This document shows positions 1 through 64,000 of a DNA stretch of 64,000 nucleotides, one piece after another; within the stretch, counting starts at the first letter, position 1, and each line of letters starts with the position of its first letter. The notes under the pieces are model-generated. The model did not search any database, was not told the origin of the DNA, and saw nothing but the letters and a program-made list of their open reading frames with translations. Position numbers and translations under genes: made by a program. The DNA lies in the NCBI RefSeq assembly GCF_036507355.1, contig NZ_AP027877.1. One strand, written 5' to 3'. The stretch comes from Escherichia coli (lineage in GTDB: Bacteria > Pseudomonadota > Gammaproteobacteria > Enterobacterales > Enterobacteriaceae).

Positions 1-4
1 CAGT

Positions 5-745
5 ATGCGTAAAATCGCATTAATTCTTGCGATGTTGTTGATCCCGTGCGTTTCGTTTGCCGGTTTGCTGGGCAGCAGTAGCTCGACCACGCCAGTGAGC
101 AAAGAGTATAAGCAGCAGTTGATGGGATCCCCTGTCTACATCCAGATCTTCAAGGAAGAACGTACGCTCGATCTCTACGTCAAAATGGGCGAGCAATATC
201 AACTGCTCGACAGCTATAAAATCTGTAAATATTCCGGCGGCTTAGGGCCAAAACAGCGTCAGGGCGATTTCAAAAGCCCGGAAGGGTTTTATAGCGTCCA
301 GCGTAATCAATTAAAACCAGACAGCCGTTACTACAAAGCGATTAATATTGGTTTCCCCAATGCCTATGACCGTGCGCATGGTTATGAAGGGAAATACCTG
401 ATGATCCACGGCGATTGTGTTTCCATCGGCTGCTACGCGATGACCAATCAGGGCATTGACGAGATTTTCCAGTTCGTTACTGGCGCACTGGTATTTGGTC
501 AGCCGAGCGTGCAAGTGAGCATTTACCCGTTCCGCATGACCGACGCTAATATGAAGCGCCATAAATATTCCAACTTTAAGGACTTCTGGGAGCAGCTGAA
601 GCCAGGCTACGACTACTTTGAGCAAACCCGTAAGCCACCGACCGTTTCTGTGGTCAATGGTCGTTACGTGGTCAGCAAGCCGTTAAGCCACGAAGTTGTG
701 CAACCACAGCTGGCATCAAACTACACGCTCCCCGAGGCAAAATAA
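5..745 (+). CDS. yafK: L,D-transpeptidase-family periplasmic protein YafK
   Basis: 246-aa ORF with N-terminal signal peptide ([19 protein letters not shown]); sequence and synteny match K-12 yafK next to yafJ/gmhA. Confidence 0.85.
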
Positions 746-1483
746 GCGCCATTCGCCTGGCATAATCTTTTGCCAGGTTTCATTGCCCGTCAGCGGCTGT
801 GTTGCAATCACCGTGACCACATCATTCGGTGTGGTCTGCGAGCTGAAGTCGATTTCCACATCCTGATCCAGCAACGTTGCCACGCCAAACGGCGCGCGGC
901 GGGTGATCCAGTGTAAATTAGTCGAGCAATACGCCATTACATAGCGCCCGTCAGAAAGCAGCATGTTGAAAACGCCCTTCTGCCGCAGTTCATCCGCCAG
1001 TGAGGCGATATATTTAAATACCGCCGCCATGTTGCCCGGTGTGCGCGGGTAACGCTGCGTTAATTTATGCAGGAGCCAGCAGAAGGCTTTTTCGCTGTCG
1101 GTTTCGCCTACCGGGCGGAAGTTGCCGGTTTCCAGTGATTTGTAGCCCGTCAGTTGTCCGTTATGGGCATAAGTCCAGTTACGCCCCCATAACTCGCGGG
1201 TAAATGGGTGAGTATTTTCCAGCGCCACCTCGCCCCGATTAGCCTGGCGAATATGAGCCACCACCGAACAGGATTTTATCGGGTAGTCCTGGACAAGTTT
1301 GGCGATGGGGGAATTAAAGCTGGGTTGTGGATCTTTAAATGTGCGACAGCCTTTACCTTCGTAAAAGGTAATGCCCCAGCCATCTTTATGTGGCCCGGTT
1401 CCACCACCACGCTGTACAAGCCCGGTGAAACTAAAGCAGATATCGGTAGGGACGTTGGCGCTCATCCCGAGCAATTCGCACAT
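716..1483 (-). CDS. yafJ: class II glutamine amidotransferase-like protein YafJ
   Basis: ORF 716..1498; likely start at the internal Met-Cys ([11 protein letters not shown]), typical Ntn-hydrolase N-terminus; synteny. Confidence 0.8.
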
Positions 1484-1544
1484 GGGTAACCTCCACAACA
1501 GCGGGAGCGCATGGCCCCCGGCGAAGATTGATTTAAGAATTTTC

Positions 1545-1583
1545 AGGTCGGATGCGGCGTGAACGTCTTATCCGGCCTACGCC
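1545..1583. repeat. REP (repetitive extragenic palindromic) element
   Basis: ggtcggatgcggcgtgaacgtcttatccggcctacgcc, classic REP consensus in the yafJ-gmhA intergenic region. Confidence 0.6.
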
Positions 1584-1587
1584 AGAC

Positions 1588-2166
1588 TTACTTAACCATC
1601 TCTTTTTCAATTAACTGGATCAGGATATGGATCACTTTAATATGGATCTCCTGAATGCGGTCGGCATAACCAAAGTGCGGAACGCGAATTTCGATATCCG
1701 CCGTGCCAGCCATTTTGCCGCCGTCTTTACCGGTCAGGGTGATCACTTTCATCCCCTTCTCATGCGCCGCCGCGATCGCTTTGATCACGTTTGCAGAGTT
1801 ACCGGAGGTGGAGATCCCAAGCAGTACATCCCCTTCGCGACCTACCGCTTCAACGTAACGGGAGAAAATATCATTGAAACCGAAATCGTTACCGACGCAT
1901 GAAATATGACTAACGTCAGAAATAGCAATCGCCGGGTAGCCCGGACGGTTTTCACGGTAGCGACCGGTCAACTCTTCGGCAAAGTGCATGGCGTCGCAAT
2001 GGGAGCCGCCGTTGCCGCAGGAAAGCACTTTGCCACCGGCTTTAAAGCTATCTGCTAACAGGACCGCCGCGCGCTGAATGGCGTGAATATTGGCGTCATC
2101 TTTTAAAAAGTTAGCCAGCGTTTCCGCCGCTTCGTTCAGTTCGTTACGAATAAGATCCTGGTACAT
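1588..2166 (-). CDS. gmhA: D-sedoheptulose 7-phosphate isomerase
   Basis: ORF 1588..2328 contains the 192-aa GmhA sequence starting at internal [18 protein letters not shown] domain; the upstream extension is probably not translated. Confidence 0.85.
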
Positions 2167-2367
2167 GAGGATATCCTTCAGCATAAATGTAATAGACAAA
2201 ATGCAGTGTACCGGATACCGCCAAAAGCGAGAAGTACGGGCAGGTGCTATGACCAGGACTTTTTGACCTGAAGTGCGGATAAAAACAGCAACAATGTGAG
2301 CTTTGTTGTAATTATATTGTAAACACATTGCTAAATGTTTTTACATCCACTACAACCATATCATCAC

Positions 2368-2384
2368 AAGTGGTCAGACCTCCT
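2368..2384 (+). promoter_or_regulatory. FadR operator-like site upstream of fadE
   Basis: aagtggtcagacctcct resembles the FadR box consensus (AnCTGGTCnGACCTGTT), about 20 bp before the fadE start. Confidence 0.5.
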
Positions 2385-2405
2385 ATAAGTAAGGGGCTTT
2401 TCGTT

Positions 2406-4850
2406 ATGATGATTTTGAGTATTCTCGCTACGGTTGTCCTGCTCGGCGCGTTGTTCTATCACCGCGTGAGCTTATTTATCAGCAGTCTGATTTTGCTCGC
2501 CTGGACAGCCGCCCTCGGCGTTGCTGGTCTGTGGTCGGCGTGGGTACTGGTGCCTCTGGCCATTATCCTCGTGCCATTTAACTTTGCGCCTATGCGTAAG
2601 TCGATGATTTCCGCGCCGGTATTTCGCGGTTTCCGTAAGGTGATGCCGCCGATGTCACGCACTGAGAAAGAAGCGATTGATGCGGGCACCACCTGGTGGG
2701 AGGGCGACTTGTTCCAGGGCAAGCCGGACTGGAAAAAGCTGCATAACTATCCGCAGCCGCGCCTGACCGCAGAAGAGCAAGCGTTTCTCGACGGCCCGGT
2801 AGAAGAAGCCTGCCGGATGGCGAATGATTTCCAGATTACTCATGAGCTGGCTGATTTGCCGCCGGAGTTGTGGGCGTACCTTAAAGAGCATCGCTTCTTC
2901 GCGATGATTATCAAAAAAGAGTACGGCGGACTGGAGTTCTCAGCTTATGCCCAGTCTCGCGTGCTGCAAAAACTCTCCGGCGTGAGCGGGATCCTGGCGA
3001 TTACCGTCGGCGTGCCGAACTCATTAGGCCCGGGCGAGCTGCTGCAACATTACGGCACTGACGAGCAGAAAGATCACTATCTGCCGCGTCTGGCGCGTGG
3101 TCAGGAGATCCCTTGCTTTGCACTGACCAGCCCGGAAGCGGGTTCCGATGCGGGCGCGATTCCGGACACCGGGATTGTCTGCATGGGCGAATGGCAGGGC
3201 CAGCAGGTGCTGGGGATGCGTCTGACCTGGAACAAACGCTACATTACGCTGGCACCGATTGCGACCGTGCTTGGGCTGGCGTTTAAACTCTCCGACCCGG
3301 AAAAATTACTCGGCGGTGCAGAAGATTTAGGCATTACCTGTGCGCTGATCCCAACCACCACGCCGGGCGTGGAAATTGGTCGTCGCCACTTCCCGCTGAA
3401 CGTACCGTTCCAGAACGGACCGACGCGCGGTAAAGATGTCTTCGTGCCGATCGATTACATCATCGGCGGGCCGAAAATGGCCGGGCAAGGCTGGCGGATG
3501 CTGGTGGAGTGCCTCTCGGTAGGCCGCGGCATCACACTGCCTTCCAACTCAACCGGCGGCGTGAAATCGGTAGCGCTGGCAACCGGCGCGTATGCTCACA
3601 TTCGCCGTCAGTTCAAAATCTCTATCGGTAAGATGGAAGGGATTGAAGAGCCGCTGGCGCGTATTGCCGGGAACGCTTATGTAATGGATGCTGCGGCATC
3701 GCTGATTACCTACGGCATTATGCTCGGCGAAAAACCTGCCGTGCTGTCGGCTATCGTTAAGTATCACTGTACTCACCGCGGGCAGCAGTCGATTATTGAT
3801 GCGATGGATATCACTGGTGGCAAAGGCATTATGCTCGGGCAAAGCAACTTCCTGGCGCGTGCTTACCAGGGCGCACCGATTGCCATCACCGTTGAAGGGG
3901 CTAACATTCTGACCCGCAGCATGATGATCTTCGGACAAGGAGCGATTCGTTGCCATCCGTACGTGCTGGAAGAGATGGAAGCGGCGAAGAACAATGACGT
4001 TAACGCGTTCGATAAACTGCTGTTCAAACATATCGGTCACGTCGGTAGCAACAAAGTTCGCAGCTTCTGGCTGGGCCTGACGCGCGGTTTAACCAGCAGT
4101 ACGCCAACCGGCGATGCCACTAAACGCTACTATCAGCATCTTAACCGCCTGAGCGCCAACCTCGCCCTGCTTTCTGATGTCTCGATGGCGGTGCTGGGTG
4201 GCAGCCTGAAACGTCGTGAGCGTATCTCGGCACGTCTGGGTGATATTTTAAGCCAGCTTTACCTCGCCTCTGCCGTTCTGAAGCGTTATGACGACGAAGG
4301 CCGTAATGAAGCCGACCTGCCGCTGGTGCACTGGGGTGTACAGGATGCGCTGTATCAGGCAGAACAGGCGATGGACGATTTACTGCAAAACTTCCCGAAC
4401 CGCATGGTTGCCGGGCTGCTGAATGTGGTGATCTTCCCGACCGGACGTCATTATCTGGCACCTTCTGACAAGCTGGATCATAAGGTGGCGAAGATTTTAC
4501 AAGTGCCGAACGCCACCCGTTCACGTATTGGTCGCGGTCAGTACCTGACGCCGAGCGAGCATAATCCGGTTGGTTTACTGGAAGAGGCGTTGGTGGATGT
4601 GATTGCCGCCGACCCGATTCATCAGCGGATCTGTAAAGAGCTGGGTAAAAATCTGCCATTTACCCGTCTGGATGAACTGGCGCACAACGCGCTGGCGAAG
4701 GGGCTGATTGATAAAGATGAAGCCGCTATTCTGGTGAAAGCTGAAGAAAGCCGTCTGCGCAGTATTAACGTTGATGACTTTGATCCGAAAGAGCTGGCGA
4801 CGAAGCCGGTAAAGTTGCCGGAGAAAGTGCGGAAAGTTGAAGCCGCGTAA
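2406..4850 (+). CDS. fadE: acyl-CoA dehydrogenase FadE
   Basis: ORF 2328..4850; real start at [14 protein letters not shown] (814 aa); N-terminal TM segments and acyl-CoA dehydrogenase sequence. Confidence 0.9.
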
Positions 4851-4856
4851 TTGAAT

Positions 4857-4883
4857 AACGGAGCCGAAAGGCTCCGTTTCTTT
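4857..4883. terminator. bidirectional rho-independent terminator between convergent fadE and ivy
   Basis: hairpin aacggagccgaaaggctccgtt followed by tct-rich tract. Confidence 0.55.
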
Positions 4884-4892
4884 ATCCGCTAA

Positions 4893-5366
4893 TTATTTAA
4901 AATTAAAGCCATCCGGATGGTTTTCCAGGCTGCCGGTCAACGCCGCGAACAGCACCGTTTTACCATCAATCGAAAGCGCATCGTTCACATTCAGCCAGGT
5001 GAGTTTCTCTTGCGACGTTTTCTCATCAATAGTCGAGAACAGCCCCGTCATCTGATTAGATTTCTCGGACCACATCACAGCGATACGTTGCGAGCCACAG
5101 TCATGCGGTTTGCACGCGCTCATCACCTGATACGTCTCATCTCCCAACGTTACGGTTTGTGCGGGAGTATAAGTACCGCCTTTCATCACCCATGCAGGTA
5201 GCTTATGCCCTTGCACCATCTGATTAAACGCAGCTTTGGTGGTTTCGCCCTTTGCCAGGCTGCTAATGGTTAAATCATCCTGCGCCATTGCACTGGTGGC
5301 GATGACCAGAGCGGCGACTGTCGTTATTGCCTTAAACATCATTCCTCCCGAGCTTATCCTGCCCAT
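4893..5366 (-). CDS. ivy: inhibitor of vertebrate lysozyme Ivy
   Basis: 157-aa ORF with signal peptide (MGRISSGGMMFKAITTVAALVIATSAMA) and CKPHDC motif. Confidence 0.9.
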   Translation of the reverse strand: MGRISSGGMMFKAITTVAALVIATSAMAQDDLTISSLAKGETTKAAFNQMVQGHKLPAWVMKGGTYTPAQTVTLGDETYQVMSACKPHDCGSQRIAVMWSEKSNQMTGLFSTIDEKTSQEKLTWLNVNDALSIDGKTVLFAALTGSLENHPDGFNFK

Positions 5367-5516
5367 GTTATTAACCTCCTAAAGCCTGGCGATAACACGA
5401 TAATTTGCAAATCAGATATTTCCAATATCAGCATTTGTTATCAATTTATTCTGCGCTAAGGCAACTGCCTGATAAGGTGTTAAAGTTATAAAACCCTTCG
5501 CATAAAGGAGTTGTAC

Positions 5517-6287
5517 ACCGTGCCTGGTTTGAAGATTACGCTTTTGCAGCAACCACTGGTGTGGATGGATGGCCCTGCCAACCTGCGTCATTTTGATCGT
5601 CAACTGGAAGGTATTACCGGGCGCGATGTGATCGTTCTACCGGAGATGTTTACCAGCGGCTTTGCCATGGAAGCGGCTGCTTCGTCGCTAGCACAAGATG
5701 ACGTAGTGAACTGGATGACAGCCAAAGCGCAGCAGTGCAATGCGCTGATTGCAGGCAGTGTTGCATTACAAACGGAGTCTGGTTCGGTTAACCGCTTTTT
5801 GCTGGTTGAGCCGGGCGGCACGGTACATTTTTATGATAAGCGTCATCTGTTCCGCATGGCAGATGAGCATCTGCATTATAAAGCGGGCAATGCGCGAGTG
5901 ATTGTGGAATGGCGCGGCTGGCGTATTTTGCCGTTGGTGTGCTACGACTTACGTTTTCCGGTGTGGTCGCGCAATCTCAACGATTATGACCTCGCCATCT
6001 ACGTTGCCAACTGGCCTGCTCCGCGCTCTCTGCACTGGCAGGCATTGCTGACGGCCCGCGCGATTGAGAATCAGGCGTATGTGGCGGGATGCAATCGCGT
6101 CGGCAGCGATGGCAACGGCTGCCATTATCGCGGTGACAGCCGGGTGATTAATCCACAGGGCGAGATTATCGCTACTGCCGACGCGCATCAGGCAACGCGC
6201 ATTGATGCGGAGCTGTCGATGGCGGTGTTAAGGGGATATCGCGATAAGTTTCCGGCATGGCGGGATGCGGATGAGTTTAGGTTGTAG
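5517..6287 (+). CDS. yafV: carbon-nitrogen hydrolase family protein (omega-amidase) YafV
   Basis: ORF 5511..6287; probable GTG start ([11 protein letters not shown]); nitrilase/CN-hydrolase-like sequence; synteny. Confidence 0.85.
6245..6277 (+). repeat. direct repeat copy 1 (native yafV 3' end), repeated at 8794..8826
   Basis: 28 of 28 identical bases (aagtttccggcatggcgggatgcggatg) plus 4 of 5 following bases are shared with 8794..8826. Confidence 0.8.
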
Positions 6288-6299
6288 TGAGTGGGTGTT

Positions 6300-6530
6300 G
6301 TGTTTAGGGCTGGGGAGAGTCGGGGAAGACTACGAAAGCCCGCTCTCCTGCGACCACTTTTATCATAGGAGTGTGGAAGTGCTTTTCCATCAATCGCGAT
6401 GACGTCTTTGTCATTTGATGAATGGCAGTCACGCATCCAGTTAATAAAGCATTCGTGAAATTATACTGAACGGATACAAGACATAACTCTAATTATGGTG
6501 CCGTGAACAGGATTACCATTTTCAAAATTA
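6300..6530 (-). mobile_element. H-repeat-associated (ISAs1-family) transposase remnant with large internal deletion
   Basis: minus-strand translation gives FENGNPVHGT and [27 protein letters not shown], matching the N-terminal third of YhhI-type H-rpt proteins, joined directly to 3'-end sequence; compare K-12 yafF pseudogene at the same position. Confidence 0.55.
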
Positions 6531-6560
6531 CGATATTATTTGCAGTAATTATGTTATTAA

Positions 6561-7073
6561 TCATTGTGATATTTCCATCTCTGTGATTAATACCGGATAA
6601 GCATTTAATTGCAGAGTTTGCACGAAATTATCGCAGATAACTGGCAATAACAATAACCCATCAGCCCGCTGCTGTAATACCTCCATTCGTTCTACTGATT
6701 CAACATTAACAACCAAACCAAGGGCATTTAGCGATTTAAGGATCTCCAGATGTTCACTCATCCAGCGCAGAGAAAAAGGATCATCACCAATTATAAAAAC
6801 AGGCCCCCAGCCGGTTAATAACTGGCGTTTCATTACGGAGCCAGGATGAAGTCGAGTACATATTACAGGAAATACCCCCTGTTGCGATGGTTCCGATGAT
6901 GTGGATAATTCAGAAATATTTTGCATTGTTAGTGAAGAATTAACATCCATTAATAATGGTGAAACAACCTCACTTTCCTTGCTAGTAATGGCTGCACTAA
7001 TCTGAAAGGAAAATAACAATATTATTACGTATAAACTCATTTTTAACATAACACATTCAATCCGTTTATTCAT
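6561..7073 (-). CDS. hypothetical secreted/membrane-anchored protein (orphan, low GC)
   Basis: 170-aa ORF; hydrophobic N-terminus MLKMSLYVIILLFSFQISA; AT-rich codon usage typical of horizontally acquired cargo; no family recognised. Confidence 0.4.
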   Translation of the reverse strand: MNKRIECVMLKMSLYVIILLFSFQISAAITSKESEVVSPLLMDVNSSLTMQNISELSTSSEPSQQGVFPVICTRLHPGSVMKRQLLTGWGPVFIIGDDPFSLRWMSEHLEILKSLNALGLVVNVESVERMEVLQQRADGLLLLPVICDNFVQTLQLNAYPVLITEMEISQ

Positions 7074-7139
7074 GTTATAGAATAATGATGCTATAAATCA
7101 TCATTAATGTTCAATTATTTAATCACACAATTTAAAAAA

Positions 7140-7571
7140 TCATTGACCAATGTGAATTGGCAATGTACCACTCAAGTTAAAATCACTGAATATTTTATCA
7201 ATTTCTCTTGCAGTTTCTATATATTTAACCTCTTTCGTACTTGCATTATAAATAGCCCAAGCCTCGGAATGGGATGTTTCACCAAACCTTACAAAAAAAC
7301 TTGATTTCATATTATTATATAAATTAACATCAGGAAAAGGATCTTCTCCAAAATTAGTAGTATTGAATAATGAAAGTTCGTATCGCTTAGAAAATTCTAT
7401 TGGTAGGATAGCTTCACTGCCATCAATAGCATTCATCCAGAGTTTGTTACCATTATATTCCAACAATAATCTCTGTTTTGCATGTGTCTTATCTCGTTCT
7501 TTAACGACAGCGAATACCTTTTTAACAACTTGCTGTGCGGATGGTCCTATTGTATTACCAAAAGCTGGCAA
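7140..7571 (-). CDS. hypothetical protein (orphan, low GC)
   Basis: 143-aa ORF between two H-rpt remnants; no family recognised. Confidence 0.35.
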   Translation of the reverse strand: MPAFGNTIGPSAQQVVKKVFAVVKERDKTHAKQRLLLEYNGNKLWMNAIDGSEAILPIEFSKRYELSLFNTTNFGEDPFPDVNLYNNMKSSFFVRFGETSHSEAWAIYNASTKEVKYIETAREIDKIFSDFNLSGTLPIHIGQ

Positions 7572-7871
7572 CCCGATTTTGCCATAAACACTCTCCTAAA
7601 TGAAATAAATATCCGTTTTATCGGCCTCGACAATATCTACCATTTATCCCTCCAAACAAGACCTGACTCCAGGACAAGAGCATAGTGTGTAGTAAACACT
7701 TCATGCTCTTGCCCTGACCATTGAAATAACAACTTTCGTTTGTTTACTGTACGCTGTCTAAATAGCTGCGTGGAATAAAGTTGCACTTTTTATCATCCCT
7801 TGCAGAGCAAGATTACGAAAGCCCGCCCCCGCAAGGACTGACGCGAGGTAGTCTCTGTCCGCAGCTGCTTT

Positions 7872-8635
7872 TCACATCTTACATCTTGCCCCTGCCATGA
7901 GTATCTTATCTTTCGTTAAAATATTAATAGCGATCTTCCGTATCCCTGAAAATAATTCTGCTGCATTTCCTCTTCTTATTTTGAAGTCATCTTTATTCAT
8001 TACCACGTCCAGATGCCAGTGCAATTTATTCTCCACTTGCCAGTGATTTCGGTTCGCTGTGGCGAACTTCTCTGCGGTTAAATCAGCAGAAATGCTATAA
8101 TATCTGACCGTCATTTCGGGATTTTTCTTTTGTTCTGCTATTATTGAGCGAAATGAGACTGCCATGCATAATTTCTTCAGCCCTTTCCATTCAAACGTAA
8201 AATCAATAAATTCATCAGAGACATGCAAACAATATGAAGACGGATTTTAATGACATAAATTGCTCCCTTGTGACGACTCTTGTCATAAGAGTGCCGGAGC
8301 GTTTTTCCATCAATTGCGATGATGTCTTTATCATCTGAAGAATGACAGTCACGCATCCAGTTAATAAAGCACTCGTAAAATTTTGCAGGACTGATACAGG
8401 ATACAACTCTGGCAATGATATCGTGAACAGGAATACCATTTTCAAAATCACCATATCACTTCAAAAAATCGAGATGTGTTTCCCCAAATCCTCTATATCT
8501 TCCCAGCCTTATGCACCAGAAATAACGGCGCAAATAGTTAACAGATAGAATATCTGGCAATTTATGTTCCACTTTCCAGGCTTGCCTGTAATCGGGGATA
8601 ATAGAAATATGTTCCATCAATTTTTTAAGTTCCAT
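7872..8635 (-). mobile_element. H-repeat-associated (ISAs1-family) transposase pseudogene (frameshifted, internally deleted)
   Basis: minus strand encodes [26 protein letters not shown] (H-rpt N-terminus, 8632 downward) and C-terminal [43 protein letters not shown] (ORF 7872..8228); about 760 bp versus about 1.1 kb for an intact copy. Confidence 0.65.
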
Positions 8636-8793
8636 TTTACCCCCCTTAATTATGCAATGAGTATTTGATCATGTATAAGCAATGAAAAACAGCTTTAGGT
8701 AATAAGGAACACCTCAATTATTGAACATAAAATGCGAATTATTTAGTACAAAAAAAGCAGTATTACGTGATTTTTCCCTGGGAGTACAGTGTG

Positions 8794-8826
8794 AAGTTTC
8801 CGGCATGGCGGGATGCGGATGGGTTT
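8794..8826 (+). repeat. direct repeat copy 2 (duplicate of yafV 3' end)
   Basis: aagtttccggcatggcgggatgcggatgggttt matches 6245..6277 with 1 mismatch; would encode ...[10 protein letters not shown], a yafV C-terminal fragment. Confidence 0.8.
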
Positions 8827-8892
8827 GAACTGGGGTGATTAGGCACTACATGTCTACATTTTCCCGGTCACCACCCCCTCAATCTTATGAAC

Positions 8893-10953
8893 TTAACCTC
8901 GGCTCACCGTTTTCGATTCCATCCAATAAATGACCCGGTTGGATGTGGGCTGATCGCCAACAACTTTGCCATCTGCAGAGATTAGCTTCAGCTCTTTATT
9001 AGCCTCATCACCGAAGTAAATCATACGGTAGCGAAAATAACCGCCCCAGGGTTCACGTCCACCCAGCGGACTTTGCATAAACCAGGCGCGGGAGTCGTGA
9101 ACCTGGTCATCATAGAGGGCCAGTAATTCAGCGCATGGCTGAGTACGCGTTCCCGTTCCCAGTGAATCAATAAAAAATTGTGGATAGAGTCCGTCTCCCA
9201 TAGCCTTAATTTGCTGATATTCTTTTGCTTCATCATCGCCATTAATCAGATACACCGGATATTTAGGAATGACATCCACAAGAATCTGAATGGCTTTCTC
9301 CATGACGCTGCCGTTAATATCGCGCGTCCATCCTTTATAATCGCTCTGAAATTCTCGGGCTGCCTCTCGCAACTGATACTGAGCATTGGTTGGGTCAAGG
9401 ATAGGAATGCCCTGATTACTTTCATCAAGTGTGCCATTCCCTTTCTGCTTGTTCGCCCGCTCTTTTTCAATATTTTCCATTTGTTCTTTACGCGCTTTAG
9501 CCTCTTTATCAAGTCCATCTTTATCCAGCTGTGGCGCCTTAATATAAAAAGGTTGCACAAGAAGGCTGTTATTCGCATAGCGACCGATACGCCAGGCGGT
9601 GATCCAGCCGATCTGATCGCTAATTGCGCTTTCAAGAACCTGGGCAAGTTGATAGGAGTGATAACCTTCCCTCGTATCAATCATTTCTTCTGTACCCTGC
9701 AAGGTGGTGTTCAGCAGCGTTTGTCGCCAGATGTTGAAGCGTTTTGTTAATGAATTAGCAATCGTAAATTCCTTTACACTAGAAGGACTCATAATTCGCA
9801 GAGGCGACACACCTTTTATTAATGGAGTAACAAATTTAGAATAAACAGCAAGTGGTGCTCCTGAATCAAATGCAGCAAGATACATATCATGCAGTGCTAT
9901 CTGAGAAAGAATTTCGCCTGAGTCACCACAGGACTTCCCCTGATCGCGAACGGGATAGCCACCACCGACATCAGAGTGCATCCCCGGATAGATAATTTCC
10001 TCTGCATTTAAAGGATAATTTCCGTCTGGACGACGGATTGAATCCAGCGGAAAGCACAGCCGCTGCTCATGCGCGGCAACGAAGTGGCGGCAGCATTTAA
10101 TCAGGCCGGGAAACTGCCTCTCATCAGGGAGTTGCTGAGTACTATCGGCCCATCCCATATGACCGGCAGCGCCCGGTAAAACATGCGCCGCCCCCACAGA
10201 AGCTACGGTATCCAGCAGCCCCAAAAACTCAATACTGACAGCTAACCCGGCCAGCATCACCTGTTGCTCCTGCGGGCAAGCTAACTGAGTCAACCAGTTA
10301 ACAAAAGTTCGTGCTTCCGCTGCGCCACGGGAAAATCCGTAGATAAACAGCTTTACGTTTAGCAGGCGCGGACTGGCTTGCTCTAACAGTCCCTGTAATT
10401 TTTCCAGGTAGGGGTTAATCACATTGCGACGATTCACTTCACCAGTCATAGGCCAGGGAGCGCGCATAAGAGGAATGTGCTCTTTTGCCACATTATCATC
10501 CAGTCGCTTATGGGAAGGGTCAATGGAATAGCTCAGGGCATCCACGAGGCGTAATAATGCCCAATTAATTCGATCTTCACCACCAGTAGCGAACTCCAGC
10601 CCGCTGTTGCTGTAATCCATTTCACCTATCTTGGGAAATGGTGTGCCTACACCCGGTATATAGTAGTTAAAATATCCCTGTTCTTCTGCGTTCTGATAGG
10701 TCGTATGAAACAGTTTGGCAATATTGGTTGGGTGTCCAGGAGTGTCATTATATTCATTATTATTTGTACCATCAAAAAACAGACTAATATGCAGACTTTG
10801 ATTACACGTAAAGCCAATTCTAAATCCAGCCTGTTTACTACAGTTGGTTTTGTGCTCTTCTGTTTTATTGATTTGTTTTAGGTAGTTCGCGTTTACCTGC
10901 GCTTCAGATAATATTAATCGCCCATCTTCAGGGAACACCGGGGGGCATAACAC
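8893..10953 (-). CDS. T6SS phospholipase effector, Tle-type (DUF2235-like alpha/beta hydrolase)
   Basis: 686-aa ORF; N-terminal LHISLFFDGTNNN motif and GxSxG lipase motif (IYGFSRGAAEA) characteristic of DUF2235/Tle1-like effectors; sits after a vgrG remnant and adaptor-like gene. Confidence 0.7.
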   Translation of the reverse strand: MLCPPVFPEDGRLILSEAQVNANYLKQINKTEEHKTNCSKQAGFRIGFTCNQSLHISLFFDGTNNNEYNDTPGHPTNIAKLFHTTYQNAEEQGYFNYYIPGVGTPFPKIGEMDYSNSGLEFATGGEDRINWALLRLVDALSYSIDPSHKRLDDNVAKEHIPLMRAPWPMTGEVNRRNVINPYLEKLQGLLEQASPRLLNVKLFIYGFSRGAAEARTFVNWLTQLACPQEQQVMLAGLAVSIEFLGLLDTVASVGAAHVLPGAAGHMGWADSTQQLPDERQFPGLIKCCRHFVAAHEQRLCFPLDSIRRPDGNYPLNAEEIIYPGMHSDVGGGYPVRDQGKSCGDSGEILSQIALHDMYLAAFDSGAPLAVYSKFVTPLIKGVSPLRIMSPSSVKEFTIANSLTKRFNIWRQTLLNTTLQGTEEMIDTREGYHSYQLAQVLESAISDQIGWITAWRIGRYANNSLLVQPFYIKAPQLDKDGLDKEAKARKEQMENIEKERANKQKGNGTLDESNQGIPILDPTNAQYQLREAAREFQSDYKGWTRDINGSVMEKAIQILVDVIPKYPVYLINGDDEAKEYQQIKAMGDGLYPQFFIDSLGTGTRTQPCAELLALYDDQVHDSRAWFMQSPLGGREPWGGYFRYRMIYFGDEANKELKLISADGKVVGDQPTSNRVIYWMESKTVSRG

Positions 10954-11298
10954 GGAAAAGCCAGACCACTTATTTTGCTGGACATGTTGCTGGTTCTTTT
11001 ACTTTGAGAGATTTTAATTGATGGGTATTGTTTCTACGACAATAAAGTTTTGACAAAGAAGCAAATAAAATGCATATCTTTCGATTGTCACACATTGGAA
11101 TATCGACAGAGCATTGATGATATTACGCAAAATATATTGCAGCCAAGTGAACTGACATTACGATCGAACACAAATGCAACATGATGGATACTACCATTAC
11201 ATGTCGAGCTTGATTTTCCGTTTATTTCACGATTATCTCTTGATATTAACAGCTACGGACTTTTAAACAGATAAATCTCCCCGTACATCACCACAATA

Positions 11299-12069
11299 TT
11301 ATCCTTCGAAGTCCCGCAAAGCTCCGAAATATTTCGCGTCATTGGCTCTGAAAGCAATATCAAGACAGTGGGCAAAATAGCTTTCCTGACTGAGTTCACT
11401 GACTGCTTTCTCCTTCATCAGGACTTCAGCGTCGCAGATACAGCCCATCAATCCCACCTGTACATCATCCACCCGATTCATCTCCGGGTTGTCAGTAAGC
11501 CTGCGTTCTGGTGAAAAACTTCCTGATTTCCAGTTAATCTCACCATCACGGTCTAACCAGCTCCAGAACAACGCAATATCAGTAAATGTCGCCTGCTGCT
11601 CGTTAGTCAAAACATGTGTGAACAGTAAAGGGAACACCCGATTATCATAGTAACGCAGCAATCCGGTCTGTTCTTCCCACTGAACCTGTGACAATACCTG
11701 AAGATGCCGCCCCAGCAGGTCGAATGTAAGAGGGGATATCAACAAAGTAAGACGCGGCGTATCAGCAAATGACGCCATCAGTTGTGCCAGAAATTTGCGA
11801 TGGCTACTGAGCGCAAAGTACAGGCGTAACACTACAGGGGAATACTCCATCGTCTCAGCTTCAGGCGTTCCTTCAAACAGGGCATACCAGTGAATGGCTG
11901 GCGACAGATGAAGCATATCATTTTGCAAAGGTTGGTCGGTTCCAGCCTGGTCAACAAGCACATCTATGTAATCCAAACCAGCGGCAGAACAGAATGATTC
12001 AGCTTGCTTCAGCCAGATAATATATTTGTCTTGATCGGTAGCGTGTGGCGATACTGTTATCATTGTCAT
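11299..12069 (-). CDS. putative T6SS effector adaptor/chaperone (DUF4123-like, assigned by position)
   Basis: 256-aa ORF starting 6 nt after the vgrG-remnant stop (GGGAGA spacer acts as RBS) and preceding the Tle gene; the vgrG-DUF4123-lipase order is the canonical arrangement; domain not verified. Confidence 0.45.
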   Translation of the reverse strand: MTMITVSPHATDQDKYIIWLKQAESFCSAAGLDYIDVLVDQAGTDQPLQNDMLHLSPAIHWYALFEGTPEAETMEYSPVVLRLYFALSSHRKFLAQLMASFADTPRLTLLISPLTFDLLGRHLQVLSQVQWEEQTGLLRYYDNRVFPLLFTHVLTNEQQATFTDIALFWSWLDRDGEINWKSGSFSPERRLTDNPEMNRVDDVQVGLMGCICDAEVLMKEKAVSELSQESYFAHCLDIAFRANDAKYFGALRDFEG

Positions 12070-12075
12070 TCTCCC

Positions 12076-12470
12076 TTATCCACGAGGCGCAAAAACGGCG
12101 GCGGCTTCTTGCGCCCTTTTCAGGCACTCCTTACACACCGATTTTTCTGGCGCTTCCTCACCCTCATCGTTGTTATCATTCTGATCGGACGATGCATTAC
12201 TATCATTTTGCTCAGCCGCTAAACTTTTATCATCTGCCAGCGCTTTCAGAACCGCCGGTTGCAGCGTCGGCACCGGCGTTCCCGGACTACCGCCGCTATT
12301 GAGATTGATTTTCGGCCCGACGATGTCCACGCTCCCTGAATGGATGACCACAAACGAGCCGCCCACCTTCAGGCTTATCCGGCTGCTGCTCTCCAGCACC
12401 ACATCGCCCTCCACCTTTAACCACGCCACCGCAGTCAATGGCATCACCGGTTCTGGCGGTAGGTTTATCG
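12076..12470 (-). pseudogene. vgrG 3' remnant (second copy, DUF2345-like C-terminal region only)
   Basis: translation VEGDVVLESSSRISLKVGGSFVVIHSGSVDIVGPKINLNSGGSPGTPV is near-identical to the C-terminal region of the vgrG at 15531..17237; no upstream gp27/gp5 part. Confidence 0.75.
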
Positions 12471-12652
12471 TCGATAAAGGCGAAAGAGGTGTTTCCGGCT
12501 CTTAAGAAATATTTACGCACATGCACCAGCATTACAGAAAATAAAACCTGCGATACATTTTAATCAATAAGGTTGCTTTACCAAGCTTCCATCGATATTG
12601 ATGGAAAATTCATTAGACCTAATATGAACAGAATGTTGCTCATCATCTTTAT

Positions 12653-13339
12653 CTAATATTTGATTAACAAAAAAAACGTATTTTTATCAAATTCATAATT
12701 ATCACATCCCTCTCCACTAAATGATATAGCTCTAAAATCATATTCATTACATGAGTATCTTTTCATCAAAATAGAGAGGAATGTTTCATTAATTGATTTT
12801 AATACAAACCATTTTCTCCTAACAAGTTTGTAGTTTAATGTTTTTATATGATAATTATTTAAACTGGGGAGAAATGAATGCATATCATTCAATTTTACAT
12901 CAAAATATATTTTTTTACCTGCCGTAATTTCCACCCATCGGCTCAAATTCAAATCAAGCTCAAAGGGACAAAAGCCTCCTAGATAGTCTAAGCTAATATT
13001 TCCTGATGTAATCAAGAATTCGTCATCACACAAAGCATCAAATACATCTCCATTTCCTTTTTGGAAGTTCTTTGGATAATATATTCTGGGGAGAAAATAC
13101 GATTTAGTACTACTGTTATAAAAAGTTATAGTGGCTAAAATATTTTCAGCATGTGGCTTAACCACCAATTTAACAACAACATCATTTGTTAATTCATTAC
13201 TTATATTTTCCTCTGGCGCTAAATTATGGCTAAGATAAATAATTGGTTTCCCATTGTCACTTCTTCGTTCAAAACCGAATCTGTATTTTTTTACAAAAAG
13301 ATTCTCATTATCTATTGCAATTGCAATAGATAATGGCAA
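12653..13339 (-). CDS. hypothetical protein, candidate immunity protein for the upstream HExxH protein
   Basis: 228-aa low-GC ORF immediately downstream of the vgrG-coupled gene; start uncertain (the ORF-track start corresponds to a TTG codon); no family recognised. Confidence 0.35.
   Translation of the reverse strand: MPLSIAIAIDNENLFVKKYRFGFERRSDNGKPIIYLSHNLAPEENISNELTNDVVVKLVVKPHAENILATITFYNSSTKSYFLPRIYYPKNFQKGNGDVFDALCDDEFLITSGNISLDYLGGFCPFELDLNLSRWVEITAGKKIYFDVKLNDMHSFLPSLNNYHIKTLNYKLVRRKWFVLKSINETFLSILMKRYSCNEYDFRAISFSGEGCDNYEFDKNTFFLLIKY
13305..13336. repeat. 32-bp perfect palindrome
   Basis: ccattatctattgcaattgcaatagataatgg is its own reverse complement; overlaps the first codons of the 12653..13339 ORF. 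Confidence 0.85.
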
Positions 13340-13512
13340 AAAACAAAGAAAAAAACCATCAGTACAACATAATTTAGATTATAGAAAGCCAACCTCTTCA
13401 TCTTATTTCCCCGTCAACTCATCAAAACATTTTTCTATCTCTTTTATTTTATCCTCTACTTTTTTTGCTAACATATTCTCATCTTGAGCTTCAATATCTT
13501 CATTATTTAATT

Positions 13513-14205
13513 TTATATAAAATATCTTTCAACATTATATGCATTCTCAAATAACTGATCTTTACGCAATGTAACCAGATCATTAGCCACTGAAACATGT
13601 TTCTCATAGCTAACTTCATCCTTATTACTTGTTGCGAACTTATTAATACCCGTATAATCCTGAGTCCACATACCACCTTTTTGATTGTCACCCCAATACC
13701 AAAATATATGGGACATTTCATGGCAAAGTGTACTTACATGAGAGTCTCTACCTGTAACCGACTGTTTTATACCATGTCTGTATTCAAAATGCGCTCCGAT
13801 ATTTACAATGTAAGGAGGATCAAGATGTGGACTAATAAAAGCAGCAAATTCATTGCAGTTCGTATAATCTTTATAGCTTTCGATCGTCAAACCATTTGCA
13901 ATCGTCATTATTCGTCTGATGCCATCCATTATGAATAGTCTCGCTTGCATTCGTTTCCCAGTATCTTCCCCAACCTTTCTGATTTTTATAATGTCCTCGC
14001 CTTTAAGGCCAAAAACTTTAATAAAATCTCGTTGTTGCTCCCCCTCCCATGACATAATATCATCTGCTCTTTTCAATAAAACCATTTTCTGTGCTTTACA
14101 AGCCTTACTCATCATTATTTTAAATTTATTTGTAATTTTTTGCGGTACTACACATACTTGCGACTCGGGTTGTGAAGTCCCACTAGTATTATTATTCCCT
14201 GCCAT
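13513..14205 (-). CDS. putative T6SS cargo effector with HExxH motif (Zn-metallopeptidase-like candidate)
   Basis: 231 aa from MAGNNNTSGT (ORF-track start further upstream is IS-derived read-through); RBS GGAGGGG; start codon overlaps the reconstructed vgrG stop (ATGGCAGGGAATAA); HEMSH motif near the C-terminus; low GC. Confidence 0.45.
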   Translation of the reverse strand: MAGNNNTSGTSQPESQVCVVPQKITNKFKIMMSKACKAQKMVLLKRADDIMSWEGEQQRDFIKVFGLKGEDIIKIRKVGEDTGKRMQARLFIMDGIRRIMTIANGLTIESYKDYTNCNEFAAFISPHLDPPYIVNIGAHFEYRHGIKQSVTGRDSHVSTLCHEMSHIFWYWGDNQKGGMWTQDYTGINKFATSNKDEVSYEKHVSVANDLVTLRKDQLFENAYNVERYFI

Positions 14206-14349
14206 AATGCCCCTCCGGCTCAATATAAAAAGCATCCGAAAATAACAATTGGACTTTAATTTCCTGTGCTGTATCTGTATAAAAGTGAGGTAGCCTGAGT
14301 TTAACGGACACTCCTTCCTGAAATAGAATGGCATCAGAAGGAGCTAATA

Positions 14350-14652
14350 ATGAGCAGAAAAACCCAACGTTACTCTAAAGAGTTCAAAGCCGAAGCTGTC
14401 AGAACGGTTCTTGAAAATCAACTTTCGATCAGTGAAGGCGCTTCCCGATTATCTCTTCCTGAAGGCACTTTAGGACAATGGGTTACCGCCGCCAGAAAAG
14501 GGCTCGGTACTCCTGGTTCCCGCACGGTGGCTGAACTGGAATCTGAAATTCTGCAACTGCGTAAGGCGTTAAATGAAGCTCGCCTTGAGCGAGATATATT
14601 AAAAAAAGCAACAGCGTATTTTGCACAGGAGTCGCTGAAAAATACGCGTTAA
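14350..14652 (+). CDS. IS3-family transposase OrfA (HTH)
   Basis: 100-aa ORF MSRKTQRYSKEFKAEAVRTV... with leucine-zipper-like C-terminus. Confidence 0.85.
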   Translation: MSRKTQRYSKEFKAEAVRTVLENQLSISEGASRLSLPEGTLGQWVTAARKGLGTPGSRTVAELESEILQLRKALNEARLERDILKKATAYFAQESLKNTR

Positions 14653-14687
14653 TCGAACAATGGCGACAACAATTTCCCATTGAAGCG

Positions 14688-15506
14688 ATGTGTCAGGTAT
14701 TTGGTGTATCCAGGAGCGGTTATTACAACTGGGTACAGCATGAACCCTCAGACAGAAAACAAAGTGATGAGCGGCTAAAACTGGAGATTAAGGTGGCACA
14801 TATCCGCACTCGCGAAACATATGGAACCCGGCGGCTCCAGACGGAGCTGGCAGAGAATGGCATCATCGTTGGTCGTGACCGACTGGCACGTCTTCGTAAG
14901 GAGCTAAGGCTACGCTGTAAGCAGAAACGCAAGTTCAGAGCGACTACGAACTCGAACCACAATCTGCCAGTTGCGCCAAATCTGCTGAACCAGACGTTCG
15001 CTCCTACAGCACCAAATCAGGTCTGGGTGGCGGACCTGACGTATGTTGCCACACAGGAGGGATGGTTGTACCTCGCTGGCATCAAAGATGTTTATACGTG
15101 CGAAATTGTCGGCTACGCCATGGGAGAGCGCATGACAAAAGAGCTGACAGGTAAAGCCCTGTTTATGGCGCTCAGGAGCCAGCGCCCACCTGCCGGGCTA
15201 ATCCACCACTCTGATCGAGGTTCACAGTACTGCGCATACGATTACCGGGTCATACAGGAGCAGTTTGGTCTGAAAACATCAATGTCGCGTAAAGGTAACT
15301 GTTACGACAACGCTCCGATGGAAAGCTTCTGGGGAACGCTGAAAAATGAGAGCCTGAGCCACTATCGTTTTAATAACCGGGATGAAGCCATCTCAGTAAT
15401 ACGGGAATACATTGAGATTTTCTACAATCGTCAGCGTCGTCACTCTCGTCTGGGGAATATCTCCCCGGCAGCCTTCAGGGAAAAATATCATCAGATGGCT
15501 GCTTAA
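14688..15506 (+). CDS. IS3-family transposase OrfB (DDE integrase core; probably made as an OrfAB frameshift fusion)
   Basis: 272-aa ORF with DLTYV...HHSDRGSQY...SRKGNCYDNAPMESFW DDE signature. Confidence 0.85.
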   Translation: MCQVFGVSRSGYYNWVQHEPSDRKQSDERLKLEIKVAHIRTRETYGTRRLQTELAENGIIVGRDRLARLRKELRLRCKQKRKFRATTNSNHNLPVAPNLLNQTFAPTAPNQVWVADLTYVATQEGWLYLAGIKDVYTCEIVGYAMGERMTKELTGKALFMALRSQRPPAGLIHHSDRGSQYCAYDYRVIQEQFGLKTSMSRKGNCYDNAPMESFWGTLKNESLSHYRFNNRDEAISVIREYIEIFYNRQRRHSRLGNISPAAFREKYHQMAA

Positions 15507-15530
15507 AAAAAGAATAAATGGTAGTGTCCG

Positions 15531-17237
15531 CTATTGCCAGTACACCTCAAATATTTCTGTATATCCCTCTCTGTCTGTTTCACCACGCGTCTGTGTGCCA
15601 TCCTCAAAAAAGGCAATATACTGCGTCTCTGAATACGGTATCCCGTCATCGTCCGTAAAATGGAACTGGAGGGTATATTTTTCAGGATCATCTTCATCGT
15701 CACCGCCATCACCTCCTCCGTCACTCCCTGCGGGATTGCCACTATCCTCTCCGGAGTCATCACTGCCATCATCACTGCTCTCATCCTCCGGAGCCTCCAG
15801 CACCGCCGGCTGCATCGTCCCCACCGGTGTCCCCGCACTGCCCCCACCGTTCAGGTTTATCTTCGGCCCGGCAATATCCACTCCGCCCGGCTGAATGACG
15901 ATAAACGAGCCACCCACCTTCAGGCTTATCCGGCTGCTGCTCTCCAGCACGATATCCCCGTCCACTTTTATCCCCAGCGCGCCACTCACCTTCTCCGCCA
16001 GGTCCCCCTTCACCACCAGGCTGTGTTTCCCCTCCACCAGACTGATATGGTTCCCCGTCGTCTTATGCTCCTGCTTCCCTTCCACCGTCACTTTACGGTC
16101 GTTTCTGACGTACAGACCGTCATCGTGACTCACGCTCACCGTCCGGTCATTCGTCACCTTCAGAGTCTGGTCATTACGTACCGTGATACGCCGGTCGTTC
16201 GCCACCGTGATACTCTGGTCGTGGCCCCCCTCTTTTTTTGTACCGACCTGAACCGTCTGACCCTTCACCACCGTTATCTTCTGGTCGTTACCGATGGTTT
16301 CCGTATGGTCATGTTTTACATCCGTTGTCCGGTCGTTGAGCACCTCCGTATCCATGTTCTTCTGCGCATGGATATACACCTGCTCATTACTGGTGGCGTC
16401 TTCAAACCGCAGCTCGTTAAATCCGCTTCCTTTATAGGTTTTTGACCGTATCGTCATCTGCGTCTTCGTTCCCGGCAGGTCGCCCGGGGAGCGGTTGTCC
16501 TCATGGTACGTCCGCCCCATGATTATCGGCTGGTCCGGGTCTCCGTTCAGAAAATCAACAATCACCTCCTGGCCCACCCGCGGTATCGCCAGATTACCGA
16601 ACCCCGGCCCCGCCCACGCCTGCGATACCCGCACCCAGCATGAACTCGCCTCCGTCATCCCGTGATAACGGTCCCAGTGGAACTTCACCCGTACCCGGCC
16701 ATGTTCATCGCAGAAGATTTCCTCTCCCGCAGGCCCGGTGACAATGGCACTCTGCGGCCCGTCCACCTTCGGTTTGCTTTGCAGCCGTGGACGCCACGTC
16801 CGGTCCGCCGGTATCACCTCTAACTGATTTCCCAGCGTGGTTCCTCTCCCTTGGCTGCCGTGCAGCGCCTGCGGCTGGCTTCCTGACAGTATGCTCTGTA
16901 CCACCTGCCATTCACGGTTCAGCATCTTCTGCGGATGCCCCGTCAGCGTAAACCGCGTTCCCGGCCACAGCCTCGGCGAATTACTCTGCCCTGTGGCCTT
17001 TTCCGCATCACTGCGCAGGCTCTCCATCTGGTACAGCGTGAAATCCTTGCCGTGCTGCTCATCCTTGAACCTTCCCGGATAATCAAATATTTCATACTGC
17101 GCCAGCTGTCCGTTCAGGTTCTCACCCTGCTGCTCATACATCCCCGGCCAGTCCGGCACCTTAAACGTGTAATCCTGGCTCTGCACCGACGACGGGCGGA
17201 CATGCGCCTCATACGCTACCGCCCGGGTTTCCGGCAT
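15531..17237 (-). pseudogene. vgrG: vgrG (T6SS spike) lacking the N-terminal ~220 aa and interrupted 33 codons before its stop by IS600-like copy 1
   Basis: 568-aa ORF with gp5-like OB-fold motif (GPAGEEIFCDEHGRVRVKFHWDRY) only ~165 aa from its start, repeated VxxNDR beta-helix segments, DUF2345-like region, acidic Gly/Asp linker and a short C-terminal domain; the last residues EVYWQ are encoded by the IS terminus. Confidence 0.8.
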
Positions 17238-17294
17238 CCGCCATCTCCCTCATGAAAGCGTAACTCCTTACTGACACTCATTTTTTACACGTAC

Positions 17295-17328
17295 AAAAAC
17301 AACATCCTGCACGAAGGCAGGATGTTGT
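17295..17328 (-). terminator. rho-independent terminator downstream of hcp
   Basis: hairpin caacatcctgc-acgaag-gcaggatgttg followed on the minus strand by a T-rich tract. Confidence 0.55.
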
Positions 17329-17338
17329 TGACTCAGAT

Positions 17339-17857
17339 TTATGCTTCCAGCGGTGCACGCCAGTCATCGGCACCAGAAGTACCGGATTTGATGTGCTCCC
17401 ACTCAACCTTACGGTATGCCAGTGATACTGCGAGCAATTGCGTAAACTCACGCTGTGCAGGGTCCTGGCAGTGCGGCATGTGCAGGTTCATGTCCACAAT
17501 CGTCGCGTCAGTAAGACGTGTGGTGAAGTAGTGCTCCTGCTTGCCTTCAACTGAAGTACGCCACCAGTGCAGCTCCACTTTCGGCAGCATTTCACCGGAG
17601 GCCAGCGCGTTGTACAGCAGCGGAACGGCTTTGTTCAGCGCCACGGTGAAAATGAACGGTTTGTGCGCGCGCTGCCCGGAAGGTTGACCAGACTGTGGAT
17701 CGGTTGGAACAGTAACGTTATGCAGAAACTCCTGCACCAGCATTTCATCTTCGTGTCCCTGCACGTAGATATTGCCGACAGAATCTGCGGTGAAAGCACC
17801 GGCAGTGATGTTCCCCTGGGTCTGACCTGTAATTGAAATGTAACATGGGGTTGGCAT
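17339..17857 (-). CDS. hcp: Hcp (T6SS inner tube protein, TssD)
   Basis: 172-aa ORF MPTPCYISITGQTQGNITAGAFTADSVGNIYVQGHEDE..., typical Hcp1-family sequence and size. Confidence 0.9.
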   Translation of the reverse strand: MPTPCYISITGQTQGNITAGAFTADSVGNIYVQGHEDEMLVQEFLHNVTVPTDPQSGQPSGQRAHKPFIFTVALNKAVPLLYNALASGEMLPKVELHWWRTSVEGKQEHYFTTRLTDATIVDMNLHMPHCQDPAQREFTQLLAVSLAYRKVEWEHIKSGTSGADDWRAPLEA

Positions 17858-18559
17858 TTATGAACTCCTTGTGAAATTATCAACTGCTGTTTTACGAACA
17901 ACCCGTCGTTAATCCCCGACGGGTTAGAGTGTGATGCGGCTCACATCAGGAACCACACCCTTTTCTTTATTCGAGTTACAGGCACACGTAATTAGCACCT
18001 ACTGAAAAACTCTTTTATGGTGTTTAAATATATTTTTAGTCAATTTCAGAACACGGTCACATAAGCTAAAAATATATCAACTTCAACAGCAGAATTATCC
18101 ATAACGTATCTTCCCCCCCATAAAAATCCACAGCCGCGTCAAAAACAAATTATTACGACACTTACTCCGCCATCGTTCCAGCACGCAATTAAGATATTCC
18201 TTAAAGGAATTCCTTATGATGTATTGCCAGCAATTAATTAATTGATAAAACCATACATAAAACTTATTAATCAATTTAATAAATGCATATAAATCAATAT
18301 ATTATTGTATTTGATTGACCGTAAAATCATATTCATCAAGTCTATAAATACCAAAATCTATTTCACTATAATATATTAGCAAGGAAGAATGCATCTCTTT
18401 CTAAAATATAAATAGTTCTTTTAATATTTTATTTCATGAGTAGAATACTGATCACAACAGAAGGAAGGTTACATTATCTAACTGCCACTGAAACGGTATC
18501 TTCGGTATTTTTATGCAGTACGAAAATGCTGTGCTCATGGTCTGAACGGGAACATTTTT
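17858..18559. promoter_or_regulatory. AT-rich divergent intergenic region between hcp and the tssB stub (probable T6SS promoter region)
   Basis: about 700 bp of very AT-rich non-coding sequence between divergently oriented hcp and tssB starts. Confidence 0.35.
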
Positions 18560-18718
18560 ATGAGCAAAATGAACAACAATGGCGGCAGTGTCGCGCCGAA
18601 AGAAAGAATCAGCGTTCGGTATACACCAAAAGTTGATGGGGTGGCTGCTGATATCGAATTGCCGCTGAATTTATTGATCACCGGCAATCTGAAAGGGAAA
18701 CCAGATAACACGCCGTGA
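18560..18718 (+). pseudogene. tssB: tssB (T6SS sheath small subunit) 5' stub, 52 codons, truncated by an IS3-family element
   Basis: MSKMNNNGGSVAPKERISVRYTPKVDGVAADIELPLNLLITGNLKGKPDNTP matches the conserved TssB/VipA N-terminus; the stop codon TGA is the first three bases of the IS inverted repeat. Confidence 0.65.
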
Positions 18719-18772
18719 ATCGCCACGGGTTTAACAGACACCTCAGAGTCATTTAAGATGGCTTAAAGAGAG

Positions 18773-19057
18773 GTGCCCATGAGCGGTAAGCGTTATCCCG
18801 AAGAGTTTAAAATTGAAGCAGTCAAACAGGTTGTTGATCGCGGTTATTCTGTTGCCAGCGTTGCAACACGTCTCGATATCACCACCCACAGCCTTTACGC
18901 CTGGATAAAGAAGTACGGTCCGGATTCTTCCGCTAATAAAGAACAGTCAGATGCTCAGGCCGAGATCCGCCGTCTCCAGAAAGAGCTGAAGCGGGTTACC
19001 GACGAACGGGACATATTAAAAAAAGCCGCGGCGTACTTCGCAAAGCTGTCCGACTGA
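18773..19057 (+). CDS. IS3-family transposase OrfA
   Basis: 94-aa ORF MPMSGKRYPEEFKIEAVKQVVDRGYSVASVATRL... (HTH plus leucine zipper). Confidence 0.85.
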   Translation: MPMSGKRYPEEFKIEAVKQVVDRGYSVASVATRLDITTHSLYAWIKKYGPDSSANKEQSDAQAEIRRLQKELKRVTDERDILKKAAAYFAKLSD

Positions 19058-19113
19058 GGTACGCCTTTATCCGTGACAACACCTGTTGCTGGCCTGTTCG
19101 CCTGCTCTGTCGG

Positions 19114-19926
19114 GTGCTGGATGTTCATCCCAGTGGTTTTTACGCCTGGCTTCAGCAGCCGCATTCACAACGCCATCAGGCAGACCTGAGGCTGACAGGG
19201 CAGATTAAACAGTTCTGGCTGGAATCGGGATGCGTCTATGGTTATCGCAAAATCCATCTGGATCTGCGGGACAGCGGGCAACAGTGCGGAGTGAACAGAG
19301 TCTGGCGACTGATGAAACGTGTCGGGATAAAGGCTCAGGTCGGATACCGGAGCCCGCGGGCACGTAAAGGCGAGGCCAGTATCGTGTCGCCCAACAGGCT
19401 CCAGCGACAGTTCAATCCGGATGCTCCGGATAAGCGTTGGGTAACGGACATAACCTACATCAGGACCCACGAAGGCTGGCTGTATCTTGCCGTGGTTGTT
19501 GATCTGTTCTCACGCAAAATTATCGGCTGGTCCATGCAATCCCGGATGACAAAGGACATTGTCCTGAACGCACTGCTGATGGCTGTATGGCGCCGTAATC
19601 CCCAAAAACAGGTGCTGGTTCATTCGGATCAGGGCAGTCAGTACACAAGCCATGAGTGGCAGTCGTTCCTGAAATCACACGGCCTGGATGGCAGCATGAG
19701 CCGTCGCGGTAACTGCCATGATAATGCGGTTGCAGAAAGCTTTTTCCAGTTGTTGAAACGCGAACGGATAAAGAAAAAGATCTACGGAACGCGGGAAGAA
19801 GCCCGCAGCGATATTTTTGATTACATCGAAATGTTTTATAACAGTAAGCGTCGGCATGGTTCCAGCGATCAGATGTCACCGACAGAATATGAAAACCAGT
19901 ATTATCAACGGCTCGGAAGTGTCTAG
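19114..19926 (+). CDS. IS3-family transposase OrfB (DDE)
   Basis: 270-aa ORF with DITYIRTHEGWLYLAVVVDLFSRK...HSDQGSQYTS...SRRGNCHDNAVAESFF DDE signature. Confidence 0.85.
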   Translation: MLDVHPSGFYAWLQQPHSQRHQADLRLTGQIKQFWLESGCVYGYRKIHLDLRDSGQQCGVNRVWRLMKRVGIKAQVGYRSPRARKGEASIVSPNRLQRQFNPDAPDKRWVTDITYIRTHEGWLYLAVVVDLFSRKIIGWSMQSRMTKDIVLNALLMAVWRRNPQKQVLVHSDQGSQYTSHEWQSFLKSHGLDGSMSRRGNCHDNAVAESFFQLLKRERIKKKIYGTREEARSDIFDYIEMFYNSKRRHGSSDQMSPTEYENQYYQRLGSV

Positions 19927-20198
19927 ATTATCCGTGGCGATTCAGTTGTCAAGCAGATAGAAGCCATCTAGGTCAGGGGGAATGACTAGGAATTACTCCC
20001 CAAGGGTAGCGTACGTCTACACACATCAAATTACCTCCCGGACAGGGACATAGTAGAAATATTGTGTATTGCAATTATGGATACTGTCATCGTCTAGGTA
20101 GTTCGCCAGCTTTATAGTGTTTTACTGAATTTGGCCACCTGAGCAGAGGTGATATGGGAGAGTGATTTTCATACGCTCTCGTATGGTTTCCGGCCTGA

Positions 20199-20426
20199 AT
20201 GCAGTGTTCATCACGCGATCCGCACGGTGAAATTACAGCTCACAGACTGTGGGGAAACCCGGGGCGCTGGGTGATTGAAGACGACCTGTCCAGTTACTTC
20301 GACACCGTACACCATCGACTGCTGATGAAAGCCGTACGCCGCAGGATCAGTGACGCACGTTTTATGGCCCTCCTGTGGAAAACCATCAAGGCGGGCACAT
20401 CGAGGTCGGTCTCTTTCGGGCGGTAA
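20199..20426 (+). pseudogene. reverse transcriptase fragment (group II intron/retron-type RT, as in K-12 CP4-6 ykfC)
   Basis: translation contains IEDDLSSYFDTVHHRLLMKAVRRRISDARFMALLWKTIKAG, the RT fingers/palm motif context; only about 75 codons. Confidence 0.55.
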
Positions 20427-20439
20427 GTGACGCCGCGCC

Positions 20440-20684
20440 AGCTGACGTTGCCACGAATATTCGCCAATACGCTGCCAGACTTCGGTATGAAAGCGCAGAA
20501 TCAATGACCGGTAATCGGCCATGCTTTCGCGGTACGGCAGCGTCAACGTAAAGCAGAACACCACGAGTCGTGGGTAATGGTCAACGGCCTGTTGCAGAAA
20601 GGCTCGTGTATTTGTCGTGTCAGTCGAATTGCCGGAGACGATGGAGGGAGAATAAGGATTCATAACGGCGCTCTCAATGAACAC
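20440..20684 (-). pseudogene. prophage-remnant protein fragment (possibly inovirus Gp2-like)
   Basis: N-terminal part of minus-strand ORF 20211..20684 (MNPYSPSIVSGNSTDTTNTRAFLQQAVDHYPRL...); the rest of that ORF overlaps the RT fragment on the other strand and is probably read-through. Confidence 0.3.
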
Positions 20685-20888
20685 TGGTGTGATGGACAGG
20701 AGTGTGATGTTGCAGGTGTGCTGCTCATCATCGATCCCATATCATTACGTTCGCTCACTAAGACGGAGTGCCTTTCGTCATTTAACCTGTCACAATCCAA
20801 ATAATTTCAGACAGATATTATCTCCGTGAATCCCCCGCCTCCTTAACCGGAGCGCGGGGATTTTTCTTTTTCACGTTGAGAACTCTGT

Positions 20889-21773
20889 ATGACTAAACCT
20901 CACGGCCTTCAGGCCCTTGAACAACCGCTGGCGTCGCTTCCCGATGCGCTTCGCCAGCTTATTCTTGAACGTATTCAGAATCTCACCCACTATGAGCCGG
21001 TGATTGGTATCATGGGCAAAAGCGGTGCCGGTAAGTCTTCGCTCTGTAACGAACTCTTCCGGGGTGAGGTCTCCCCCGTCAGTGATGTGAACGCCTGTAC
21101 CCGTGAAGTGCTGCGCTTCCGGCTGCGCAGCGGGCGTCACAGTCTGGTGATTGTTGATTTACCGGGTGTGGGAGAAAACGGGCAACGGGACCATGAATAC
21201 CGTGCCCTGTACCGGCGTATGCTGCCGGAACTGGACCTGGTTCTGTGGGTCATTAAGTCCGATGACCGGGCGCTGTCGGTGGACGAGCAGTTCTGGCGCG
21301 GTGTGATGCAGCCTTACCAGCAGCAGGTGGTGTTCGTGATTAACCAGGCCGACAAAATAGAACCCAGCCATGAATGGGATACCCGTTCTGGTACTCCCTC
21401 AGCACAGCAACAGAAAAATCTTCAGGAAAAGCAGGTTGCCATTACCACGATGTTTAAGCCACATCACCCGGTCTGCGTGGTATCCGCATGTACCGGATGG
21501 GGCGTGGAGGATATGGTAGCAACCATGATGCGCTGTCTGCCGGACCGCGCCACCAGCCCAGTAGCGACACAGTTGCACGGGAGGCTCTGCACGGAGCCGG
21601 TAAAGTCGCAGGCCCGTGACGGCTTCGGTGAGGCGGTGGGGCGGTGGGGCGGGTGTTCGATACGGCAGAATCATCGTTATTCCTGCCTGCGCCGCTGAAG
21701 ACGGTGATACGTACCGTGCGTGATGCTGTGGTGTCTGTAGCCCGCGCGGTCTGGGACTGGATCTTCTTCTGAA
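20889..21773 (+). pseudogene. YeeP/YkfA/YfjP-like prophage GTPase with a probable 3' frameshift
   Basis: Walker A GKSGAGKSS, G3 DLPG and NQADK G4 motifs; the ORF ends at 21698 but a plausible conserved C-terminus (...TVIRTVRDAVVSVARAVWDWIFF) continues in another frame to about 21773. Confidence 0.65.
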
Positions 21774-22032
21774 TGAGTAAAAGGTCATCAGGACTGTAGT
21801 GAATGACTCTGTTTATTCACCGCCTGGTAGATGATTATTTCCAGGCAGACATAACCTGTCCTGACCAGCAAAAGATACCACCAGTCATAAGCGCGTCACC
21901 ACTGCCGACGTTGCATCCACACAGTCTTCTTGCACCAGGCGTTTCGCTACGTATGACGGACACAACCTGTCAGTCCCATCCTTTACAGTAATACCTTCTT
22001 TATTAATCAATTACCCAACACGGAGATAATAC

Positions 22033-22736
22033 ATGTCTCAGGCTGAGCGTCGTTATGACCGCCTGTCTGTCCGGCTTTCTCTAATTATCAGCCGTCTGCT
22101 CGCGGGTGAAACGCTGAATATGCGCAAACTGGCCGCTGAGTTTGGCATCTCGGAGCGTACCCTACATCGTGATTTCCGCGAGCGTCTGATTTATCTCGAC
22201 CTCGAATATCAGGATGGCTGCTGCCGTCTGCTGACCGGAGGCCGTCAGGAGATTCGGGAGGAGGCCGCAATGCAGTTTGCCCGTCAGTCAGGCACTGGCG
22301 CGTTGTTTCCTGATATGGACCACCATCTGGTCAATTCATTGCTGAGCAGCAAGGACTCCTCGCCATGTCTTATCTGGCATCCGTAACGTCTTCCCGCCCA
22401 GGCATCTTCACACGACTGGTCAGGGCGGTATCAGAAAACAGGAAGGTAACCCTGCTGGCTGACGGATGCCGTTGCGACAACCTTGCCCCCTACCGACTGA
22501 TTTTCAGCACCGGTGGGTGGTTTCTGGTGGGGGAACACCTTGCCCGGATAACCGTTTTTGCACTGCACACAGTTCACTCCGTGACGTTTCACGCGGAAAC
22601 CTTCACACCAGACGGACATTTCACCCGCATTCTGTCACACCCGGATTTTTTACAGGCGTTACCTCATTTTCATGTTTTTCATTCACTACTCGCTGACGGC
22701 AGTTACGGGCAGCTTACCCATAAGGAACAGGCATGA
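22033..22736 (+). pseudogene. YfjR-like HTH/WYL transcriptional regulator, split into two overlapping ORFs (22033..22386 and 22365..22736)
   Basis: N-terminal HTH ([21 protein letters not shown]) in ORF 1; ORF 2 in a different frame carries a WYL-like segment (GGWFLVGEH); combined length about 235 aa fits a single regulator. Confidence 0.45.
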
Positions 22737-23368
22737 AATTACTCACCTCGGCGGCGCTGGCCGCCAGCCTCTGCATTACCTCTGTGACCCCGGCCATCGC
22801 AGAAAATATCGTGGGTTCAGTTAAGGCCTGGCAGTACATGCAGGCTGATGGCTGGAAATCCGCTGATGGATACGATGATAACCGCATGCATAACGAGTTA
22901 TACCAGGCGGTCGTTCTTGATAATTATCCCTGGACGAATCACTTTCTGCTTCGTAGCAGAGGCGGTAGTTCGCTTTATCTGGCAGACAAGAAAGCTAAAA
23001 CTGTCAAATACATCGATATAAAACCTCGCGACGAGTATCCGTTACATCTTCAGGTTGTTTATCGGGGAATTGATGACGGGAGTGGCTGTTATTTCGCCAT
23101 TGTAGATGACCGAATGGCAAACTACTGGACGATTGTTGAAGATCGTCTTCTCTATCAGGACCCACCTGTTGAAGACGTCGATGCGAAAGCAGCTGAGCTT
23201 AGAAAACAACTCACGCCGGAAGTCGTGATGATGGTGAAGGATAATTGTATTGACAAACAGCAGCAGGCTGCACTGGCAGCTAAGCGTTCTGAAAAAGATC
23301 GAGAGTTGCAACAGTGGGTGGCGAAACAGAGCCTGGCGGAATTATGTCGTCGTACCGGCAACTGCTGA
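22733..23368 (+). CDS. hypothetical secreted protein (CP4-like remnant)
   Basis: 211-aa ORF with signal peptide MKLLTSAALAASLCITSVTPAIA; start overlaps the preceding stop. Confidence 0.5.
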   Translation: MKLLTSAALAASLCITSVTPAIAENIVGSVKAWQYMQADGWKSADGYDDNRMHNELYQAVVLDNYPWTNHFLLRSRGGSSLYLADKKAKTVKYIDIKPRDEYPLHLQVVYRGIDDGSGCYFAIVDDRMANYWTIVEDRLLYQDPPVEDVDAKAAELRKQLTPEVVMMVKDNCIDKQQQAALAAKRSEKDRELQQWVAKQSLAELCRRTGNC

Positions 23369-23403
23369 CCCGCTGAAAACAACCATAACAGGGAGTTTTT
23401 AAC

Positions 23404-23856
23404 ATGAATATATTTACTACGCGTCTGACGACCTCTCTGGTGGTCATCGGCACTCTGCTGCTCTCCGGCTGCGACAGCAAGGAAGATGCAGGCGTGAAGA
23501 CGATTGCCCGATTTAAGGACCTGACTCCGCCGCCCTTCAGCGACGTGGTGGCGCATAAATCCGATATCGAGCAGGAATGGGTAAAAAAGGATGCCTTCGG
23601 CACACCGCTATACACGGTAATGAAAACTCGCCAGTCGCCGGAAGGCTGTGAGTCCGGCAGTTATTACTACATTGCTGATATGCAGCAGAAAACGGTGCAG
23701 CCGCTGATAGCCGCCCTGTGTCTCGCGGACAATATTACTCTGAGCTTCCGGATCGAGACCGACAGCTACACGGGTGAGAAATCGGTGGTGTATTCGCACG
23801 ATGGCAAGGAAATGGGGAAACTCTTGCTGCCGGATAACCAGGAGAACCATCCATGA
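23404..23856 (+). CDS. hypothetical lipoprotein (YfjS-like position)
   Basis: 150-aa ORF with lipobox LLLSGC. Confidence 0.5.
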   Translation: MNIFTTRLTTSLVVIGTLLLSGCDSKEDAGVKTIARFKDLTPPPFSDVVAHKSDIEQEWVKKDAFGTPLYTVMKTRQSPEGCESGSYYYIADMQQKTVQPLIAALCLADNITLSFRIETDSYTGEKSVVYSHDGKEMGKLLLPDNQENHP

Positions 23857-24305
23857 AGAAGCTGAAAGGTGTTATCTCTGCTGCAGTCCTGAGTCTGTAT
23901 TTGCTGACACCGGCCCATGCTGATGGCGGTTTTCAGGGTGCCATCAAAGGCGGCATTCCGGCCTACACCCGCGATGTAAAACACAACAACCCCTTCTGGT
24001 GTAACCAGTACAAACTGGTGAGAAAGATGTGTGAAGTGGTTTCGCAATCGGAAAATGGGCGCGTTGCCATTGTCAGAATGGTCCCCACCGACTGGAAATG
24101 CCCCAACGGTATCTGGGGTGTGGTTGACCGTTCTAATGGTGACGCCATGGAGTTGGTCCCGACGGCGAAAATGTCCCTGGAGCAGTACTGCAGCAAGGCA
24201 TTCAGTGCAGGTTTTGTCAAACCACAGAACAGGAAATCACTGGCCGACGTCGTGATGTACTACAACGGCAAGCCAGTCGGTTCTTTCGAATACATTGAAG
24301 AGTGA
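23853..24305 (+). CDS. hypothetical secreted protein (YfjT-like position)
   Basis: 150-aa ORF with signal peptide MKKLKGVISAAVLSLYLLTPAHA; overlaps the previous stop (operon-like). Confidence 0.5.
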   Translation: MKKLKGVISAAVLSLYLLTPAHADGGFQGAIKGGIPAYTRDVKHNNPFWCNQYKLVRKMCEVVSQSENGRVAIVRMVPTDWKCPNGIWGVVDRSNGDAMELVPTAKMSLEQYCSKAFSAGFVKPQNRKSLADVVMYYNGKPVGSFEYIEE

Positions 24306-24367
24306 ACTCCCCGCCTCAGGGAGAAGCTTCCCGTATTCATTTAACACATTAAAAATAAAGGAAAAGA

Positions 24368-24910
24368 ATGAACTGGCATTATGAGAAAAATGGCGTGCGT
24401 CACGACAATGTGACCGAAGCCGACATAACCGAACGTATTCAGCGCGGGGAGCTGAATGCCTCAACGCTGGTATGGCAACAGGGCATGACGGAATGGCAGC
24501 CGCTGTCAGCCACGCCGCTGGCAGATGTCCTGAAACAATGTGCGGTTCCCCCCGCGCTGCCCGGCAATCGTATCCCCGGAAGCATGGTCTGGACGCTGGC
24601 CTTTGCGCCCCTGATTGGGTATGCCCTGGAGATGTGGACGGCCGGGCTGAGCGGAATGGAATTTGAAGAGGCGTATGCCGCCGTGACGGAGGGGCAATAC
24701 TGGTTTATCACACTGATACTGAATATTGCGCTGGGGTATCTGGATGAACGACGGCTCCGTAAATCCGGCGTTGATACCGCCGCCTTTGGCTGGCTGGCCT
24801 GGCTGGTTCCGTTTTATCTGTGGCGTCGGGCAAAAGCCCTCGGACAGAAACCGGCTTACTTCTGGGTCTGGCTGGTCACGCTGACAGTGACAGTCCTGGG
24901 CGCAGGATAA
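24368..24910 (+). CDS. hypothetical membrane protein with N-terminal GYF-like/DUF4339-like segment
   Basis: 180-aa ORF; NGVRHDNVTEADITERIQRGELNASTLVWQQGMTEWQPL followed by hydrophobic helices. Confidence 0.45.
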   Translation: MNWHYEKNGVRHDNVTEADITERIQRGELNASTLVWQQGMTEWQPLSATPLADVLKQCAVPPALPGNRIPGSMVWTLAFAPLIGYALEMWTAGLSGMEFEEAYAAVTEGQYWFITLILNIALGYLDERRLRKSGVDTAAFGWLAWLVPFYLWRRAKALGQKPAYFWVWLVTLTVTVLGAG

Positions 24911-24969
24911 CCGGCATCAGCGCTGTCCGGCCCGGATGAGCAGGCAAGTTAAATCAAGGAACAATATCA

Positions 24970-25800
24970 ATGAACAACATGCTGAAAAGTGTTATTTCCG
25001 CTGCGACCCTGAGTCTGTGTCTGCTGACACCCGCTCATGCAGAAGAGCAACGTTATATCAGTATTCCCAGCGTCTTCGGGGAAGGTAAGCACGTGTCCCG
25101 TTCAGACCATTACAGCTACATACCGACCATTACCCTGCTGGAGAACCTGCAGCGTGAAGGATTCCAGCCGTTCTTTGCCTGCCAGACCCGCGTCAGGGAC
25201 CAGAGCCGCCGTGAGCATACGAAACATATGCTGCGCCTGCGTCGCTCCGGGCAGATAACCGGTCAGCAGGTGCCGGAAATTATCCTGCTCAATTCGCATG
25301 ACGGTTCGTCCAGTTACCAGATGTTGCCGGGGTATTTCCGTGCCATCTGTACCAACGGTCTCGTCTGCGGGCAGTCATTTGGCGAGGTGCGAGTGCCACA
25401 CCGGGGAAATGTCGTGGAGAAAGTGATTGAAGGCGCTTACGAAGTCCTCGGTGTGTTCGACCGGGTGGAAGAGAAGCGTGATGCGATGCAGTCGCTTTTA
25501 CTCCCGCCACCGGCACAACAGGCTTTTGCCAGAGCCGCGCTGACGTACCGCTTCGGGGAAGAGCACCAGCCGGTGACGGAAGCGCAGATACTGACACCCC
25601 GCCGCTATGAAGACCGTCAGGATGACCTGTGGTCAGTTTTTAATCGGTGCCAGGAGAACCTGCTCAAAGGGGGGCTGCCAGGACGTACTGCCAAAGGCAA
25701 ACGCAGCCATACCCGCGCGGTGAAAGGCATCGACGGCGACGTTAAGCTCAACCGGGCACTCTGGGTGATGGCGGAAAAACTGCAGCAGGCGCTGAGCTGA
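24970..25800 (+). CDS. DUF932-like prophage protein carrying an N-terminal signal peptide
   Basis: 276-aa ORF; signal peptide MNNMLKSVISAATLSLCLLTPAHA homologous to that of ORF 23853; body contains YIPTITLLENLQREGFQPFFACQTR; family assignment from memory. Confidence 0.45.
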   Translation: MNNMLKSVISAATLSLCLLTPAHAEEQRYISIPSVFGEGKHVSRSDHYSYIPTITLLENLQREGFQPFFACQTRVRDQSRREHTKHMLRLRRSGQITGQQVPEIILLNSHDGSSSYQMLPGYFRAICTNGLVCGQSFGEVRVPHRGNVVEKVIEGAYEVLGVFDRVEEKRDAMQSLLLPPPAQQAFARAALTYRFGEEHQPVTEAQILTPRRYEDRQDDLWSVFNRCQENLLKGGLPGRTAKGKRSHTRAVKGIDGDVKLNRALWVMAEKLQQALS

Positions 25801-26067
25801 TGCCACCACTGCCTGATAACGCCCACCCGGCCGCCATTAATCCTGCCCCCTGGAGAACAACCCCGGCAGCCGCCCCATCTCCGATGACGACCTGTGCGCC
25901 TGTGCTCACACCTTCTTTATCGTCCCGGTGAACTCAGTTTCTGCCGGTTAAGTCTCGCTGACGGCCACTGGCCCTCACACTGTGATGAAGACGGCTATGC
26001 GCAGTCCTGTCCGTCACTCCGATTGAACCGGTATCCCCAACACAATGAATGAAAGAGGAAAAACAAC

Positions 26068-26538
26068 ATGACCGATAACACTCTGCCACTGTTCACACCC
26101 GCAGCAGATGCTCCTGCTGCGGCTCAGCATCAGATTATCGCTATACCGGTAACCGATGAGAACCGCATCAGCTTCTGGCCGCAGCACTTTGGCAGCATTC
26201 CGCAGTGGATAATCCTTGAGCCGACCATCTTCGCGTGGATGGACCGCTTCTGCACGGACTACAGCGGCGGCATCTGGAATTTTTACACGCTGAGCAACGG
26301 CGGCGCGTTTATGGCCCCGGAAGTGGAGAACGATGAACTCTGGTCGCTGTTTAACACGATGAACGGCAACGGCGGTGACATGAGTGCCGAAGCTGCAGGG
26401 ATTGCGGTCTGTCTGATGGCTTTCAGCCACCATGCCTGCCGTACCGAATGCGACGCCATGACGGAGCACTACTACCGCCTGCGGGACTACGCGCTCAACC
26501 ACGCGGAATGCAACGCCATCATGCACATCATCGACTGA
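26068..26538 (+). CDS. antirestriction protein, KlcA/ArdB family (YafX/YfjX-like)
   Basis: 156-aa ORF; sequence and gene order typical of CP4-type remnants. Confidence 0.75.
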
Positions 26539-26549
26539 GGTCAGCCGCT

Positions 26550-27029
26550 ATGGAGCAACAGTTACCGTTGTTTGCCCGTGAATTAGCCCCTGCCGACCAG
26601 CAGACAGTCAGGAAAGCCTTATCTCTGCTGGAGTGCCAGCTACGTGAAACCGGCGCGTCATTTACTTCCAGCCATGCTGTCCGCGACTGGCTGCGCCTGC
26701 AGCTCGCGTCACTGGAGCGGGAAGAGTTTACCGCGCTCTTTCTCGATAACCAGCATCGCCTGATAGCCCACGAAACGCTATTTACCGGCACCATCAACCA
26801 TACGCAGGTCCATCCCCGCGAAGTGGTGAAGGCCGGTCTGAAGCATAACTGCGCCGCTGTCATTGTCGCCCATAGCCATCCCTCCGGGGAGGCTGAACCC
26901 AGCAAGGCAGACCGTCAGGTCACTACGCGTATTCAGCAGGCGCTGGACCTGGTTGATATCCGCTTGCTGGACCACCTGGTGGTCGGCGGCATGGAGATCA
27001 CCTCGTTTGCAGATCGTGGCTGGCTGTAG
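26550..27029 (+). CDS. RadC-like JAB-domain protein (YkfG/YeeS/YfjY-like)
   Basis: start at internal MEQQLPLF of ORF 26448..27029; JAMM motif [14 protein letters not shown]. Confidence 0.8.
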
Positions 27030-27049
27030 CACAACAGGAGAATAACCGA

Positions 27050-27271
27050 ATGAAAATTATCAGTAAACGTCAGGCTATGGCGATATACCGCCAGCATCCG
27101 CAGTCCCGGTTGTTTCCCTTCTGCACGGGTAAATACAAATGGTCTGGCAGCATCTGCCACTACGCTGGGCAGGAGGTTCAGGATATCAGCGGTGTGCTCG
27201 CGGTCTTCGCTGAACGCCGTCAGAACCGCAACGGCCCCTATGTCGTATTACGCAGCGTCACGCTGAATTAA
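27050..27271 (+). CDS. DUF987-family small protein (YkfH/YeeT-like)
   Basis: 73-aa ORF immediately upstream of the antitoxin gene, conserved position. Confidence 0.65.
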   Translation: MKIISKRQAMAIYRQHPQSRLFPFCTGKYKWSGSICHYAGQEVQDISGVLAVFAERRQNRNGPYVVLRSVTLN

Positions 27272-27294
27272 CACACGTTTAAGGAAGGCTAAAA

Positions 27295-27654
27295 TTGTCG
27301 AATAAAATACCGACAGTAAACCACGATATCACTGAACCCTGGTGGGGGCTTAAACGCAGTATCACGCCCTGTTTTGGCGCACGGCTGGTGCAGTCGGGCA
27401 ACTGTCTGCATTATCTCGCTGACCGGGCCAGCATCACCGGACAGTTCAGCGACGGGGATTTACGGCATCTCGACCAGGCATTTCCACTGCTGCTCAAACA
27501 GCTTGAACTGATGCTCACCAGCGGTGAACTCACTCCCCGCCATCAGCACTGTGTCACGCTCTATGCAAAAGGGCTGACCTGCGAGGCCGACTCCCTCGGC
27601 TCGCATGGTTACGTATACCTGGCGATTTATCCGACACCAGCGGCAACCGCGTAA
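27295..27654 (+). CDS. type IV antitoxin, CbeA/YeeU/YafW family
   Basis: 119-aa [24 protein letters not shown]...; canonical neighbour of the CbtA toxin gene. Confidence 0.8.
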
Positions 27655-27704
27655 AGCTTCTTACTACTTACCCTCGTTTTACCCATCAACAAAGAGATCC
27701 CACT

Positions 27705-28082
27705 ATGCAAACCCAACCACTATCCTCAACGCAGGAGGCTACATCACGCCCGTCACCGGTGGAGATCTGGCAACGGCTTCTGAGCCACCTGTTGGATCGT
27801 CACTACGGTCTGACGCTTAACGACACGCCGTTTGGCAACGACGGTGTGATTCAGGAGCATATCGACGCCGGTATATCACTGTGCGACGCCGTGAATTTTA
27901 TTGTGGAGAAGTACGATCTGGTGCGCATCGATCGTCACGGTTTCAGTACAGAAACACAGTTGCCGCGTCACACCAGTATCGATATTCTCCGCGCCCGCAA
28001 AGCCACCGGGTTGATGACTCGCAACGATTACAGAACGGTGACCGACATCACCACCGGTAAATACCGTGGGGGGCATCGATGA
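27705..28082 (+). CDS. type IV toxin, CbtA/YeeV/YkfI family (cytoskeleton-targeting)
   Basis: 125-aa ORF following the antitoxin gene; sequence typical of the CbtA family. Confidence 0.8.
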
Positions 28083-28570
28083 AGTTATCCCTGACGGTAG
28101 AAGCCGACGCCATCAACGTTCTGGCCCTGAATGCGGGCCGGATCGCTGTGGATATTGACGGCATTGAACTGGCTGCGCTGATCGATGTGGTCTGTGATAA
28201 CGGTTATTCCCTTCGCGTTGCTGACTCCCCCGGAAAGCTGGTCGTTGAAGATCCGCTTCCACCCGTCGCCCGCGTTAATGGCATCCAGTGCAGTACCGCG
28301 CATATTACGGAGAAAGACAACGCTCTGCTGTTTACTCTTTCACACCAGAATGAAGACTTTGGTGAGTCGGAATGGATTAGTTACACCGGGTCGGGTTATC
28401 TGCTCCACCTGGGTGCCTGGTCATTTCCGGTCTTACGCCTCAAACGTCTCGGTCTGTCGAAAGCCTGCCGTCGGTTAGTAGTGACGCTTATCCGTCGCTA
28501 CGCCGTTGGCATTGTTCATCTGGATGCCTTTGGCGAAGTGCTGCCGGGCTTTGACATTTTCGACTGGTAA
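28079..28570 (+). CDS. hypothetical protein (YeeW-like position)
   Basis: 163-aa ORF overlapping the toxin stop; family not verified. Confidence 0.4.
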
Positions 28571-28601
28571 ATCTTCTCACCAATAAGCACAGGATATTCT
28601 C

Positions 28602-28805
28602 ATGGAGAAATTAACCACCGAAGTGGCTCTCAACGTTCTGATTGACTGGCTGCAGGACAACATCGATTGTGGGAACATGATTATTTTCGACAACGACGAA
28701 GACAACACCGATTCAGCAGTGCTGTTGCCCTGGATTGAACGTGCGCGTCAGGACGTTCGCGATCTCCGTCATCTTCAACTTCTGCGACAGACCAGTACAG
28801 ATTAA
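28602..28805 (+). CDS. small hypothetical protein
   Basis: 67-aa ORF in the CP4-like remnant. Confidence 0.3.
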   Translation: MEKLTTEVALNVLIDWLQDNIDCGNMIIFDNDEDNTDSAVLLPWIERARQDVRDLRHLQLLRQTSTD

Positions 28806-28861
28806 CCACCGAACAGTACTCATCACTTACTCATAATCGCCAGCCCTCACCGGCTGGCGCT

Positions 28862-29730
28862 TTGCTTTATATAAGGAACGAAATAATGTCAGAGCTTACT
28901 CTCACCAAACCCGAAGTATTAACCGGCCACACCGACGTGATTTGCTCCACCAGCATTGAGCGTATTGTCACGGGACGTAATGCCGCGCTGGCGCAGATTG
29001 AAGTGCTCATGCAACAACTGGACGATGTTTCGATGCTGACCCGCAGTCTCGGGGGAAAAACCGCGCTGGACTGGGCTATGAAGCAGGATTTCCGTTGCGG
29101 CTGCTGGTTGATGGAGAAACCAGAAACGGCGATGAAAGCTATTACCCGTAATCTCGATCGCAGCATATGGCGAGACCTGATGAAGAAGTCGGGCATGATT
29201 TCGCTCATGGATGCTCAGGCTCGTGACCAGTGGTACAACAGTCTGGAAAAGGATGACATTCCTGCCGTCAGCGAAGAGAATATTCTCAGCACGTTTGAGC
29301 AACTGCATCTGAACAAGGGCGAGGTGTTTGAGCGCGGAGTGATAAATGTGTTCAAAGGTTTAAGCTGGAATTTTAAGACAAATTCCCCTGCAAGTTTGGG
29401 GCGAAAATTATCGTTACCGGACTAGTCAAGTTCGATCGGTGGGGATTTGGGCTTAACTGGGGCTGGCAGCGTGACCGGTTAGCTGACCTTGAGCGTATGC
29501 TGATGCTTCTTGATGGCAAACCGGTTCCCTACAACCGCGCTGACGTTACCCGTCGTCTCAGCGATCATATCCATGAGAACAGGCACAGTAACCGTTACGA
29601 GGATGAGATGTTTGTGATTAAGTATTTTCAGAAGGGAACTGCACACATCGTATTCAAGCGACCTGAGTTGATTGATAAGCTGAACAACATCATCGCCCGA
29701 CACTATCCGGGAGCACTGCCAGCGAGATGA
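28862..29730 (+). pseudogene. DUF4942-like prophage protein, probably frameshifted (ORFs 28862..29425 and 29497..29730)
   Basis: two consecutive ORFs of 187 and 77 aa in different frames at the island end next to aspV; combined size fits the single ~270-aa genes found at this position in CP4-type elements; family assignment tentative. Confidence 0.4.
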
Positions 29731-29822
29731 GAGGTGAGTGAGTTGTCCGAAGCTATCTCAGGTGAGCCAGTGCAAGCCGGACGGCAATGGCATACTGGAT
29801 GGCATACCGAAAAAAACAAGCA

Positions 29823-29854
29823 TAAAAAAGGCCATGCTAATCAATAGCATGGCC
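29823..29854 (-). terminator. rho-independent terminator downstream of aspV
   Basis: hairpin ggccatgcta-atcaat-agcatggcc with T-tract on the minus strand. Confidence 0.55.
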
Positions 29855-29862
29855 TCGAATAG

Positions 29863-29939
29863 TGGCGGAACGGACGGGACTCGAACCCGCGACCCCCTGC
29901 GTGACAGGCAGGTATTCTAACCGACTGAACTACCGCTCC
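29863..29939 (-). tRNA. aspV: tRNA-Asp (GUC)
   Basis: reverse complement GGAGCGGTAGTTCAGTCGGTTAGAATACCTGCCTGTCACGCAGGGGGTCGCGGGTTCGAGTCCCGTCCGTTCCGCCA; identical to the copy at 38087..38163. Confidence 0.95.
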
Positions 29940-30071
29940 GCGTTGTGTTCCGTTGGGAACGAGGCGAATATTACGGATTGCCTCACCCTTCGTCAATGGT
30001 TTTTCTCATCTTTTGAATCGTTTGCTGCAAAAATCGCCCAAGTCGCTATTTTTAGCGCCTTTTACAGGTAT

Positions 30072-30803
30072 TTATGCCCGCCAGAGGCAGCTTCCGCCTT
30101 TCTTCTGCACCAGATCGAGACGGGCTTCATGTGCTGCAAGCTCTTCATCTGTCGCAAAAACAACGCGTAACTTACTTGCCTGACGTACAATGCGCTGAAT
30201 TGTTGCTTCACCTTGTTGCTGCTGTGTCTCTCCTTCCATCGCAAAAGCCATCGACGTTTGACCACCGGTCATCGCCAGATAAACTTCCGCAAGGATCTGG
30301 GCATCGAGTAATGCCCCGTGCAGCGTTCGTTTACTGTTATCTATTTCGTAGCGGGCACATAACGCATCGAGGCTGTTGCGTTTACCGGGAAACATTTTCC
30401 TCGCCACCGCAAGGCTATCGGTGACCTTACAGAAGGTGTTGGTCTTCGGAATATCACGCTTAAGCAACGAGAACTCGTAGTCCATAAAGCCGATATCGAA
30501 CGCTGCGTTATGGATCACCAACTCCGCGCCGCGGATATAGTCCATGAACTCATCGGCTACTTCGGCAAACGTGGGCTTATCGAGCAAAAACTCATCGGCA
30601 ATACCGTGTACGCCAAAGGCTTCCGGATCCACCAGCCGATCGGGTTTGAGATAAACATGGAAGTTATTGCCCGTCAGGCGACGGTTCACCACTTCAACGG
30701 CACCAATCTCAATGATCTTGTGGCCTTCATAGTGCGCACCAATCTGGTTCATACCGGTGGTTTCGGTATCGAGAACGATCTGGCGTGTAATTGCAGTGCT
30801 CAT
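30072..30803 (-). CDS. dnaQ: DNA polymerase III epsilon subunit (3'-5' proofreading exonuclease)
   Basis: 243 aa from [19 protein letters not shown]; DEDDh exonuclease motifs. Confidence 0.9.
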
Positions 30804-30867
30804 AGCGGTCATTTATGTCAGACTTGTCGTTTTACAGTTCGATTCAATTACAGGAAGTCTACCAGAG

Positions 30868-31335
30868 ATGCTTAAACAGGTAGAAATTTTCACCGATGGT
30901 TCGTGTCTGGGTAATCCTGGACCTGGGGGCTACGGCGCTATTTTACGCTATCGCGGACGCGAGAAAACTTTTAGCGCTGGCTACACCCGCACCACCAACA
31001 ACCGCATGGAGTTGATGGCCGCTATTGTCGCGCTGGAGGCGTTAAAAGAACATTGCGAAGTCATTTTGAGTACCGACAGCCAGTATGTCCGCCAGGGTAT
31101 CACCCAGTGGATCCATAACTGGAAAAAACGTGGCTGGAAAACAGCAGACAAAAAACCAGTAAAAAATGTCGATCTCTGGCAACGTCTTGATGCTGCGCTG
31201 GGGCAGCATCAAATCAAATGGGAATGGGTTAAAGGCCATGCCGGACACCCGGAAAACGAACGCTGTGATGAACTGGCTCGTGCCGCGGCGATGAATCCCA
31301 CACTGGAAGATACGGGCTACCAAGTCGAAGTTTAA
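30868..31335 (+). CDS. rnhA: ribonuclease HI
   Basis: 155 aa from [23 protein letters not shown]; divergent from dnaQ as in K-12. Confidence 0.9.
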
Positions 31336-32054
31336 GCCTGTGGTTTACGACATTGCCGGGTGGCTCCAACCGCCTGGCGAATTCGTGGCTTGTTTTTACT
31401 CTGTTTCATCGGATTTAGCGTTAAAGGAATAGTCCGTTTCCGGGCAACAATAAGTTGTAAGCAACCAAGCGCAGGAATATGCGCATTCAAAAGTTTTCCT
31501 CCGTGTTTGTTCCATGGGAGAACGTGGAAACGGCTGGCGTGTAGCACTTCAAAATTCAACAAAGAGAGCCAGTCCAGTTGCCGCATCAGAGTAAACATCC
31601 GGCTGTTATAGGGCGAGGTTTTGCGCAATACCGGCACAAGTTTGCGTAATCCCATTAAACTAATGGGATTGAAGCCACTAATGACCAGCCAGCCATCATC
31701 AATCAATACCCGATCGGCTTCACGCAATAAACGATGCGGATCGGTGCACCACGGCAATGTATGTGCCAGTAGACAAACATCAACGGATTTATCGGCAAAA
31801 GGAAGATGAAGTGGATCCGCCTGCACCTGGACGGGCATTCCTTGCGCAGAAACATTCACTTGATGAGAAACCGCGCACGCTTCGCAATTGATTTCTGCGC
31901 TTAAATTGCCAATCTTAAGCAGATGAAAACCATACATTTTAGTGAACCACGGGTTGAGCTGGCGCTCCAGCGCCTTGCGATAAAGCTCTCCCCAGGGCAA
32001 ATCGCCCCAGCAATCAGGAGCCACGACAGTTTGAGGGACTCTTGCCGGTTTCAT
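31332..32054 (-). CDS. yafS: SAM-dependent methyltransferase-like protein YafS
   Basis: about 240 aa from [13 protein letters not shown]; synteny. Confidence 0.75.
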
Positions 32055-32084
32055 CACAACCTTCCGTTTCACACTGAGAGGTAA

Positions 32085-32843
<759 letters not shown>

Positions 32844-32914
32844 TAAAACTTTCTTGTCATCGGCTCCGTTCGCCGTTATGATCGGTCGTCTTTTAAGCAA
32901 CTATTGACACACAC

Positions 32915-34273
32915 ATGAAGGCAAAAGCGATATTACTCGCCTCTGTCCTGCTCGTGGGTTGCCAGAGTACCGGCAACGTTCAACAGCACGCACAGAGCCT
33001 TTCTGCAGCTGGTCAAGGGGAAGCAGCAAAGTTTACAAGTCAGGCACGATGGATGGACGATGGGACGTCTATCGCGCCAGATGGTGACTTGTGGGCTTTC
33101 ATTGGCGACGAGCTAAAGATGGGAATTCCGGAAAATGACCGGATTCGCGAACAGAAACAGAAATATTTACGCAATAAGAGCTATCTCCACGATGTAACTT
33201 TACGGGCAGAGCCGTATATGTACTGGATAGCCGGGCAAGTTAAAAAACGTAACATGCCTATGGAACTGGTACTACTACCCATAGTGGAGAGCGCTTTTGA
33301 TCCTCACGCAACGTCTGGCGCCAATGCCGCAGGCATCTGGCAGATCATTCCGAGCACGGGGCGCAATTATGGTTTGAAACAGACCCGCAATTATGACGCG
33401 CGTCGCGATGTTGTTGCTTCAACAACTGCCGCGCTGAACATGATGCAGCGTCTGAACAAAATGTTTGACGGCGACTGGCTTCTGACCGTAGCGGCTTATA
33501 ACAGCGGCGAAGGTCGGGTCATGAAGGCAATTAAAACGAACAAAGCGCGTGGGAAATCCACGGACTTCTGGTCGTTACCGTTGCCGCAGGAAACGAAGCA
33601 GTACGTGCCTAAAATGCTGGCATTGAGTGATATTCTCAAAAACAGCAAGCGTTATGGCGTACGTCTGCCAACGACCGATGAAAGCCGTGCTCTGGCGCGT
33701 GTGCACCTGAGCAGCCCGGTTGAAATGGCGAAGGTTGCAGATATGGCGGGGATTTCCGTCAGCAAGCTGAAGACATTCAACGCTGGCGTGAAAGGCTCCA
33801 CGCTGGGCGCAAGTGGTCCGCAATACGTGATGGTGCCAAAGAAGCATGCAGATCAACTGCGTGAATCTCTGGCTTCAGGCGAAATTGCTGCTGTACAGTC
33901 GACGCTGGTTGCCGACAATACGCCGCTTAACAGCCGTGTTTACACCGTACGCTCTGGCGACACGCTTTCAAGTATCGCTTCACGTCTCGGCGTAAGCACC
34001 AAAGATTTGCAGCAGTGGAACAAACTGCGCGGATCTAAGCTGAAGCCAGGCCAAAGTTTGACGATTGGTGCAGGCAGTAGCGCACAGCGACTGGCAAACA
34101 ACAGCGATAGCATTACGTATCGTGTGCGCAAAGGCGATTCGCTTTCAAGCATTGCTAAACGCCACGGCGTGAACATCAAAGATGTGATGCGCTGGAACAG
34201 CGACACTGCGAATCTGCAACCAGGCGATAAGCTGACGTTGTTTGTGAAAAACAACAACATGCCAGATTCCTGA
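32915..34273 (+). CDS. mltD: membrane-bound lytic murein transglycosylase D
   Basis: 452 aa; lipobox LLVGC; transglycosylase domain plus C-terminal LysM repeats. Confidence 0.9.
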   Translation: MKAKAILLASVLLVGCQSTGNVQQHAQSLSAAGQGEAAKFTSQARWMDDGTSIAPDGDLWAFIGDELKMGIPENDRIREQKQKYLRNKSYLHDVTLRAEPYMYWIAGQVKKRNMPMELVLLPIVESAFDPHATSGANAAGIWQIIPSTGRNYGLKQTRNYDARRDVVASTTAALNMMQRLNKMFDGDWLLTVAAYNSGEGRVMKAIKTNKARGKSTDFWSLPLPQETKQYVPKMLALSDILKNSKRYGVRLPTTDESRALARVHLSSPVEMAKVADMAGISVSKLKTFNAGVKGSTLGASGPQYVMVPKKHADQLRESLASGEIAAVQSTLVADNTPLNSRVYTVRSGDTLSSIASRLGVSTKDLQQWNKLRGSKLKPGQSLTIGAGSSAQRLANNSDSITYRVRKGDSLSSIAKRHGVNIKDVMRWNSDTANLQPGDKLTLFVKNNNMPDS

Positions 34274-34287
34274 CAAACCAGATAATA

Positions 34288-34318
34288 AAAAGGCACCGAT
34301 TCCCCCGGTGCCTTTTTT
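34288..34318. terminator. bidirectional rho-independent terminator between mltD and yafE
   Basis: aaaaaggcaccgattcccccggtgcctttttt. Confidence 0.6.
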
Positions 34319-34320
34319 AT

Positions 34321-35091
34321 TTATGCCGCTTTATGTGCATCTACCATGATGATATCACTGGTGAAAGAGCCATCATTCTGCAAGGCAAAATACGTTCTCA
34401 CCTCTGTCGATGCGCTCTGTTGGTAAATGCGAATAGCGTCTACTAACGCTTCTGGCGTACGCATTCTCGCGCCCCATGAAGAAAATTCCAGCGGTAACTT
34501 ATCTGTAATTAAATTATCAACTATCAGATTGGCTTCATTGATTAACCTCAACCACTCACCGCTGGCGTAGTTTCGTACGTGAGAGGTATCGCGTAATGCT
34601 TCTACCGTCTGTAACCAGATGTCGCGCACTGGGTGGCCCGGAGACATTACGTCCATCACAATCAGCCTACCGCCAGGTTTCAATATCCGGTTCACTTCAC
34701 GCAGTGCTGCACCAACATCATGCCAGTGATGGGCAGAATAACGGCTGATAACAATATCAAATGCGTTATCGGCAAATGGCAGACTTTCGGCATAACCCTG
34801 GCGGGTGGTGATATTTTTCAGTTGCCGGACTTCGGCAGCTTGTGCCACGACATCCAGCATTTGGGCAGATAAGTCATACGCCACCACCGTGCTCACGTTT
34901 TGCGCAGCGACAAAGCTGGCATGCCCTGCTCCGCAGCCCATATCAAGTACACTTGCATCAGGATAATCAGCCAGACACACCGCCAGGCGCTGTAAATCTC
35001 GTCCGGATGCATGTACGGTACTGGTCAGATATTCGCTGGCTTGAGAGCTAAACTGCTTTTCTACATGGTCATGGTGGGATTGTATTGTCAT
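34321..35091 (-). CDS. yafE: class I SAM-dependent methyltransferase YafE
   Basis: 256-aa ORF with SAM-binding motif LDMGCGAGH. Confidence 0.8.
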   Translation of the reverse strand: MTIQSHHDHVEKQFSSQASEYLTSTVHASGRDLQRLAVCLADYPDASVLDMGCGAGHASFVAAQNVSTVVAYDLSAQMLDVVAQAAEVRQLKNITTRQGYAESLPFADNAFDIVISRYSAHHWHDVGAALREVNRILKPGGRLIVMDVMSPGHPVRDIWLQTVEALRDTSHVRNYASGEWLRLINEANLIVDNLITDKLPLEFSSWGARMRTPEALVDAIRIYQQSASTEVRTYFALQNDGSFTSDIIMVDAHKAA

Positions 35092-35168
35092 TGCGCTGTC
35101 CTTTTGTTATTTGAGTATAAAAGGGCAGCGCCAAACGTTGGTCTGCCCTGTGGCAGACCTGACATACC

Positions 35169-36020
<852 letters not shown>

Positions 36021-36209
36021 CTACTGTTATAGGGATTTTAGCTCACTCTTTCAACGAGCAATTGTATATTGTTATGTAAGCAAGTGCTTACACCGGTCAG
36101 AATTTTGCTCATTATTGAGAACATTAAATCGGATGACATATCACGCATCCTGATGGTTTAATGACAAATAAATTCAAAATATCTCTTCTATTTTGCAACA
36201 GGAGCAAAA

Positions 36210-37124
36210 ATGAAAGCCACTTCGGAAGAACTCGCCATTTTTGTTTCGGTCGTAGAAAGCGGCAGCTTTAGCCGGGCAGCGGAACAATTAGGGCAAGCAA
36301 ACTCAGCGGTAAGCCGGGCGGTGAAAAAGCTGGAGATGAAACTTGGCGTTAGCCTGCTTAATCGGACCACGCGACAACTTAGCCTGACGGAAGAAGGCGA
36401 GCGTTATTTCCGTCGCGTACAGTCAATTTTGCAGGAGATGGCAGCGGCAGAATCAGAAATTATGGAGACGCGTAATACACCGCGTGGACTGTTACGGATC
36501 GATGCCGCAACTCCAGTGGTGCTGCACTTTCTGATGCCGTTAATTAAGCCTTTCCGTGAACGCTATCCGGAAGTCACTTTGTCGCTAGTCTCCTCCGAAA
36601 CGATTATTAATTTGATCGAAAGAAAAGTGGATGTCGCGATACGCGCTGGTACGTTAACGGATTCCAGCTTACGTGCCAGGCCGTTATTTAACAGTTATCG
36701 AAAAATTATCGCCTCCCCCGATTATATTTCCCGCTACGGGAAGCCAGAAACGATCGACGATTTAAAGCAACATGTTTGCCTGGGATTCACTGAACCCGCT
36801 TCCCTCAATACCTGGCCGATAGCCTGTAGCGATGGACAATTACATGAGGTGAAGTACGGTTTGTCATCCAATAGTGGGGAAACACTGAAACAGCTTTGCC
36901 TGAGTGGCAACGGGATTGCGTGTTTGTCCGACTATATGATCGACAGAGAAATCGCTCGCGGAGAATTGGTGGAGTTAATGGCAGATAAAGTGTTGCCAGT
37001 GGAAATGCCATTCAGTGCAGTCTATTACAGCGACCGTGCGGTAAGTACGCGCATCCGGGCTTTTATCGATTTCCTTAGCGAGCATGTAAAAACAGCTCCC
37101 GGAGGAGCTGTCAGAGAGGCTTAA
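36210..37124 (+). CDS. yafC: LysR-family transcriptional regulator YafC
   Basis: 304 aa; N-terminal HTH ([23 protein letters not shown]). Confidence 0.8.
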
Positions 37125-37924
37125 TCCCATTCAGGAGCCAGACCTTCCGGGCTAACCAGGCGGTCGTTGCAATCCAGTGCGGCGATCGCTTTTTTATCTT
37201 CGGCATCAAGCTGTAAATTTTGTGCCTTAAGATTACTTTCCAGGTTTTTACGTTTAGTAGAAGAAGGAATTACTGAGTAACCTTCCCCCATAGCCCACGC
37301 CAGAATCACTTGTGCCGGAGTCGCATTGTGTTTAGCTGCGATACGAGCAATAACCTCATCTTTCAGGGCCTTACCATACGCCAGCGTCATATAGGAAGTA
37401 ATATGGATGCCGTGCTGTTTAGCCAAGGCAACCACTTTACGGTTTTGCAGATAAGGAGAGAGTTCAATCTGGTTAGTAGCGATGTTTTCAGCGCCAACAG
37501 CAGCAATCGCCTTTTCCATCAATGGGATCGTGAAGTTGGAAATACCGATCTCACGCGTCAGCCCTTGTTTTTTGGCTTCCAGCAGCGCCTGCATAAACTC
37601 TTCAACAGCGACTTCATCGTTTGGTGACGGCCAGTGGATTAGCGTCAGATCAACATAATCGGTACGCAATTTTTGCAGGCTCTCTTTCAGACTTGGGATC
37701 AATTTGTCTTTGCTGAGATTTTCAATCCAGATTTTAGTGGTGATGTAGAGTTCATGACGTGGCACGCCACTTTCTGCAATCGCCTGACCTACTGCGGCTT
37801 CGTTATCATAGATTTGTGCGGTATCAATTGCGCGATAACCAAGTTCAAGCGCCGTTTTCACAGATGAAATAACAACGTCGTCTTTCAGACGGAAAGTACC
37901 TAAACCAAATGCAGGGATAGCCAT
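37121..37924 (-). CDS. dkgB: 2,5-diketo-D-gluconate reductase B (aldo-keto reductase)
   Basis: 267 aa; AKR-family sequence; divergent from yafC. Confidence 0.85.
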
Positions 37925-38046
37925 AATATGCCTCTTTTAATGCTATTTTCGTTAACTGAGGTGATTATGGGCTTCAGACTGTTGAGGAAAAAGAGCGTAA
38001 AACGCAGAGGATTTTTGCGATTTTAGCAATAATAGAAATGTAGACG

Positions 38047-38075
38047 AAAAAAAACCTCGAGCGATAACTCGAGGC
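38047..38075 (-). terminator. rho-independent terminator at the end of the rrnH operon
   Basis: hairpin cctcgagcgataactcgagg with T-tract on the minus strand. Confidence 0.5.
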
Positions 38076-38086
38076 TTCTTAATAAG

Positions 38087-38163
38087 TGGCGGAACGGACG
38101 GGACTCGAACCCGCGACCCCCTGCGTGACAGGCAGGTATTCTAACCGACTGAACTACCGCTCC
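38087..38163 (-). tRNA. aspU: tRNA-Asp (GUC), distal gene of the rrnH operon
   Basis: identical to aspV; follows the 5S rRNA. Confidence 0.95.
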
Positions 38164-38215
38164 ACCGAATTCTTTTACAACCACCGGTTTTATGACCGGC
38201 TTACTGCTTAATTTG

Positions 38216-38335
38216 ATGCCTGGCAGTTCCCTACTCTCGCATGGGGAGACCCCACACTACCATCGGCGCTACGGCGTTTCACTTCTGAGTTCGGCATGGG
38301 GTCAGGTGGGACCACCGCGCTACGGCCGCCAGGCA
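38216..38335 (-). rRNA. rrfH: 5S ribosomal RNA
   Basis: reverse complement TGCCTGGCGGCCGTAGCGCGGTGG...GGGAACTGCCAGGCAT, 120 nt. Confidence 0.95.
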
Positions 38336-38427
38336 AATTCTGTTTTATCAGACCGCTTCTGCGTTCTGATTTAATCTGTATCAGGCTGAAAATCTTCTCT
38401 CATCCGCCAAAACAGCTTCGGCGTTGT

Positions 38428-41330
<2,903 letters not shown>

Positions 41331-41513
41331 TCACAACCCGAAGATGTTTCTTTCGATTCATCATCGTGTTGCGAAAATTTGAGAGACTCACGAACAACTC
41401 TCGTTGTTCAGTGTTTCAATTTTCAGCTTGATCCAGATTTTTAAAGAGCAAAACTTCGCAGTGAACCTTTGCAGGTACACTCTGAAGTATTTTTTATTTA
41501 ATCACTACAGAGA

Positions 41514-41589
41514 TGGTGGAGCTATGCGGGATCGAACCGCAGACCTCCTGCGTGCAAAGCAGGCGCTCTCCCAGCTGAGCTATAGCCCC
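41514..41589 (-). tRNA. alaV: tRNA-Ala (UGC), spacer tRNA
   Basis: reverse complement GGGGCTATAGCTCAGCTGGGAGAGCGCCTGCTTTGCACGCAGGAGGTCTGCGGTTCGATCCCGCATAGCTCCACCA. Confidence 0.95.
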
Positions 41590-41631
41590 ATAACATGTAG
41601 TTAAAACCTCTTCAAATTTGCGGTGCAAATT

Positions 41632-41708
<77 letters not shown>

Positions 41709-41776
41709 GTAGAGGTTTTACTGCTCATTTTCATCAGACAATCTGTGTGAGCACTACAAAGAACGCTTCTTTAAGG

Positions 41777-43318
<1,542 letters not shown>

Positions 43319-43612
43319 AAAAGTTTGATGCTCAAAGAATTAAACTTCGTAATGAATTACGTGTTCACTCTTGAGACTTGGTATTCATTTTTCGTCTTGC
43401 GACGTTAAGAATCCGTATCTTCGAGTGCCCACACAGATTGTCTGATAAATTGTTAAAGAGCAGTTGCGACGCGGCTTTCAGCTCACTGTCGCGAGGTGGC
43501 GTATATTACGCTTTCCTCTTTCAGAGTCAACCCTGAATTTCAGGATTTTTCTCTTCAACCGAACCGGCTGTTTGTGTGAAGTGATTCACATCCGCCGTGT
43601 CGATGGAGGCGC

Positions 43613-43665
43613 ATTATAGGGAGTCATTTCAGGAAGACAAGCGGAAAAATGCATTTTTATTTCAA
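43613..43665 (-). promoter_or_regulatory. rrnH P1 promoter with upstream AT-rich UP element
   Basis: minus strand reads CTTGTCTTCCTGAAATGACTCCCTATAATGCGCCTCC: -35 TTGTCT, 16-bp spacer, -10 TATAAT, GC-rich discriminator; AT-rich tract just upstream. Confidence 0.6.
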
Positions 43666-43683
43666 CCGCTCATCTTTTAATCA

Positions 43684-44256
43684 TTACGCCGGTTTTTGCT
43701 GCTTTTTTATCGCTTGCGGCAGGTCTGCCAGGCTATTTAACACCCAATCTGCCGCGTTTTCTGCTTCAGGTGTAATAGGTTTACCCGTACGCACCAGCAC
43801 TTTTGTTCCCACGTTCGCCGCAACCGCTGCCTGCATATCTTCTAATTTATCGCCCACCATATAAGAAGCGGCCATATCAATATGCAAATAATCGCGTGCT
43901 GACAAAAGCATCCCCGGATGTGGTTTGCGGCAATCGCAGACCTGGCGAAACTCTTCAACACTACCCTGCGGATGATGCGGGCAATAATAGATACCATCCA
44001 GATCGACATCTCGGTCCGCCAGCGACCAGTCCATCCACTCGGTCAGCGTTTCAAACTGTGCTTCGGTAAATTTACCGCGAGCAATGCCAGACTGGTTGGT
44101 TACTACCACCAGCGCAAAGCCCATTTTTTTTAGCTCGCGCATGGCGTCAATAACACCGTCGATAAATTCAAAGTTGTCGATCTCATGGACATAGCCGTGA
44201 TCGACATTAATGGTGCCATCACGGTCAAGAAAAATTGCGGGTACGCTCTTCGCCAC
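43684..44256 (-). CDS. gmhB: D,D-heptose 1,7-bisphosphate phosphatase
   Basis: 190 aa; HAD motif FLDRDGTIN. Confidence 0.9.
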
Positions 44257-44345
44257 CTTTTATAGCTCCTTAATAAGGCATGTGACGCTAGTATCGCATG
44301 TTTCGACCTGCAAGAAAGTGCTCTTCGCATAAACCTGATTGATTT

Positions 44346-44361
44346 AGACGTCTGGATGCCT
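44346..44361 (+). promoter_or_regulatory. MetJ operator (tandem met boxes) upstream of metN
   Basis: agacgtct followed by ggatgcct; the first octamer is a perfect met-box consensus AGACGTCT. Confidence 0.5.
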
Positions 44362-44443
44362 TAACATCCATTTCATTGACGGCGTTGCCCGTTTCAGGCA
44401 TTCGAGATGCCACGACTAACTTAATGACGATAATAAATAATCA

Positions 44444-45475
44444 ATGATAAAACTTTCGAATATCACCAAAGTGTTCCACCAGGGCACCCGCACCATCCAG
44501 GCGTTGAACAACGTCAGCCTGCATGTGCCAGCTGGACAAATTTATGGCGTTATCGGTGCCTCAGGCGCGGGTAAGAGTACGCTTATACGTTGTGTAAACC
44601 TGCTGGAGCGCCCAACCGAGGGTAGCGTGCTGGTCGATGGACAGGAACTGACCACGCTGTCAGAATCCGAGTTGACCAAAGCTCGCCGCCAGATTGGTAT
44701 GATTTTCCAGCATTTTAACCTGCTCTCTTCGCGTACTGTTTTTGGCAACGTGGCTCTGCCGCTGGAGCTGGACAATACACCGAAAGACGAGATCAAACGT
44801 CGCGTGACGGAATTGCTGTCATTGGTTGGTCTTGGCGATAAGCATGATAGCTACCCGTCGAATCTTTCCGGTGGGCAGAAACAACGTGTGGCGATTGCCC
44901 GTGCATTAGCCAGCAATCCCAAAGTATTGCTGTGTGATGAAGCCACCAGCGCGCTGGACCCGGCAACGACACGTTCTATTCTCGAACTGCTGAAAGACAT
45001 CAACCGCCGTCTGGGTTTGACGATTCTGTTGATCACCCACGAAATGGACGTTGTGAAGCGTATTTGTGATTGCGTTGCGGTCATCAGCAATGGCGAACTG
45101 ATCGAGCAGGACACGGTAAGTGAAGTGTTCTCACATCCGAAAACGCCGCTGGCGCAGAAGTTTATTCAGTCAACCCTGCATCTGGATATCCCGGAAGATT
45201 ACCAGGAACGTCTGCAAGCGGAGCCATTCACTGACTGCGTGCCGATGCTGCGTCTGGAGTTTACCGGTCAATCGGTCGATGCCCCACTGCTTTCTGAAAC
45301 CGCGCGTCGTTTCAACGTCAACAACAACATTATTAGCGCGCAGATGGACTACGCCGGTGGCGTTAAGTTCGGCATCATGCTGACTGAAATGCACGGCACA
45401 CAACAAGATACGCAAGCCGCCATTGCCTGGCTGCAGGAACACCATGTAAAAGTAGAGGTACTGGGTTATGTCTGA
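44444..45475 (+). CDS. metN: methionine ABC transporter ATP-binding protein
   Basis: 343 aa; Walker [13 protein letters not shown] signature LSGGQKQR. Confidence 0.9.
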
Positions 45476-46121
45476 GCCGATGATGTGGCTGCTGGTTCGT
45501 GGCGTATGGGAAACGCTGGCAATGACCTTCGTATCCGGATTTTTTGGGTTTGTGATTGGTCTGCCGGTTGGCGTCCTGCTTTATGTCACGCGTCCGGGGC
45601 AAATTATTGCTAACGCGAAGCTGTATCGTACCGTTTCTGCGATTGTGAATATTTTCCGTTCCATCCCGTTCATTATCTTGCTGGTATGGATGATTCCGTT
45701 TACCCGCGTTATTGTCGGTACATCGATTGGTTTGCAGGCAGCAATTGTTCCGTTAACCGTTGGTGCAGCACCGTTTATTGCCCGTATGGTCGAGAACGCT
45801 CTGCTGGAGATCCCAACCGGGTTAATTGAAGCTTCCCGCGCAATGGGTGCCACGCCAATGCAGATCGTCCGTAAAGTGCTGTTACCGGAAGCGTTGCCGG
45901 GTCTGGTGAATGCGGCAACTATCACCCTGATTACCCTGGTCGGTTATTCCGCGATGGGTGGTGCAGTCGGTGCCGGTGGTTTAGGTCAGATTGGCTATCA
46001 GTATGGCTACATCGGCTACAACGCGACGGTGATGAATACGGTACTGGTATTGCTGGTCATTCTGGTTTATTTAATTCAGTTCGCAGGCGACCGCATCGTC
46101 CGGGCTGTCACTCGCAAGTAA
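45468..46121 (+). CDS. metI: methionine ABC transporter permease
   Basis: 217 aa, multi-TM; start overlaps metN stop. Confidence 0.9.
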
Positions 46122-46160
46122 CGTTCAACACAACATAAATAATTGAAGAAGGAATAAGGT

Positions 46161-46976
46161 ATGGCGTTCAAATTCAAAACCTTTGCGGCAGTGGGAGCCC
46201 TGATTGGATCACTGGCACTGGTAGGCTGCGGTCAGGATGAAAAAGATCCAAACCACATTAAAGTCGGCGTGATTGTTGGTGCCGAACAGCAGGTTGCAGA
46301 AGTCGCGCAGAAAGTTGCGAAAGACAAATATGGCCTGGACGTTGAGCTGGTAACCTTCAACGACTATGTTCTGCCAAACGAAGCATTGAGCAAAGGCGAT
46401 ATCGACGCCAACGCCTTCCAGCATAAACCGTACCTTGATCAGCAACTGAAAGATCGTGGCTACAAACTGGTCGCAGTAGGCAACACTTTTGTTTATCCGA
46501 TTGCAGGTTACTCCAAGAAAATCAAATCACTGGATGAACTGCAGGATGGTTCGCAGGTTGCCGTGCCAAACGACCCAACTAACCTTGGTCGTTCACTGCT
46601 GCTGCTGCAAAAAGTGGGCTTGATCAAACTGAAAGATGGCGTTGGCCTGCTGCCGACCGTTCTTGATGTTGTTGAGAACCCCAAAAATCTGAAAATTGTT
46701 GAGCTGGAAGCACCGCAGCTGCCGCGTTCTCTGGACGACGCGCAAATCGCTCTGGCAGTTATCAATACCACCTATGCCAGCCAGATTGGCCTGACTCCAG
46801 CGAAAGACGGTATCTTTGTCGAAGATAAAGACTCCCCGTACGTAAACCTGATCGTAACGCGTGAAGATAACAAAGACGCCGAGAACGTGAAGAAATTCGT
46901 CCAGGCTTATCAGTCTGACGAAGTTTACGAAGCAGCAAACAAAGTGTTTAACGGCGGCGCTGTTAAAGGCTGGTAA
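46161..46976 (+). CDS. metQ: methionine ABC transporter substrate-binding lipoprotein
   Basis: 271 aa; lipobox LALVGC. Confidence 0.9.
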   Translation: MAFKFKTFAAVGALIGSLALVGCGQDEKDPNHIKVGVIVGAEQQVAEVAQKVAKDKYGLDVELVTFNDYVLPNEALSKGDIDANAFQHKPYLDQQLKDRGYKLVAVGNTFVYPIAGYSKKIKSLDELQDGSQVAVPNDPTNLGRSLLLLQKVGLIKLKDGVGLLPTVLDVVENPKNLKIVELEAPQLPRSLDDAQIALAVINTTYASQIGLTPAKDGIFVEDKDSPYVNLIVTREDNKDAENVKKFVQAYQSDEVYEAANKVFNGGAVKGW

Positions 46977-47011
46977 TTTTTAGGCTGTTTCCACAATTTG
47001 TAATATCATTC

Positions 47012-47042
47012 AGGACGGGCGCTTGCCCGTCTTGTCATTTTT
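47012..47042 (+). terminator. rho-independent terminator after metQ
   Basis: hairpin gacgggcgcttgcccgtc followed by ttgtcattttt. Confidence 0.5.
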
Positions 47043-47093
47043 ACAAGCTCCTGATTCAATATTGACGTTTTGATCATACATTGAGGAAATACT

Positions 47094-47498
47094 ATGCGTG
47101 CTTTACCGATCTGTTTAGTAGCACTCATGCTAAGCGGCTGTTCCATGTTAAGCAGATCCCCTGTCGAACCCGTTCAAAGCACTGCACCCCAGCCGAAAGC
47201 GGAGCCTGCAAAACCGAAAGCGCCGCGCGCCACGCCGGTCCGAATTTATACCAATGCAGAAGAATTAGTCGGCAAACCGTTCCGCGATCTCGGTGAAGTC
47301 AGTGGCGACTCTTGCCAGGCCTCTAATCAGGACTCTCCGCCGAGCATTCCAACCGCACGTAAGCGGATGCAAATCAACGCCTCGAAAATGAAAGCCAATG
47401 CGGTATTACTGCACAGCTGCGAAGTCACCAGCGGTACGCCAGGCTGCTATCGTCAGGCTGTATGTATCGGTTCTGCGCTTAACATTACGGCGAAATGA
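47094..47498 (+). CDS. rcsF: outer-membrane lipoprotein RcsF (Rcs phosphorelay sensor)
   Basis: 134 aa; lipobox LMLSGC; Pro/Lys-rich linker. Confidence 0.9.
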   Translation: MRALPICLVALMLSGCSMLSRSPVEPVQSTAPQPKAEPAKPKAPRATPVRIYTNAEELVGKPFRDLGEVSGDSCQASNQDSPPSIPTARKRMQINASKMKANAVLLHSCEVTSGTPGCYRQAVCIGSALNITAK

Positions 47499-48202
47499 GC
47501 AGTTTCCAGTTCGAGCAAATAGGTGTTATTCGCTCGCCCTATAAAGAAAAATTCGCCGTTCCGCGCCAGCCAGGTCTGGTAAAAAGCGCCAACGGCGAAC
47601 TGCATCTCATTGCTCCCTACAACCAGGCCGACGCCGTTCGCGGCCTGGAAGCGTTCAGCCATTTATGGATCCTTTTCGTCTTTCATCAAACGATGGAAGG
47701 CGGCTGGCGTCCGACTGTGCGTCCACCGCGCCTCGGCGGTAACGCCAGAATGGGGGTTTTCGCAACACGCTCTACTTTCCGCCCTAACCCAATTGGCATG
47801 TCGCTGGTAGAGCTGAAAGAGGTTGTTTGCCATAAAGACAGCGTGATTCTGAAGCTCGGCAGTCTGGATCTGGTCGATGGTACGCCGGTAGTGGATATCA
47901 AACCGTATCTCCCCTTTGCCGAATCGCTTCCCGATGCCAGTGCCAGCTATGCGCAAAGTGCGCCAGCTGCAGAGATGGCGGTGAGTTTTACCGCAGAGGT
48001 CGAAAAGCAGCTTTTGACGCTGGAGAAGCGTTATCCGCAGTTAACGCTGTTTATCCGCGAAGTACTGGCGCAGGACCCGCGCCCAGCCTATCGTAAAGGT
48101 GAGGAAACGGGCAAAACCTATGCCGTCTGGCTGCATGATTTTAACGTTCGCTGGCGCGTCACCGACGCAGGTTTTGAAGTCTTTGCGCTGGAACCGCGTT
48201 AA
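47495..48202 (+). CDS. tsaA: tRNA (adenine37-N6)-methyltransferase TsaA (YaeB)
   Basis: 235 aa; start overlaps rcsF stop. Confidence 0.85.
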   Translation: MSSFQFEQIGVIRSPYKEKFAVPRQPGLVKSANGELHLIAPYNQADAVRGLEAFSHLWILFVFHQTMEGGWRPTVRPPRLGGNARMGVFATRSTFRPNPIGMSLVELKEVVCHKDSVILKLGSLDLVDGTPVVDIKPYLPFAESLPDASASYAQSAPAAEMAVSFTAEVEKQLLTLEKRYPQLTLFIREVLAQDPRPAYRKGEETGKTYAVWLHDFNVRWRVTDAGFEVFALEPR

Positions 48203-48312
48203 ATTCACGCCCTTCTCTTTTGACATTTCTTTTGCACTGGTAAACTAAATCACTTTTTTTGTCCCAGGCTCGCCTTGAGCCTGTTCTACCTTCCAACTGG
48301 AACCGTAACAAC

Positions 48313-50031
48313 ATGCGTACTAGCCAATACCTGCTCTCCACTCTCAAGGAGACACCTGCCGACGCCGAGGTGATCAGCCATCAGCTGATGCTGCGCGCCG
48401 GGATGATCCGCAAGCTGGCCTCCGGGTTATATACCTGGCTGCCGACCGGCGTGCGCGTTCTGAAAAAAGTCGAAAACATCGTGCGTGAAGAGATGAACAA
48501 CGCCGGTGCAATCGAGGTGTCGATGCCGGTGGTTCAGCCAGCCGATTTGTGGCAAGAGAGTGGTCGTTGGGAACAGTACGGTCCGGAACTGCTGCGTTTT
48601 GTTGACCGTGGCGAGCGTCCGTTCGTACTCGGCCCAACTCATGAAGAAGTTATCACTGACCTGATTCGTAACGAGCTTAGCTCTTACAAACAGCTGCCGC
48701 TGAACTTCTATCAGATCCAGACCAAGTTCCGCGACGAAGTACGTCCGCGTTTCGGCGTCATGCGTTCCCGCGAATTCCTGATGAAAGATGCTTACTCTTT
48801 TCATACTTCTCAGGAATCCCTGCAGGAAACCTACGATGCAATGTATGCGGCCTACAGCAAAATCTTCAGCCGCATGGGGCTGGATTTCCGCGCCGTACAG
48901 GCCGACACCGGTTCTATCGGCGGCAGCGCCTCTCACGAATTCCAGGTGCTGGCGCAGAGCGGTGAAGACGATGTGGTCTTCTCCGACACCTCTGACTATG
49001 CAGCGAACATTGAACTGGCAGAAGCTATCGCGCCGAAAGAACCGCGCGCTGCTGCTACCCAGGAAATGACGCTGGTTGATACGCCGAACGCGAAAACCAT
49101 CGCGGAACTGGTTGAACAGTTCAATCTGCCGATTGAGAAAACGGTTAAGACTCTGCTGGTTAAAGCGGTTGAAGGCAGTAGCTTCCCGCTGGTTGCGCTG
49201 CTGGTGCGCGGTGACCACGAACTGAACGAAGTTAAAGCAGAAAAACTGCCGCAGGTTGCAAGCCCGCTGACTTTCGCGACCGAAGAAGAAATTCGTGCCG
49301 TGGTTAACGCCGGTCCGGGTTCACTGGGTCCGGTAAACATGCCGATTCCGGTGGTGATTGACCGTACCGTTGCGGCGATGAGTGATTTCGCTGCTGGTGC
49401 TAACATCGATGGTAAACACTACTTCGGCATCAACTGGGATCGCGATGTCGCTACCCCGGAAGTTGCGGATATCCGTAACGTGGTGGCTGGCGATCCAAGC
49501 CCGGATGGCCAGGGTACGCTGCTGATCAAACGTGGTATCGAAGTTGGTCACATCTTCCAGCTGGGTACCAAGTACTCCGAAGCACTGAAAGCCTCCGTAC
49601 AGGGTGAAGATGGCCGTAACCAAATCCTGACTATGGGTTGCTACGGTATCGGGGTAACGCGCGTAGTGGCTGCGGCGATTGAGCAGAACTACGACGAGCG
49701 CGGCATCGTATGGCCTGACGCGATCGCGCCGTTCCAGGTAGCGATTCTGCCGATGAACATGCACAAATCCTTCCGCGTACAAGAGCTTGCTGAGAAACTG
49801 TACAGCGAACTGCGTGCACAAGGTATCGAAGTGCTGCTGGATGACCGCAAAGAGCGTCCGGGCGTGATGTTTGCTGATATGGAACTGATCGGTATTCCGC
49901 ACACTATTGTGCTGGGCGACCGTAACCTCGACAACGACGATATCGAATATAAATATCGTCGTAACGGCGAGAAACAGTTAATTAAGACCGGTGACATCGT
50001 CGATTATCTGGTAAAACAGATTAAAGGCTGA
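48313..50031 (+). CDS. proS: prolyl-tRNA synthetase
   Basis: 572 aa from [20 protein letters not shown] (ORF 48259..50031 has an N-terminal extension); class II aaRS motifs. Confidence 0.9.
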
Positions 50032-50038
50032 TGCCAGA

Positions 50039-50066
50039 AAGGGTCCTGATTTCAGGGCCCTTTTTT
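50039..50066 (+). terminator. rho-independent terminator after proS
   Basis: aaagggtcctgatttcagggccctttttt. Confidence 0.55.
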
Positions 50067-50390
50067 ACAGGGATTGTATAAAATGGATAAACCAAAGGCG
50101 CACTACCGCCTGTTTCTCCCCTGCTTTCTTTTGCTTTCGGCCTGCACCGTTGATATCAGACAACCAGACTCATCAGCCACAGCGGTAGATGCTGAGGCGA
50201 AAACATGGGCAGTCAAATTCCAGCATCAAAGCTCTTTCACCGAACAATCAATAAAAGAAATAACTGAAACCGATCTCAAACCCGGCGATTTGCTGTTCTC
50301 CTCAAGCCTGGGGGTAACCTCATTTGGTATCCGGGTATTCAGCACTTTGAGGTGTACTGGCAATAGCGGACACTACCATTTGTTCTTTTT

Positions 50391-51209
50391 TTAAGCAGCC
50401 ATCTGATGATATTTTTCCCTGAAGGCTGCCGGGGAGATATTCCCCAGACGAGAGTGACGACGCTGACGATTGTAGAAAATCTCAATGTATTCCCGTATTA
50501 CTGAGATGGCTTCATCCCGGTTATTAAAACGATAGTGGCTCAGGCTCTCATTTTTCAGCGTTCCCCAGAAGCTTTCCATCGGAGCGTTGTCGTAACAGTT
50601 ACCTTTACGCGACATTGATGTTTTCAGACCAAACTGCTCCTGTATGACCCGGTAATCGTATGCGCAGTACTGTGAACCTCGATCAGAGTGGTGGATTAGC
50701 CCGACAGGTGGGCGCTGGCTCCTGAGCGCCATAAACAGGGCTTTACCTGTCAGCTCTTTTGTCATGCGCTCTCCCATGGCGTAGCCGACAATTTCGCACG
50801 TATAAACATCTTTGATGCCAGCGAGGTACAACCATCCCTCCTGTGTGGCAACATACGTCAGGTCCGCCACCCAGACCTGATTTGGTGCTGTAGGAGCGAA
50901 CGTCTGGTTCAGCAGATTTGGCGCAACTGGCAGATTGTGGTTCGAGTTCGTAGTCGCTCTGAACTTGCGTTTCTGCTTACAGCGTAGCCTTAGCTCCTTA
51001 CGAAGACGTGCCAGTCGGTCACGACCAACGATGATGCCATTCTCTGCCAGCTCCGTCTGGAGCCGCCGGGTTCCATATGTTTCGCGAGTGCGGATATGTG
51101 CCACCTTAATCTCCAGTTTTAGCCGCTCATCACTTTGTTTTCTGTCTGAGGGTTCATGCTGTACCCAGTTGTAATAACCGCTCCTGGATACACCAAATAC
51201 CTGACACAT
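50391..51209 (-). CDS. IS3-family transposase OrfB (DDE)
   Basis: 272-aa ORF, identical to 14688..15506 except one residue. Confidence 0.85.
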   Translation of the reverse strand: MCQVFGVSRSGYYNWVQHEPSDRKQSDERLKLEIKVAHIRTRETYGTRRLQTELAENGIIVGRDRLARLRKELRLRCKQKRKFRATTNSNHNLPVAPNLLNQTFAPTAPNQVWVADLTYVATQEGWLYLAGIKDVYTCEIVGYAMGERMTKELTGKALFMALRSQRPPVGLIHHSDRGSQYCAYDYRVIQEQFGLKTSMSRKGNCYDNAPMESFWGTLKNESLSHYRFNNRDEAISVIREYIEIFYNRQRRHSRLGNISPAAFREKYHQMAA

Positions 51210-51244
51210 CGCTTCAATGGGAAATTGTTGTCGCCATTGTTCGA

Positions 51245-51547
51245 TTAACGCGTATTTTTCAGCGACTCCTGTGCAAAATACGCTGTTGCTTTTTTTAATA
51301 TATCTCGCTCAAGGCGAGCTTCATTTAACGCCTTACGCAGTTGCAGAATTTCAGATTCCAGTTCAGCCACCGTGCGGGAACCAGGAGTACCGAGCCCTTT
51401 TCTGGCGGCGGTAACCCATTGTCCTAAAGTGCCTTCAGGAAGAGATAATCGGGAAGCGCCTTCACTGATCGAAAGTTGATTTTCAAGAACCGTTCTGACA
51501 GCTTCGGCTTTGAACTCTTTAGAGTAACGTTGGGTTTTTCTGCTCAT
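51245..51547 (-). CDS. IS3-family transposase OrfA
   Basis: 100-aa ORF identical to 14350..14652. Confidence 0.85.
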   Translation of the reverse strand: MSRKTQRYSKEFKAEAVRTVLENQLSISEGASRLSLPEGTLGQWVTAARKGLGTPGSRTVAELESEILQLRKALNEARLERDILKKATAYFAQESLKNTR

Positions 51548-52179
51548 TATTAGCTCCTTCTGATGCCATTCTATTTCAGGAAGGAGTGTCCGTTAAACTC
51601 AGGCTACCTCACTTCTTCCGTCAGTCATGTGGCTATCTATCTGGGTGATAATAACGTTGCAGAAGCGACGGGCGCTGGCGTCCAGATTGTTTCCCTTAAA
51701 AAAGCCATGAAGCACAGTGATAAGCTTTTCGTCTTACGAGTCCCGGACCTTACCCCGCAACAAGCCTCAGATATCGCCGCATTCGCCAATAAAATCAAAG
51801 ATAGCGGTTATAACTATCGCGGCATTGTCGAGTTCATTCCCTTTATGGTGACCCGCCAGATGTGCTCACTAAATCCGTTCTCCGAGGATTTTCGCCAACA
51901 GTGCGTCAGCGGCCTGGCGAAAGCGCAGTTAAGCAGTGTGGGCGAAGGAGACAAAAAGTCGTGGTTTTGTTCGGAATTTGTCACTGATGCATTTGCCAAA
52001 GCCGGGCATCCGCTTACGCTGGCGCAATCGGGCTGGATTAGCCCTGCCGATCTGATGCATATGCGTACTGGCGATGTCTCTGCGTTTAAGCCCGAAACGC
52101 AGTTACAGTATGTTGGGCACCTGAAGCCAGGGATTTATATCAAGGCGGGTCGCTTTGTTGGTTTGACCCGGTGATAAAG

Positions 52180-52300
<121 letters not shown>

Positions 52301-52373
52301 AAAACGTGCAAATTCAAAATGTTGAAATATATCCTTCTGGCCTGTTTTGCGTTTGTTTCTGTCTCAAGACGGG

Positions 52374-53084
52374 TTACTGCCCCAAACTACTGCAATCCTT
52401 GTTTGGGTAAAATTTACCTGCCGTATCGGGCGCTAATACTTTGGTTGGCGCACCGGTATCCGGATTAGCCTCAAGCGTAAAGTGACCTTCTACTGACAGT
52501 AACACCGGTTTTTCACTGTGACCGCGCGCAGCCAGGTAGCCACGCTCCAGCTCTGCGTTATTCGCTACCATGAAACGTTTTCCGGTCGCGCAATCAGTGA
52601 AGGTCGCCGCATCAGCCATATAAAAATACATGCCCCGCAGGGTCATCGGCGTCATGGGTAAACTGGATTGTGCCGGTTCCAGCGTATAGTTGAATTGCGA
52701 TTCAATCGGATTGCCTTCACGATCGAGCATCTCCAGCGCATCGCCTTTCGCCCGATAATATGACTTTTCACCTTTGCTGTCGGTTAATACCAGCTTGTCA
52801 GCGGTTCGCGCCCATGTACCGTAGGAAGCGAAGGAGGAAGGTTCTTCACGAGCACCGAGATAACGCTCATTCATCACCCATGTTCCGTCTTTTTCGAGGA
52901 ACAGAGAGGTTTCGATTCCTTCGCAATCGGCACACGGCAGCACGCCGCGCCAACTTTGCGGCATCGGTTTCAGTTCGGCAGCCTGCGCCGGAGAAAGCGT
53001 ATCGACTTCGGCCCGATTATTACAACCCATCAGAGTAAAGAGGCTGATTACAGCCATCGCTGTCACTATCGCTTTTTTCACCAT
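52374..53084 (-). CDS. nlpE: outer-membrane lipoprotein NlpE (Cpx pathway activator)
   Basis: 236 aa; lipobox LMGC and CxxC motif. Confidence 0.9.
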   Translation of the reverse strand: MVKKAIVTAMAVISLFTLMGCNNRAEVDTLSPAQAAELKPMPQSWRGVLPCADCEGIETSLFLEKDGTWVMNERYLGAREEPSSFASYGTWARTADKLVLTDSKGEKSYYRAKGDALEMLDREGNPIESQFNYTLEPAQSSLPMTPMTLRGMYFYMADAATFTDCATGKRFMVANNAELERGYLAARGHSEKPVLLSVEGHFTLEANPDTGAPTKVLAPDTAGKFYPNKDCSSLGQ

Positions 53085-53097
53085 CCATTCCTTCTTT

Positions 53098-53520
53098 TTA
53101 TTCCTGACCGCTGCGTACTTTGCCGCGCATCGCCTTCACGCTTGATTTTTGTGCTTTCGATGCCAGCCTGCGCTCTTTCGATGCACGGGTGGGCCGCGTG
53201 GGTCGTCGGGCTTTTTGTTCTGTTGTTAAATCTTTAATCACTGCCACCAGCCGGGCCAGCGCCGCTTCGCGGTTCAGTTCCTGATTGCGGTATTCCTGTG
53301 CCTTAATGACAATTACGCCATCACTGCTGATCAAATGATGGCTGGCGGCGAGCAGACTCTCTTTGTAATACTCTGGCAGGCTGGATGCCCGAATGTCAAA
53401 ACGCAGATGAATGGCCGTTGAGGTCTTATTAACATGCTGCCCGCCCGCGCCCTGCGCACGAATGGCGGTGATCTCAAGCTCACCATCGGGAATAGCAACA
53501 TGTCGGGAAATCACAATCAT
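53098..53520 (-). CDS. arfB: peptidyl-tRNA hydrolase ArfB (YaeJ), ribosome rescue factor
   Basis: 140 aa; GGQ motif (AGGQHVNKT) and basic C-terminal tail. Confidence 0.9.
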
Positions 53521-54062
53521 GAAGGTTGTTGCCAGGCGGTTAAGTTCACTTCCAGATTATTCTTATCATCCGATAACCAGATCACGCCATCCTGAATCGT
53601 TGCCTGCAGCGTCATGGTACGATCGGCAAAGGCGCTTACTTTCGCCAGTTGTTCATCGTCCAGATACCAGACGGAAAGATTGGCAAACTGCACACATTTG
53701 CTCTGATTTTGCTGCCACCAGATTTGCGCCGCCCGACTATTATAGGTAAACAGCGCCACTTCTGCGGCCTGGGTGCAGGCTTTCTTAATCCGCCGCTCAT
53801 CCGGCAGCCCCAGCTCAATCCACAAATCAATGCCCAGGTGATCGTTACGCAGCCACGCTTCCGGCTCATCATCGGCACACAAACCACGGGTAAATTGCAG
53901 ACGTTCATCAGCATATTTCAGCCACGCCAGCAAGCGCAGCATCATACGCTCCTGGGTTTCTGAAGGGTGGCGCGCCAGCGTCAGAGAGGCATCGAGAAAC
54001 TGGTTGCGGTCGAGATCGGCCACATTAACCGTCGCTTTATAAATTGTCGCTTTAAGCGCCAT
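53517..54062 (-). CDS. yaeQ: YaeQ-family protein
   Basis: 181 aa; stop overlaps arfB start. Confidence 0.8.
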
Positions 54063-54227
54063 AAGAAAACTCCTTTCGAATCAGGAGGCCATTGTAACGG
54101 AATACGTGCAGTTGCGGCGCTGATATTGCAGAAATGAGTGTGGTATAGTCACCTTGCGAAACAGAGTTTATCTTCGTAGGCTTAGACTTGCATCCACGGT
54201 TAAGTCAGAGTGCTGACAGGAGGGCAT

Positions 54228-54428
54228 GTGGAAAAATATTGTGAGTTAATACGCAAGCGGTACGCGGAAATCGCCAGCGGAGACTTAGGATACGTTCCGG
54301 ACGCGCTGGGCTGCGTTTTGAAAGTGCTGAATGAAATGGCTGCCGACGACGCCCTTTCTGAGGCTGTCAGGGAAAAAGCAGCATACGCTGCGGCAAACTT
54401 ACTGGTGAGCGATTATGTCAATGAATGA
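54228..54428 (+). CDS. yaeP: small UPF0253-family protein YaeP
   Basis: 66 aa from probable GTG start ([15 protein letters not shown]); ORF-track start 54210 likely too long. Confidence 0.65.
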
Positions 54429-54675
54429 TACGTATCAACCAATCAATTGTGATGATTACGATAATCTTGAGCTCGCCTGCCAGCATCATTTAATGCTGAC
54501 ACTTGAGCTGAAAGATGGCGAAAAATTGCAGGCAAAAGCCAGCGATTTAGTCTCCCGCAAAAATGTGGAGTATCTGGTCGTCGAGGCCGCTGGCGAAACC
54601 CGTGAGCTACGTCTGGATAAAATTACCAGCTTTAGCCACCCGGAAATCGGTACGGTGGTGGTGAGCGAGTCCTGA
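54415..54675 (+). CDS. rof: Rho-binding antiterminator Rof (YaeO)
   Basis: 86 aa [25 protein letters not shown]... Confidence 0.8.
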
Positions 54676-54683
54676 TTGACTTT

Positions 54684-54718
54684 CGCCGGATGCGACGCTT
54701 AATGCGTCATATCCGGCC
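54684..54718. repeat. REP-like palindromic element between convergent rof and tilS
   Basis: cgccggatgcgacgcttaatgcgtcatatccggcc. Confidence 0.45.
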
Positions 54719-54727
54719 TTCACTTAA

Positions 54728-56023
54728 CTAAGCGTTTCGCTGCCAGACAAAACTTATGCCATTCTCACCTTCAGCCACACCTTCTTGCGTCACAAATACC
54801 CCTGCCGCCGCAATCAGCGTTTCGCCATAAAACAGCAGTGGCGTGGTGTCACGTAGCCACGGCGGCACGCCCAGCTCTTGCCAGATTTTCTTTAGCTTAC
54901 GTCCGCCGTTACGCCCGACAATATGCAGCAATCCTGGCGCTTTGAAACGCACGCTGACCGCTTCGTCTGCACGCGGAGGGCGAATAGCACCTCCCGCATT
55001 AAGCTGTACACTTCCCAGCCCCGCCGGTAATTCCAGCGGTTGAAGCCACGTCTGCCACGGCACAATGTTTTCGCTTTGCCCGGTGACGGATTTAATCCAC
55101 CACAGTTGCGACTGATAGCGTCGGATTTCAAACGCGCCCAAACGTAAACAGGGGGAGGCATCTTCCCGCGCCAGCGCCACTTCCTGCCAGATCCTCACCA
55201 ACGCGTCGCGGGAAGGCATCGGTGCATTCTGCCCTGCCAGCCAGCGGCGGATAATCGCCGCGCGGCGGGCATCACTCATCGCCAGCATTGGCACAATCTG
55301 CAGCGTCCCCTGCGGCGATTGACAGTGTGCTAAATCATCCGCCAGCAGTTCATCCAACAGGCTCTCTTGTTCAGCACAAAGTGCGGCGCTGCGGGCCGTT
55401 GCTTCGGCAAAATGCGGCCAACGCTGCTGCAATAACGGCACTATGCGCAGGCGCAGAAAGTTACGATCATATGAGTCGTCCTGATTACTTTCGTCTTCAA
55501 TCCAGCGTAAACCATGCGCCAATGCCCACTGCTCCAGTTCCCCCCGCGTGCGGGCGAGCAACGGGCGGATAAGCCGTGTTCCGGCAAACTCCGAAACTTC
55601 CCCCATAGCCGAAAGCCCGGCAGGACCGCTACCGCGTTTTAGCGCCAGCAGAAAAGTTTCACATTGATCGTCGAGATGTTGCGCAGTGACCAGCACTTCA
55701 CCGGGTAACAGGGTACGAGCAAATGCCTGATAACGCGCCTGCCGCGCCTGGGCCTCAATGCCCAGTCCTTCTTGCGCAAGTTGCACGCGCTCGACCAACA
55801 GCGGCACCAGCCACTGTTGGCAGATGTTCTCGCAATGCATAACCCAGGCGTCGGCATTGGCACTTAAACCGTGATGCACATGAATAGCGCGCAGAGTGAC
55901 GCCCGGATTTTCCGCCCGCCACTGCACCAACTGATGCAGCAGAACGGTGGAGTCAAGCCCGCCGCTAAAGGCCACCAGAATCTGGCGTGAGGTGAGAAGT
56001 TGTCTTTTGAGCGTGAGTGTCAT
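54728..56023 (-). CDS. tilS: tRNA(Ile)-lysidine synthetase
   Basis: 431 aa; PP-loop SGGLDS motif. Confidence 0.9.
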
Positions 56024-56087
56024 GATGGTGCAATTTTACAGTAGCAATGCCCGGCACGTTACCGGGCAAATGCGGCGATGACAAGCC

Positions 56088-56477
56088 TTACTGCTCATAC
56101 AGTTCCAACGGCAGCCCGTCCGGATCGTTAAAGAAGGTGAAGCGTTTTTGCGTGTATGGATCGACACGGATGGCTTCACACTTCACGTTATGGCTTTCAA
56201 GGTGCGCCACTGCCGCATCGATGTCATCAACGCTAAAAGCCAGATGACGCAGGCCGCAAGCTTCCGGTCGGCTGGGGCGCTCCGGCGGGAACGGAAATGA
56301 GAAAAGCTCAATCACATATTGCCCATTAAGCGCCAAATCCCCTTTCCACGAGTCGCGCGCTTCGCGATAGACTTCGCTTTGCAGCGTGAAACCAAGAATA
56401 TCGCAGTAGAAAGCTTTGCTCACCGCATAATCCGTCGCAATAATCGCAATATGGTGAACCTGTTTTAAACCCAGCAT
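56088..56477 (-). CDS. yaeR: glyoxalase/VOC-family protein YaeR
   Basis: 129 aa from MLGLKQVHHIAIIATDY (ORF 56088..56504 has a short N-terminal extension). Confidence 0.8.
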   Translation of the reverse strand: MLGLKQVHHIAIIATDYAVSKAFYCDILGFTLQSEVYREARDSWKGDLALNGQYVIELFSFPFPPERPSRPEACGLRHLAFSVDDIDAAVAHLESHNVKCEAIRVDPYTQKRFTFFNDPDGLPLELYEQ

Positions 56478-56533
56478 AACGTCTCCTTTATTTGTTAACA
56501 GCACGTTACTCGCCCGGAAGCCGCTCTGGCAAG

Positions 56534-58675
56534 TTATCCCGCCATTTTTAGGACTCGTACGCGGTAAACGCCGTCTTCGTCCTGTTTCGCGCCGTGAATA
56601 TCCGTTTCAAAACCGGGGTAATGTTGCCCTACGGAACAAAGCATCAGTAGAAAATCGAGTACCGTGCGGCTCTCTTTGGTCAGCATTTCTCCAGGCATCA
56701 ACAGCGGTACGCCAGGAGGATAAGGCAGGATCATATTTGCCGATACTCTACCGACCAGTTGTTCCAGCGCAATGGTTTCTACTTCACCTTTAATCTGTCT
56801 CTGCCATGCCTGATGTGGCGTCATGATCATCTCCGGCAAAGTATCGAATGCCCGCAACATCAAACCGGGAAGATCGTGTTTACGAATTAGCTTATGGATC
56901 CCTTGCGCCAGATCCTGAATACGCATATTGCGGTAGAAATCGGGATCTTCTGCGTACAGATCCGGAAGCATATTTTTGATTCGCAGATTGAGATCGTAAG
57001 AGCGTTTAAATTCCGTCAACCCACGCAATAATCCCATTGCTTTGGTTTTATCGATGCCAATACTAAAGAGAAACAGCAGGTTATATGGGCCGGTTTTCTC
57101 TACCACGATCCCACGCTCATCGAGGAACTTCGCCACCAGCGCCGCCGGGATCCCCTCCTCGCTCATATTGCCCTGCTCGTCCATCCCCGGCGTCAGAATA
57201 GTGACTTTAACCGGATCGAGGAACATATGATCGGCATCCGCATCGTTAAAGCCGTGCCATTGTTCGCCAGGCGCAACGGGCCAGCATTCGGCCTCATCCA
57301 CCTGCGGCGGTTGCCAGATATCGAAAAACCAACCGTCAGACTCTTCCCGCAGCCGCTGGACCTCTTTGCGAAAATGCAGCGCCCGCTCCACCGAACGGTT
57401 AATCAGCCGTTTGCCCGGATTACCACGCAGCATCGCTGCTGCCGTCTCAACCGAAGCAACAATGGGATAACTGGGCGAGGTGGTGGTATGCATCATAAAG
57501 GCTTCGTTAAACGCCTCTTCGTCATACTCACCTTTAATGTGGATCAGCGAAGCCTGCGATAACGCCGCCAGCATTTTGTGGGTCGATTGCGTTTCGAAGA
57601 TCACTTTTCCCGCAACACGCTCACCGCTCATACCACTTTTACCCTGGTAGATCGGATGAAAATGGGTGTACGGCACCCAGGCAGAATCGAAGTGGATCGA
57701 GGGGACATCCAGCGTCTGTTTGATCCAGTCGGTGTTGTAGAGCAAGCCATCATAGGTGGAGTTGGTGATCACCGCATGAACCGGCCATTGTGCCTGCGTG
57801 GTGGCAGCGACTTTCTCTTCGATGCTGTCACGAGTAAATTCACGGCGCGGGATCCCACCCAGAATCCCCAACGCATTACGCGTCGGTTTCAGCCAGACTG
57901 GCACTACATCGTTCATCATCAACAGATGCGCCAGTGATTTATGGCAGTTGCGGTCGATCAACAGCGTACTGCCGGATGGCGCGGCGTACATACCCACAAT
58001 TTTGTTCGACGTCGATGTTCCGTTGGTAACGATATAACTCTGTTCCGCGCCAAAAGTCCGCGCGATGTACTCTTCCGCTTCCAGGTGTGGCCCGGTGTGG
58101 TCGAGCAACGAACCAAGCTCGGTGACCGAAATAGAGACATCAGCCTTAAGAGTATTCCCGCCGAAAAAATCATAAAACAGACAGCCAACCGGGCTTTTTT
58201 GATATGCGGTGCCGCCCATATGCCCCGGCGTACAAAAGGTGTACTTCCGCTCTTTGACGTAGGTAAACAAGGCTTTCGTGAACGGCGGTGTAATGTTATC
58301 AAGATATTCGTCGGTGTACTGACGCATACGAATGGCGATATCTTCCGCCTGCCCCAGCGCATATTCAAAAAACCAGAGCGCCATCCGCATATCCTGCACG
58401 CTGACATCCATCGTCGAGTGGGTGTTGATGAAGGCATAAAGCGGGAGATATTCATTAAGCTGATTGATATCGCTACATAAATCGAGGCTGTACTCATCCC
58501 AGTCAAAAATCACGCCGCAAATTCGAGGGTTATGTTCGATAAATTTCAGCAAATCAACGCTGTTTTGTGGCCAGATAATCTGAAAGCCTTGCGCCACCAG
58601 CGCCGACTCCAGTTCTTTGATGGGCTCATCTTTATAAAAGACGCCATGCGGTCCCATAATGGCAATGATGTTCAT
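56534..58675 (-). CDS. ldcC: constitutive lysine decarboxylase
   Basis: 713 aa; sequence and position next to accA identify ldcC. Confidence 0.9.
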   Translation of the reverse strand: MNIIAIMGPHGVFYKDEPIKELESALVAQGFQIIWPQNSVDLLKFIEHNPRICGVIFDWDEYSLDLCSDINQLNEYLPLYAFINTHSTMDVSVQDMRMALWFFEYALGQAEDIAIRMRQYTDEYLDNITPPFTKALFTYVKERKYTFCTPGHMGGTAYQKSPVGCLFYDFFGGNTLKADVSISVTELGSLLDHTGPHLEAEEYIARTFGAEQSYIVTNGTSTSNKIVGMYAAPSGSTLLIDRNCHKSLAHLLMMNDVVPVWLKPTRNALGILGGIPRREFTRDSIEEKVAATTQAQWPVHAVITNSTYDGLLYNTDWIKQTLDVPSIHFDSAWVPYTHFHPIYQGKSGMSGERVAGKVIFETQSTHKMLAALSQASLIHIKGEYDEEAFNEAFMMHTTTSPSYPIVASVETAAAMLRGNPGKRLINRSVERALHFRKEVQRLREESDGWFFDIWQPPQVDEAECWPVAPGEQWHGFNDADADHMFLDPVKVTILTPGMDEQGNMSEEGIPAALVAKFLDERGIVVEKTGPYNLLFLFSIGIDKTKAMGLLRGLTEFKRSYDLNLRIKNMLPDLYAEDPDFYRNMRIQDLAQGIHKLIRKHDLPGLMLRAFDTLPEMIMTPHQAWQRQIKGEVETIALEQLVGRVSANMILPYPPGVPLLMPGEMLTKESRTVLDFLLMLCSVGQHYPGFETDIHGAKQDEDGVYRVRVLKMAG

Positions 58676-58773
58676 GTGTTCCTCCTGGAAAATCCTTCCT
58701 TAATCATAGCCTGCTCAAACCGTGGCGATAAAAAAGGGCCACCGAAGTGACCCTTTTTCAGAACTTTTGCGAA

Positions 58774-59733
58774 TTACGCGTAACCGTAGCTCATCAGGCG
58801 CTGATAACGACGATTTTTTAAATCTTCAGTGCTTAACACGTCGAGATCGGCCAGATCCGCCAGCAGTTGCGCTTTCAACGATGCCGCCATCGCTTCCGGG
58901 TTACGGTGAGCGCCGCCCAGCGGTTCCGGGATGATGGAGTCGATCAGTTTCAGCTCTTTCAGACGCGGAGCGATGATACCCATCGCTTCAGCCGCCAGCG
59001 GCGCTTTGTCGGCGCTCTTCCACAGAATGGACGCACAACCTTCCGGCGAGATAACGGAATAGGTGCTGTATTGCAGCATATTCACTTTATCGCCCACGCC
59101 AATCGCCAGCGCACCGCCAGAACCACCTTCACCGATAACCGTACAAACTACCGGTACACCGAGGCGAGACATTTCACGCAGGTTGCGTGCAATAGCTTCA
59201 GACTGACCGCGTTCTTCTGCGCCCACGCCCGGATAAGCCCCCGGGGTGTCGATAAAGGTGATGATTGGCATCTTAAAGCGTTCAGCCATTTGCATCAGGC
59301 GCAGAGCTTTGCGGTAACCTTCTGGTGCTGGCATACCAAAGTTACGGCGAATTTTTTCTTTGGTTTCACGACCTTTTTGATGACCAATGATCATCACCGG
59401 ACGACCATCGAGACGGGCGATACCACCGACGATAGCTTTATCGTCTGCATACGCGCGGTCGCCAGCCAGTTCGTCAAATTCATCAAATGCCAGGCGAACG
59501 TAATCCAGGGTATAAGGACGCTGTGGATGGCGTGCCAGTTGCGCAATCTGCCATGCACCGAGATCGGCGAAGATTTTACGCGTCAGTTCTACGCTTTTTT
59601 CACGCAGACGATGCACTTCTTCATCGATGTTAATATCCAGTTTCTCATCCTGACGGCTAACCGCAGTCAGAGAATCGATTTTCGCTTCCAGCTCTGCAAT
59701 CGGCTGTTCAAAATCAAGGAAATTCAGACTCAT
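58774..59733 (-). CDS. accA: acetyl-CoA carboxylase carboxyltransferase alpha subunit
   Basis: 319 aa [23 protein letters not shown]... Confidence 0.95.
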
Positions 59734-59745
59734 AGTATTCCTGTA

Positions 59746-62700
59746 TTAGTCAAACTCCAGTTCCACCTGCTCCGAACCAATGAGGCCACGGAGATCGTTT
59801 AATAAACGATCGCTCGGAGAGACACGCCACGTCGCGCCAAAACGCAACCGCGCGCGTGCATCCGCCCTCTGATAGTAGAGATGTACTGGAATTGTCCCAG
59901 AGCGGTGGGGTTCCAGAGACTGACGGAGTCGGTTTAAAAGCTGGTCATCAATTTGCCTGTCCGTCAGCGAGATAGCAAGCCCGCGAGCATATTTTTCCCG
60001 GGCTTCGTCAATATCCATCACTTCGCGAGCGGTCATTTTAAGCCCACCGCTGAAGTCATCAAAGCTGACCTGTCCGCTGACGATAAGTATGCGGTCTTTT
60101 TCCAGCAATTGCTGGTATTTATCCAGGGCGTCAGTAAACAACATCACTTCCAGCCGCCCGGAACGGTCATCCAGCGTGCAGATACCGATACGATTGCCGC
60201 GCTTGGTGACCATAACCCGCGCGGCAACAACGAGCCCCGCAGCCGTGATGACTTTACCACGTTCTGTCGGGTGCATGTCTTTCAGCCTTACGCCTCCGAC
60301 ATAACGCTCAATCTCTTTTAAATACTGGTTGATAGGGTGTCCGGTCAGGTACAGGCCTAACGTTTCACGTTCCCCATCTAATACCACCTGCTCCGGCCAC
60401 GGTTGGCAGCTGGCGTAGGATTGTTCAATTTGTTCCGGTTCTTCGGCCAGCACGCCGAACATATCGGCCTGACCGATAGCTTCCGCTTTCGCGTGTTGAT
60501 CTGCCGCTTTTAACGCATCACCCAGCGAGTTCATCAGCGCCGCGCGGTGTGGCCCAAGACGGTCAAACGCCCCGGACATGATCAGTTTTTCCAGCACCCG
60601 CCGGTTTAACTTTTTGGTGTCGGTTCGGGCGCAGAGATCAAACAGTTCGCGGAAGTAGCCGCCTTTATTACGGGCTTCGATGATCGCCTCAATCGGACCT
60701 TCACCGACCCCTTTGATCGCGCCAATACCATACACGATTTCGCCGTCGTCGTTGACGTGGAAATGGTAAAGACCGGAGTTTATATCTGGTGGCAGGATTT
60801 TCAGCCCCATCCGCCAGCACTCATCCACCAGGCCCACCACCTTCTCGGTGTTGTCCATATCGGCGGTCATTACCGCCGCCATAAACTCTGCCGGATAGTG
60901 CGCTTTCAGCCATAATGTTTGATATGACACCAAAGCATAGGCCGCAGAGTGCGATTTGTTAAATCCGTAACCAGCGAATTTCTCCACCAGGTCGAAGATT
61001 TTCATCGCCAGTTCGGCGTTGATTCCGTTCTTTTCTGCACCTTCAGCAAATACAGAACGTTGCTTAGCCATCTCTTCCGGCTTTTTCTTACCCATCGCAC
61101 GACGCAGCATATCCGCGCCACCGAGGGTATAACCAGAAAGCACCTGGGCAATCTGCATGACCTGTTCCTGATACAGGATGATGCCGTAGGTTGGCTCCAG
61201 TACCGGTTTCAGGCTTTCATGCTGCCACTGTACGTCCGGATAGGAGATCTCTTCGCGACCATGTTTACGGTCGATAAAGTTATCCACCATCCCTGACTGC
61301 AACGGACCAGGGCGGAACAGTGCCACCAGTGCGATCATATCTTCGAAGCAGTCAGGTTGCAGACGCTTGATCAGGTCCTTCATGCCGCGCGATTCAAGCT
61401 GGAATACCGCCGTGGTTTCCGAGCGTTGCAGCATGTCGAAGCTTTTCTTGTCATCCAGCGGGATCGCGGCGATATCCAGCGGCGGCTCGCCATTCTTCGC
61501 CCGCCGCTTGTTGATCATCTCCAGCGCCCAGTTGATGATGGTGAGCGTACGCAAACCAAGGAAGTCGAACTTCACCAGTCCGGCGTATTCAACGTCGCTT
61601 TTATCAAACTGGGTGACCGGATGTTTGCCCTCTTCATCGCAATAAAGCGGCGCAAAATCGGTAATTTTGGTCGGAGCGATAACCACCCCACCGGCGTGCT
61701 TACCGGCGTTACGGGTGACCCCTTCCAGTTTGCGCGCCATGTCGATCAGCGCCTTAACTTCTTCATCCGCTTCGTAGATTTCCGGCAGCTGCGGCTCGGC
61801 TTCAAACGCTTTCGCCAGCGTCATCCCCGGATCGGGCGGGATCAGTTTCGAGATACGATCGACAAAGCCGTACGGATGCCCCAGCACGCGGCCTACGTCG
61901 CGGATCACCGCTTTCGCCGCCATCGTACCGAAGGTGATAATCTGCGATACCGCATCACGACCGTACATGTCCGCTACGTGTTCGATAACCTGATCGCGTT
62001 TCTCCATACAGAAGTCAACGTCGAAGTCAGGCATGGAGACACGTTCCGGGTTAAGGAAACGTTCGAACAGCAGGTCAAATTCCAGCGGATCGAGGTCGGT
62101 GATTTTCAGCGCGTAGGCCACCAGTGAACCCGCACCGGAGCCACGGCCTGGCCCTACCGGTACGCCGTTATCTTTCGACCACTGGATAAATTCCATAACG
62201 ATAAGGAAGTAGCCCGGGAAGCCCATCTGGTTGATAACCTGAAGTTCAGTCTCCAGACGTTCGTCATATTCCGGGCGGCGCTTAACACGTTCTTCCTCAT
62301 CAGGGAATAAAAAGGCCAGACGCTCTTCCAGGCCCTCTTTTGCACGCTTGACCAGATAATCTTCGGTGCTCATGTCCCCGGTCGGGAACTGCGGCAGGAA
62401 GTATTCACCAAGACGCACAGTTACGTTACAGCGTTTGGCGATCTCAACGGTGTTGGCAAGGGCTTCTGGGATGTCGGCAAACAGCTCGCACATCTCCTCT
62501 TCGCTACGCATATATTGCTGCGGCGAATAGTTACGCGGGCGTTTAGGATCGTCGAGGGTAAAGCCGTCGTGGATCGCGACACGGATTTCGTGTGCATCAA
62601 AGTCGCTACTGTCGATAAAGCGCACATCATTGGTCGCCACGACGGGCAAACCGCGCGCTTCCGCCAGTTCCACCGCCGCGTGCAGATAGCTTTCTTCGTC

Positions 62701-63228
62701 CGGCCTGCCGGTGCGGATCAGCTCGAGAAAATAGCGATCCGGGAAGTGTTCTTCATAAAACGCGACACACTCATCTACCAGCGCGCTGTTACCACGCAAA
62801 AGACTGCGTCCGACGTCGCCCATGCGCCCGCCGGAAAGAAGGATCAACCCTTCGTTTAATTCGATAAGCCAGTCGCGATCGATGATCGGCCCGGCGGCAC
62901 CGTACCCGCGCTGATACGCTTTTGAGATCAGCAACGTCAGATTCTGATAGCCGGTATTGTTCGCCGCCAGTACCGTCAGGTGGGTTAACTCATCACCCAG
63001 CAGGTCGCACTGGACGTTAAAATCTGCCCCGACGATAGGCTTAATCCCTGCGCCATGTCCCGCTCCGTAGAACTTCACCAGACCGCAAAGGTTGGTGAAA
63101 TCGGTGATCGCCAGTGCTGGCATACCCAACGCCGCCGCCTTTTTTACCAGCGGTGCGGTTTTGGCCAGGCCATCGATCATCGAGTAGTCGCTGTGCACCC
63201 GCAGGTGTACGAAACGTGGTTCAGACAT
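59746..63228 (-). CDS. dnaE: DNA polymerase III alpha subunit
   Basis: 1160 aa; N-terminal PHP domain; [20 protein letters not shown]. Confidence 0.95.
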
Positions 63229-63264
63229 CTTCAGATTCCGGTTTACTTAATCTCGACACAAGAA

Positions 63265-63861
63265 TCAGGACGCAAGTCCCAGTGCGCGTTTGACAGGCCC
63301 AAAGCTGCGCCGATGATGTTCGGTCGCGCCGTGTTCAGCCAGTTTTTCCAGATGAAAAGCGGTTGGATACCCTTTGTGTTGGGCAAAACCATATTGCGGG
63401 AAAACAATATCCAGCGCCGCCATTTCGGCGTCGCGCGTCACTTTCGCCAGGATAGACGCGGCACTGATTTCCGGTACGCGGCTATCGCCTTTCACCACTG
63501 CCATCGAAGGCATCGGTAATTTCGGGCAGCGGTTACCATCAATCAACACATATTCCGGCGCAATATGCAGCCCAGCGACGGCACGCTGCATCGCCAGCAT
63601 GGTCGCATGAAGAATGTTCAGCTCGTCGATTTCGTGGGGTTCCGCGCGGCCCAGACTCCAGCTCAACGCTTTCTCTTTGATCTCTTCGCAGAGCGCCAGA
63701 CGGCGTTTTTCGCTCAGCTTTTTGGAATCATTCAGCCCGGCAATCGGGCGCGCCGGGTCGAGGATCACCGCAGCGGTGACGACCGCGCCAACTAACGGCC
63801 CGCGTCCGACTTCATCCACACCCGCAACCAGCTGCGTGTGCGGATAAACAAATTCGATCAT
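63265..63861 (-). CDS. rnhB: ribonuclease HII
   Basis: 198 aa [28 protein letters not shown]... Confidence 0.9.
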
Positions 63862-64000
63862 TGTGCTAACTCCAGAACGGCTTGTGCCGCCTGCTCATCG
63901 GCATTGCAGCGGATCTGCTGATGCAGTTCACGGAAGGTATCGTGCATCGCGTGGCTGGTTTTCCCGTTCGCCAACAGCGGTAACAGCGCCGCAGCCAGTT
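63858..64000 (-). CDS. lpxB: lipid-A-disaccharide synthase, 3' end (partial, runs off the window)
   Basis: open minus-strand frame ending with a stop that overlaps the rnhB start; conserved lpxB-rnhB-dnaE order. Confidence 0.55.

Follow-up and report, generated by a model that had tools for sequence, protein, structure and literature searches.

Several described systems resemble the locus analysed here. In E. coli K-12, CP4-6 lies at thrW and keeps its integrase gene, intF, at the distal end of the island, 34 kb away, with a 49-bp thrW repeat (attR) that precedes the start of intF by ~110 bp; the ptwF–intF pair has been tested as an 'OD' integrase–tRNA shape (PMC2951348). CP4-57 carries the yfjXY-ypjJ-yfjZF operon (PMC10846083). 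The related toxin–antitoxin pairs are CbtA/CbeA (CP4-44), YkfI/YafW and YpjF/YfjZ, and in CbtA residue R15 is needed for binding to MreB and F65 for binding to FtsZ (PMC5624674). At aspV itself, the known island is PAI-CFT073-aspV (PAI III), which is 100 kb long and has Pic, TosA and CdiA as cargo.

We analysed 64,000 nucleotides of an Escherichia coli genome (GCF_036507355.1, NZ_AP027877.1), hereafter the window, in which a CP4-type island module spans positions 20642–29733 and is transcribed toward aspV (tblastn against PGAP-annotated relatives and K-12 CP4 proteins, Pfam; Table 1). The order of its genes is GTPase, WYL regulator, four signal-peptide proteins, DUF932, antirestriction, RadC-like, DUF987, CbeA, CbtA, DUF5983, DUF957 and DUF4942. 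The element is an E. coli genomic-island remnant at aspV that lacks both an integrase and a distal end, is accumulating frameshifts and has an intact toxin–antitoxin operon; very probably, it is the aspV-proximal remnant of a tRNA-integrated island of the CP4-6/PAI-aspV type. The region is ordinary and already catalogued: 51 complete genomes have an annotated near-identical copy that covers 80% or more of the module.

Table 1. Features of the aspV island remnant and its borders (window coordinates)
Feature	Coordinates	Strand	State and evidence
IS3-family insertion sequence, 1,229 bp	18716..19944	+	Pfam HTH_Tnp_1, rve; orfA 18773–19057, orfB 19114–19926
Mosaic junk zone	19945..20641	.	blastn to K-12, E. 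coli C and Klebsiella plasmid island; tblastn with ykfC
YkfA/YfjP-type GTPase	20889..21772	+	Pseudogene; Pfam MMR_HSR1; tblastn split over two frames; NCTC9008 alignment
YfjR-like HTH + WYL regulator	22033..22736	+	Pseudogene; Pfam HTH_11 and WYL on separate ORFs; tblastn
211-aa secreted protein, function unknown	22733..23368	+	Intact; 100% identical to WP_000772020; signal peptide
YfjS/YafY-family lipoprotein	23404..23856	+	Intact; Pfam YfjS_YafY 1e-54; lipobox LLSGC
150-aa secreted protein, IrmA-like signal peptide	23853..24305	+	Intact; tblastn; direct repeat D1
DUF4339/GYF_2 protein	24368..24910	+	Intact; Pfam GYF_2; tblastn
IrmA::DUF932 in-frame chimeric ORF	24970..25800	+	tblastn; blastn gap; junction sequences; Pfam DUF932
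Antirestriction (YafX/YfjX/LfgA family)	26068..26538	+	Intact; Pfam Antirestrict 2.5e-38
RadC-like JAB protein (YkfG/YfjY/LfgB family)	26550..27029	+	Intact; Pfam RadC 1.4e-44; 58–60% identity to K-12 paralogues
DUF987 protein	27050..27271	+	Intact; Pfam DUF987; tblastn
CbeA/YeeU-family type IV antitoxin	27295..27654	+	Intact; Pfam CbeA_antitoxin (PF06154) 5e-52; 76% identity to K-12 CbeA
CbtA-family toxin	27705..28082	+	Intact; Pfam CbtA_toxin (PF06755) 1e-49; keeps R15, F65
DUF5983 (YeeW-like)	28079..28570	+	Intact; Pfam DUF5983_N and DUF5983
DUF957 protein	28602..28805	+	Intact; 100% identical to WP_000413747
DUF4942 (methyltransferase-like)	28886..29733	+	Pseudogene; Pfam on two ORFs; tblastn; PHROG DNA methyltransferase match
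Intrinsic terminator of aspV, from island DNA	29828..29856	-	Terminator scan; absent from island-free strain
aspV tRNA-Asp(GTC)	29863..29939	-	ARAGORN, Rfam; 3' end faces island (surviving att junction)

The locus shares with CP4 modules (i) a collinear antirestriction–RadC-like–DUF987–CbeA–CbtA block, its genes adjacent, intact and on one strand (26068–28082), with Pfam scores above the curated cut-offs, (ii) a YkfA/YfjP/YeeP-type GTPase and DUF932 upstream of this block, both damaged, and (iii) insertion at the 3' end of a tRNA or tmRNA, since homology to an island-free strain starts at the aspV CCA. The proteins of the block are 58–76% identical to their K-12 paralogues by tblastn, and the first of them, antirestriction, is 72% identical to YafX and YfjX; the same five genes make up the CP4-57 operon. 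The MqsA-type palindrome ACCT-N(2-4)-AGGT was not found upstream of antirestriction, the sole match in the window lying elsewhere, at chance level. A P4-type tyrosine integrase and a flanking tRNA 3' repeat, the marks of an intact mobile CP4 element, are both missing, and in this respect the island is a remnant like CP4-44. The original prediction of a CP4-like module thus agrees in content and order with tblastn and Pfam, alignment to the K-12 CP4 proteins included, as does its reading of antirestriction, RadC-like, CbeA and CbtA as intact and its mention of signal-peptide proteins, four of which have Sec or lipoprotein signal peptides. Its gene list is in the right order, although DUF5983, DUF957 and the frameshifted DUF4942, between toxin and aspV, were missing from it.

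In the toxin–antitoxin pair the antitoxin gene comes first and 50 bp separate the two genes. The toxin is 69% identical to CbtA by tblastn (67% across the whole alignment), and alignment to CbtA shows that R15 and F65 are retained. Gene order is the same as in CbtA/CbeA, YkfI/YafW and YpjF/YfjZ, with both Pfam domains far above threshold, and the aspV pair is a fourth paralogous lineage. By analogy with the characterised homologues, it would be expected to act as a type IV toxin–antitoxin system, CbtA blocking both FtsZ and MreB and CbeA opposing this action. No defence system was detected by PADLOC, which returned solely a generic WYL match and a weak LeoBC-like match to the GTPase.

Frameshifts had been suspected in the GTPase and the regulator, and both were confirmed by alignment and sequence. 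The GTPase (53–54% identical to YkfA and YfjP by tblastn) is disrupted by a tandem 8-bp duplication, GGCGGTGG, at 21632–21639, and the WYL regulator by a 10-bp deletion after 22375. The decay goes beyond these two genes. DUF4942 has a 1-bp deletion near 29378, which is common to NCTC9008, and an 870-bp deletion created the IrmA::DUF932 chimera, in which the IrmA signal peptide (aa 1–32; one of the four Sec or lipoprotein signal peptides) is joined to aa 28–272 of DUF932, with loss of the IrmA body, DUF905 and the DUF932 N-terminus. The DUF932 part is 78–80% identical to YafZ and YfjQ by tblastn. The lesions are of the slippage type, and the NCTC9008 copy, which is near-identical in all else, is free of three of them.

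On the side away from aspV, the IS3-family element joins a tssB 5' fragment, cut at 18716, to the island, in agreement with the prediction that this end is fused to T6SS remnants via an IS. The element has 38-nt terminal inverted repeats, its flanks are ccg and gtt with no target-site duplication, and its first 314 bp are 97% identical to the K-12 'ISX'. The tssB–IS junction was absent from 5,426 complete E. coli genomes and had no match in GTDB species representatives. Between the IS and the module lies a zone of truncated pieces: an IS911 left-end fragment (20116–20156), a fragment of a group II intron RT (ykfC/ltrA-like; 20149–20440) and a fragment of a YfjJ/YagK-like backbone gene (20434–20609). 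The RT fragment had been counted as a member of the module, an assignment that we do not retain: it has 92.6% DNA identity to K-12 ykfC, against 53–80% identity of the module proteins to their K-12 paralogues, and the module proper starts only near 20642. It is group II intron debris. An Rfam search over 17000–31000 matched solely the tRNA, and no group II intron RNA domain was found. The possibility that the IS and the RT fragment travelled as a single unit, as in E. coli C, was considered and rejected because in E. coli C the intron lies inside the IS, whereas the window has an uninterrupted IS with the RT fragment outside it.

The opposite end was correctly predicted to face aspV with its toxin side, but this arrangement is not the anomaly that it had been taken for. 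Sequence identity with the island-free strain (yafT–aspV) sets in precisely at the CCA of aspV; on the island side, the sequence is shared with CFT073. As in islands of the PAI-aspV type, DUF4942 is joined to the 3' end of aspV and the island brings the terminator; this junction is shared by 287 of 5,426 complete genomes of E. coli, CFT073 PAI-aspV included, with the same polarity in CFT073 PAI-aspV and MDR_56. The DUF4942/toxin end is the native att end of the island, not the product of a rearrangement, and for this reason no integrase was ever to be expected beside aspV. A secondary inversion or fusion that brought the toxin end to aspV, the original integrase having been beside the tRNA, would match the layout of CP4-57 (ssrA, intA, module, toxin at the far end) and a window rich in IS, where two inverted IS600 copies bracket the region. 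Such an event is nevertheless very unlikely, given that island sequence meets the tRNA exactly at the CCA and supplies the aspV terminator, that the junction recurs in 287 genomes and in an allele as divergent as that of CFT073 (~86% DNA identity), that the stretch from DUF4942 to aspV has neither an IS nor a scar and that CP4-6 has this polarity with both att sites intact. A toxin–antitoxin end at the tRNA without an adjacent integrase is thus the native polarity of the CP4-6/PAI-aspV class.

The claim that the element has no integrase also stands: an integrase or att repeat inside the window was looked for and not found. No IntA- or IntF-like integrase was detected in the whole 64 kb when both proteins were used as tblastn queries, or in the annotation of the homologous region in relatives. 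A repeat of the aspV 3' end, complete or partial, is absent from the 64 kb at up to three mismatches, the sole other copy being the complete rrn tRNA-Asp at 38087, and a generic repeat search returned just short repeats at chance level, IS terminal repeats and the shared signal-peptide repeat. Neither was an integrase at the distal end, next to an aspV 3' repeat, found in NCTC9008, FJ_Ec_21, CFT073 (inspected in three stretches, ~240–324 kb and 330–360 kb) or MDR_56; none of the four has an integrase at either island boundary, and in CFT073 one short ORF in the island's interior is labelled 'site-specific integrase'. Since no aspV island with a distal integrase was found, the proposal that one was once laid out in this way at aspV draws on the analogy with CP4-6. 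An integrase of another CP4-type island might in principle excise the remnant in trans, since several paralogous modules are usual in an E. coli genome (median of 4 matching places per genome). We consider this extremely improbable: a single att site is left, the far side is the IS joint to tssB, and an integrase acting in trans would have no substrate because the second att site is missing. Site-specific recombination can neither excise nor transfer the remnant, which, having no integrase and a single att site, is inherited as chromosome.

'CP4-like' is an apt description of the element, which was also called a 'cryptic prophage'; no phage hallmark gene was found with PHROG. A degraded true prophage or P4-like satellite might be suspected from the K-12 annotation, which names the paralogous regions CP4-6, CP4-44 and CP4-57 cryptic prophages, and from the matches of several module proteins to PHROG families. 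However, these families are just of unknown function, antirestriction 'moron', RadC 'DNA repair' or methyltransferase, and the ten module proteins searched had no match to capsid, terminase, tail, lysis or primase genes or to sid, psu or delta of P4. Homologues of DUF932, DUF905 and antirestriction are found instead in the F-plasmid leading region (64, 54 and 29% identity, respectively), DUF932 homologues occur on no fewer than 5,000 plasmids, and of the top-scoring 5,000, 88% are typed conjugative, and the whole module is also present on a Klebsiella plasmid. That the element is a degraded prophage or P4-like satellite therefore seems very unlikely, and 'prophage' is a historical label for the module. 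Because these three families are common to plasmid leading regions, we also entertain, as a tentative and rather doubtful possibility, that the module is a non-phage establishment and anti-defence cassette with its ancestry in conjugative elements. Selection for an advantage to the host would then keep the operon from antirestriction to CbtA intact, together with DUF5983 and DUF957, and the decay would fall on the GTPase, the regulator, DUF932 and DUF4942. In that case the aspV-linked copies would be maintained and spread through vertical inheritance and homologous recombination in the flanks, with no part played by an integrase. Genes for ssb, psiB, relaxase and tra were not found in the module, whether in annotated relatives or among the ORFs of the window, and neither was adjacency to an oriT; the likeness to plasmid leading regions is limited to gene families in common.

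For the island remnant at aspV, we infer the following history. An ancestral element would have recombined into the 3' end of aspV, placing its DUF4942/toxin–antitoxin end beside the regenerated tRNA and, if CP4-6 is a guide, its integrase at the opposite end, beside the displaced aspV 3' fragment. What this lineage lacks is the distal part (integrase, attR and cargo), along with yafT and the greater part of the adjacent T6SS cluster; the tssB::IS joint found in its place fits an IS-mediated deletion or recombination. Decay is probably ongoing through slippage indels, in addition to one deletion; the block from antirestriction to CbtA, DUF5983 and DUF957 are still intact. The island would then be a routine case of how tRNA-linked islands become fixed, with the integrase and one att site lost through IS activity and erosion by slippage indels thereafter. 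The toxin–antitoxin operon outlasts the rest of the island, and the importance of the case goes little beyond correct annotation.

Among named islands, those at aspV in NCTC9008, ATCC 8739 and FJ_Ec_21 carry the same allele, with 99.6–100% DNA identity from 19932 (or from 20642, where FJ_Ec_21 rejoins the window) to aspV. They have the same aspV junction and no integrase between yafV and aspV, and NCTC9008 has the same DUF4942 frameshift. Unlike the window, they keep GTPase, WYL regulator, IrmA, DUF905 and DUF932 intact, and to the left of the module they have a pco/sil copper–silver cluster and have lost the entire T6SS, whereas the window has T6SS remnants and no pco/sil. PAI-CFT073-aspV has the same attachment site, aspV–DUF4942 junction and polarity and the same order of families from DUF932 to DUF4942, but the two are separate alleles, with ~86% DNA identity at the junction; the CFT073 island is interrupted by IS66, IS630 and IS21, and the T6SS is wholly absent from that strain's locus. 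CP4-6 is at a different tRNA and its proteins are merely 53–80% identical, yet its polarity is the same: an intact tRNA is directly followed by toxin, antitoxin, DUF987, RadC, antirestriction and, further on, GTPase, convergent with the tRNA, and beyond the GTPase lie RT (ykfC) and IS debris as in the window. It is without DUF5983, DUF957 and DUF4942, and its DUF932 adjoins the GTPase, whereas in the aspV island DUF932 adjoins antirestriction.

The window is a chromosome segment of the E. coli type in which a CP4-type gene module runs up to the tRNA gene aspV. Its gene series was checked by tblastn, using PGAP proteins of the nearest relatives and proteins of the K-12 cryptic prophage regions CP4-6, CP4-44 and CP4-57, and by Pfam scans. 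The predicted series from GTPase to CbtA was recovered: GTPase, HTH-WYL regulator, four proteins with Sec or lipoprotein signal peptides, GYF_2/DUF4339, DUF932, antirestriction, RadC-like JAB, DUF987, CbeA-family antitoxin and CbtA-family toxin. Three more genes (DUF5983, DUF957 and DUF4942) separate the toxin from the tRNA, and all module genes are on the plus strand, pointing at the aspV 3' end. The 150-aa protein and the N-terminus of IrmA have similar signal peptides (…LLTPAHA), specified by the two copies of a 68-nt direct repeat (81% identity); judged from this shared repeat, the two proteins may be paralogues.

The original prediction had remarked on a toxin–antitoxin end abutting the tRNA with no integrase beside it. 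This arrangement was indeed seen, but it is native rather than anomalous. An alignment of the window with CFT073 (which carries PAI-aspV) and an island-free strain showed that identity to the latter begins precisely at the aspV CCA end; the island-side sequence is common to the window and CFT073 and holds a 12-bp-stem intrinsic terminator for aspV. Of 5,426 complete E. coli genomes, 287 have the DUF4942–aspV junction and 51 have the window's own module allele. Gene order and polarity are the same in CFT073 PAI-aspV and in strain MDR_56. An intact example of this layout is K-12 CP4-6: immediately after thrW come ykfI (the toxin), yafW, ykfH, ykfG and yafX, then yafZ and ykfA. The inward-transcribed intF lies 34 kb from the thrW end, and ~110 bp upstream of the intF start the 3' end of thrW is repeated over 49 bp. 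Panis et al. tested the ptwF-intF pair as an 'OD' integrase–tRNA shape (PMC2951348). Given the polarity of CP4-6 and PAI-aspV, an integrase beside the tRNA is not expected in this class. The loss lies at the distal end, not at the tRNA end.

The conserved module starts near 20642, where the near-identical relative FJ_Ec_21 rejoins the window. Beyond it, the predicted joint to T6SS debris through an IS was confirmed: the left end of an uninterrupted IS3-family element cuts tssB. The element has no target-site duplication. The pattern as a whole fits IS-mediated deletion or recombination; an event of this kind may account for the loss of yafT, attR, the distal island and the remainder of the T6SS (an island-free strain has the order T6SS, yafT, aspV, dnaQ). 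The exact tssB–IS junction was found in none of the 5,426 complete E. coli genomes and in none of the GTDB species representatives. In E. coli C (positions 3000–7722 of the segment compared) the same IS3-family element is broken up by an IS30 and, inside its transposase gene, by a group II intron (ltrA) of full length. The reverse transcriptase (RT) fragment had been counted as a module member, a placement that did not hold: it is 92.6% identical at the DNA level to K-12 ykfC and E. coli C ltrA, whereas module proteins share only 53–80% amino-acid identity with their K-12 counterparts. On these similarities, it is independent retroelement debris outside the module.

No IntF or IntA homologue was detected by tblastn anywhere in the 64 kb, and the homologous regions that were inspected carry, by PGAP annotation, no integrase, only DDE transposases. 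The aspV 3' end recurs only once in the window, in a complete tRNA-Asp downstream of the rrn operon. With neither an IntF/IntA homologue nor an att repeat, what the original prediction had named as refuting it did not turn up, and the element is probably unable to excise.

Coordinates of features in and around the aspV-linked island
Feature	Position	Strand	Remarks
dpaA, yafJ, lpcA, fadE, ivy, yafV	1-6500
ICE-protein relic and remnants of aspV-linked T6SS-1 cluster	6500-18716
Relic 'integrating conjugative element protein'	6561-7073	minus	adjoins yafV; flanked by ISAs1 fragments
tle1 (T6SS phospholipase effector)	8893-11299		full-length ORF, 686 aa
IS600, first copy	14283-15551		truncates a vgrG gene
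IS3-family element	18716-19944		1,229 bp; 38-nt terminal repeats
Fragment patchwork	19945-20641
IS911 left-end fragment	within 19945-20641		41 bp
Group II intron RT fragment	within 19945-20641		280 bp
YfjJ/YagK-type island backbone gene fragment	within 19945-20641		176 bp
GTPase lesion	21632-21639		tandem 8-bp duplication, GGCGGTGG
WYL regulator lesion	after 22375		loss of one 10-bp unit of a short direct repeat
68-nt direct repeat	23856-23923 and 24976-25043
Chimeric IrmA–DUF932 ORF	24970-25800		in frame
DUF4942 lesion	near 29378		1-bp deletion
aspV intrinsic terminator	29828-29856	minus	island DNA, not core; island-free strains differ downstream of the tRNA
aspV	29863-29939	minus	followed by dnaQ, rnhA, rrn operon and more core genes
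Complete tRNA-Asp	38087
IS600, second copy	50346-51614		interrupts yaeF

Lesions were read from an alignment to the near-identical copy in NCTC9008, and the inactivating ones are of the slippage type. The predicted damage to GTPase and regulator corresponds to the 8-bp duplication and the 10-bp loss, respectively. An 870-bp deletion, which NCTC9008 does not have, took out the body of IrmA, DUF905 and the N-terminus of DUF932, thereby creating a chimeric ORF in which the IrmA Sec signal peptide (aa 1–32) is fused to aa 28–272 of DUF932. The DUF4942 deletion is common to NCTC9008 but not found in FJ_Ec_21. Intact genes comprise those for the 211-aa and 150-aa secreted proteins, the YfjS/YafY lipoprotein, DUF4339, DUF5983 and DUF957, and also antirestriction, RadC, DUF987, CbeA and CbtA; the antirestriction, RadC-like and CbeA/CbtA genes had been expected to be uninterrupted. 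The K-12 paralogues of the last pair are a toxin acting against FtsZ/MreB and a neutralizing antitoxin (PMC5624674, PMC5371832), and binding of MreB and FtsZ by CbtA was shown experimentally to be mediated by R15 and F65 (PMC5624674). Both residues are kept in the window toxin. By analogy, CbtA would be an inhibitor of FtsZ and MreB that CbeA neutralizes; any retention of the operon by selection is putative.

The counterpart of the ICE relic in CFT073 is annotated as PFL_4695 family, and the same kind of relic lies beside yafV in both CFT073 and 23CRST031, so that the aspV variable region is bordered, on its yafV side, by what is left of an old ICE. The immunity gene tli1a, adjacent to tle1 in 23CRST031, is missing from the window (~512 bp absent), and the T6SS core is deleted as well. 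The island, aspV, dnaQ and the rrn operon lie between the two IS600 copies (99.8% identical, inverted), which could therefore support an inversion. In the closest relatives, NCTC9008 and FJ_Ec_21, the stretch from yafV to the module holds an IS-bounded pco/sil copper–silver resistance cluster instead of the T6SS; this cluster is absent from the window.

No phage hallmark functions were found in PHROG scans and no defence systems by PADLOC. The F-plasmid leading region holds homologues of DUF932, DUF905 and antirestriction (64%, 54% and 29% identity, respectively), and at least 5,000 plasmids carry a DUF932 homologue, 88% of the 5,000 best-scoring being typed conjugative. A copy of the whole module is also present on a plasmid of Klebsiella, where it sits in an island-like segment alongside AlpA and YfjJ-type genes. 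In this K. pneumoniae plasmid (pRWS291.s3, IncFIB/IncHI1B) the copy falls within positions 5000–19100 of the segment compared, WYL through DUF957; its DUF932 is 85% identical and zinc-ribbon island genes are also alongside. Taken together, the lack of phage hallmarks, the plasmid homologues and the Klebsiella copy mean that, of the predicted CP4-like cryptic prophage, the CP4-like module remains but 'prophage' is only a historical name; functionally it is a genomic-island maintenance module.

What the window retains is a remnant with a single att junction, lacking an IntA/IntF-like integrase, joined through an IS on its far side and still carrying an intact toxin–antitoxin operon. The uninterrupted five-gene run from antirestriction to toxin is the counterpart of the yfjXY-ypjJ-yfjZF operon described in CP4-57 (PMC10846083). 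The remnant is an ordinary one: near-identical annotated copies are public and its architecture has precedents in K-12 and CFT073.

What the first reader, a model, noticed from the sequence alone, without database searches (positions are those of the whole stretch)
20199..20426. Reverse-transcriptase motif fragment next to the IS
An RT fingers/palm-type segment (DLSSYFDTVHHRLLMKAVRRRISD) survives as a 75-codon fragment, flanked by the IS3-family element. It is most likely a dead group II intron or retron RT as seen in K-12 CP4-6, but it marks that a retroelement once sat here.
Basis: partly seen in the sequence, partly recalled or inferred. Interest (0 to 1): 0.3.

Follow-up and report, generated by a model that had tools for sequence, protein, structure and literature searches.

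The report
Dead group II intron RT fragment
This is a 280-base, twice-frameshifted leftover of the reverse-transcriptase gene of an E.c.I4-type group II intron in an E. coli genomic island; it is non-functional, and public annotation already labels it this way.

Summary
The RT-derived DNA is window 20151-20430. It is 92.6% identical to nt 348-629 (codons 116-210 of 502) of the intact ltrA gene of the E.c.I4 group II intron, and to K-12 ykfC. The repaired peptide hits TIGR04416 (group II intron RT/maturase) at E=2.8e-22, and its best solved relative is LtrA. It is therefore group II, not retron. No other part of the intron survives: no ribozyme domains, no YADD, no maturase domain, and no Rfam hit. 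On the left the relic abuts a 44-bp IS911-like left end through a 6-bp GATATG microhomology. On the right it abuts a truncated DUF3296/inovirus-Gp2 gene on the other strand. Substitutions against E.c.I4 are 13 synonymous to 4 non-synonymous (dN/dS about 0.08). The relic therefore comes from a once-functional sister lineage of E.c.I4, and I found no intact copy of that lineage. The same composite is 100% identical in about 33 of 5,426 complete E. coli genomes, where PGAP already calls it a frameshifted, incomplete group II intron RT. It is ordinary and of low interest.

The parts
20151..20430 (+). Relic of a group II intron RT gene (ltrA). It corresponds to ltrA nt 348-629, LtrA residues about 117-210, and intron nt 1019-1300 of 2271. 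It covers the end of RT motif 2 (SYGFRP), motif 2a, motif 3 (DLSSYFD) and the segment before motif 4.
   Evidence: blastn and alignment to L002 3495-3776 and L003 5995-6276, 92.6% identity with 2 gaps. tblastn with LtrA finds residues 115-213 in three frames. TIGR04416 E=2.8e-22.
20264..20265 (+). Frameshift 1: a 1-bp deletion (GGGGACGC to GGGGCGC) in codon 154.
   Evidence: Alignments. The sequence is identical in more than 30 other genomes, so this is not a sequencing error.
20395..20396 (+). Frameshift 2: a 1-bp deletion (GGGACAT to GGGCAC) in codon 198.
20199..20426 (+). It is a mechanical ORF that is in the RT frame only between the two frameshifts (about residues 23-66).
   Evidence: One genome annotates it as a 'hypothetical protein' (P0134). 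It gives no Pfam hit on its own.
20113..20156 (+). IS911-like left terminal segment (IRL and adjacent bases). It is joined to the RT relic through a shared GATATG (20151-20156). The rest of this IS is deleted.
   Evidence: 39/41 identical to the left end of the K-12 IS911 copy that carries ykfC (L003 2995-3035). Homology of the upstream spacer to strain 81 stops at about 20112 (H107).
19945..20112 (.). Island spacer. In strain 720632 it lies next to an HTH gene and a helicase/DUF4391/type III R-M module. It is not intron-derived.
18716..19944 (+). Intact IS3-family insertion sequence (orfA 18773-19057, orfB 19114-19926, terminal inverted repeats TGAATCGCCACGG). It has no target-site duplication. 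It contains an unoccupied E.c.I4 homing site at 19459/19460.
   Evidence: Pfam HTH_Tnp_1 and rve. IRs read. The same IS in E. coli C is split by a full-length E.c.I4 exactly after window 19459.
20431..20684 (-). N-terminal relic (about 85 codons) of a DUF3296 / inovirus-type Gp2 (YagK/YfjJ-family) gene. It forms the right-hand junction of the RT relic. The mechanical ORF 20211-20684 runs on antisense through the RT relic.
   Evidence: 62 homologues, with PF27752/PF11726 and source names 'DUF3296 domain-containing protein' and 'inovirus-type Gp2 protein'.
20889..21698 (+). YkfA/YfjP/YeeP-type GTPase gene, the first gene of the conserved CP4-like island arm. It is context, not part of the retroelement.
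   Evidence: Pfam MMR_HSR1 5.7e-16. PGAP calls it 'GTPase family protein'. It is frameshifted near its 3' end in the window compared with L001.

Best explanation
Window 20151-20430 is an inert internal fragment (12%) of an E.c.I4-type, bacterial class A group II intron. It holds only codons about 117-210 of the intron-encoded RT/maturase, broken by two 1-bp deletions.

The most likely history has four steps:
1. An IS911-like IS3-family element inserted into a CP4-like genomic island between the cargo module and the GTPase gene.
2. An E.c.I4-like intron sat in that IS. This family retrohomes into the DxTY-coding site of IS3-family transposase genes.
3. One deletion joined IS911 nt about 44 to ltrA nt 348 at a GATATG microhomology. 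It removed the IS body and ribozyme domains I-IV.
4. A second deletion removed everything from ltrA nt about 625 onward: RT motifs 4-7, the maturase domain, domains V/VI, the IS 3' part and the 3' part of a neighbouring DUF3296 gene.

The steps that are shown are the relic's identity, extent, frameshifts and junction sequences, and the absence of all other intron parts. The order and mechanism of the deletions are inferred, as is the claim that the intron once sat in this IS911 copy. The relic does nothing today. It cannot encode an RT (no YADD, no maturase domain) and has no ribozyme.

The intron it came from was a functional sister lineage of present-day E.c.I4 (dS about 0.25, dN/dS about 0.08), not a decayed copy of the common E.c.I4.
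For: - **DNA identity.** The relic is 92.6% identical over 282 columns to intact ltrA on pDA33137-178 and to K-12 ykfC. 2,240 E. coli genomes hold a match covering at least 80% of the 274-bp query. Nearly all of these lie in the 90-95% identity band and are annotated ltrA, ykfC or RT-domain protein.
- **Protein family.** TIGR04416 group_II_RT_mat scores E=2.8e-22 on profile positions 89-172. The top solved-structure hits are LtrA, GsI-IIC RT and other group II RTs.
- **The intact relative.** It has RVT_1 (residues 86-332), GIIM (356-421) and an Rfam Intron_gpII hit immediately after ltrA.
- **Nothing else in the window.** There is no Rfam hit at E<=1 in 17800-23000 and no intron family at gathering score anywhere in the window. 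blastn and tblastn with the whole intron find only this piece.
- **Missing motifs.** YADD is at residues 277-280 and motif 4 at 213-222, both outside the relic.
- **Left junction.** The IS911-like end and the GATATG overlap are shown.
- **Right junction.** It meets the DUF3296 fragment.
- **Naming and homing.** E.c.I4 homing into IS3-family ISs and the naming of ykfC as E.c.I4-tr1 come from PMC3522654. An independent example is E. coli C.
- **Substitution pattern.** 13 synonymous to 4 non-synonymous changes, P=4.7e-6 against neutrality.
- **Public annotation.** PGAP labels it 'group II intron reverse transcriptase/maturase; frameshifted; incomplete'.
Against: Nothing contradicts the identification, but several limits apply.
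- The history is inferred. The homing site and both intron ends are deleted, so it cannot be shown that the intron was inserted in this particular IS911 copy.
- The IS911-like piece is only 44 bp and has a degenerate tip.
- The right junction is fuzzy over 20424-20430.
- The Pfam RVT_1 hit for the repaired fragment (25.2 bits) is below the gathering score (29.6), and the TIGR04416 score is far below its full-length cutoff. Both are expected for a 93-codon fragment.
- The dN/dS estimate rests on 17 substitutions.
Confidence: 0.95

Rival explanations
1. It is a relic of a retron reverse transcriptase, the first reader's alternative, with a lost or hidden msr/msd.
For: Depositors and JGI often label such proteins 'retron-type reverse transcriptase'. 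K-12 ykfC was historically described that way.
Against: The best family is TIGR04416, group II intron RT/maturase. The relic is 92.6% identical in DNA to genes that carry a GIIM maturase domain and are followed by a group II domain V/VI RNA. No retron RT model is among the PADLOC hits of the fragment. There are no ncRNA hits nearby. The literature names the family E.c.I4.
Confidence: 0.01
2. The fragment is a live, co-opted element: a small protein from the 75-codon ORF, a chimeric antisense protein (ORF 20211-20684), or a domesticated defence RT module in a defence-rich island.
For: The composite is 100% conserved in about 33 genomes. It sits next to a type III R-M/helicase module in strain 720632. 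Both ORFs have been called by gene finders (P0134; P0001). There are weak PADLOC DRT hits.
Against: The 100% identity reflects recent common descent of an island, not selection. The ORF changes between RT and non-RT frames at two deletions. There is no YADD or motif 4-7, so no polymerase activity is possible. No Shine-Dalgarno sequence is visible upstream of the ATG at 20199 (sequence). The PADLOC DRT hits are weaker than the generic group II-like RT hits and are expected for any RT fingers/palm segment.
Confidence: 0.02
3. The relic is an old copy of the common E.c.I4 that diverged 7% by neutral decay after inactivation at this site, rather than a piece of a distinct, once-functional lineage.
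For: The two frameshifts show that some decay has occurred. Four amino-acid changes are present.
Against: 13 of 17 substitutions are synonymous, whereas 23% are expected under neutrality (P=4.7e-6). All copies of the relic are 99-100% identical to one another, which argues against a long residence with neutral drift.
Confidence: 0.05

Closest known systems
E.c.I4 group II intron (bacterial class A; Zimmerly database name; Leclercq & Cordaux 2012, PMC3522654), for example the intact copy on pDA33137-178 (L002 2477-4747) and in E. coli C (L006)
   Same: 92.6% nucleotide identity over ltrA nt 348-629, and 88/93 amino acids identical after repair. It is associated with an IS3-family (IS911-like) element, the known homing target. 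By that paper's 10% divergence rule it would still be named E.c.I4.
   Different: Only 280 of 2271 nt remain. It has two frameshifts, no ribozyme, no catalytic YADD and no maturase domain. About 7% divergence, mostly synonymous, separates it from every intact copy found (best 92.9% in 72,556 plasmids; none closer in 5,426 E. coli genomes).
K-12 ykfC (E.c.I4-tr1, CP4-6 prophage)
   Same: It is also a dead E.c.I4-type fragment in a CP4-like island, near a YkfA-type GTPase gene and next to IS911 sequence. It is 92.6% identical in the shared segment.
   Different: ykfC is a 1764-bp 5' fragment (ribozyme domains I-III plus about 364 RT codons). It is 99% identical to modern E.c.I4, still sits at its homing site in IS911, and is cut by IS5. 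The window relic is an internal 280-bp piece of a different lineage, in the opposite orientation relative to the GTPase gene. The two are therefore independent, not orthologous.
Ll.LtrB LtrA (PDB 5g2x) and other structurally solved group II intron RTs
   Same: The repaired peptide aligns to LtrA residues 121-201, the fingers/palm region with motifs 2-3 (E=2.3e-11).
   Different: The relationship is distant (about 40% identity), and the relic covers only one-sixth of such a protein.

Membership tests
Group II intron-encoded RT/maturase (TIGR04416; Pfam RVT_1 + GIIM) | Sequence similarity to the RT fingers/palm region (motifs 2-3) | tested here: met
   TIGR04416 E=2.8e-22, profile 89-172/353. 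RVT_1 E=1.6e-5, below the gathering score. LtrA 5g2x E=2.3e-11.
Group II intron-encoded RT/maturase (TIGR04416; Pfam RVT_1 + GIIM) | Complete RT domain with catalytic YADD (motif 5) and motifs 0-1 and 4-7 | tested here: not met
   The relic covers only LtrA residues about 117-210. YADD lies at 277-280 and motif 4 at 213-222 in the intact relative.
Group II intron-encoded RT/maturase (TIGR04416; Pfam RVT_1 + GIIM) | Maturase (X / GIIM) domain | tested here: not met
   GIIM lies at residues 356-421 of the intact protein. tblastn finds nothing beyond residue 213 in the window.
Functional group II intron (ribozyme plus ORF) | Ribozyme domains: 5' GUGYG/domain I-IV upstream and domain V/VI downstream of the ORF | tested here: not met
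   No Rfam hit at E<=1 in 17800-23000 and none at gathering score in the whole window. Positive control: Intron_gpII scores 64.9 bits right after ltrA in L002. blastn with the full intron finds only 20151-20430.
E.c.I4 lineage (class A; homes into IS3-family transposase genes) | No more than 10% nucleotide divergence from the reference intron (naming rule of PMC3522654) | tested here: met
   92.6% identity to intact copies and to E.c.I4-tr1 (ykfC).
E.c.I4 lineage (class A; homes into IS3-family transposase genes) | Insertion at the specific DxTY-coding site of an IS3-family transposase gene | tested here: inconclusive
   An IS911-like left end abuts the relic, but the homing site and both intron ends are deleted. 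For comparison, intact sites are seen in L002, L003 and L006.
Retron | Retron-clade RT with adjacent msr/msd non-coding RNA | tested here: not met
   The best protein families and structures are group II. No retron RT model is among the PADLOC hits of the fragment. No structured-RNA hit lies nearby, although Rfam's coverage of retron ncRNAs is limited.
Defence-associated RTs (DRT/UG, Abi) | Full-length RT of a UG/DRT clade with an intact active site | tested here: not met
   There are only weak DRT hits (E 1e-7 and worse), against 2.2e-18 for the generic group II-like RT model. The active site is absent and there are two frameshifts.

The most novel reading that the evidence does not exclude
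The relic is the only surviving trace of an E.c.I4 sister lineage. That lineage evolved under purifying selection (dS about 0.25 from E.c.I4) and now has no intact representative in sequenced Enterobacteria. It would be a small fossil record of the acquisition-then-extinction dynamics proposed for group II introns in Enterobacteriales.
Probability: 0.4. Interest if true: 0.15.

Novelty: already known. Interest (0 to 1): 0.07.

Why it matters
It matters little. The relic is a marker of past mobile-element traffic in a CP4-like island, showing an IS911-like insertion, intron carriage and two deletions. It is also one more data point for the view that group II introns in E. coli are acquired on mobile DNA and lost by fragmentation rather than persisting.

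In practice, the 75-codon ORF and the 157-codon antisense ORF should not be annotated as proteins. The shared composite can serve as a lineage marker for this island variant, which occurs in about 33 of 5,426 complete E. coli genomes.

Tried and rejected
- **Rfam around the relic and window-wide.** No intron, retron or other structured RNA lies near the relic.
- **Species-representative genomes.** Two exact scans of 100,044 species-representative genomes, using 27-nt and 22-nt strings that carry the relic-specific substitutions, found 0 matches. No intact copy of the variant lineage turned up. Exact-match scans are strict, so this is weak negative evidence.
- **The search for homologous proteins with the repaired peptide.** It returned only short proteins (160 aa or less) at 92% identity or less over the full query. 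It did not help locate a full-length closer relative.
- **Plasmid collection.** The best match was 92.9%, no closer than E.c.I4.
- **Unrepaired 75-aa ORF against Pfam.** No hit.
- **DUF3296 fragment against Pfam and NCBIfam.** No hit. It was identified only through homologues.
- **E.c.I4 homing-site string in the window, with up to 12 substitutions.** No hit. The empty site in the neighbouring IS was found by comparison with E. coli C instead.
- **Considered and rejected.** The ideas that the relic is orthologous to K-12 ykfC, a retron, a defence RT, or an artefact of sequencing errors. On the last point, the frameshifts are identical in more than 30 independent assemblies.

Full report
**1. 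Observation**

ORF 20199-20426 (75 codons) exists and contains DLSSYFDTVHHRLLMKAVRRRISD at nt 20283-20354. Translating all three forward frames shows RT-like sequence in each of them. Frame 1 reads ...IWESDFHTLSYGFRPECSVHHAIRTVKLQLTDCGETRG. Frame 3 reads RWVIEDDLSSYFDTVHHRLLMKAVRRRISDARFMALLWKTIKAG. Frame 2 reads HIEVGLFRA.

**2. Extent and identity**

By blastn, window 20151-20430 is 92.6% identical (282 columns, 2 gaps) to two sequences. One is nt 348-629 of an intact 502-codon ltrA on plasmid pDA33137-178 (L002 3495-3776). The other is K-12 ykfC (L003 5995-6276). The two gaps are 1-bp deletions at window 20264/20265 and 20395/20396, in codons 154 and 198.

The repaired 93-residue peptide gives these hits:
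- TIGR04416 (group II intron RT/maturase): E=2.8e-22.
- Pfam RVT_1: E=1.6e-5, which is below the gathering score, as expected for a fragment.
- Solved structures: LtrA (5g2x, residues 121-201, E=2.3e-11), followed by other group II intron RTs.
- PADLOC: generic group II-like RT models and only weak DRT hits, with no retron model listed.

The intact relative has RVT_1 (residues 86-332), GIIM (356-421) and an Rfam Intron_gpII (domain V/VI) hit immediately 3' of ltrA. Its intron spans L002 2477-4747, which is 2271 nt.

Leclercq & Cordaux 2012 (PMC3522654) name this family E.c.I4 and assign it to class A. They state that it homes into IS3-like transposase genes (IS629, IS911, ISEc16, ISEc31). They list the K-12 fragment in CP4-6 as E.c.I4-tr1, 1764 bp.

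**3. What is missing**

- Rfam at E<=1 over 17800-23000 gives no hit, and the whole window at gathering score gives only rRNA, tRNA and two sRNAs.
- blastn with the whole intron plus its IS exons, and tblastn with full LtrA, find only this one piece in the 64 kb.
- The relic equals intron nt 1019-1300 and LtrA residues about 117-210.
- RT motifs 0-1, motif 4 (213-222), YADD (277-280), motifs 6-7, the maturase domain and all ribozyme domains are absent.

The relic cannot encode an RT or form a ribozyme.

**4. Junctions**

On the left, 20113-20156 matches the left end of the K-12 IS911 copy (39/41 over 20116-20156; the tip is degenerate). It overlaps the RT homology by GATATG at 20151-20156. This is a microhomology junction between IS911 nt about 39-44 and ltrA nt 348-353. 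Upstream of that, 19945-20112 is island spacer shared with strains 720632 and 81.

On the right, RT homology ends at 20424-20430. From 20431 to 20684 the minus strand encodes the first 85 or so codons of a DUF3296/inovirus-Gp2 (YagK/YfjJ-type) protein. The segment 20778-20871 is the widespread leader of the YkfA/YfjP-type GTPase gene, found in 4,247 genomes.

**5. Inferred history**

The inferred sequence is as follows. An IS911-like IS inserted at about 20113. It carried, or received, an E.c.I4-like intron. Two deletions then left the IS tip and 280 bp of ltrA and truncated the neighbouring DUF3296 gene. The junction sequences are shown by the data. The order of events, and the claim that the intron lay in this IS copy, are inferred.

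**6. Lineage**

Excluding the junction codon, 17 substitutions separate the relic from E.c.I4. Thirteen are synonymous and four are not (R133C, G160D, T189A, D201E). This gives dS 0.25, dN 0.02 and dN/dS 0.08. The probability of at least 13 of 17 being synonymous under neutrality is 4.7e-6. Most of the divergence therefore accrued while the RT was functional, so the relic derives from a sister lineage of today's E.c.I4.

No closer intact copy was found:
- In E. coli genomes, matches are either at least 99% (the relic itself) or about 92%.
- The best plasmid match is 92.9%.
- Two exact k-mer scans of species-representative genomes gave nothing.

**7. Distribution and annotation**

The composite 19932/19945-20890 is 99.9-100% identical in 33 of 5,426 complete E. 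coli genomes. PGAP annotates it as 'group II intron reverse transcriptase/maturase; frameshifted; incomplete'.

The left flank varies between strains:
- Strain 720632 has a type III R-M/DUF4391/helicase/HTH module.
- JCC-EE 7 has a sil/cop region, IS1 and an inverted IS fragment.
- The window has an intact IS3-family IS (18716-19944) that truncates a T6SS tssB gene.

No complete genome in the collection shows the window's exact T6SS-IS-relic arrangement.

**8. Relation to K-12 ykfC**

The two are the same kind of object but independent. ykfC is 99% identical to modern E.c.I4, retains the intron 5' end at its IS911 homing site, and is cut by IS5. It points the other way relative to the GTPase gene.

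**9. Verdict**

The feature is ordinary, non-functional and already annotated in public records. Its only mildly interesting aspect is that it looks like a fossil of an unsampled or extinct E.c.I4 sister lineage.

Noticed in passing
window 18716-19944 (site at 19459/19460): The intact IS3-family IS next to the relic is the same IS (99.4-100% identical) that in E. coli C is interrupted by IS30 (after 19028/19029) and by a full-length E.c.I4 intron (after 19459). The window copy therefore carries an empty E.c.I4 homing site (...GACATAACCTACA|TCAGG) only 700 bp from the dead intron fragment.
   Followed up: partly
window 18560-18718 and 18713-18715 / 19945-19947: The IS has no target-site duplication (CCG on the left, GTT on the right). 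It truncates a T6SS tssB/VipA gene at codon 52 (Pfam T6SS_VipA 1.2e-7), with hcp (17339-17857) and vgrG (15531-17237) beyond. This suggests an IS-mediated deletion or rearrangement that fused a T6SS cluster to the CP4-like island. No complete E. coli genome in the collection has this exact junction.
   Followed up: partly
window 21500-25064 (GTPase 20889-21698; WYL regulator 22033-22386 + 22365-22736): Against strain JCC-EE 7 this stretch shows 18 gap positions but only 3 mismatches. The GTPase gene is frameshifted near its 3' end (269 aa against 291 aa) and the HTH-WYL regulator is split into two ORFs. These are either real pseudogenisation or homopolymer-type assembly errors in the window genome.
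   Followed up: partly
window 20211-20684 (minus strand): This 157-codon mechanical ORF fuses the DUF3296 N-terminal relic to the antisense of the RT relic. A 150-aa version has been predicted as a protein in ENA assemblies (P0001, 55 member sequences). Nearly all DUF3296 homologues returned were short or labelled 'partial', so this gene may be commonly truncated upstream of the GTPase gene in related islands. Alternatively, the search tool may favour hits of similar length.
   Followed up: no
L001 5700-6013 (strain JCC-EE 7): In this strain the sequence next to the spacer is the left 314 bp of the same IS3-family IS in inverted orientation. It ends exactly at the position where IS30 is inserted in E. 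coli C. This hints at IS30- or IS-mediated inversion and deletion in the history of the locus.
   Followed up: no
window 20838-20870: A GC-rich hairpin followed by a T-run (aatcccccgcc...ggagcgcggggattttt) lies in the widely conserved leader (20778-20871, in 4,247 genomes) just upstream of the GTPase gene start. It is terminator-like, and its function was not examined.
   Followed up: no
window 29863-29939 and 38087-43318: Chromosomal context: a tRNA-Asp at 29863-29939 lies close to where the compared part of the island's toxin-antitoxin arm ends (about 29.1 kb). An rrn operon (16S, tRNA-Ile, tRNA-Ala, 23S, 5S, tRNA-Asp) lies at 38-43 kb. This layout is typical of the aspV/rrnH region of E. 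coli.
   Followed up: no

What the first reader, a model, noticed from the sequence alone, without database searches (positions are those of the whole stretch)
24970..25800. DUF932-like protein carries a signal peptide homologous to that of a neighbouring gene
The first ~24 residues (MNNMLKSVISAATLSLCLLTPAHA) resemble the signal peptide of the ORF at 23853 (MKKLKGVISAAVLSLYLLTPAHA), at both protein and DNA level, but the body looks like the DUF932 family, which I recall as normally cytoplasmic. This suggests a past recombination that grafted a secretion signal onto the gene.
Basis: inference. Interest (0 to 1): 0.3.

Follow-up and report, generated by a model that had tools for sequence, protein, structure and literature searches.

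The report
Deletion-made IrmA-leader/DUF932 fusion gene
An 870-base deletion, found in this one E. coli strain only, joined the secretion signal of a neighbouring irmA-like gene to a normally cytoplasmic DUF932 gene; this looks like ordinary decay of a cryptic mobile element, not a new secreted protein family.

Summary
ORF 24970-25800 has a DUF932 body (Pfam E 2.9e-50). Its first 24 residues form a typical Sec-type leader, 81% identical in DNA and 17/21 in protein to the leader of ORF 23853.

The graft idea is right in outline, but the donor and mechanism differ. In the intact version of this aspV-tRNA island (E. coli G5 and about 54 other complete genomes), three genes lie between the GYF/DUF4339 gene and the antirestriction gene: an irmA-family gene, a DUF905 gene and a normal 272-aa DUF932 gene. 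The window lacks exactly 870 bp of that stretch, with 1 nt of microhomology at the junction. The deletion fuses irmA-like codons 1-31 in frame to DUF932 from Pro29. The leader is therefore the irmA-like gene's own. Its likeness to ORF 23853 already exists in intact islands.

None of 5,426 complete E. coli genomes or the metagenome contigs has the junction. The exact protein occurs once among about 15 billion (BED23708.1). No other close or distant DUF932 relative examined has this leader. The lost 28 residues are conserved and predicted to be structured.

Most likely this is a strain-specific, probably inactivating accident in a decaying island. Interest is low.

The parts
24970..25800 (+). 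Chimeric ORF of 276 aa: irmA-like leader plus 8 mature residues, fused to DUF932 from Pro29 of the 272-aa parent. Identical to GenBank BED23708.1.
24970..25041 (+). Codons 1-24: Sec-type signal peptide MNNMLKSVISAATLSLCLLTPAHA, 100% identical to the 5' end of the irmA-family gene of strain G5 (L001 5671-5742). Predicted cleavage is after AHA.
   Evidence: (the PDB 5EK5 chain aligns from query residue 23)
25042..25064 (+). The last irmA-derived bases: seven whole codons and the first two bases of an eighth (EEQRYIS plus AT of the hybrid Ile codon ATT).
25064..25065 (.). Deletion junction. Window 20796-25064 matches L001 1495-5765 and window 25064-30900 matches L001 6635-12471. 870 bp are missing, the overlap is 1 nt (T), and the reading frame is kept.
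25065..25800 (+). DUF932 part (Pro29 to Ser272 of the parent, plus the stop codon), identical in protein to the G5 DUF932 protein.
24911..24969 (+). The irmA-like gene's own 5' region, with an AAGGAA ribosome-binding site 9 nt before the ATG. It now serves the fusion ORF. No sigma-70 consensus was found here.
23853..24305 (+). Neighbouring 150-aa exported protein of unknown function (phrog_17072). Its mature part is unrelated to IrmA and to DUF932.
24368..24910 (+). GYF_2/DUF4339 gene directly upstream, unchanged relative to the intact island.
26068..26538 (+). Antirestriction gene directly downstream, the normal right-hand neighbour of DUF932.

Best explanation
The ORF results from one 870-bp illegitimate deletion inside a CP4-like cryptic integrative element next to the aspV tRNA-Asp gene.

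The ancestral order, preserved in E. coli G5 and about 54 other complete genomes, is YfjS-like lipoprotein, 150-aa exported protein, GYF/DUF4339, irmA-family gene, DUF905, DUF932 (272 aa), antirestriction, RadC.

The deletion runs from codon 32 of the irmA-like gene to codon 28 of DUF932. The two genes share a reading frame and 870 is a multiple of three, so the product is in frame. It consists of the irmA-like leader, 8 further residues (EEQRYISI, the last from a hybrid codon), and then DUF932 from its invariant Pro29. These steps are shown.

The following steps are inferred. The fusion uses the irmA-like gene's translation signals. If made, it would be directed to the Sec pathway and cleaved after AHA. 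It lacks the conserved, structured first 28 residues of DUF932, and its strain lacks the irmA-like and DUF905 genes. It is therefore most likely a neutral or inactivating accident of island decay, not a new secreted function.
For: 1. The flanks are colinear with G5 and share a single breakpoint at 25064. Identity is 99.9% on both sides near the junction, with only 2 mismatches between 23800 and 25064 and none between 25064 and 26677.
2. G5 annotation places the IrmA-family gene (5671-6123), DUF905 (6200-6433) and DUF932 (6553-7371) in the gap. The junction sequences show 1 nt of microhomology, and the frames match: 882 and 870 are both divisible by 3.
3. The missing gene is a true IrmA relative: PDB 5EK5 IRMA matches at E 7.6e-54, starting at residue 23. 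IrmA has a predicted signal sequence and is released into culture supernatant (PMC4807369).
4. The junction is unique. All 54 genomes with at least 99% identity break exactly at query position 125, and 0 of 5,426 genomes span it. There were 0 exact matches in metagenome contigs. The exact protein is on 1 contig, against 857 or more contigs for a 272-aa parent form.
5. No other DUF932 relative carries this leader.
6. The replaced segment matters. In 96 diverse homologues, L19 is 83% conserved, T/S20 72% and A/V28 88%. The AlphaFold model (pLDDT 93.3) gives residues 11-30 block pLDDT values of 94-97, with strand 12-14 and helix 21-27.
7. The island is decaying elsewhere too: a 10-bp deletion splits the WYL regulator at 22377, and there is an 8-bp insertion in the GTPase gene at 21632.
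Against: - Nothing here shows whether the fusion is expressed, exported or degraded.
- The in-frame outcome has a one-in-three prior by chance, and the full Pfam DUF932 domain is retained (residues 41-265). A functional protein is therefore not excluded.
- The retained tail EEQRYISI loosely resembles the parental EELMQVV, so part of the N-terminal helix might be mimicked.
- The deletion is known from one assembly only, and reads were not available to confirm it.
Confidence: 0.86

Rival explanations
1. The 870-bp gap is an assembly or sequencing artefact, and the strain really has the intact irmA-like, DUF905 and DUF932 genes.
For: The junction is seen in one assembly only, and the look-up of encoding contigs holds no independent record of it.
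Against: The breakpoints are not in repeats. Only 1 nt is shared, and the leader-like repeat at 23888 is 1.1 kb away and not involved. Collapse errors normally need repeats. The record is a finished 4.64-Mb chromosome.
Confidence: 0.07
2. The fusion is a retained gain of function: a DUF932 domain now exported to the periplasm or the medium through the IrmA leader.
For: The fusion is in frame. The leader is complete, with an AXA site followed by acidic residues. The whole Pfam domain is retained, as are the family's invariant residues from P29 onward.
Against: It is a singleton with no spread. Twenty-eight conserved and structured residues are lost. The family is otherwise without leaders. Neighbouring genes in the same island carry frameshifts.
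Confidence: 0.04
3. The leader was copied from ORF 23853 by homologous recombination or gene conversion, which is the donor the first reader implied.
For: The two leaders are 81% identical in DNA and lie 1.1 kb apart in the same orientation.
Against: The fusion's 5' end, upstream region and 8 post-leader codons are 100% identical to the irmA-like gene of G5 and differ from ORF 23853 at 14 of 72 positions. ORF 23853 and the GYF gene between them are intact. Recombination between the two leaders would have deleted them.
Confidence: 0.01

Closest known systems
DUF932 / UPF0380 proteins of E. coli cryptic prophages (K-12 YfjQ of CP4-57; the 272-aa DUF932 protein WP_001234406.1 of strain G5)
   Same: From Pro29 onward the protein is identical to the G5 protein and about 75% identical to YfjQ. 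It has a full PF06067 match and the same right-hand neighbours: antirestriction, RadC, DUF987 and the CbeA/CbtA toxin-antitoxin pair.
   Different: The conserved N-terminal 28 residues (MRLASRFGRINQIRRDRPLTHEELMQVV) are replaced by a 24-residue signal peptide plus EEQRYISI. No other family member examined has this.
IrmA, the E. coli interleukin receptor mimic protein (PDB 5EK5; PMC4807369)
   Same: The first 31 codons, one shared hybrid codon, the ribosome-binding site and the upstream region are those of an irmA-family gene. The intact allele matches 5EK5 at E 7.6e-54.
   Different: Only 8 residues of the mature fibronectin-III-like domain remain, so none of IrmA's fold or cytokine-binding surface is present. 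In this island the intact irmA-like gene follows a GYF/DUF4339 gene, not yeeR as described for irmA.
Chimeric ORFs and pseudogenes made by deletion in decaying prophages and genomic islands (general knowledge)
   Same: A single illegitimate deletion with minimal microhomology, confined to one lineage and accompanied by frameshifts in neighbouring island genes.
   Different: By chance the fusion is in frame and joins a complete export signal to a complete Pfam domain, much like a laboratory signal-sequence fusion.

Membership tests
DUF932 (Pfam PF06067) | Match to the family HMM above the gathering score | tested here: met
   171.6 bits against a cut-off of 23, E 2.9e-50, model positions 2-227 of 227
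DUF932 (Pfam PF06067) | Invariant and near-invariant residues of the family (P29, C123, N125, H140, G230 in parent numbering) | tested here: met
   The sequence is identical to the G5 parent from P29 to the end
DUF932 (Pfam PF06067) | Family-typical basic, leaderless N-terminus with the conserved P-L-T/S..(D/E)(D/E/Q)(I/L)...(A/V) segment before the invariant Pro | tested here: not met
   Replaced by an irmA-like leader plus 8 residues. The segment is structured in the model, with block pLDDT 94-97 for residues 11-30
IrmA family | Mature fibronectin-III-like domain homologous to PDB 5EK5 | tested here: not met
   Only residues 25-32 of the roughly 126-residue mature part remain. The intact G5 allele matches 5EK5 at E 7.6e-54
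IrmA family | N-terminal signal sequence of the family | tested here: met
   100% DNA identity to the G5 irmA-family gene over codons 1-31
Sec-type (signal peptidase I) signal peptide | Positively charged n-region, hydrophobic h-region of at least 10 residues, small residues at -3/-1 | tested here: met
   K6; SVISAATLSLCLLT with a maximum 10-mer hydropathy of 2.01; A-H-A then E. By inspection only, with no trained predictor
Sec-type (signal peptidase I) signal peptide | Actual export and cleavage of this passenger | not testable with these tools
   Needs fractionation or a PhoA-type assay. IrmA itself is released to the supernatant (PMC4807369)
Deletion-generated gene fusion | Both flanks colinear with an intact reference, one breakpoint, and intervening genes present in relatives | tested here: met

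The most novel reading that the evidence does not exclude
The chimera could be expressed from the irmA-like signals and exported. That would make a natural secreted or periplasmic DUF932 protein with a new role. Separately, the ...SAA.LSL.LLTPAHA leader shared by two unrelated island proteins, together with the mosaic leaders within the ORF 23853 family, could reflect modular exchange of export signals among genes of these islands.
Probability: 0.05. Interest if true: 0.4.

Novelty: new member of a known kind. Interest (0 to 1): 0.12.

Why it matters
The finding matters little beyond annotation. It explains an odd "secreted DUF932" gene call as a strain-specific deletion. It shows that this strain has lost its aspV-island irmA-like gene, a relative of a studied vaccine antigen, along with DUF905. 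It also warns against inferring localisation or function for DUF932 from this ORF. If the fusion were shown to be exported, it would be a natural example of gene birth by signal-peptide capture, but nothing here points that way.

Tried and rejected
- **Do DUF932 proteins generally have leaders?** No, for close relatives, for 150 representatives at 50% identity and for K-12 YfjQ.
- **Is ORF 23853 the donor?** Rejected by identity: 81% against 100% to the irmA-like gene.
- **Promoter scan.** No sigma-70 consensus was found between the GYF gene and the fusion ORF, so the source of its transcription is unresolved.
- **Independent record of the fusion protein's contig.** Nothing was on record.

Full report
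**What is in the sequence.** ORF 24970-25800 (+) encodes 276 aa beginning MNNMLKSVISAATLSLCLLTPAHAEEQRYISIPSVFGEGKH. Residues 41-265 match Pfam DUF932 end to end (171.6 bits, E 2.9e-50). ORF 23853-24305 begins MKKLKGVISAAVLSLYLLTPAHAD.

The two leaders align at 58/72 nt (81%) with one extra codon. Identity drops to background immediately upstream (18/60) and downstream (23/90). BLASTP aligns only the leader, with 17/21 identical and E 6e-08. A 33-nt pattern from the shared core occurs only at these two places in the 64 kb, against 0 expected. Both leaders have the n/h/c layout of a signal-peptidase-I substrate with AHA at -3/-1.

**Where the leader came from.** A megablast of 24300-25900 against 5,426 complete E. 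coli genomes found strain G5 and others. They match at 99.9% but in two pieces spanning 2,471 bp instead of 1,601. G5's annotation (L001) gives this order:

- GTPase
- WYL regulator
- hypothetical protein
- YfjS/YafY lipoprotein
- hypothetical 150 aa (equivalent to ORF 23853)
- DUF4339
- IrmA family protein (5671-6123)
- DUF905 (6200-6433)
- DUF932 of 272 aa (6553-7371)
- antirestriction, RadC, DUF987, YeeU antitoxin, CbtA toxin, DUF5983, DUF957, DUF4942
- tRNA-Asp, then dnaQ

Pairwise BLAST shows window 20796-25064 matching L001 1495-5765 and window 25064-30900 matching L001 6635-12471. The window therefore lacks 870 bp.

The junction reads as follows:

- G5 left: ...ATATCAGTAT|CCGCAAT
- G5 right: ...GCAGGTTGT|TCCCAGCG
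- window: ...ATATCAGTATTCCCAGCG

A single T is shared. The two start codons are 882 nt apart and the deletion is 870 nt, both multiples of three, so the fusion is in frame. It consists of irmA-like residues 1-31, a hybrid Ile codon, and then DUF932 from Pro29.

Near the junction the window is almost identical to G5. There are two mismatches between 23800 and 25064 and none between 25064 and 26677. This is a simple deletion in a G5-like ancestor, not a mosaic of two islands.

**Identity of the truncated gene.** The intact G5 gene matches the crystal-structure sequence of IrmA (PDB 5EK5) at E 7.6e-54. The alignment starts at residue 23, right at the predicted cleavage site. IrmA has a predicted signal sequence and is found in culture supernatants (PMC4807369). 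The same 150-aa protein, also named Aec69, is seen on at least 1,000 contigs.

**How common the fusion is.** A 251-bp query centred on the junction found 69 genomes. In all 54 with at least 99% identity the match stops exactly at query base 125 (window 25064), and no genome spans the junction. The 29-mer across the junction has no exact match in the metagenome contig collection. The exact 276-aa protein is present once among about 15 billion proteins, as BED23708.1, locus VEE46_34760, on a 4,643,937-bp E. coli chromosome. By contrast, a 272-aa parent form is seen on 857 contigs. The fusion is a singleton.

**Does DUF932 normally carry a leader?** It does not. Of the close relatives returned, 90 start MRLASRFG and 20 start MKLASRFG. 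The rest are minor variants or truncated calls, and only the query's own record has the leader. Among 150 representatives at 50% identity, the region before the invariant Pro29 is a polar, basic segment with a conserved P-L-T/S..D/E..I/L...A/V pattern. One unrelated 398-aa chimera (P0178) has a leader-like start.

**Likely consequences.** These are inferred.

- The fusion keeps the irmA-like ribosome-binding site. No sigma-70 consensus is seen in the 59-bp spacer.
- The deletion removed two terminator-like hairpins that separate the three genes in G5.
- The leader is intact and followed by acidic residues, so Sec targeting and cleavage after Ala24 are plausible.
- The passenger lacks 28 residues that are moderately conserved across 96 diverse homologues (L19 83%, A/V28 88%).
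- In a high-confidence AlphaFold model of the parent (pLDDT 93.3), those residues form an ordered strand (12-14) and helix (21-27).
- The same island carries a 10-bp deletion that splits the WYL regulator and an 8-bp insertion near the 3' end of the GTPase gene.

Together these point to decay. The fusion is most likely an inert or inactivating by-product that also cost the strain its irmA-like and DUF905 genes.

**What remains unknown.**

- The reason for the shared leader between IrmA-family genes and the ORF 23853 family is also unresolved. The mature parts show no detectable similarity. Seven of the 14 leader differences are synonymous, so the sharing is old. Within the ORF 23853 family the leaders are mosaic relative to the mature parts. 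This was noted but not pursued.

**Verdict.**

- The kind of event is well known, and this instance is a singleton.
- Interest is low.

Noticed in passing
window 23853-23921 and 24970-25041; proteins P0317-P0319 and P0322: The leader ...SAA.LSL.LLTPAHA is shared by two otherwise unrelated exported proteins, the IrmA family and the 150-aa ORF 23853 family. Within the ORF 23853 family, members 82-86% identical in the mature part carry unrelated leaders, while a 58%-identical member carries the shared one. Half of the DNA differences between the two leaders in the window are synonymous. This suggests old, possibly modular, exchange of the 5' ends.
   Followed up: partly
window 22033-22736: The WYL-domain regulator (YfjR-like) is split into two ORFs by a 10-bp deletion at 22377 relative to strain G5, and is probably a pseudogene.
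   Followed up: partly
window 20889-21698: The GTPase gene (YfjP/YeeP-like) has an 8-bp insertion (GGCGGTGG, 21632-21639) relative to G5. This changes and shortens the C-terminus to 269 aa from 291 aa.
   Followed up: no
window 20796-22050 versus 22050-30900: The left end of the island is only about 90% identical to G5, with 139 of 159 differences lying before 22046. The rest is 99.6-99.9% identical. This points to a recombination boundary near 22.0 kb.
   Followed up: no
L001 6140-6175 and 6489-6518 (absent from the window): Two GC-rich hairpins followed by T-runs lie after the irmA-like and DUF905 genes in the intact island. Both were removed by the deletion, so the fusion has lost the terminators that normally insulate DUF932.
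   Followed up: no
[not shown]
   Followed up: partly
proteins P0007, P0044, P0051, P0178: Other structural variants of DUF932 genes exist in public data: a 12-aa in-frame N-terminal deletion, internal tandem duplications (317-322 aa), and a 398-aa chimera with a leader-like start.
   Followed up: no
window 8893-17237: Type VI secretion remnants are present: a Tle1-like phospholipase effector, a DUF4123 adaptor, and a VgrG lacking its N-terminus. IS3-family transposase genes lie at 14688-15506 and 19114-19926.
   Followed up: no
window 29863-29939 and 38087-41708: The island abuts tRNA-Asp (aspV), followed by dnaQ, rnhA, gloB and mltD, then a second tRNA-Asp and tRNA-Ala/Ile of an rRNA operon. 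This is the K-12 rrnH-aspV neighbourhood, and the core genes are 99.5% identical to E. coli.
   Followed up: partly

What the first reader, a model, noticed from the sequence alone, without database searches (positions are those of the whole stretch)
50083..52174. yaeF (NlpC/P60-family lipoprotein) inactivated by a clean IS600-like insertion
Removing the IS and one copy of the CTT duplication restores ...GIRVFSTSSVSHVAIYLG..., an uninterrupted yaeF reading frame. This is a recent simple insertion in a core-genome gene, consistent with IS expansion and gene decay in this lineage.
Basis: seen in the sequence. Interest (0 to 1): 0.3.

Follow-up and report, generated by a model that had tools for sequence, protein, structure and literature searches.

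The report
IS600 insertion splitting the yaeF gene
A common, well-understood jumping gene (IS600) has landed inside the conserved E. coli lipoprotein gene yaeF and split it in two; the event is real, clean and evolutionarily recent, but ordinary.

Summary
Window 50348-51611 is a complete 1264-bp IS600 on the minus strand. It is 99.9% identical to IS600 copies annotated in E. coli genomes. It has imperfect 27-nt terminal inverted repeats (TG...CA), an intact orfA, an A7 slippery site and a 385-aa OrfAB transposase. A 3-bp direct repeat (CTT) flanks it.

Removing the IS and one CTT gives an 825-nt, 274-aa yaeF with no stop or frameshift. That protein is residue-for-residue identical to intact YaeF proteins found in other E. 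coli. It differs from its closest allele by one synonymous base, and dN/dS against the E. coli B allele is 0.09. So the gene was alive when it was hit.

yaeF is present in 5423 of 5426 complete E. coli genomes, and none of them has this junction. Two draft E. coli assemblies do carry the identical junction, so the insertion is fixed in a small clone.

YaeF is more precisely a YaeF/YiiX-type permuted papain-like enzyme within the NlpC/P60 superfamily. The "IS expansion and gene decay" claim is only weakly testable: the window has three IS copies, but 27 of 28 neighbouring core genes are intact. This is a routine IS-made pseudogene of low interest.

The parts
50083..50347 (+). yaeF 5' fragment: codons 1-88 plus the first base of codon 89. 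It encodes the lipoprotein signal peptide (lipobox LSAC, Cys21) and the first part of the catalytic domain. As it stands it reads on into the IS and stops at 50394 (103-aa ORF).
   Evidence: tblastn: residues 1-88, 100% to strain 33F4 YaeF; lipobox
50345..50347 (.). Left copy of the 3-bp target-site duplication (CTT)
50348..51611 (-). Complete IS600 (IS3 family), 1264 bp, with its transposase genes opposite in orientation to yaeF
   Evidence: 99.9% identity to annotated IS600 copies
50348..50374 (.). Right terminal inverted repeat (IRR, distal to orfA), begins TGAGGT
   Evidence: (I1)
51585..51611 (.). Left terminal inverted repeat (IRL, next to orfA), ends ACCTCA
   Evidence: (I1)
51568..51596 (-). 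Promoter-like site (TTAACG-17-TAGAAT) overlapping IRL, upstream of orfA. It is the probable transposase promoter, but this is a consensus match only.
51245..51547 (-). orfA, 100 aa, HTH_Tnp_1 domain
51290..51296 (-). A7 slippery heptamer (A AAA AAA in the orfA frame), the probable site of the programmed -1 frameshift
   Evidence: phase checked; a -1 shift gives a 385-aa OrfAB
50391..51209 (-). orfB ORF (272 aa from the first ATG) with HTH_21 + rve integrase-core (DDE) domains. It is expressed as a 385-aa OrfAB fusion spanning 50391-51547.
   Evidence: NF033516 transpos_IS3, 413 bits, cut-off 160
51612..51614 (.). Right copy of the 3-bp target-site duplication (CTT)
51615..52174 (+). yaeF 3' fragment: the rest of codon 89 to the stop. 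It carries the inferred catalytic residues His93, Glu105 and Cys207 but has no start codon or export signal of its own.
50038..50067 (+). proS intrinsic terminator (hairpin plus U-run) 16 nt upstream of the yaeF ATG. The gene downstream of yaeF (nlpE, 52374-53084) is convergent, so the insertion has no gene to be polar on.

Best explanation
A single copy of IS600 transposed into codon 89 of a functional yaeF gene in an E. coli-lineage chromosome, duplicating the 3-bp target CTT. This is a simple insertion, as is usual for IS3-family elements, and nothing else was changed.

The insertion separates two parts of the protein. The N-terminal part holds the lipoprotein signal peptide and the first 88 residues. 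The C-terminal part holds all three inferred catalytic residues (His93, Glu105, Cys207). The upstream reading frame runs 15 codons into the IS and stops. The downstream part has no start codon, ribosome-binding site or export signal of its own. yaeF is therefore a null allele (inferred).

No neighbouring gene should be affected. yaeF lies between the proS terminator and the convergent nlpE.

The IS itself is intact and presumably still active. The event is recent on the scale of sequence divergence, but it is already shared by a small clone.
For: Shown by tool results:
- IS boundaries, inverted repeats and the 1264-bp length, confirmed by a second copy with the same ends.
- 99.9% identity to annotated IS600 copies.
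- CTT duplication set against the empty site in six independent E. coli loci, and a gapless alignment once the IS is removed.
- Restored 274-aa frame without stops. It is exactly identical to an intact YaeF present on 30 contigs.
- One synonymous difference from strain 33F4, and dN/dS = 0.09 against the E. coli B allele. The gene was therefore under purifying selection until about the time of insertion.
- Full-length NF008552 match.
- OrfA, an A7 slippery site in the correct phase, and a 385-aa OrfAB matching the IS3 transposase model.
- The identical junction in two independent draft assemblies, GCA_047852605.1 and GCA_021425525.1. Their contigs are 99.985% identical to the window and end 31-37 nt inside the IS. 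This rules out an assembly artefact.
- The exact 181-aa C-terminal fragment is also annotated on a 4.64-Mb E. coli chromosome (BED23736.1).
- All 27 other core genes from dnaQ to rnhB are full length.

Inferred:
- Loss of function follows from the position of the break relative to the signal peptide and the catalytic motifs (Xu et al. 2011, PMC3142127, for the His/Glu/Cys permuted triad).
- No promoter-like site was found that faces into the 3' fragment.
Against: Nothing contradicts the explanation. The limits are these:
- No expression or activity data exist. YaeF's biochemical function is unknown, so 'inactivated' has no phenotype attached.
- 'Recent' is relative. No near-clonal genome with the empty site was found. 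The closest intact relatives are about 99.3% identical in the flanks, so the insertion cannot be dated.
- A 203-aa chimeric ORF (ATG 51563, inside the IS end) runs in frame into the 3' fragment. Some translation of a signal-less product therefore cannot be excluded.
Confidence: 0.95

Rival explanations
1. yaeF was already a pseudogene before the IS arrived, so the IS landed in dead DNA.
For: None found. yaeF is disrupted independently in a few other assemblies. Examples are L012, where only a 184-aa C-terminal part is called with no insertion, and L015, where a contig breaks at codon 77. The gene is therefore evidently dispensable.
Against: The restored frame has no stop or frameshift. Its product is 100% identical to intact YaeF proteins in other E. 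coli. There is only one synonymous change from the nearest allele, and dN/dS is 0.09 against the B-strain allele. A promoter or regulatory defect cannot be excluded from sequence alone.
Confidence: 0.02
2. The junction is an assembly artefact: an IS copy wrongly placed inside yaeF by a repeat-collapsing assembler.
For: IS600 is repeated in this genome (two copies in the window), and repeats are where assemblies go wrong.
Against: A perfect 3-bp target duplication is present exactly at the IS ends. Two independent public assemblies have contigs that cross the same left junction base for base. A third genome's annotation has the matching C-terminal fragment.
Confidence: 0.01
3. The insertion does not fully abolish the gene. 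The 3' fragment is translated from the chimeric ORF that starts inside the IS end (MPFYFRKECPLNSGYLT-SSVSHV..., 51563-52174) or from GTG 51629. This would give a cytoplasmic, signal-less enzyme fragment that keeps His93, Glu105 and Cys207.
For: The 203-aa in-frame ORF exists. The same IS-end leader is also in frame with the gene next to the other IS600 copy. Transcription from upstream could read through the IS.
Against: No promoter-like site faces that way. No Shine-Dalgarno-like sequence precedes either start (sequence). The fragment lacks residues 65-88 of the Peptidase_C92 domain and the lipoprotein signal, so it is unlikely to fold or to reach the envelope. Being in frame at both copies has a chance probability of about 1/9.
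Confidence: 0.04
4. The loss of yaeF was positively selected (pathoadaptive), as part of convergent gene loss in host-restricted Shigella/EIEC-like lineages, rather than being a neutral hit.
For: The insertion is fixed in a clone. IS600 is one of the five IS expanded in Shigella and in some EIEC lineages (Hawkey et al. 2020, PMC7373316). IS density in the window is about 3-5 per 100 kb, higher than the typical E. coli densities implied by that paper. Other lineages have independent yaeF lesions.
Against: Large insertions in yaeF are very rare: at most 3 of 5426 complete E. coli genomes lack a contiguous copy. yaeF does not occur in the supplementary tables of the Shigella IS study or in any paper together with 'Shigella'. 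The junction-bearing assemblies are labelled E. coli. 27 of 28 neighbouring core genes are intact. Fixation in a small clone is expected from drift alone.
Confidence: 0.05

Closest known systems
IS600 (IS3 family insertion sequence, first described in Shigella sonnei; also common in E. coli)
   Same: Length 1264 bp. It is 99.9% identical in nucleotide sequence to copies annotated 'IS3-like element IS600 family transposase'. It has TG...CA imperfect inverted repeats, orfA/orfB with an A-rich -1 frameshift site, a DDE (rve) transposase and a 3-bp target duplication.
   Different: Nothing structural. It differs by 1-2 bases from other copies. This particular insertion site (yaeF codon 89) is absent from all 5426 complete RefSeq E. 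coli genomes. The ISfinder type sequence itself was not available for comparison.
IS-mediated pseudogene formation in Shigella and enteroinvasive E. coli (Hawkey et al. 2020, PLoS Genet, PMC7373316)
   Same: The same element, one of the five IS expanded in those lineages, disrupts a conserved chromosomal gene by simple insertion. More than one near-identical copy lies in a short stretch.
   Different: The window gives no evidence that the host is Shigella or EIEC. Assemblies sharing the junction are labelled E. coli. Surrounding core genes are almost all intact. yaeF is not listed in that study's supplementary files.
[quoted passage not shown] 2011, PMC3142127)
   Same: The restored protein is a full-length YaeF equivalog (NF008552). 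The His motif (SHVAIYLG) precedes the Cys motif (WFCSEFV), which is the permuted order described for the family.
   Different: Here the gene is split between residues 88 and 89, four codons before the catalytic His. The substrate and role of E. coli YaeF remain unknown.

Membership tests
IS600 / IS3 family insertion sequence | Near-identity in nucleotide sequence and length to known IS600 copies (1264 bp) | tested here: met
   1264 bp. 99.9% identity over 100% of the length to many elements annotated IS600 in E. coli genomes. The 1264-bp reference length is from my own knowledge of the literature; a paper search for it found nothing.
IS600 / IS3 family insertion sequence | Imperfect terminal inverted repeats ending 5'-TG...CA-3' | tested here: met
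   27-nt arms, 70% complementary, TGAGGT...ACCTCA
IS600 / IS3 family insertion sequence | Two overlapping reading frames (orfA with an HTH domain, orfB with a DDE/rve domain) joined by a programmed -1 frameshift at an A-rich heptamer | tested here: met
   orfA is 100 aa with HTH_Tnp_1; orfB has HTH_21 + rve. A AAA AAA lies in the orfA frame, and a -1 shift gives a 385-aa protein. That protein matches NF033516 transpos_IS3 at 413 bits against a cut-off of 160. Frameshifting itself was not assayed.
IS600 / IS3 family insertion sequence | Short (3-bp) target-site duplication on insertion | tested here: met
   CTT on both sides, with one fewer CTT at the empty site in six E. coli loci
IS600 / IS3 family insertion sequence | Transposition activity | not testable with these tools
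   Only intactness of the ORFs and ends can be shown.
YaeF family (permuted papain-like enzyme, NlpC/P60 superfamily) | Full-length match to the family model above its curated cut-off | tested here: met
   NF008552: residues 1-274 of 274, 529 bits against 279. Pfam PF05708: 48.7 bits against 27. PF00877: 40.2 bits against 23.
YaeF family (permuted papain-like enzyme, NlpC/P60 superfamily) | Permuted order of the catalytic residues (His, then a polar residue, then Cys) | tested here: inconclusive
   His93 and Glu105 align with the His/His motif of LytE, and Cys207 aligns with the ICSEFV cysteine motif of B. cereus PPNE 3KW0. Both pairwise alignments have E of about 0.1. The order agrees with Xu et al. 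2011. No structure was modelled.
YaeF family (permuted papain-like enzyme, NlpC/P60 superfamily) | Lipoprotein signal peptide with a lipobox cysteine | tested here: met
   LSAC at residues 18-21 after a hydrophobic stretch (pattern match). Lipidation was not tested.
YaeF family (permuted papain-like enzyme, NlpC/P60 superfamily) | Conserved chromosomal position between proS and nlpE | tested here: met
Shigella/EIEC-type IS expansion with genome decay | Genome-wide high copy number of IS1/IS2/IS4/IS600/IS911 and at least 5% pseudogenes | not testable with these tools
   Only 64 kb is available. It holds 2 IS600 plus 1 other IS3-family element, 1 of 28 core genes split and vgrG degraded. Whole-genome data for the lineage could not be fetched.

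The most novel reading that the evidence does not exclude
Loss of yaeF is not a neutral accident. On this reading it is a recurrent, selected (pathoadaptive) loss of a periplasmic or outer-membrane lipid/peptide amidase in IS-rich, host-restricted E. coli/Shigella lineages, and this clone is one instance of it.
Probability: 0.04. Interest if true: 0.35.

Novelty: already known. Interest (0 to 1): 0.08.

Why it matters
It matters little. The finding adds one pseudogene to the annotation of this genome: yaeF should be marked as disrupted by IS600, and the 103-, 181- and 203-aa fragments should not be called as hypothetical proteins. It also gives a clone-specific marker, because the yaeF::IS600 junction is absent from 5426 complete E. 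coli genomes but shared by at least two draft assemblies. That junction could be used for typing. Finally, it shows that yaeF, although nearly universal in E. coli, is dispensable in at least this lineage.

Tried and rejected
- Exact look-ups of the complete chimeric ORFs (203 aa, and 103/106 aa) found nothing. The look-up succeeded only with a guessed contig-edge product (98 aa, ending 30 nt into the IS) and the GTG-start fragment (181 aa).
- The contig carrying BED23736.1 (the 4.64-Mb chromosome) is not in the contig index, so that genome could not be inspected.
- A scan of GTDB species-representative genomes for the exact left junction gave no match.
- No paper in the library mentions yaeF together with Shigella. 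yaeF is absent from the supplements of the Shigella IS study. No paper was found for 'IS600' plus '1264 bp'.
- A PDB sequence search found no significant relative of YaeF. Only E of about 0.1 motif-level alignments appeared.
- I considered whether yaeF is unusually variable, because this allele is 90-95% identical to 5176 genomes. I rejected this as noteworthy because the neighbouring nlpE has a similar synonymous divergence (dS 0.15 against 0.18).
- The 'truncated yaeF' in GCA_020556205.1 and GCA_020555935.1 was rejected as evidence. Those assemblies also have proS in pieces, so they are riddled with frameshift errors.
- I considered polar or activating effects on neighbours and rejected them. 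The proS terminator lies upstream, nlpE is convergent, and no outward promoter-like site was found.
- I did not scan the metagenome collection. It would not change the verdict.

Full report
**What is there.** Window 50083-52174 holds the two halves of yaeF separated by a 1264-bp element at 50348-51611. The element has 27-nt imperfect terminal inverted repeats, TGAGGT...ACCTCA, at 50348-50374 and 51585-51611. It carries two minus-strand reading frames.
- orfA (51547-51245) is 100 aa with an HTH_Tnp_1 domain.
- orfB (51209-50391) is 272 aa from its first ATG, with HTH_21 and rve/DDE integrase-core domains.
- An A7 heptamer at 51296-51290 lies in the X XXY YYZ phase of orfA. A -1 shift there gives a 385-aa OrfAB.
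- That OrfAB matches the NCBIfam IS3-transposase model at 413 bits against a cut-off of 160.
- A promoter-like site overlaps the orfA-proximal inverted repeat.

Over its whole length the element is 99.9% identical to copies that RefSeq annotates as 'IS3-like element IS600 family transposase'. Full-length copies occur in 1613 of 5426 complete E. coli genomes. It is therefore IS600 itself, not merely IS600-like. A second copy at 14286-15549 differs at two bases and has identical ends in unrelated flanks, which fixes the element's boundaries independently.

**The insertion is simple.**
- CTT lies immediately on both sides, at 50345-50347 and 51612-51614.
- Six E. coli loci with an intact yaeF read ...TTCAGCACTT|CTTCCGTC... 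at this point, with one fewer CTT than the window's two flanks combined.
- BLAST of strain 33F4 against the window gives two collinear blocks that abut at the IS and overlap only by the duplicated bases.
- After the IS and one CTT are removed in silico, the window aligns with three of those loci over 9719 nt with no gap.

**The gene was intact when hit.**
- This exact protein exists as an intact 'YaeF family permuted papain-like enzyme' on 30 E. coli contigs.
- It matches the YaeF equivalog model NF008552 over residues 1-274 of 274, at 529 bits against a cut-off of 279.
- It also matches Pfam Peptidase_C92 and NLPC_P60 above their thresholds.
- Against the nearest complete-genome allele (strain 33F4) there is one difference, and it is synonymous.
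- Against the E. coli B allele there are 40 differences, with dN/dS = 0.09. The allele was under purifying selection essentially up to the insertion.

**Consequence (inferred).** The break falls in codon 89.
- Upstream of it lie the lipoprotein signal (lipobox LSAC, Cys21) and the first strands of the domain.
- Downstream lie His93 and Glu105, in the SHVAIYLGDNNVAEA motif that aligns with the His/His motif of LytE. Cys207 is also downstream, in WFCSEFV, which aligns with the catalytic-Cys motif of B. cereus PPNE. These are weak alignments, but the order agrees with the permuted His/Glu/Cys triad described by Xu et al. 2011 (PMC3142127).
- The 5' ORF runs 15 codons into the IS and stops at 50394.
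- The 3' part has only a chimeric 203-aa ORF starting inside the IS end, or a GTG at 51629. Neither has a recognisable ribosome-binding site, and no promoter-like site faces that way.
- yaeF sits directly after the proS terminator and is convergent with nlpE, so no polar effect on a neighbour is expected.

**How widespread it is.** yaeF is present in 5423 of 5426 complete E. coli genomes and is contiguous in 5420 of them, so it is a core gene. None of the 5426 genomes has this yaeF-IS600 junction, and neither do the GTDB representative genomes.

I guessed the partial product that a gene caller would report at a contig end 30 nt inside the IS. That guess retrieved an exact match, EOM5651199.1, and related fragments. 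The corresponding contigs come from GCA_047852605.1 (6905 bp) and GCA_021425525.1 (6840 bp). They run from the rrnH edge to 31-37 nt inside IS600 at the identical junction, and they are 99.985% identical to the window. The exact 181-aa C-terminal fragment is also annotated on a 4.64-Mb E. coli chromosome (BED23736.1). The insertion is therefore real rather than an assembly artefact, and it is fixed in a small clone whose members are labelled E. coli.

No near-clonal genome with the empty site was found. Relatives that share the same ProS protein and have an intact yaeF are about 99.3% identical in the flanks. No complete E. coli genome exceeds 98.9% identity over the adjacent 12.4 kb. 'Recent' is therefore supported only in the sense of no post-insertion decay.

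**The 'IS expansion and gene decay' clause.**
- In its favour: the window has two near-identical IS600 copies, a third IS3-family element (about 18.7-19.9 kb), ISAs1 and group II intron remnants, and a vgrG hit by both IS600 and a 738-bp deletion. IS600 is one of the five IS expanded in Shigella and in some EIEC lineages (Hawkey et al. 2020, PMC7373316).
- Against it: all 27 other core genes from dnaQ to rnhB are full length without stops. The extra IS copies and remnants lie in accessory islands, where they are common in ordinary E. coli. Nothing in the window identifies the host as Shigella or EIEC.

The clause is plausible but untested.

**Comparison with the known, and verdict.** Every defining feature of IS600 and the IS3 family that can be read from sequence is met, and the target is a bona fide yaeF. 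This is a textbook IS-generated pseudogene. Its only specific value is correct annotation and a clone-specific marker. Novelty: already known kind. Interest: low (0.08).

The most novel reading not excluded is that yaeF loss is selected in IS-rich, host-restricted lineages. It has little support. A few independent yaeF lesions exist elsewhere, but some of those are sequencing-error artefacts, and insertions in yaeF are very rare among complete genomes.

Noticed in passing
window 14286-15549: A second complete IS600 lies here in the opposite orientation, 2 nt different from the yaeF copy. It is inserted in the 3' end of a type VI secretion vgrG, just upstream of an M35 metallopeptidase gene. 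The flanks read AAG|IS|AAT, where the empty site in strain 23CRST031 reads ...TATAAAATATTT.... So it is a simple insertion with an imperfect 3-bp duplication.
   Followed up: partly
window 17212/17213: The same vgrG lacks 738 bp (its N-terminal third) relative to strain 23CRST031, so this auxiliary T6SS cluster is degraded by two independent events.
   Followed up: partly
window 18773-19926 and about 20200-20700: A third IS3-family element lies here (orfA 94 aa, orfB 270 aa; annotated only as 'IS3 family transposase' in relatives). Next to it is a remnant of a group II intron reverse transcriptase. Both sit at the edge of a CP4-like island (YeeP-type GTPase, DUF932, DUF4942 and others) that ends at tRNA-Asp 29863-29939.
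   Followed up: partly
window 51563-52174 and 13513-14334 (minus strand): At both IS600 copies an ORF starts at an ATG 49 nt inside the orfA-proximal end, reads outward (MPFYFRKECPLNSGYLT...) and is in frame with the neighbouring gene (the yaeF 3' part; the M35 peptidase). No promoter-like site was found for it, and this is probably coincidence (about 1/9). Gene callers may report such chimeras as proteins.
   Followed up: partly
window 51612-64000: No complete RefSeq E. coli genome is more than 98.9% identical over this 12.4-kb core stretch. The yaeF allele itself is at least 99% identical in only 3 of 5423 genomes. The source lineage is poorly represented among complete E. coli genomes.
   Followed up: partly
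L012 (GCA_054663195.1) 3179-4055; L015 (Logan ERR2242032) contig end: These are other, independent yaeF lesions in different alleles. In L012 only a 184-aa C-terminal part is called, with no insertion present (a small mutation upstream). In L015 a short-read contig ends at codon 77, suggesting another repeat insertion.
   Followed up: partly
L013, L014 (GCA_020556205.1, GCA_020555935.1): These assemblies have the essential proS gene split into three or four ORFs, and nlpE, yaeQ and tsaA are broken too. They are error-rich assemblies whose 'pseudogenes' should not be trusted.
   Followed up: no
window 1549-1581: A length difference of about 69 bp with a 33-bp repeated overlap, relative to strain 23CRST031, lies in the yafJ-lpcA intergenic region. 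It is probably a REP-type repeat polymorphism.
   Followed up: no
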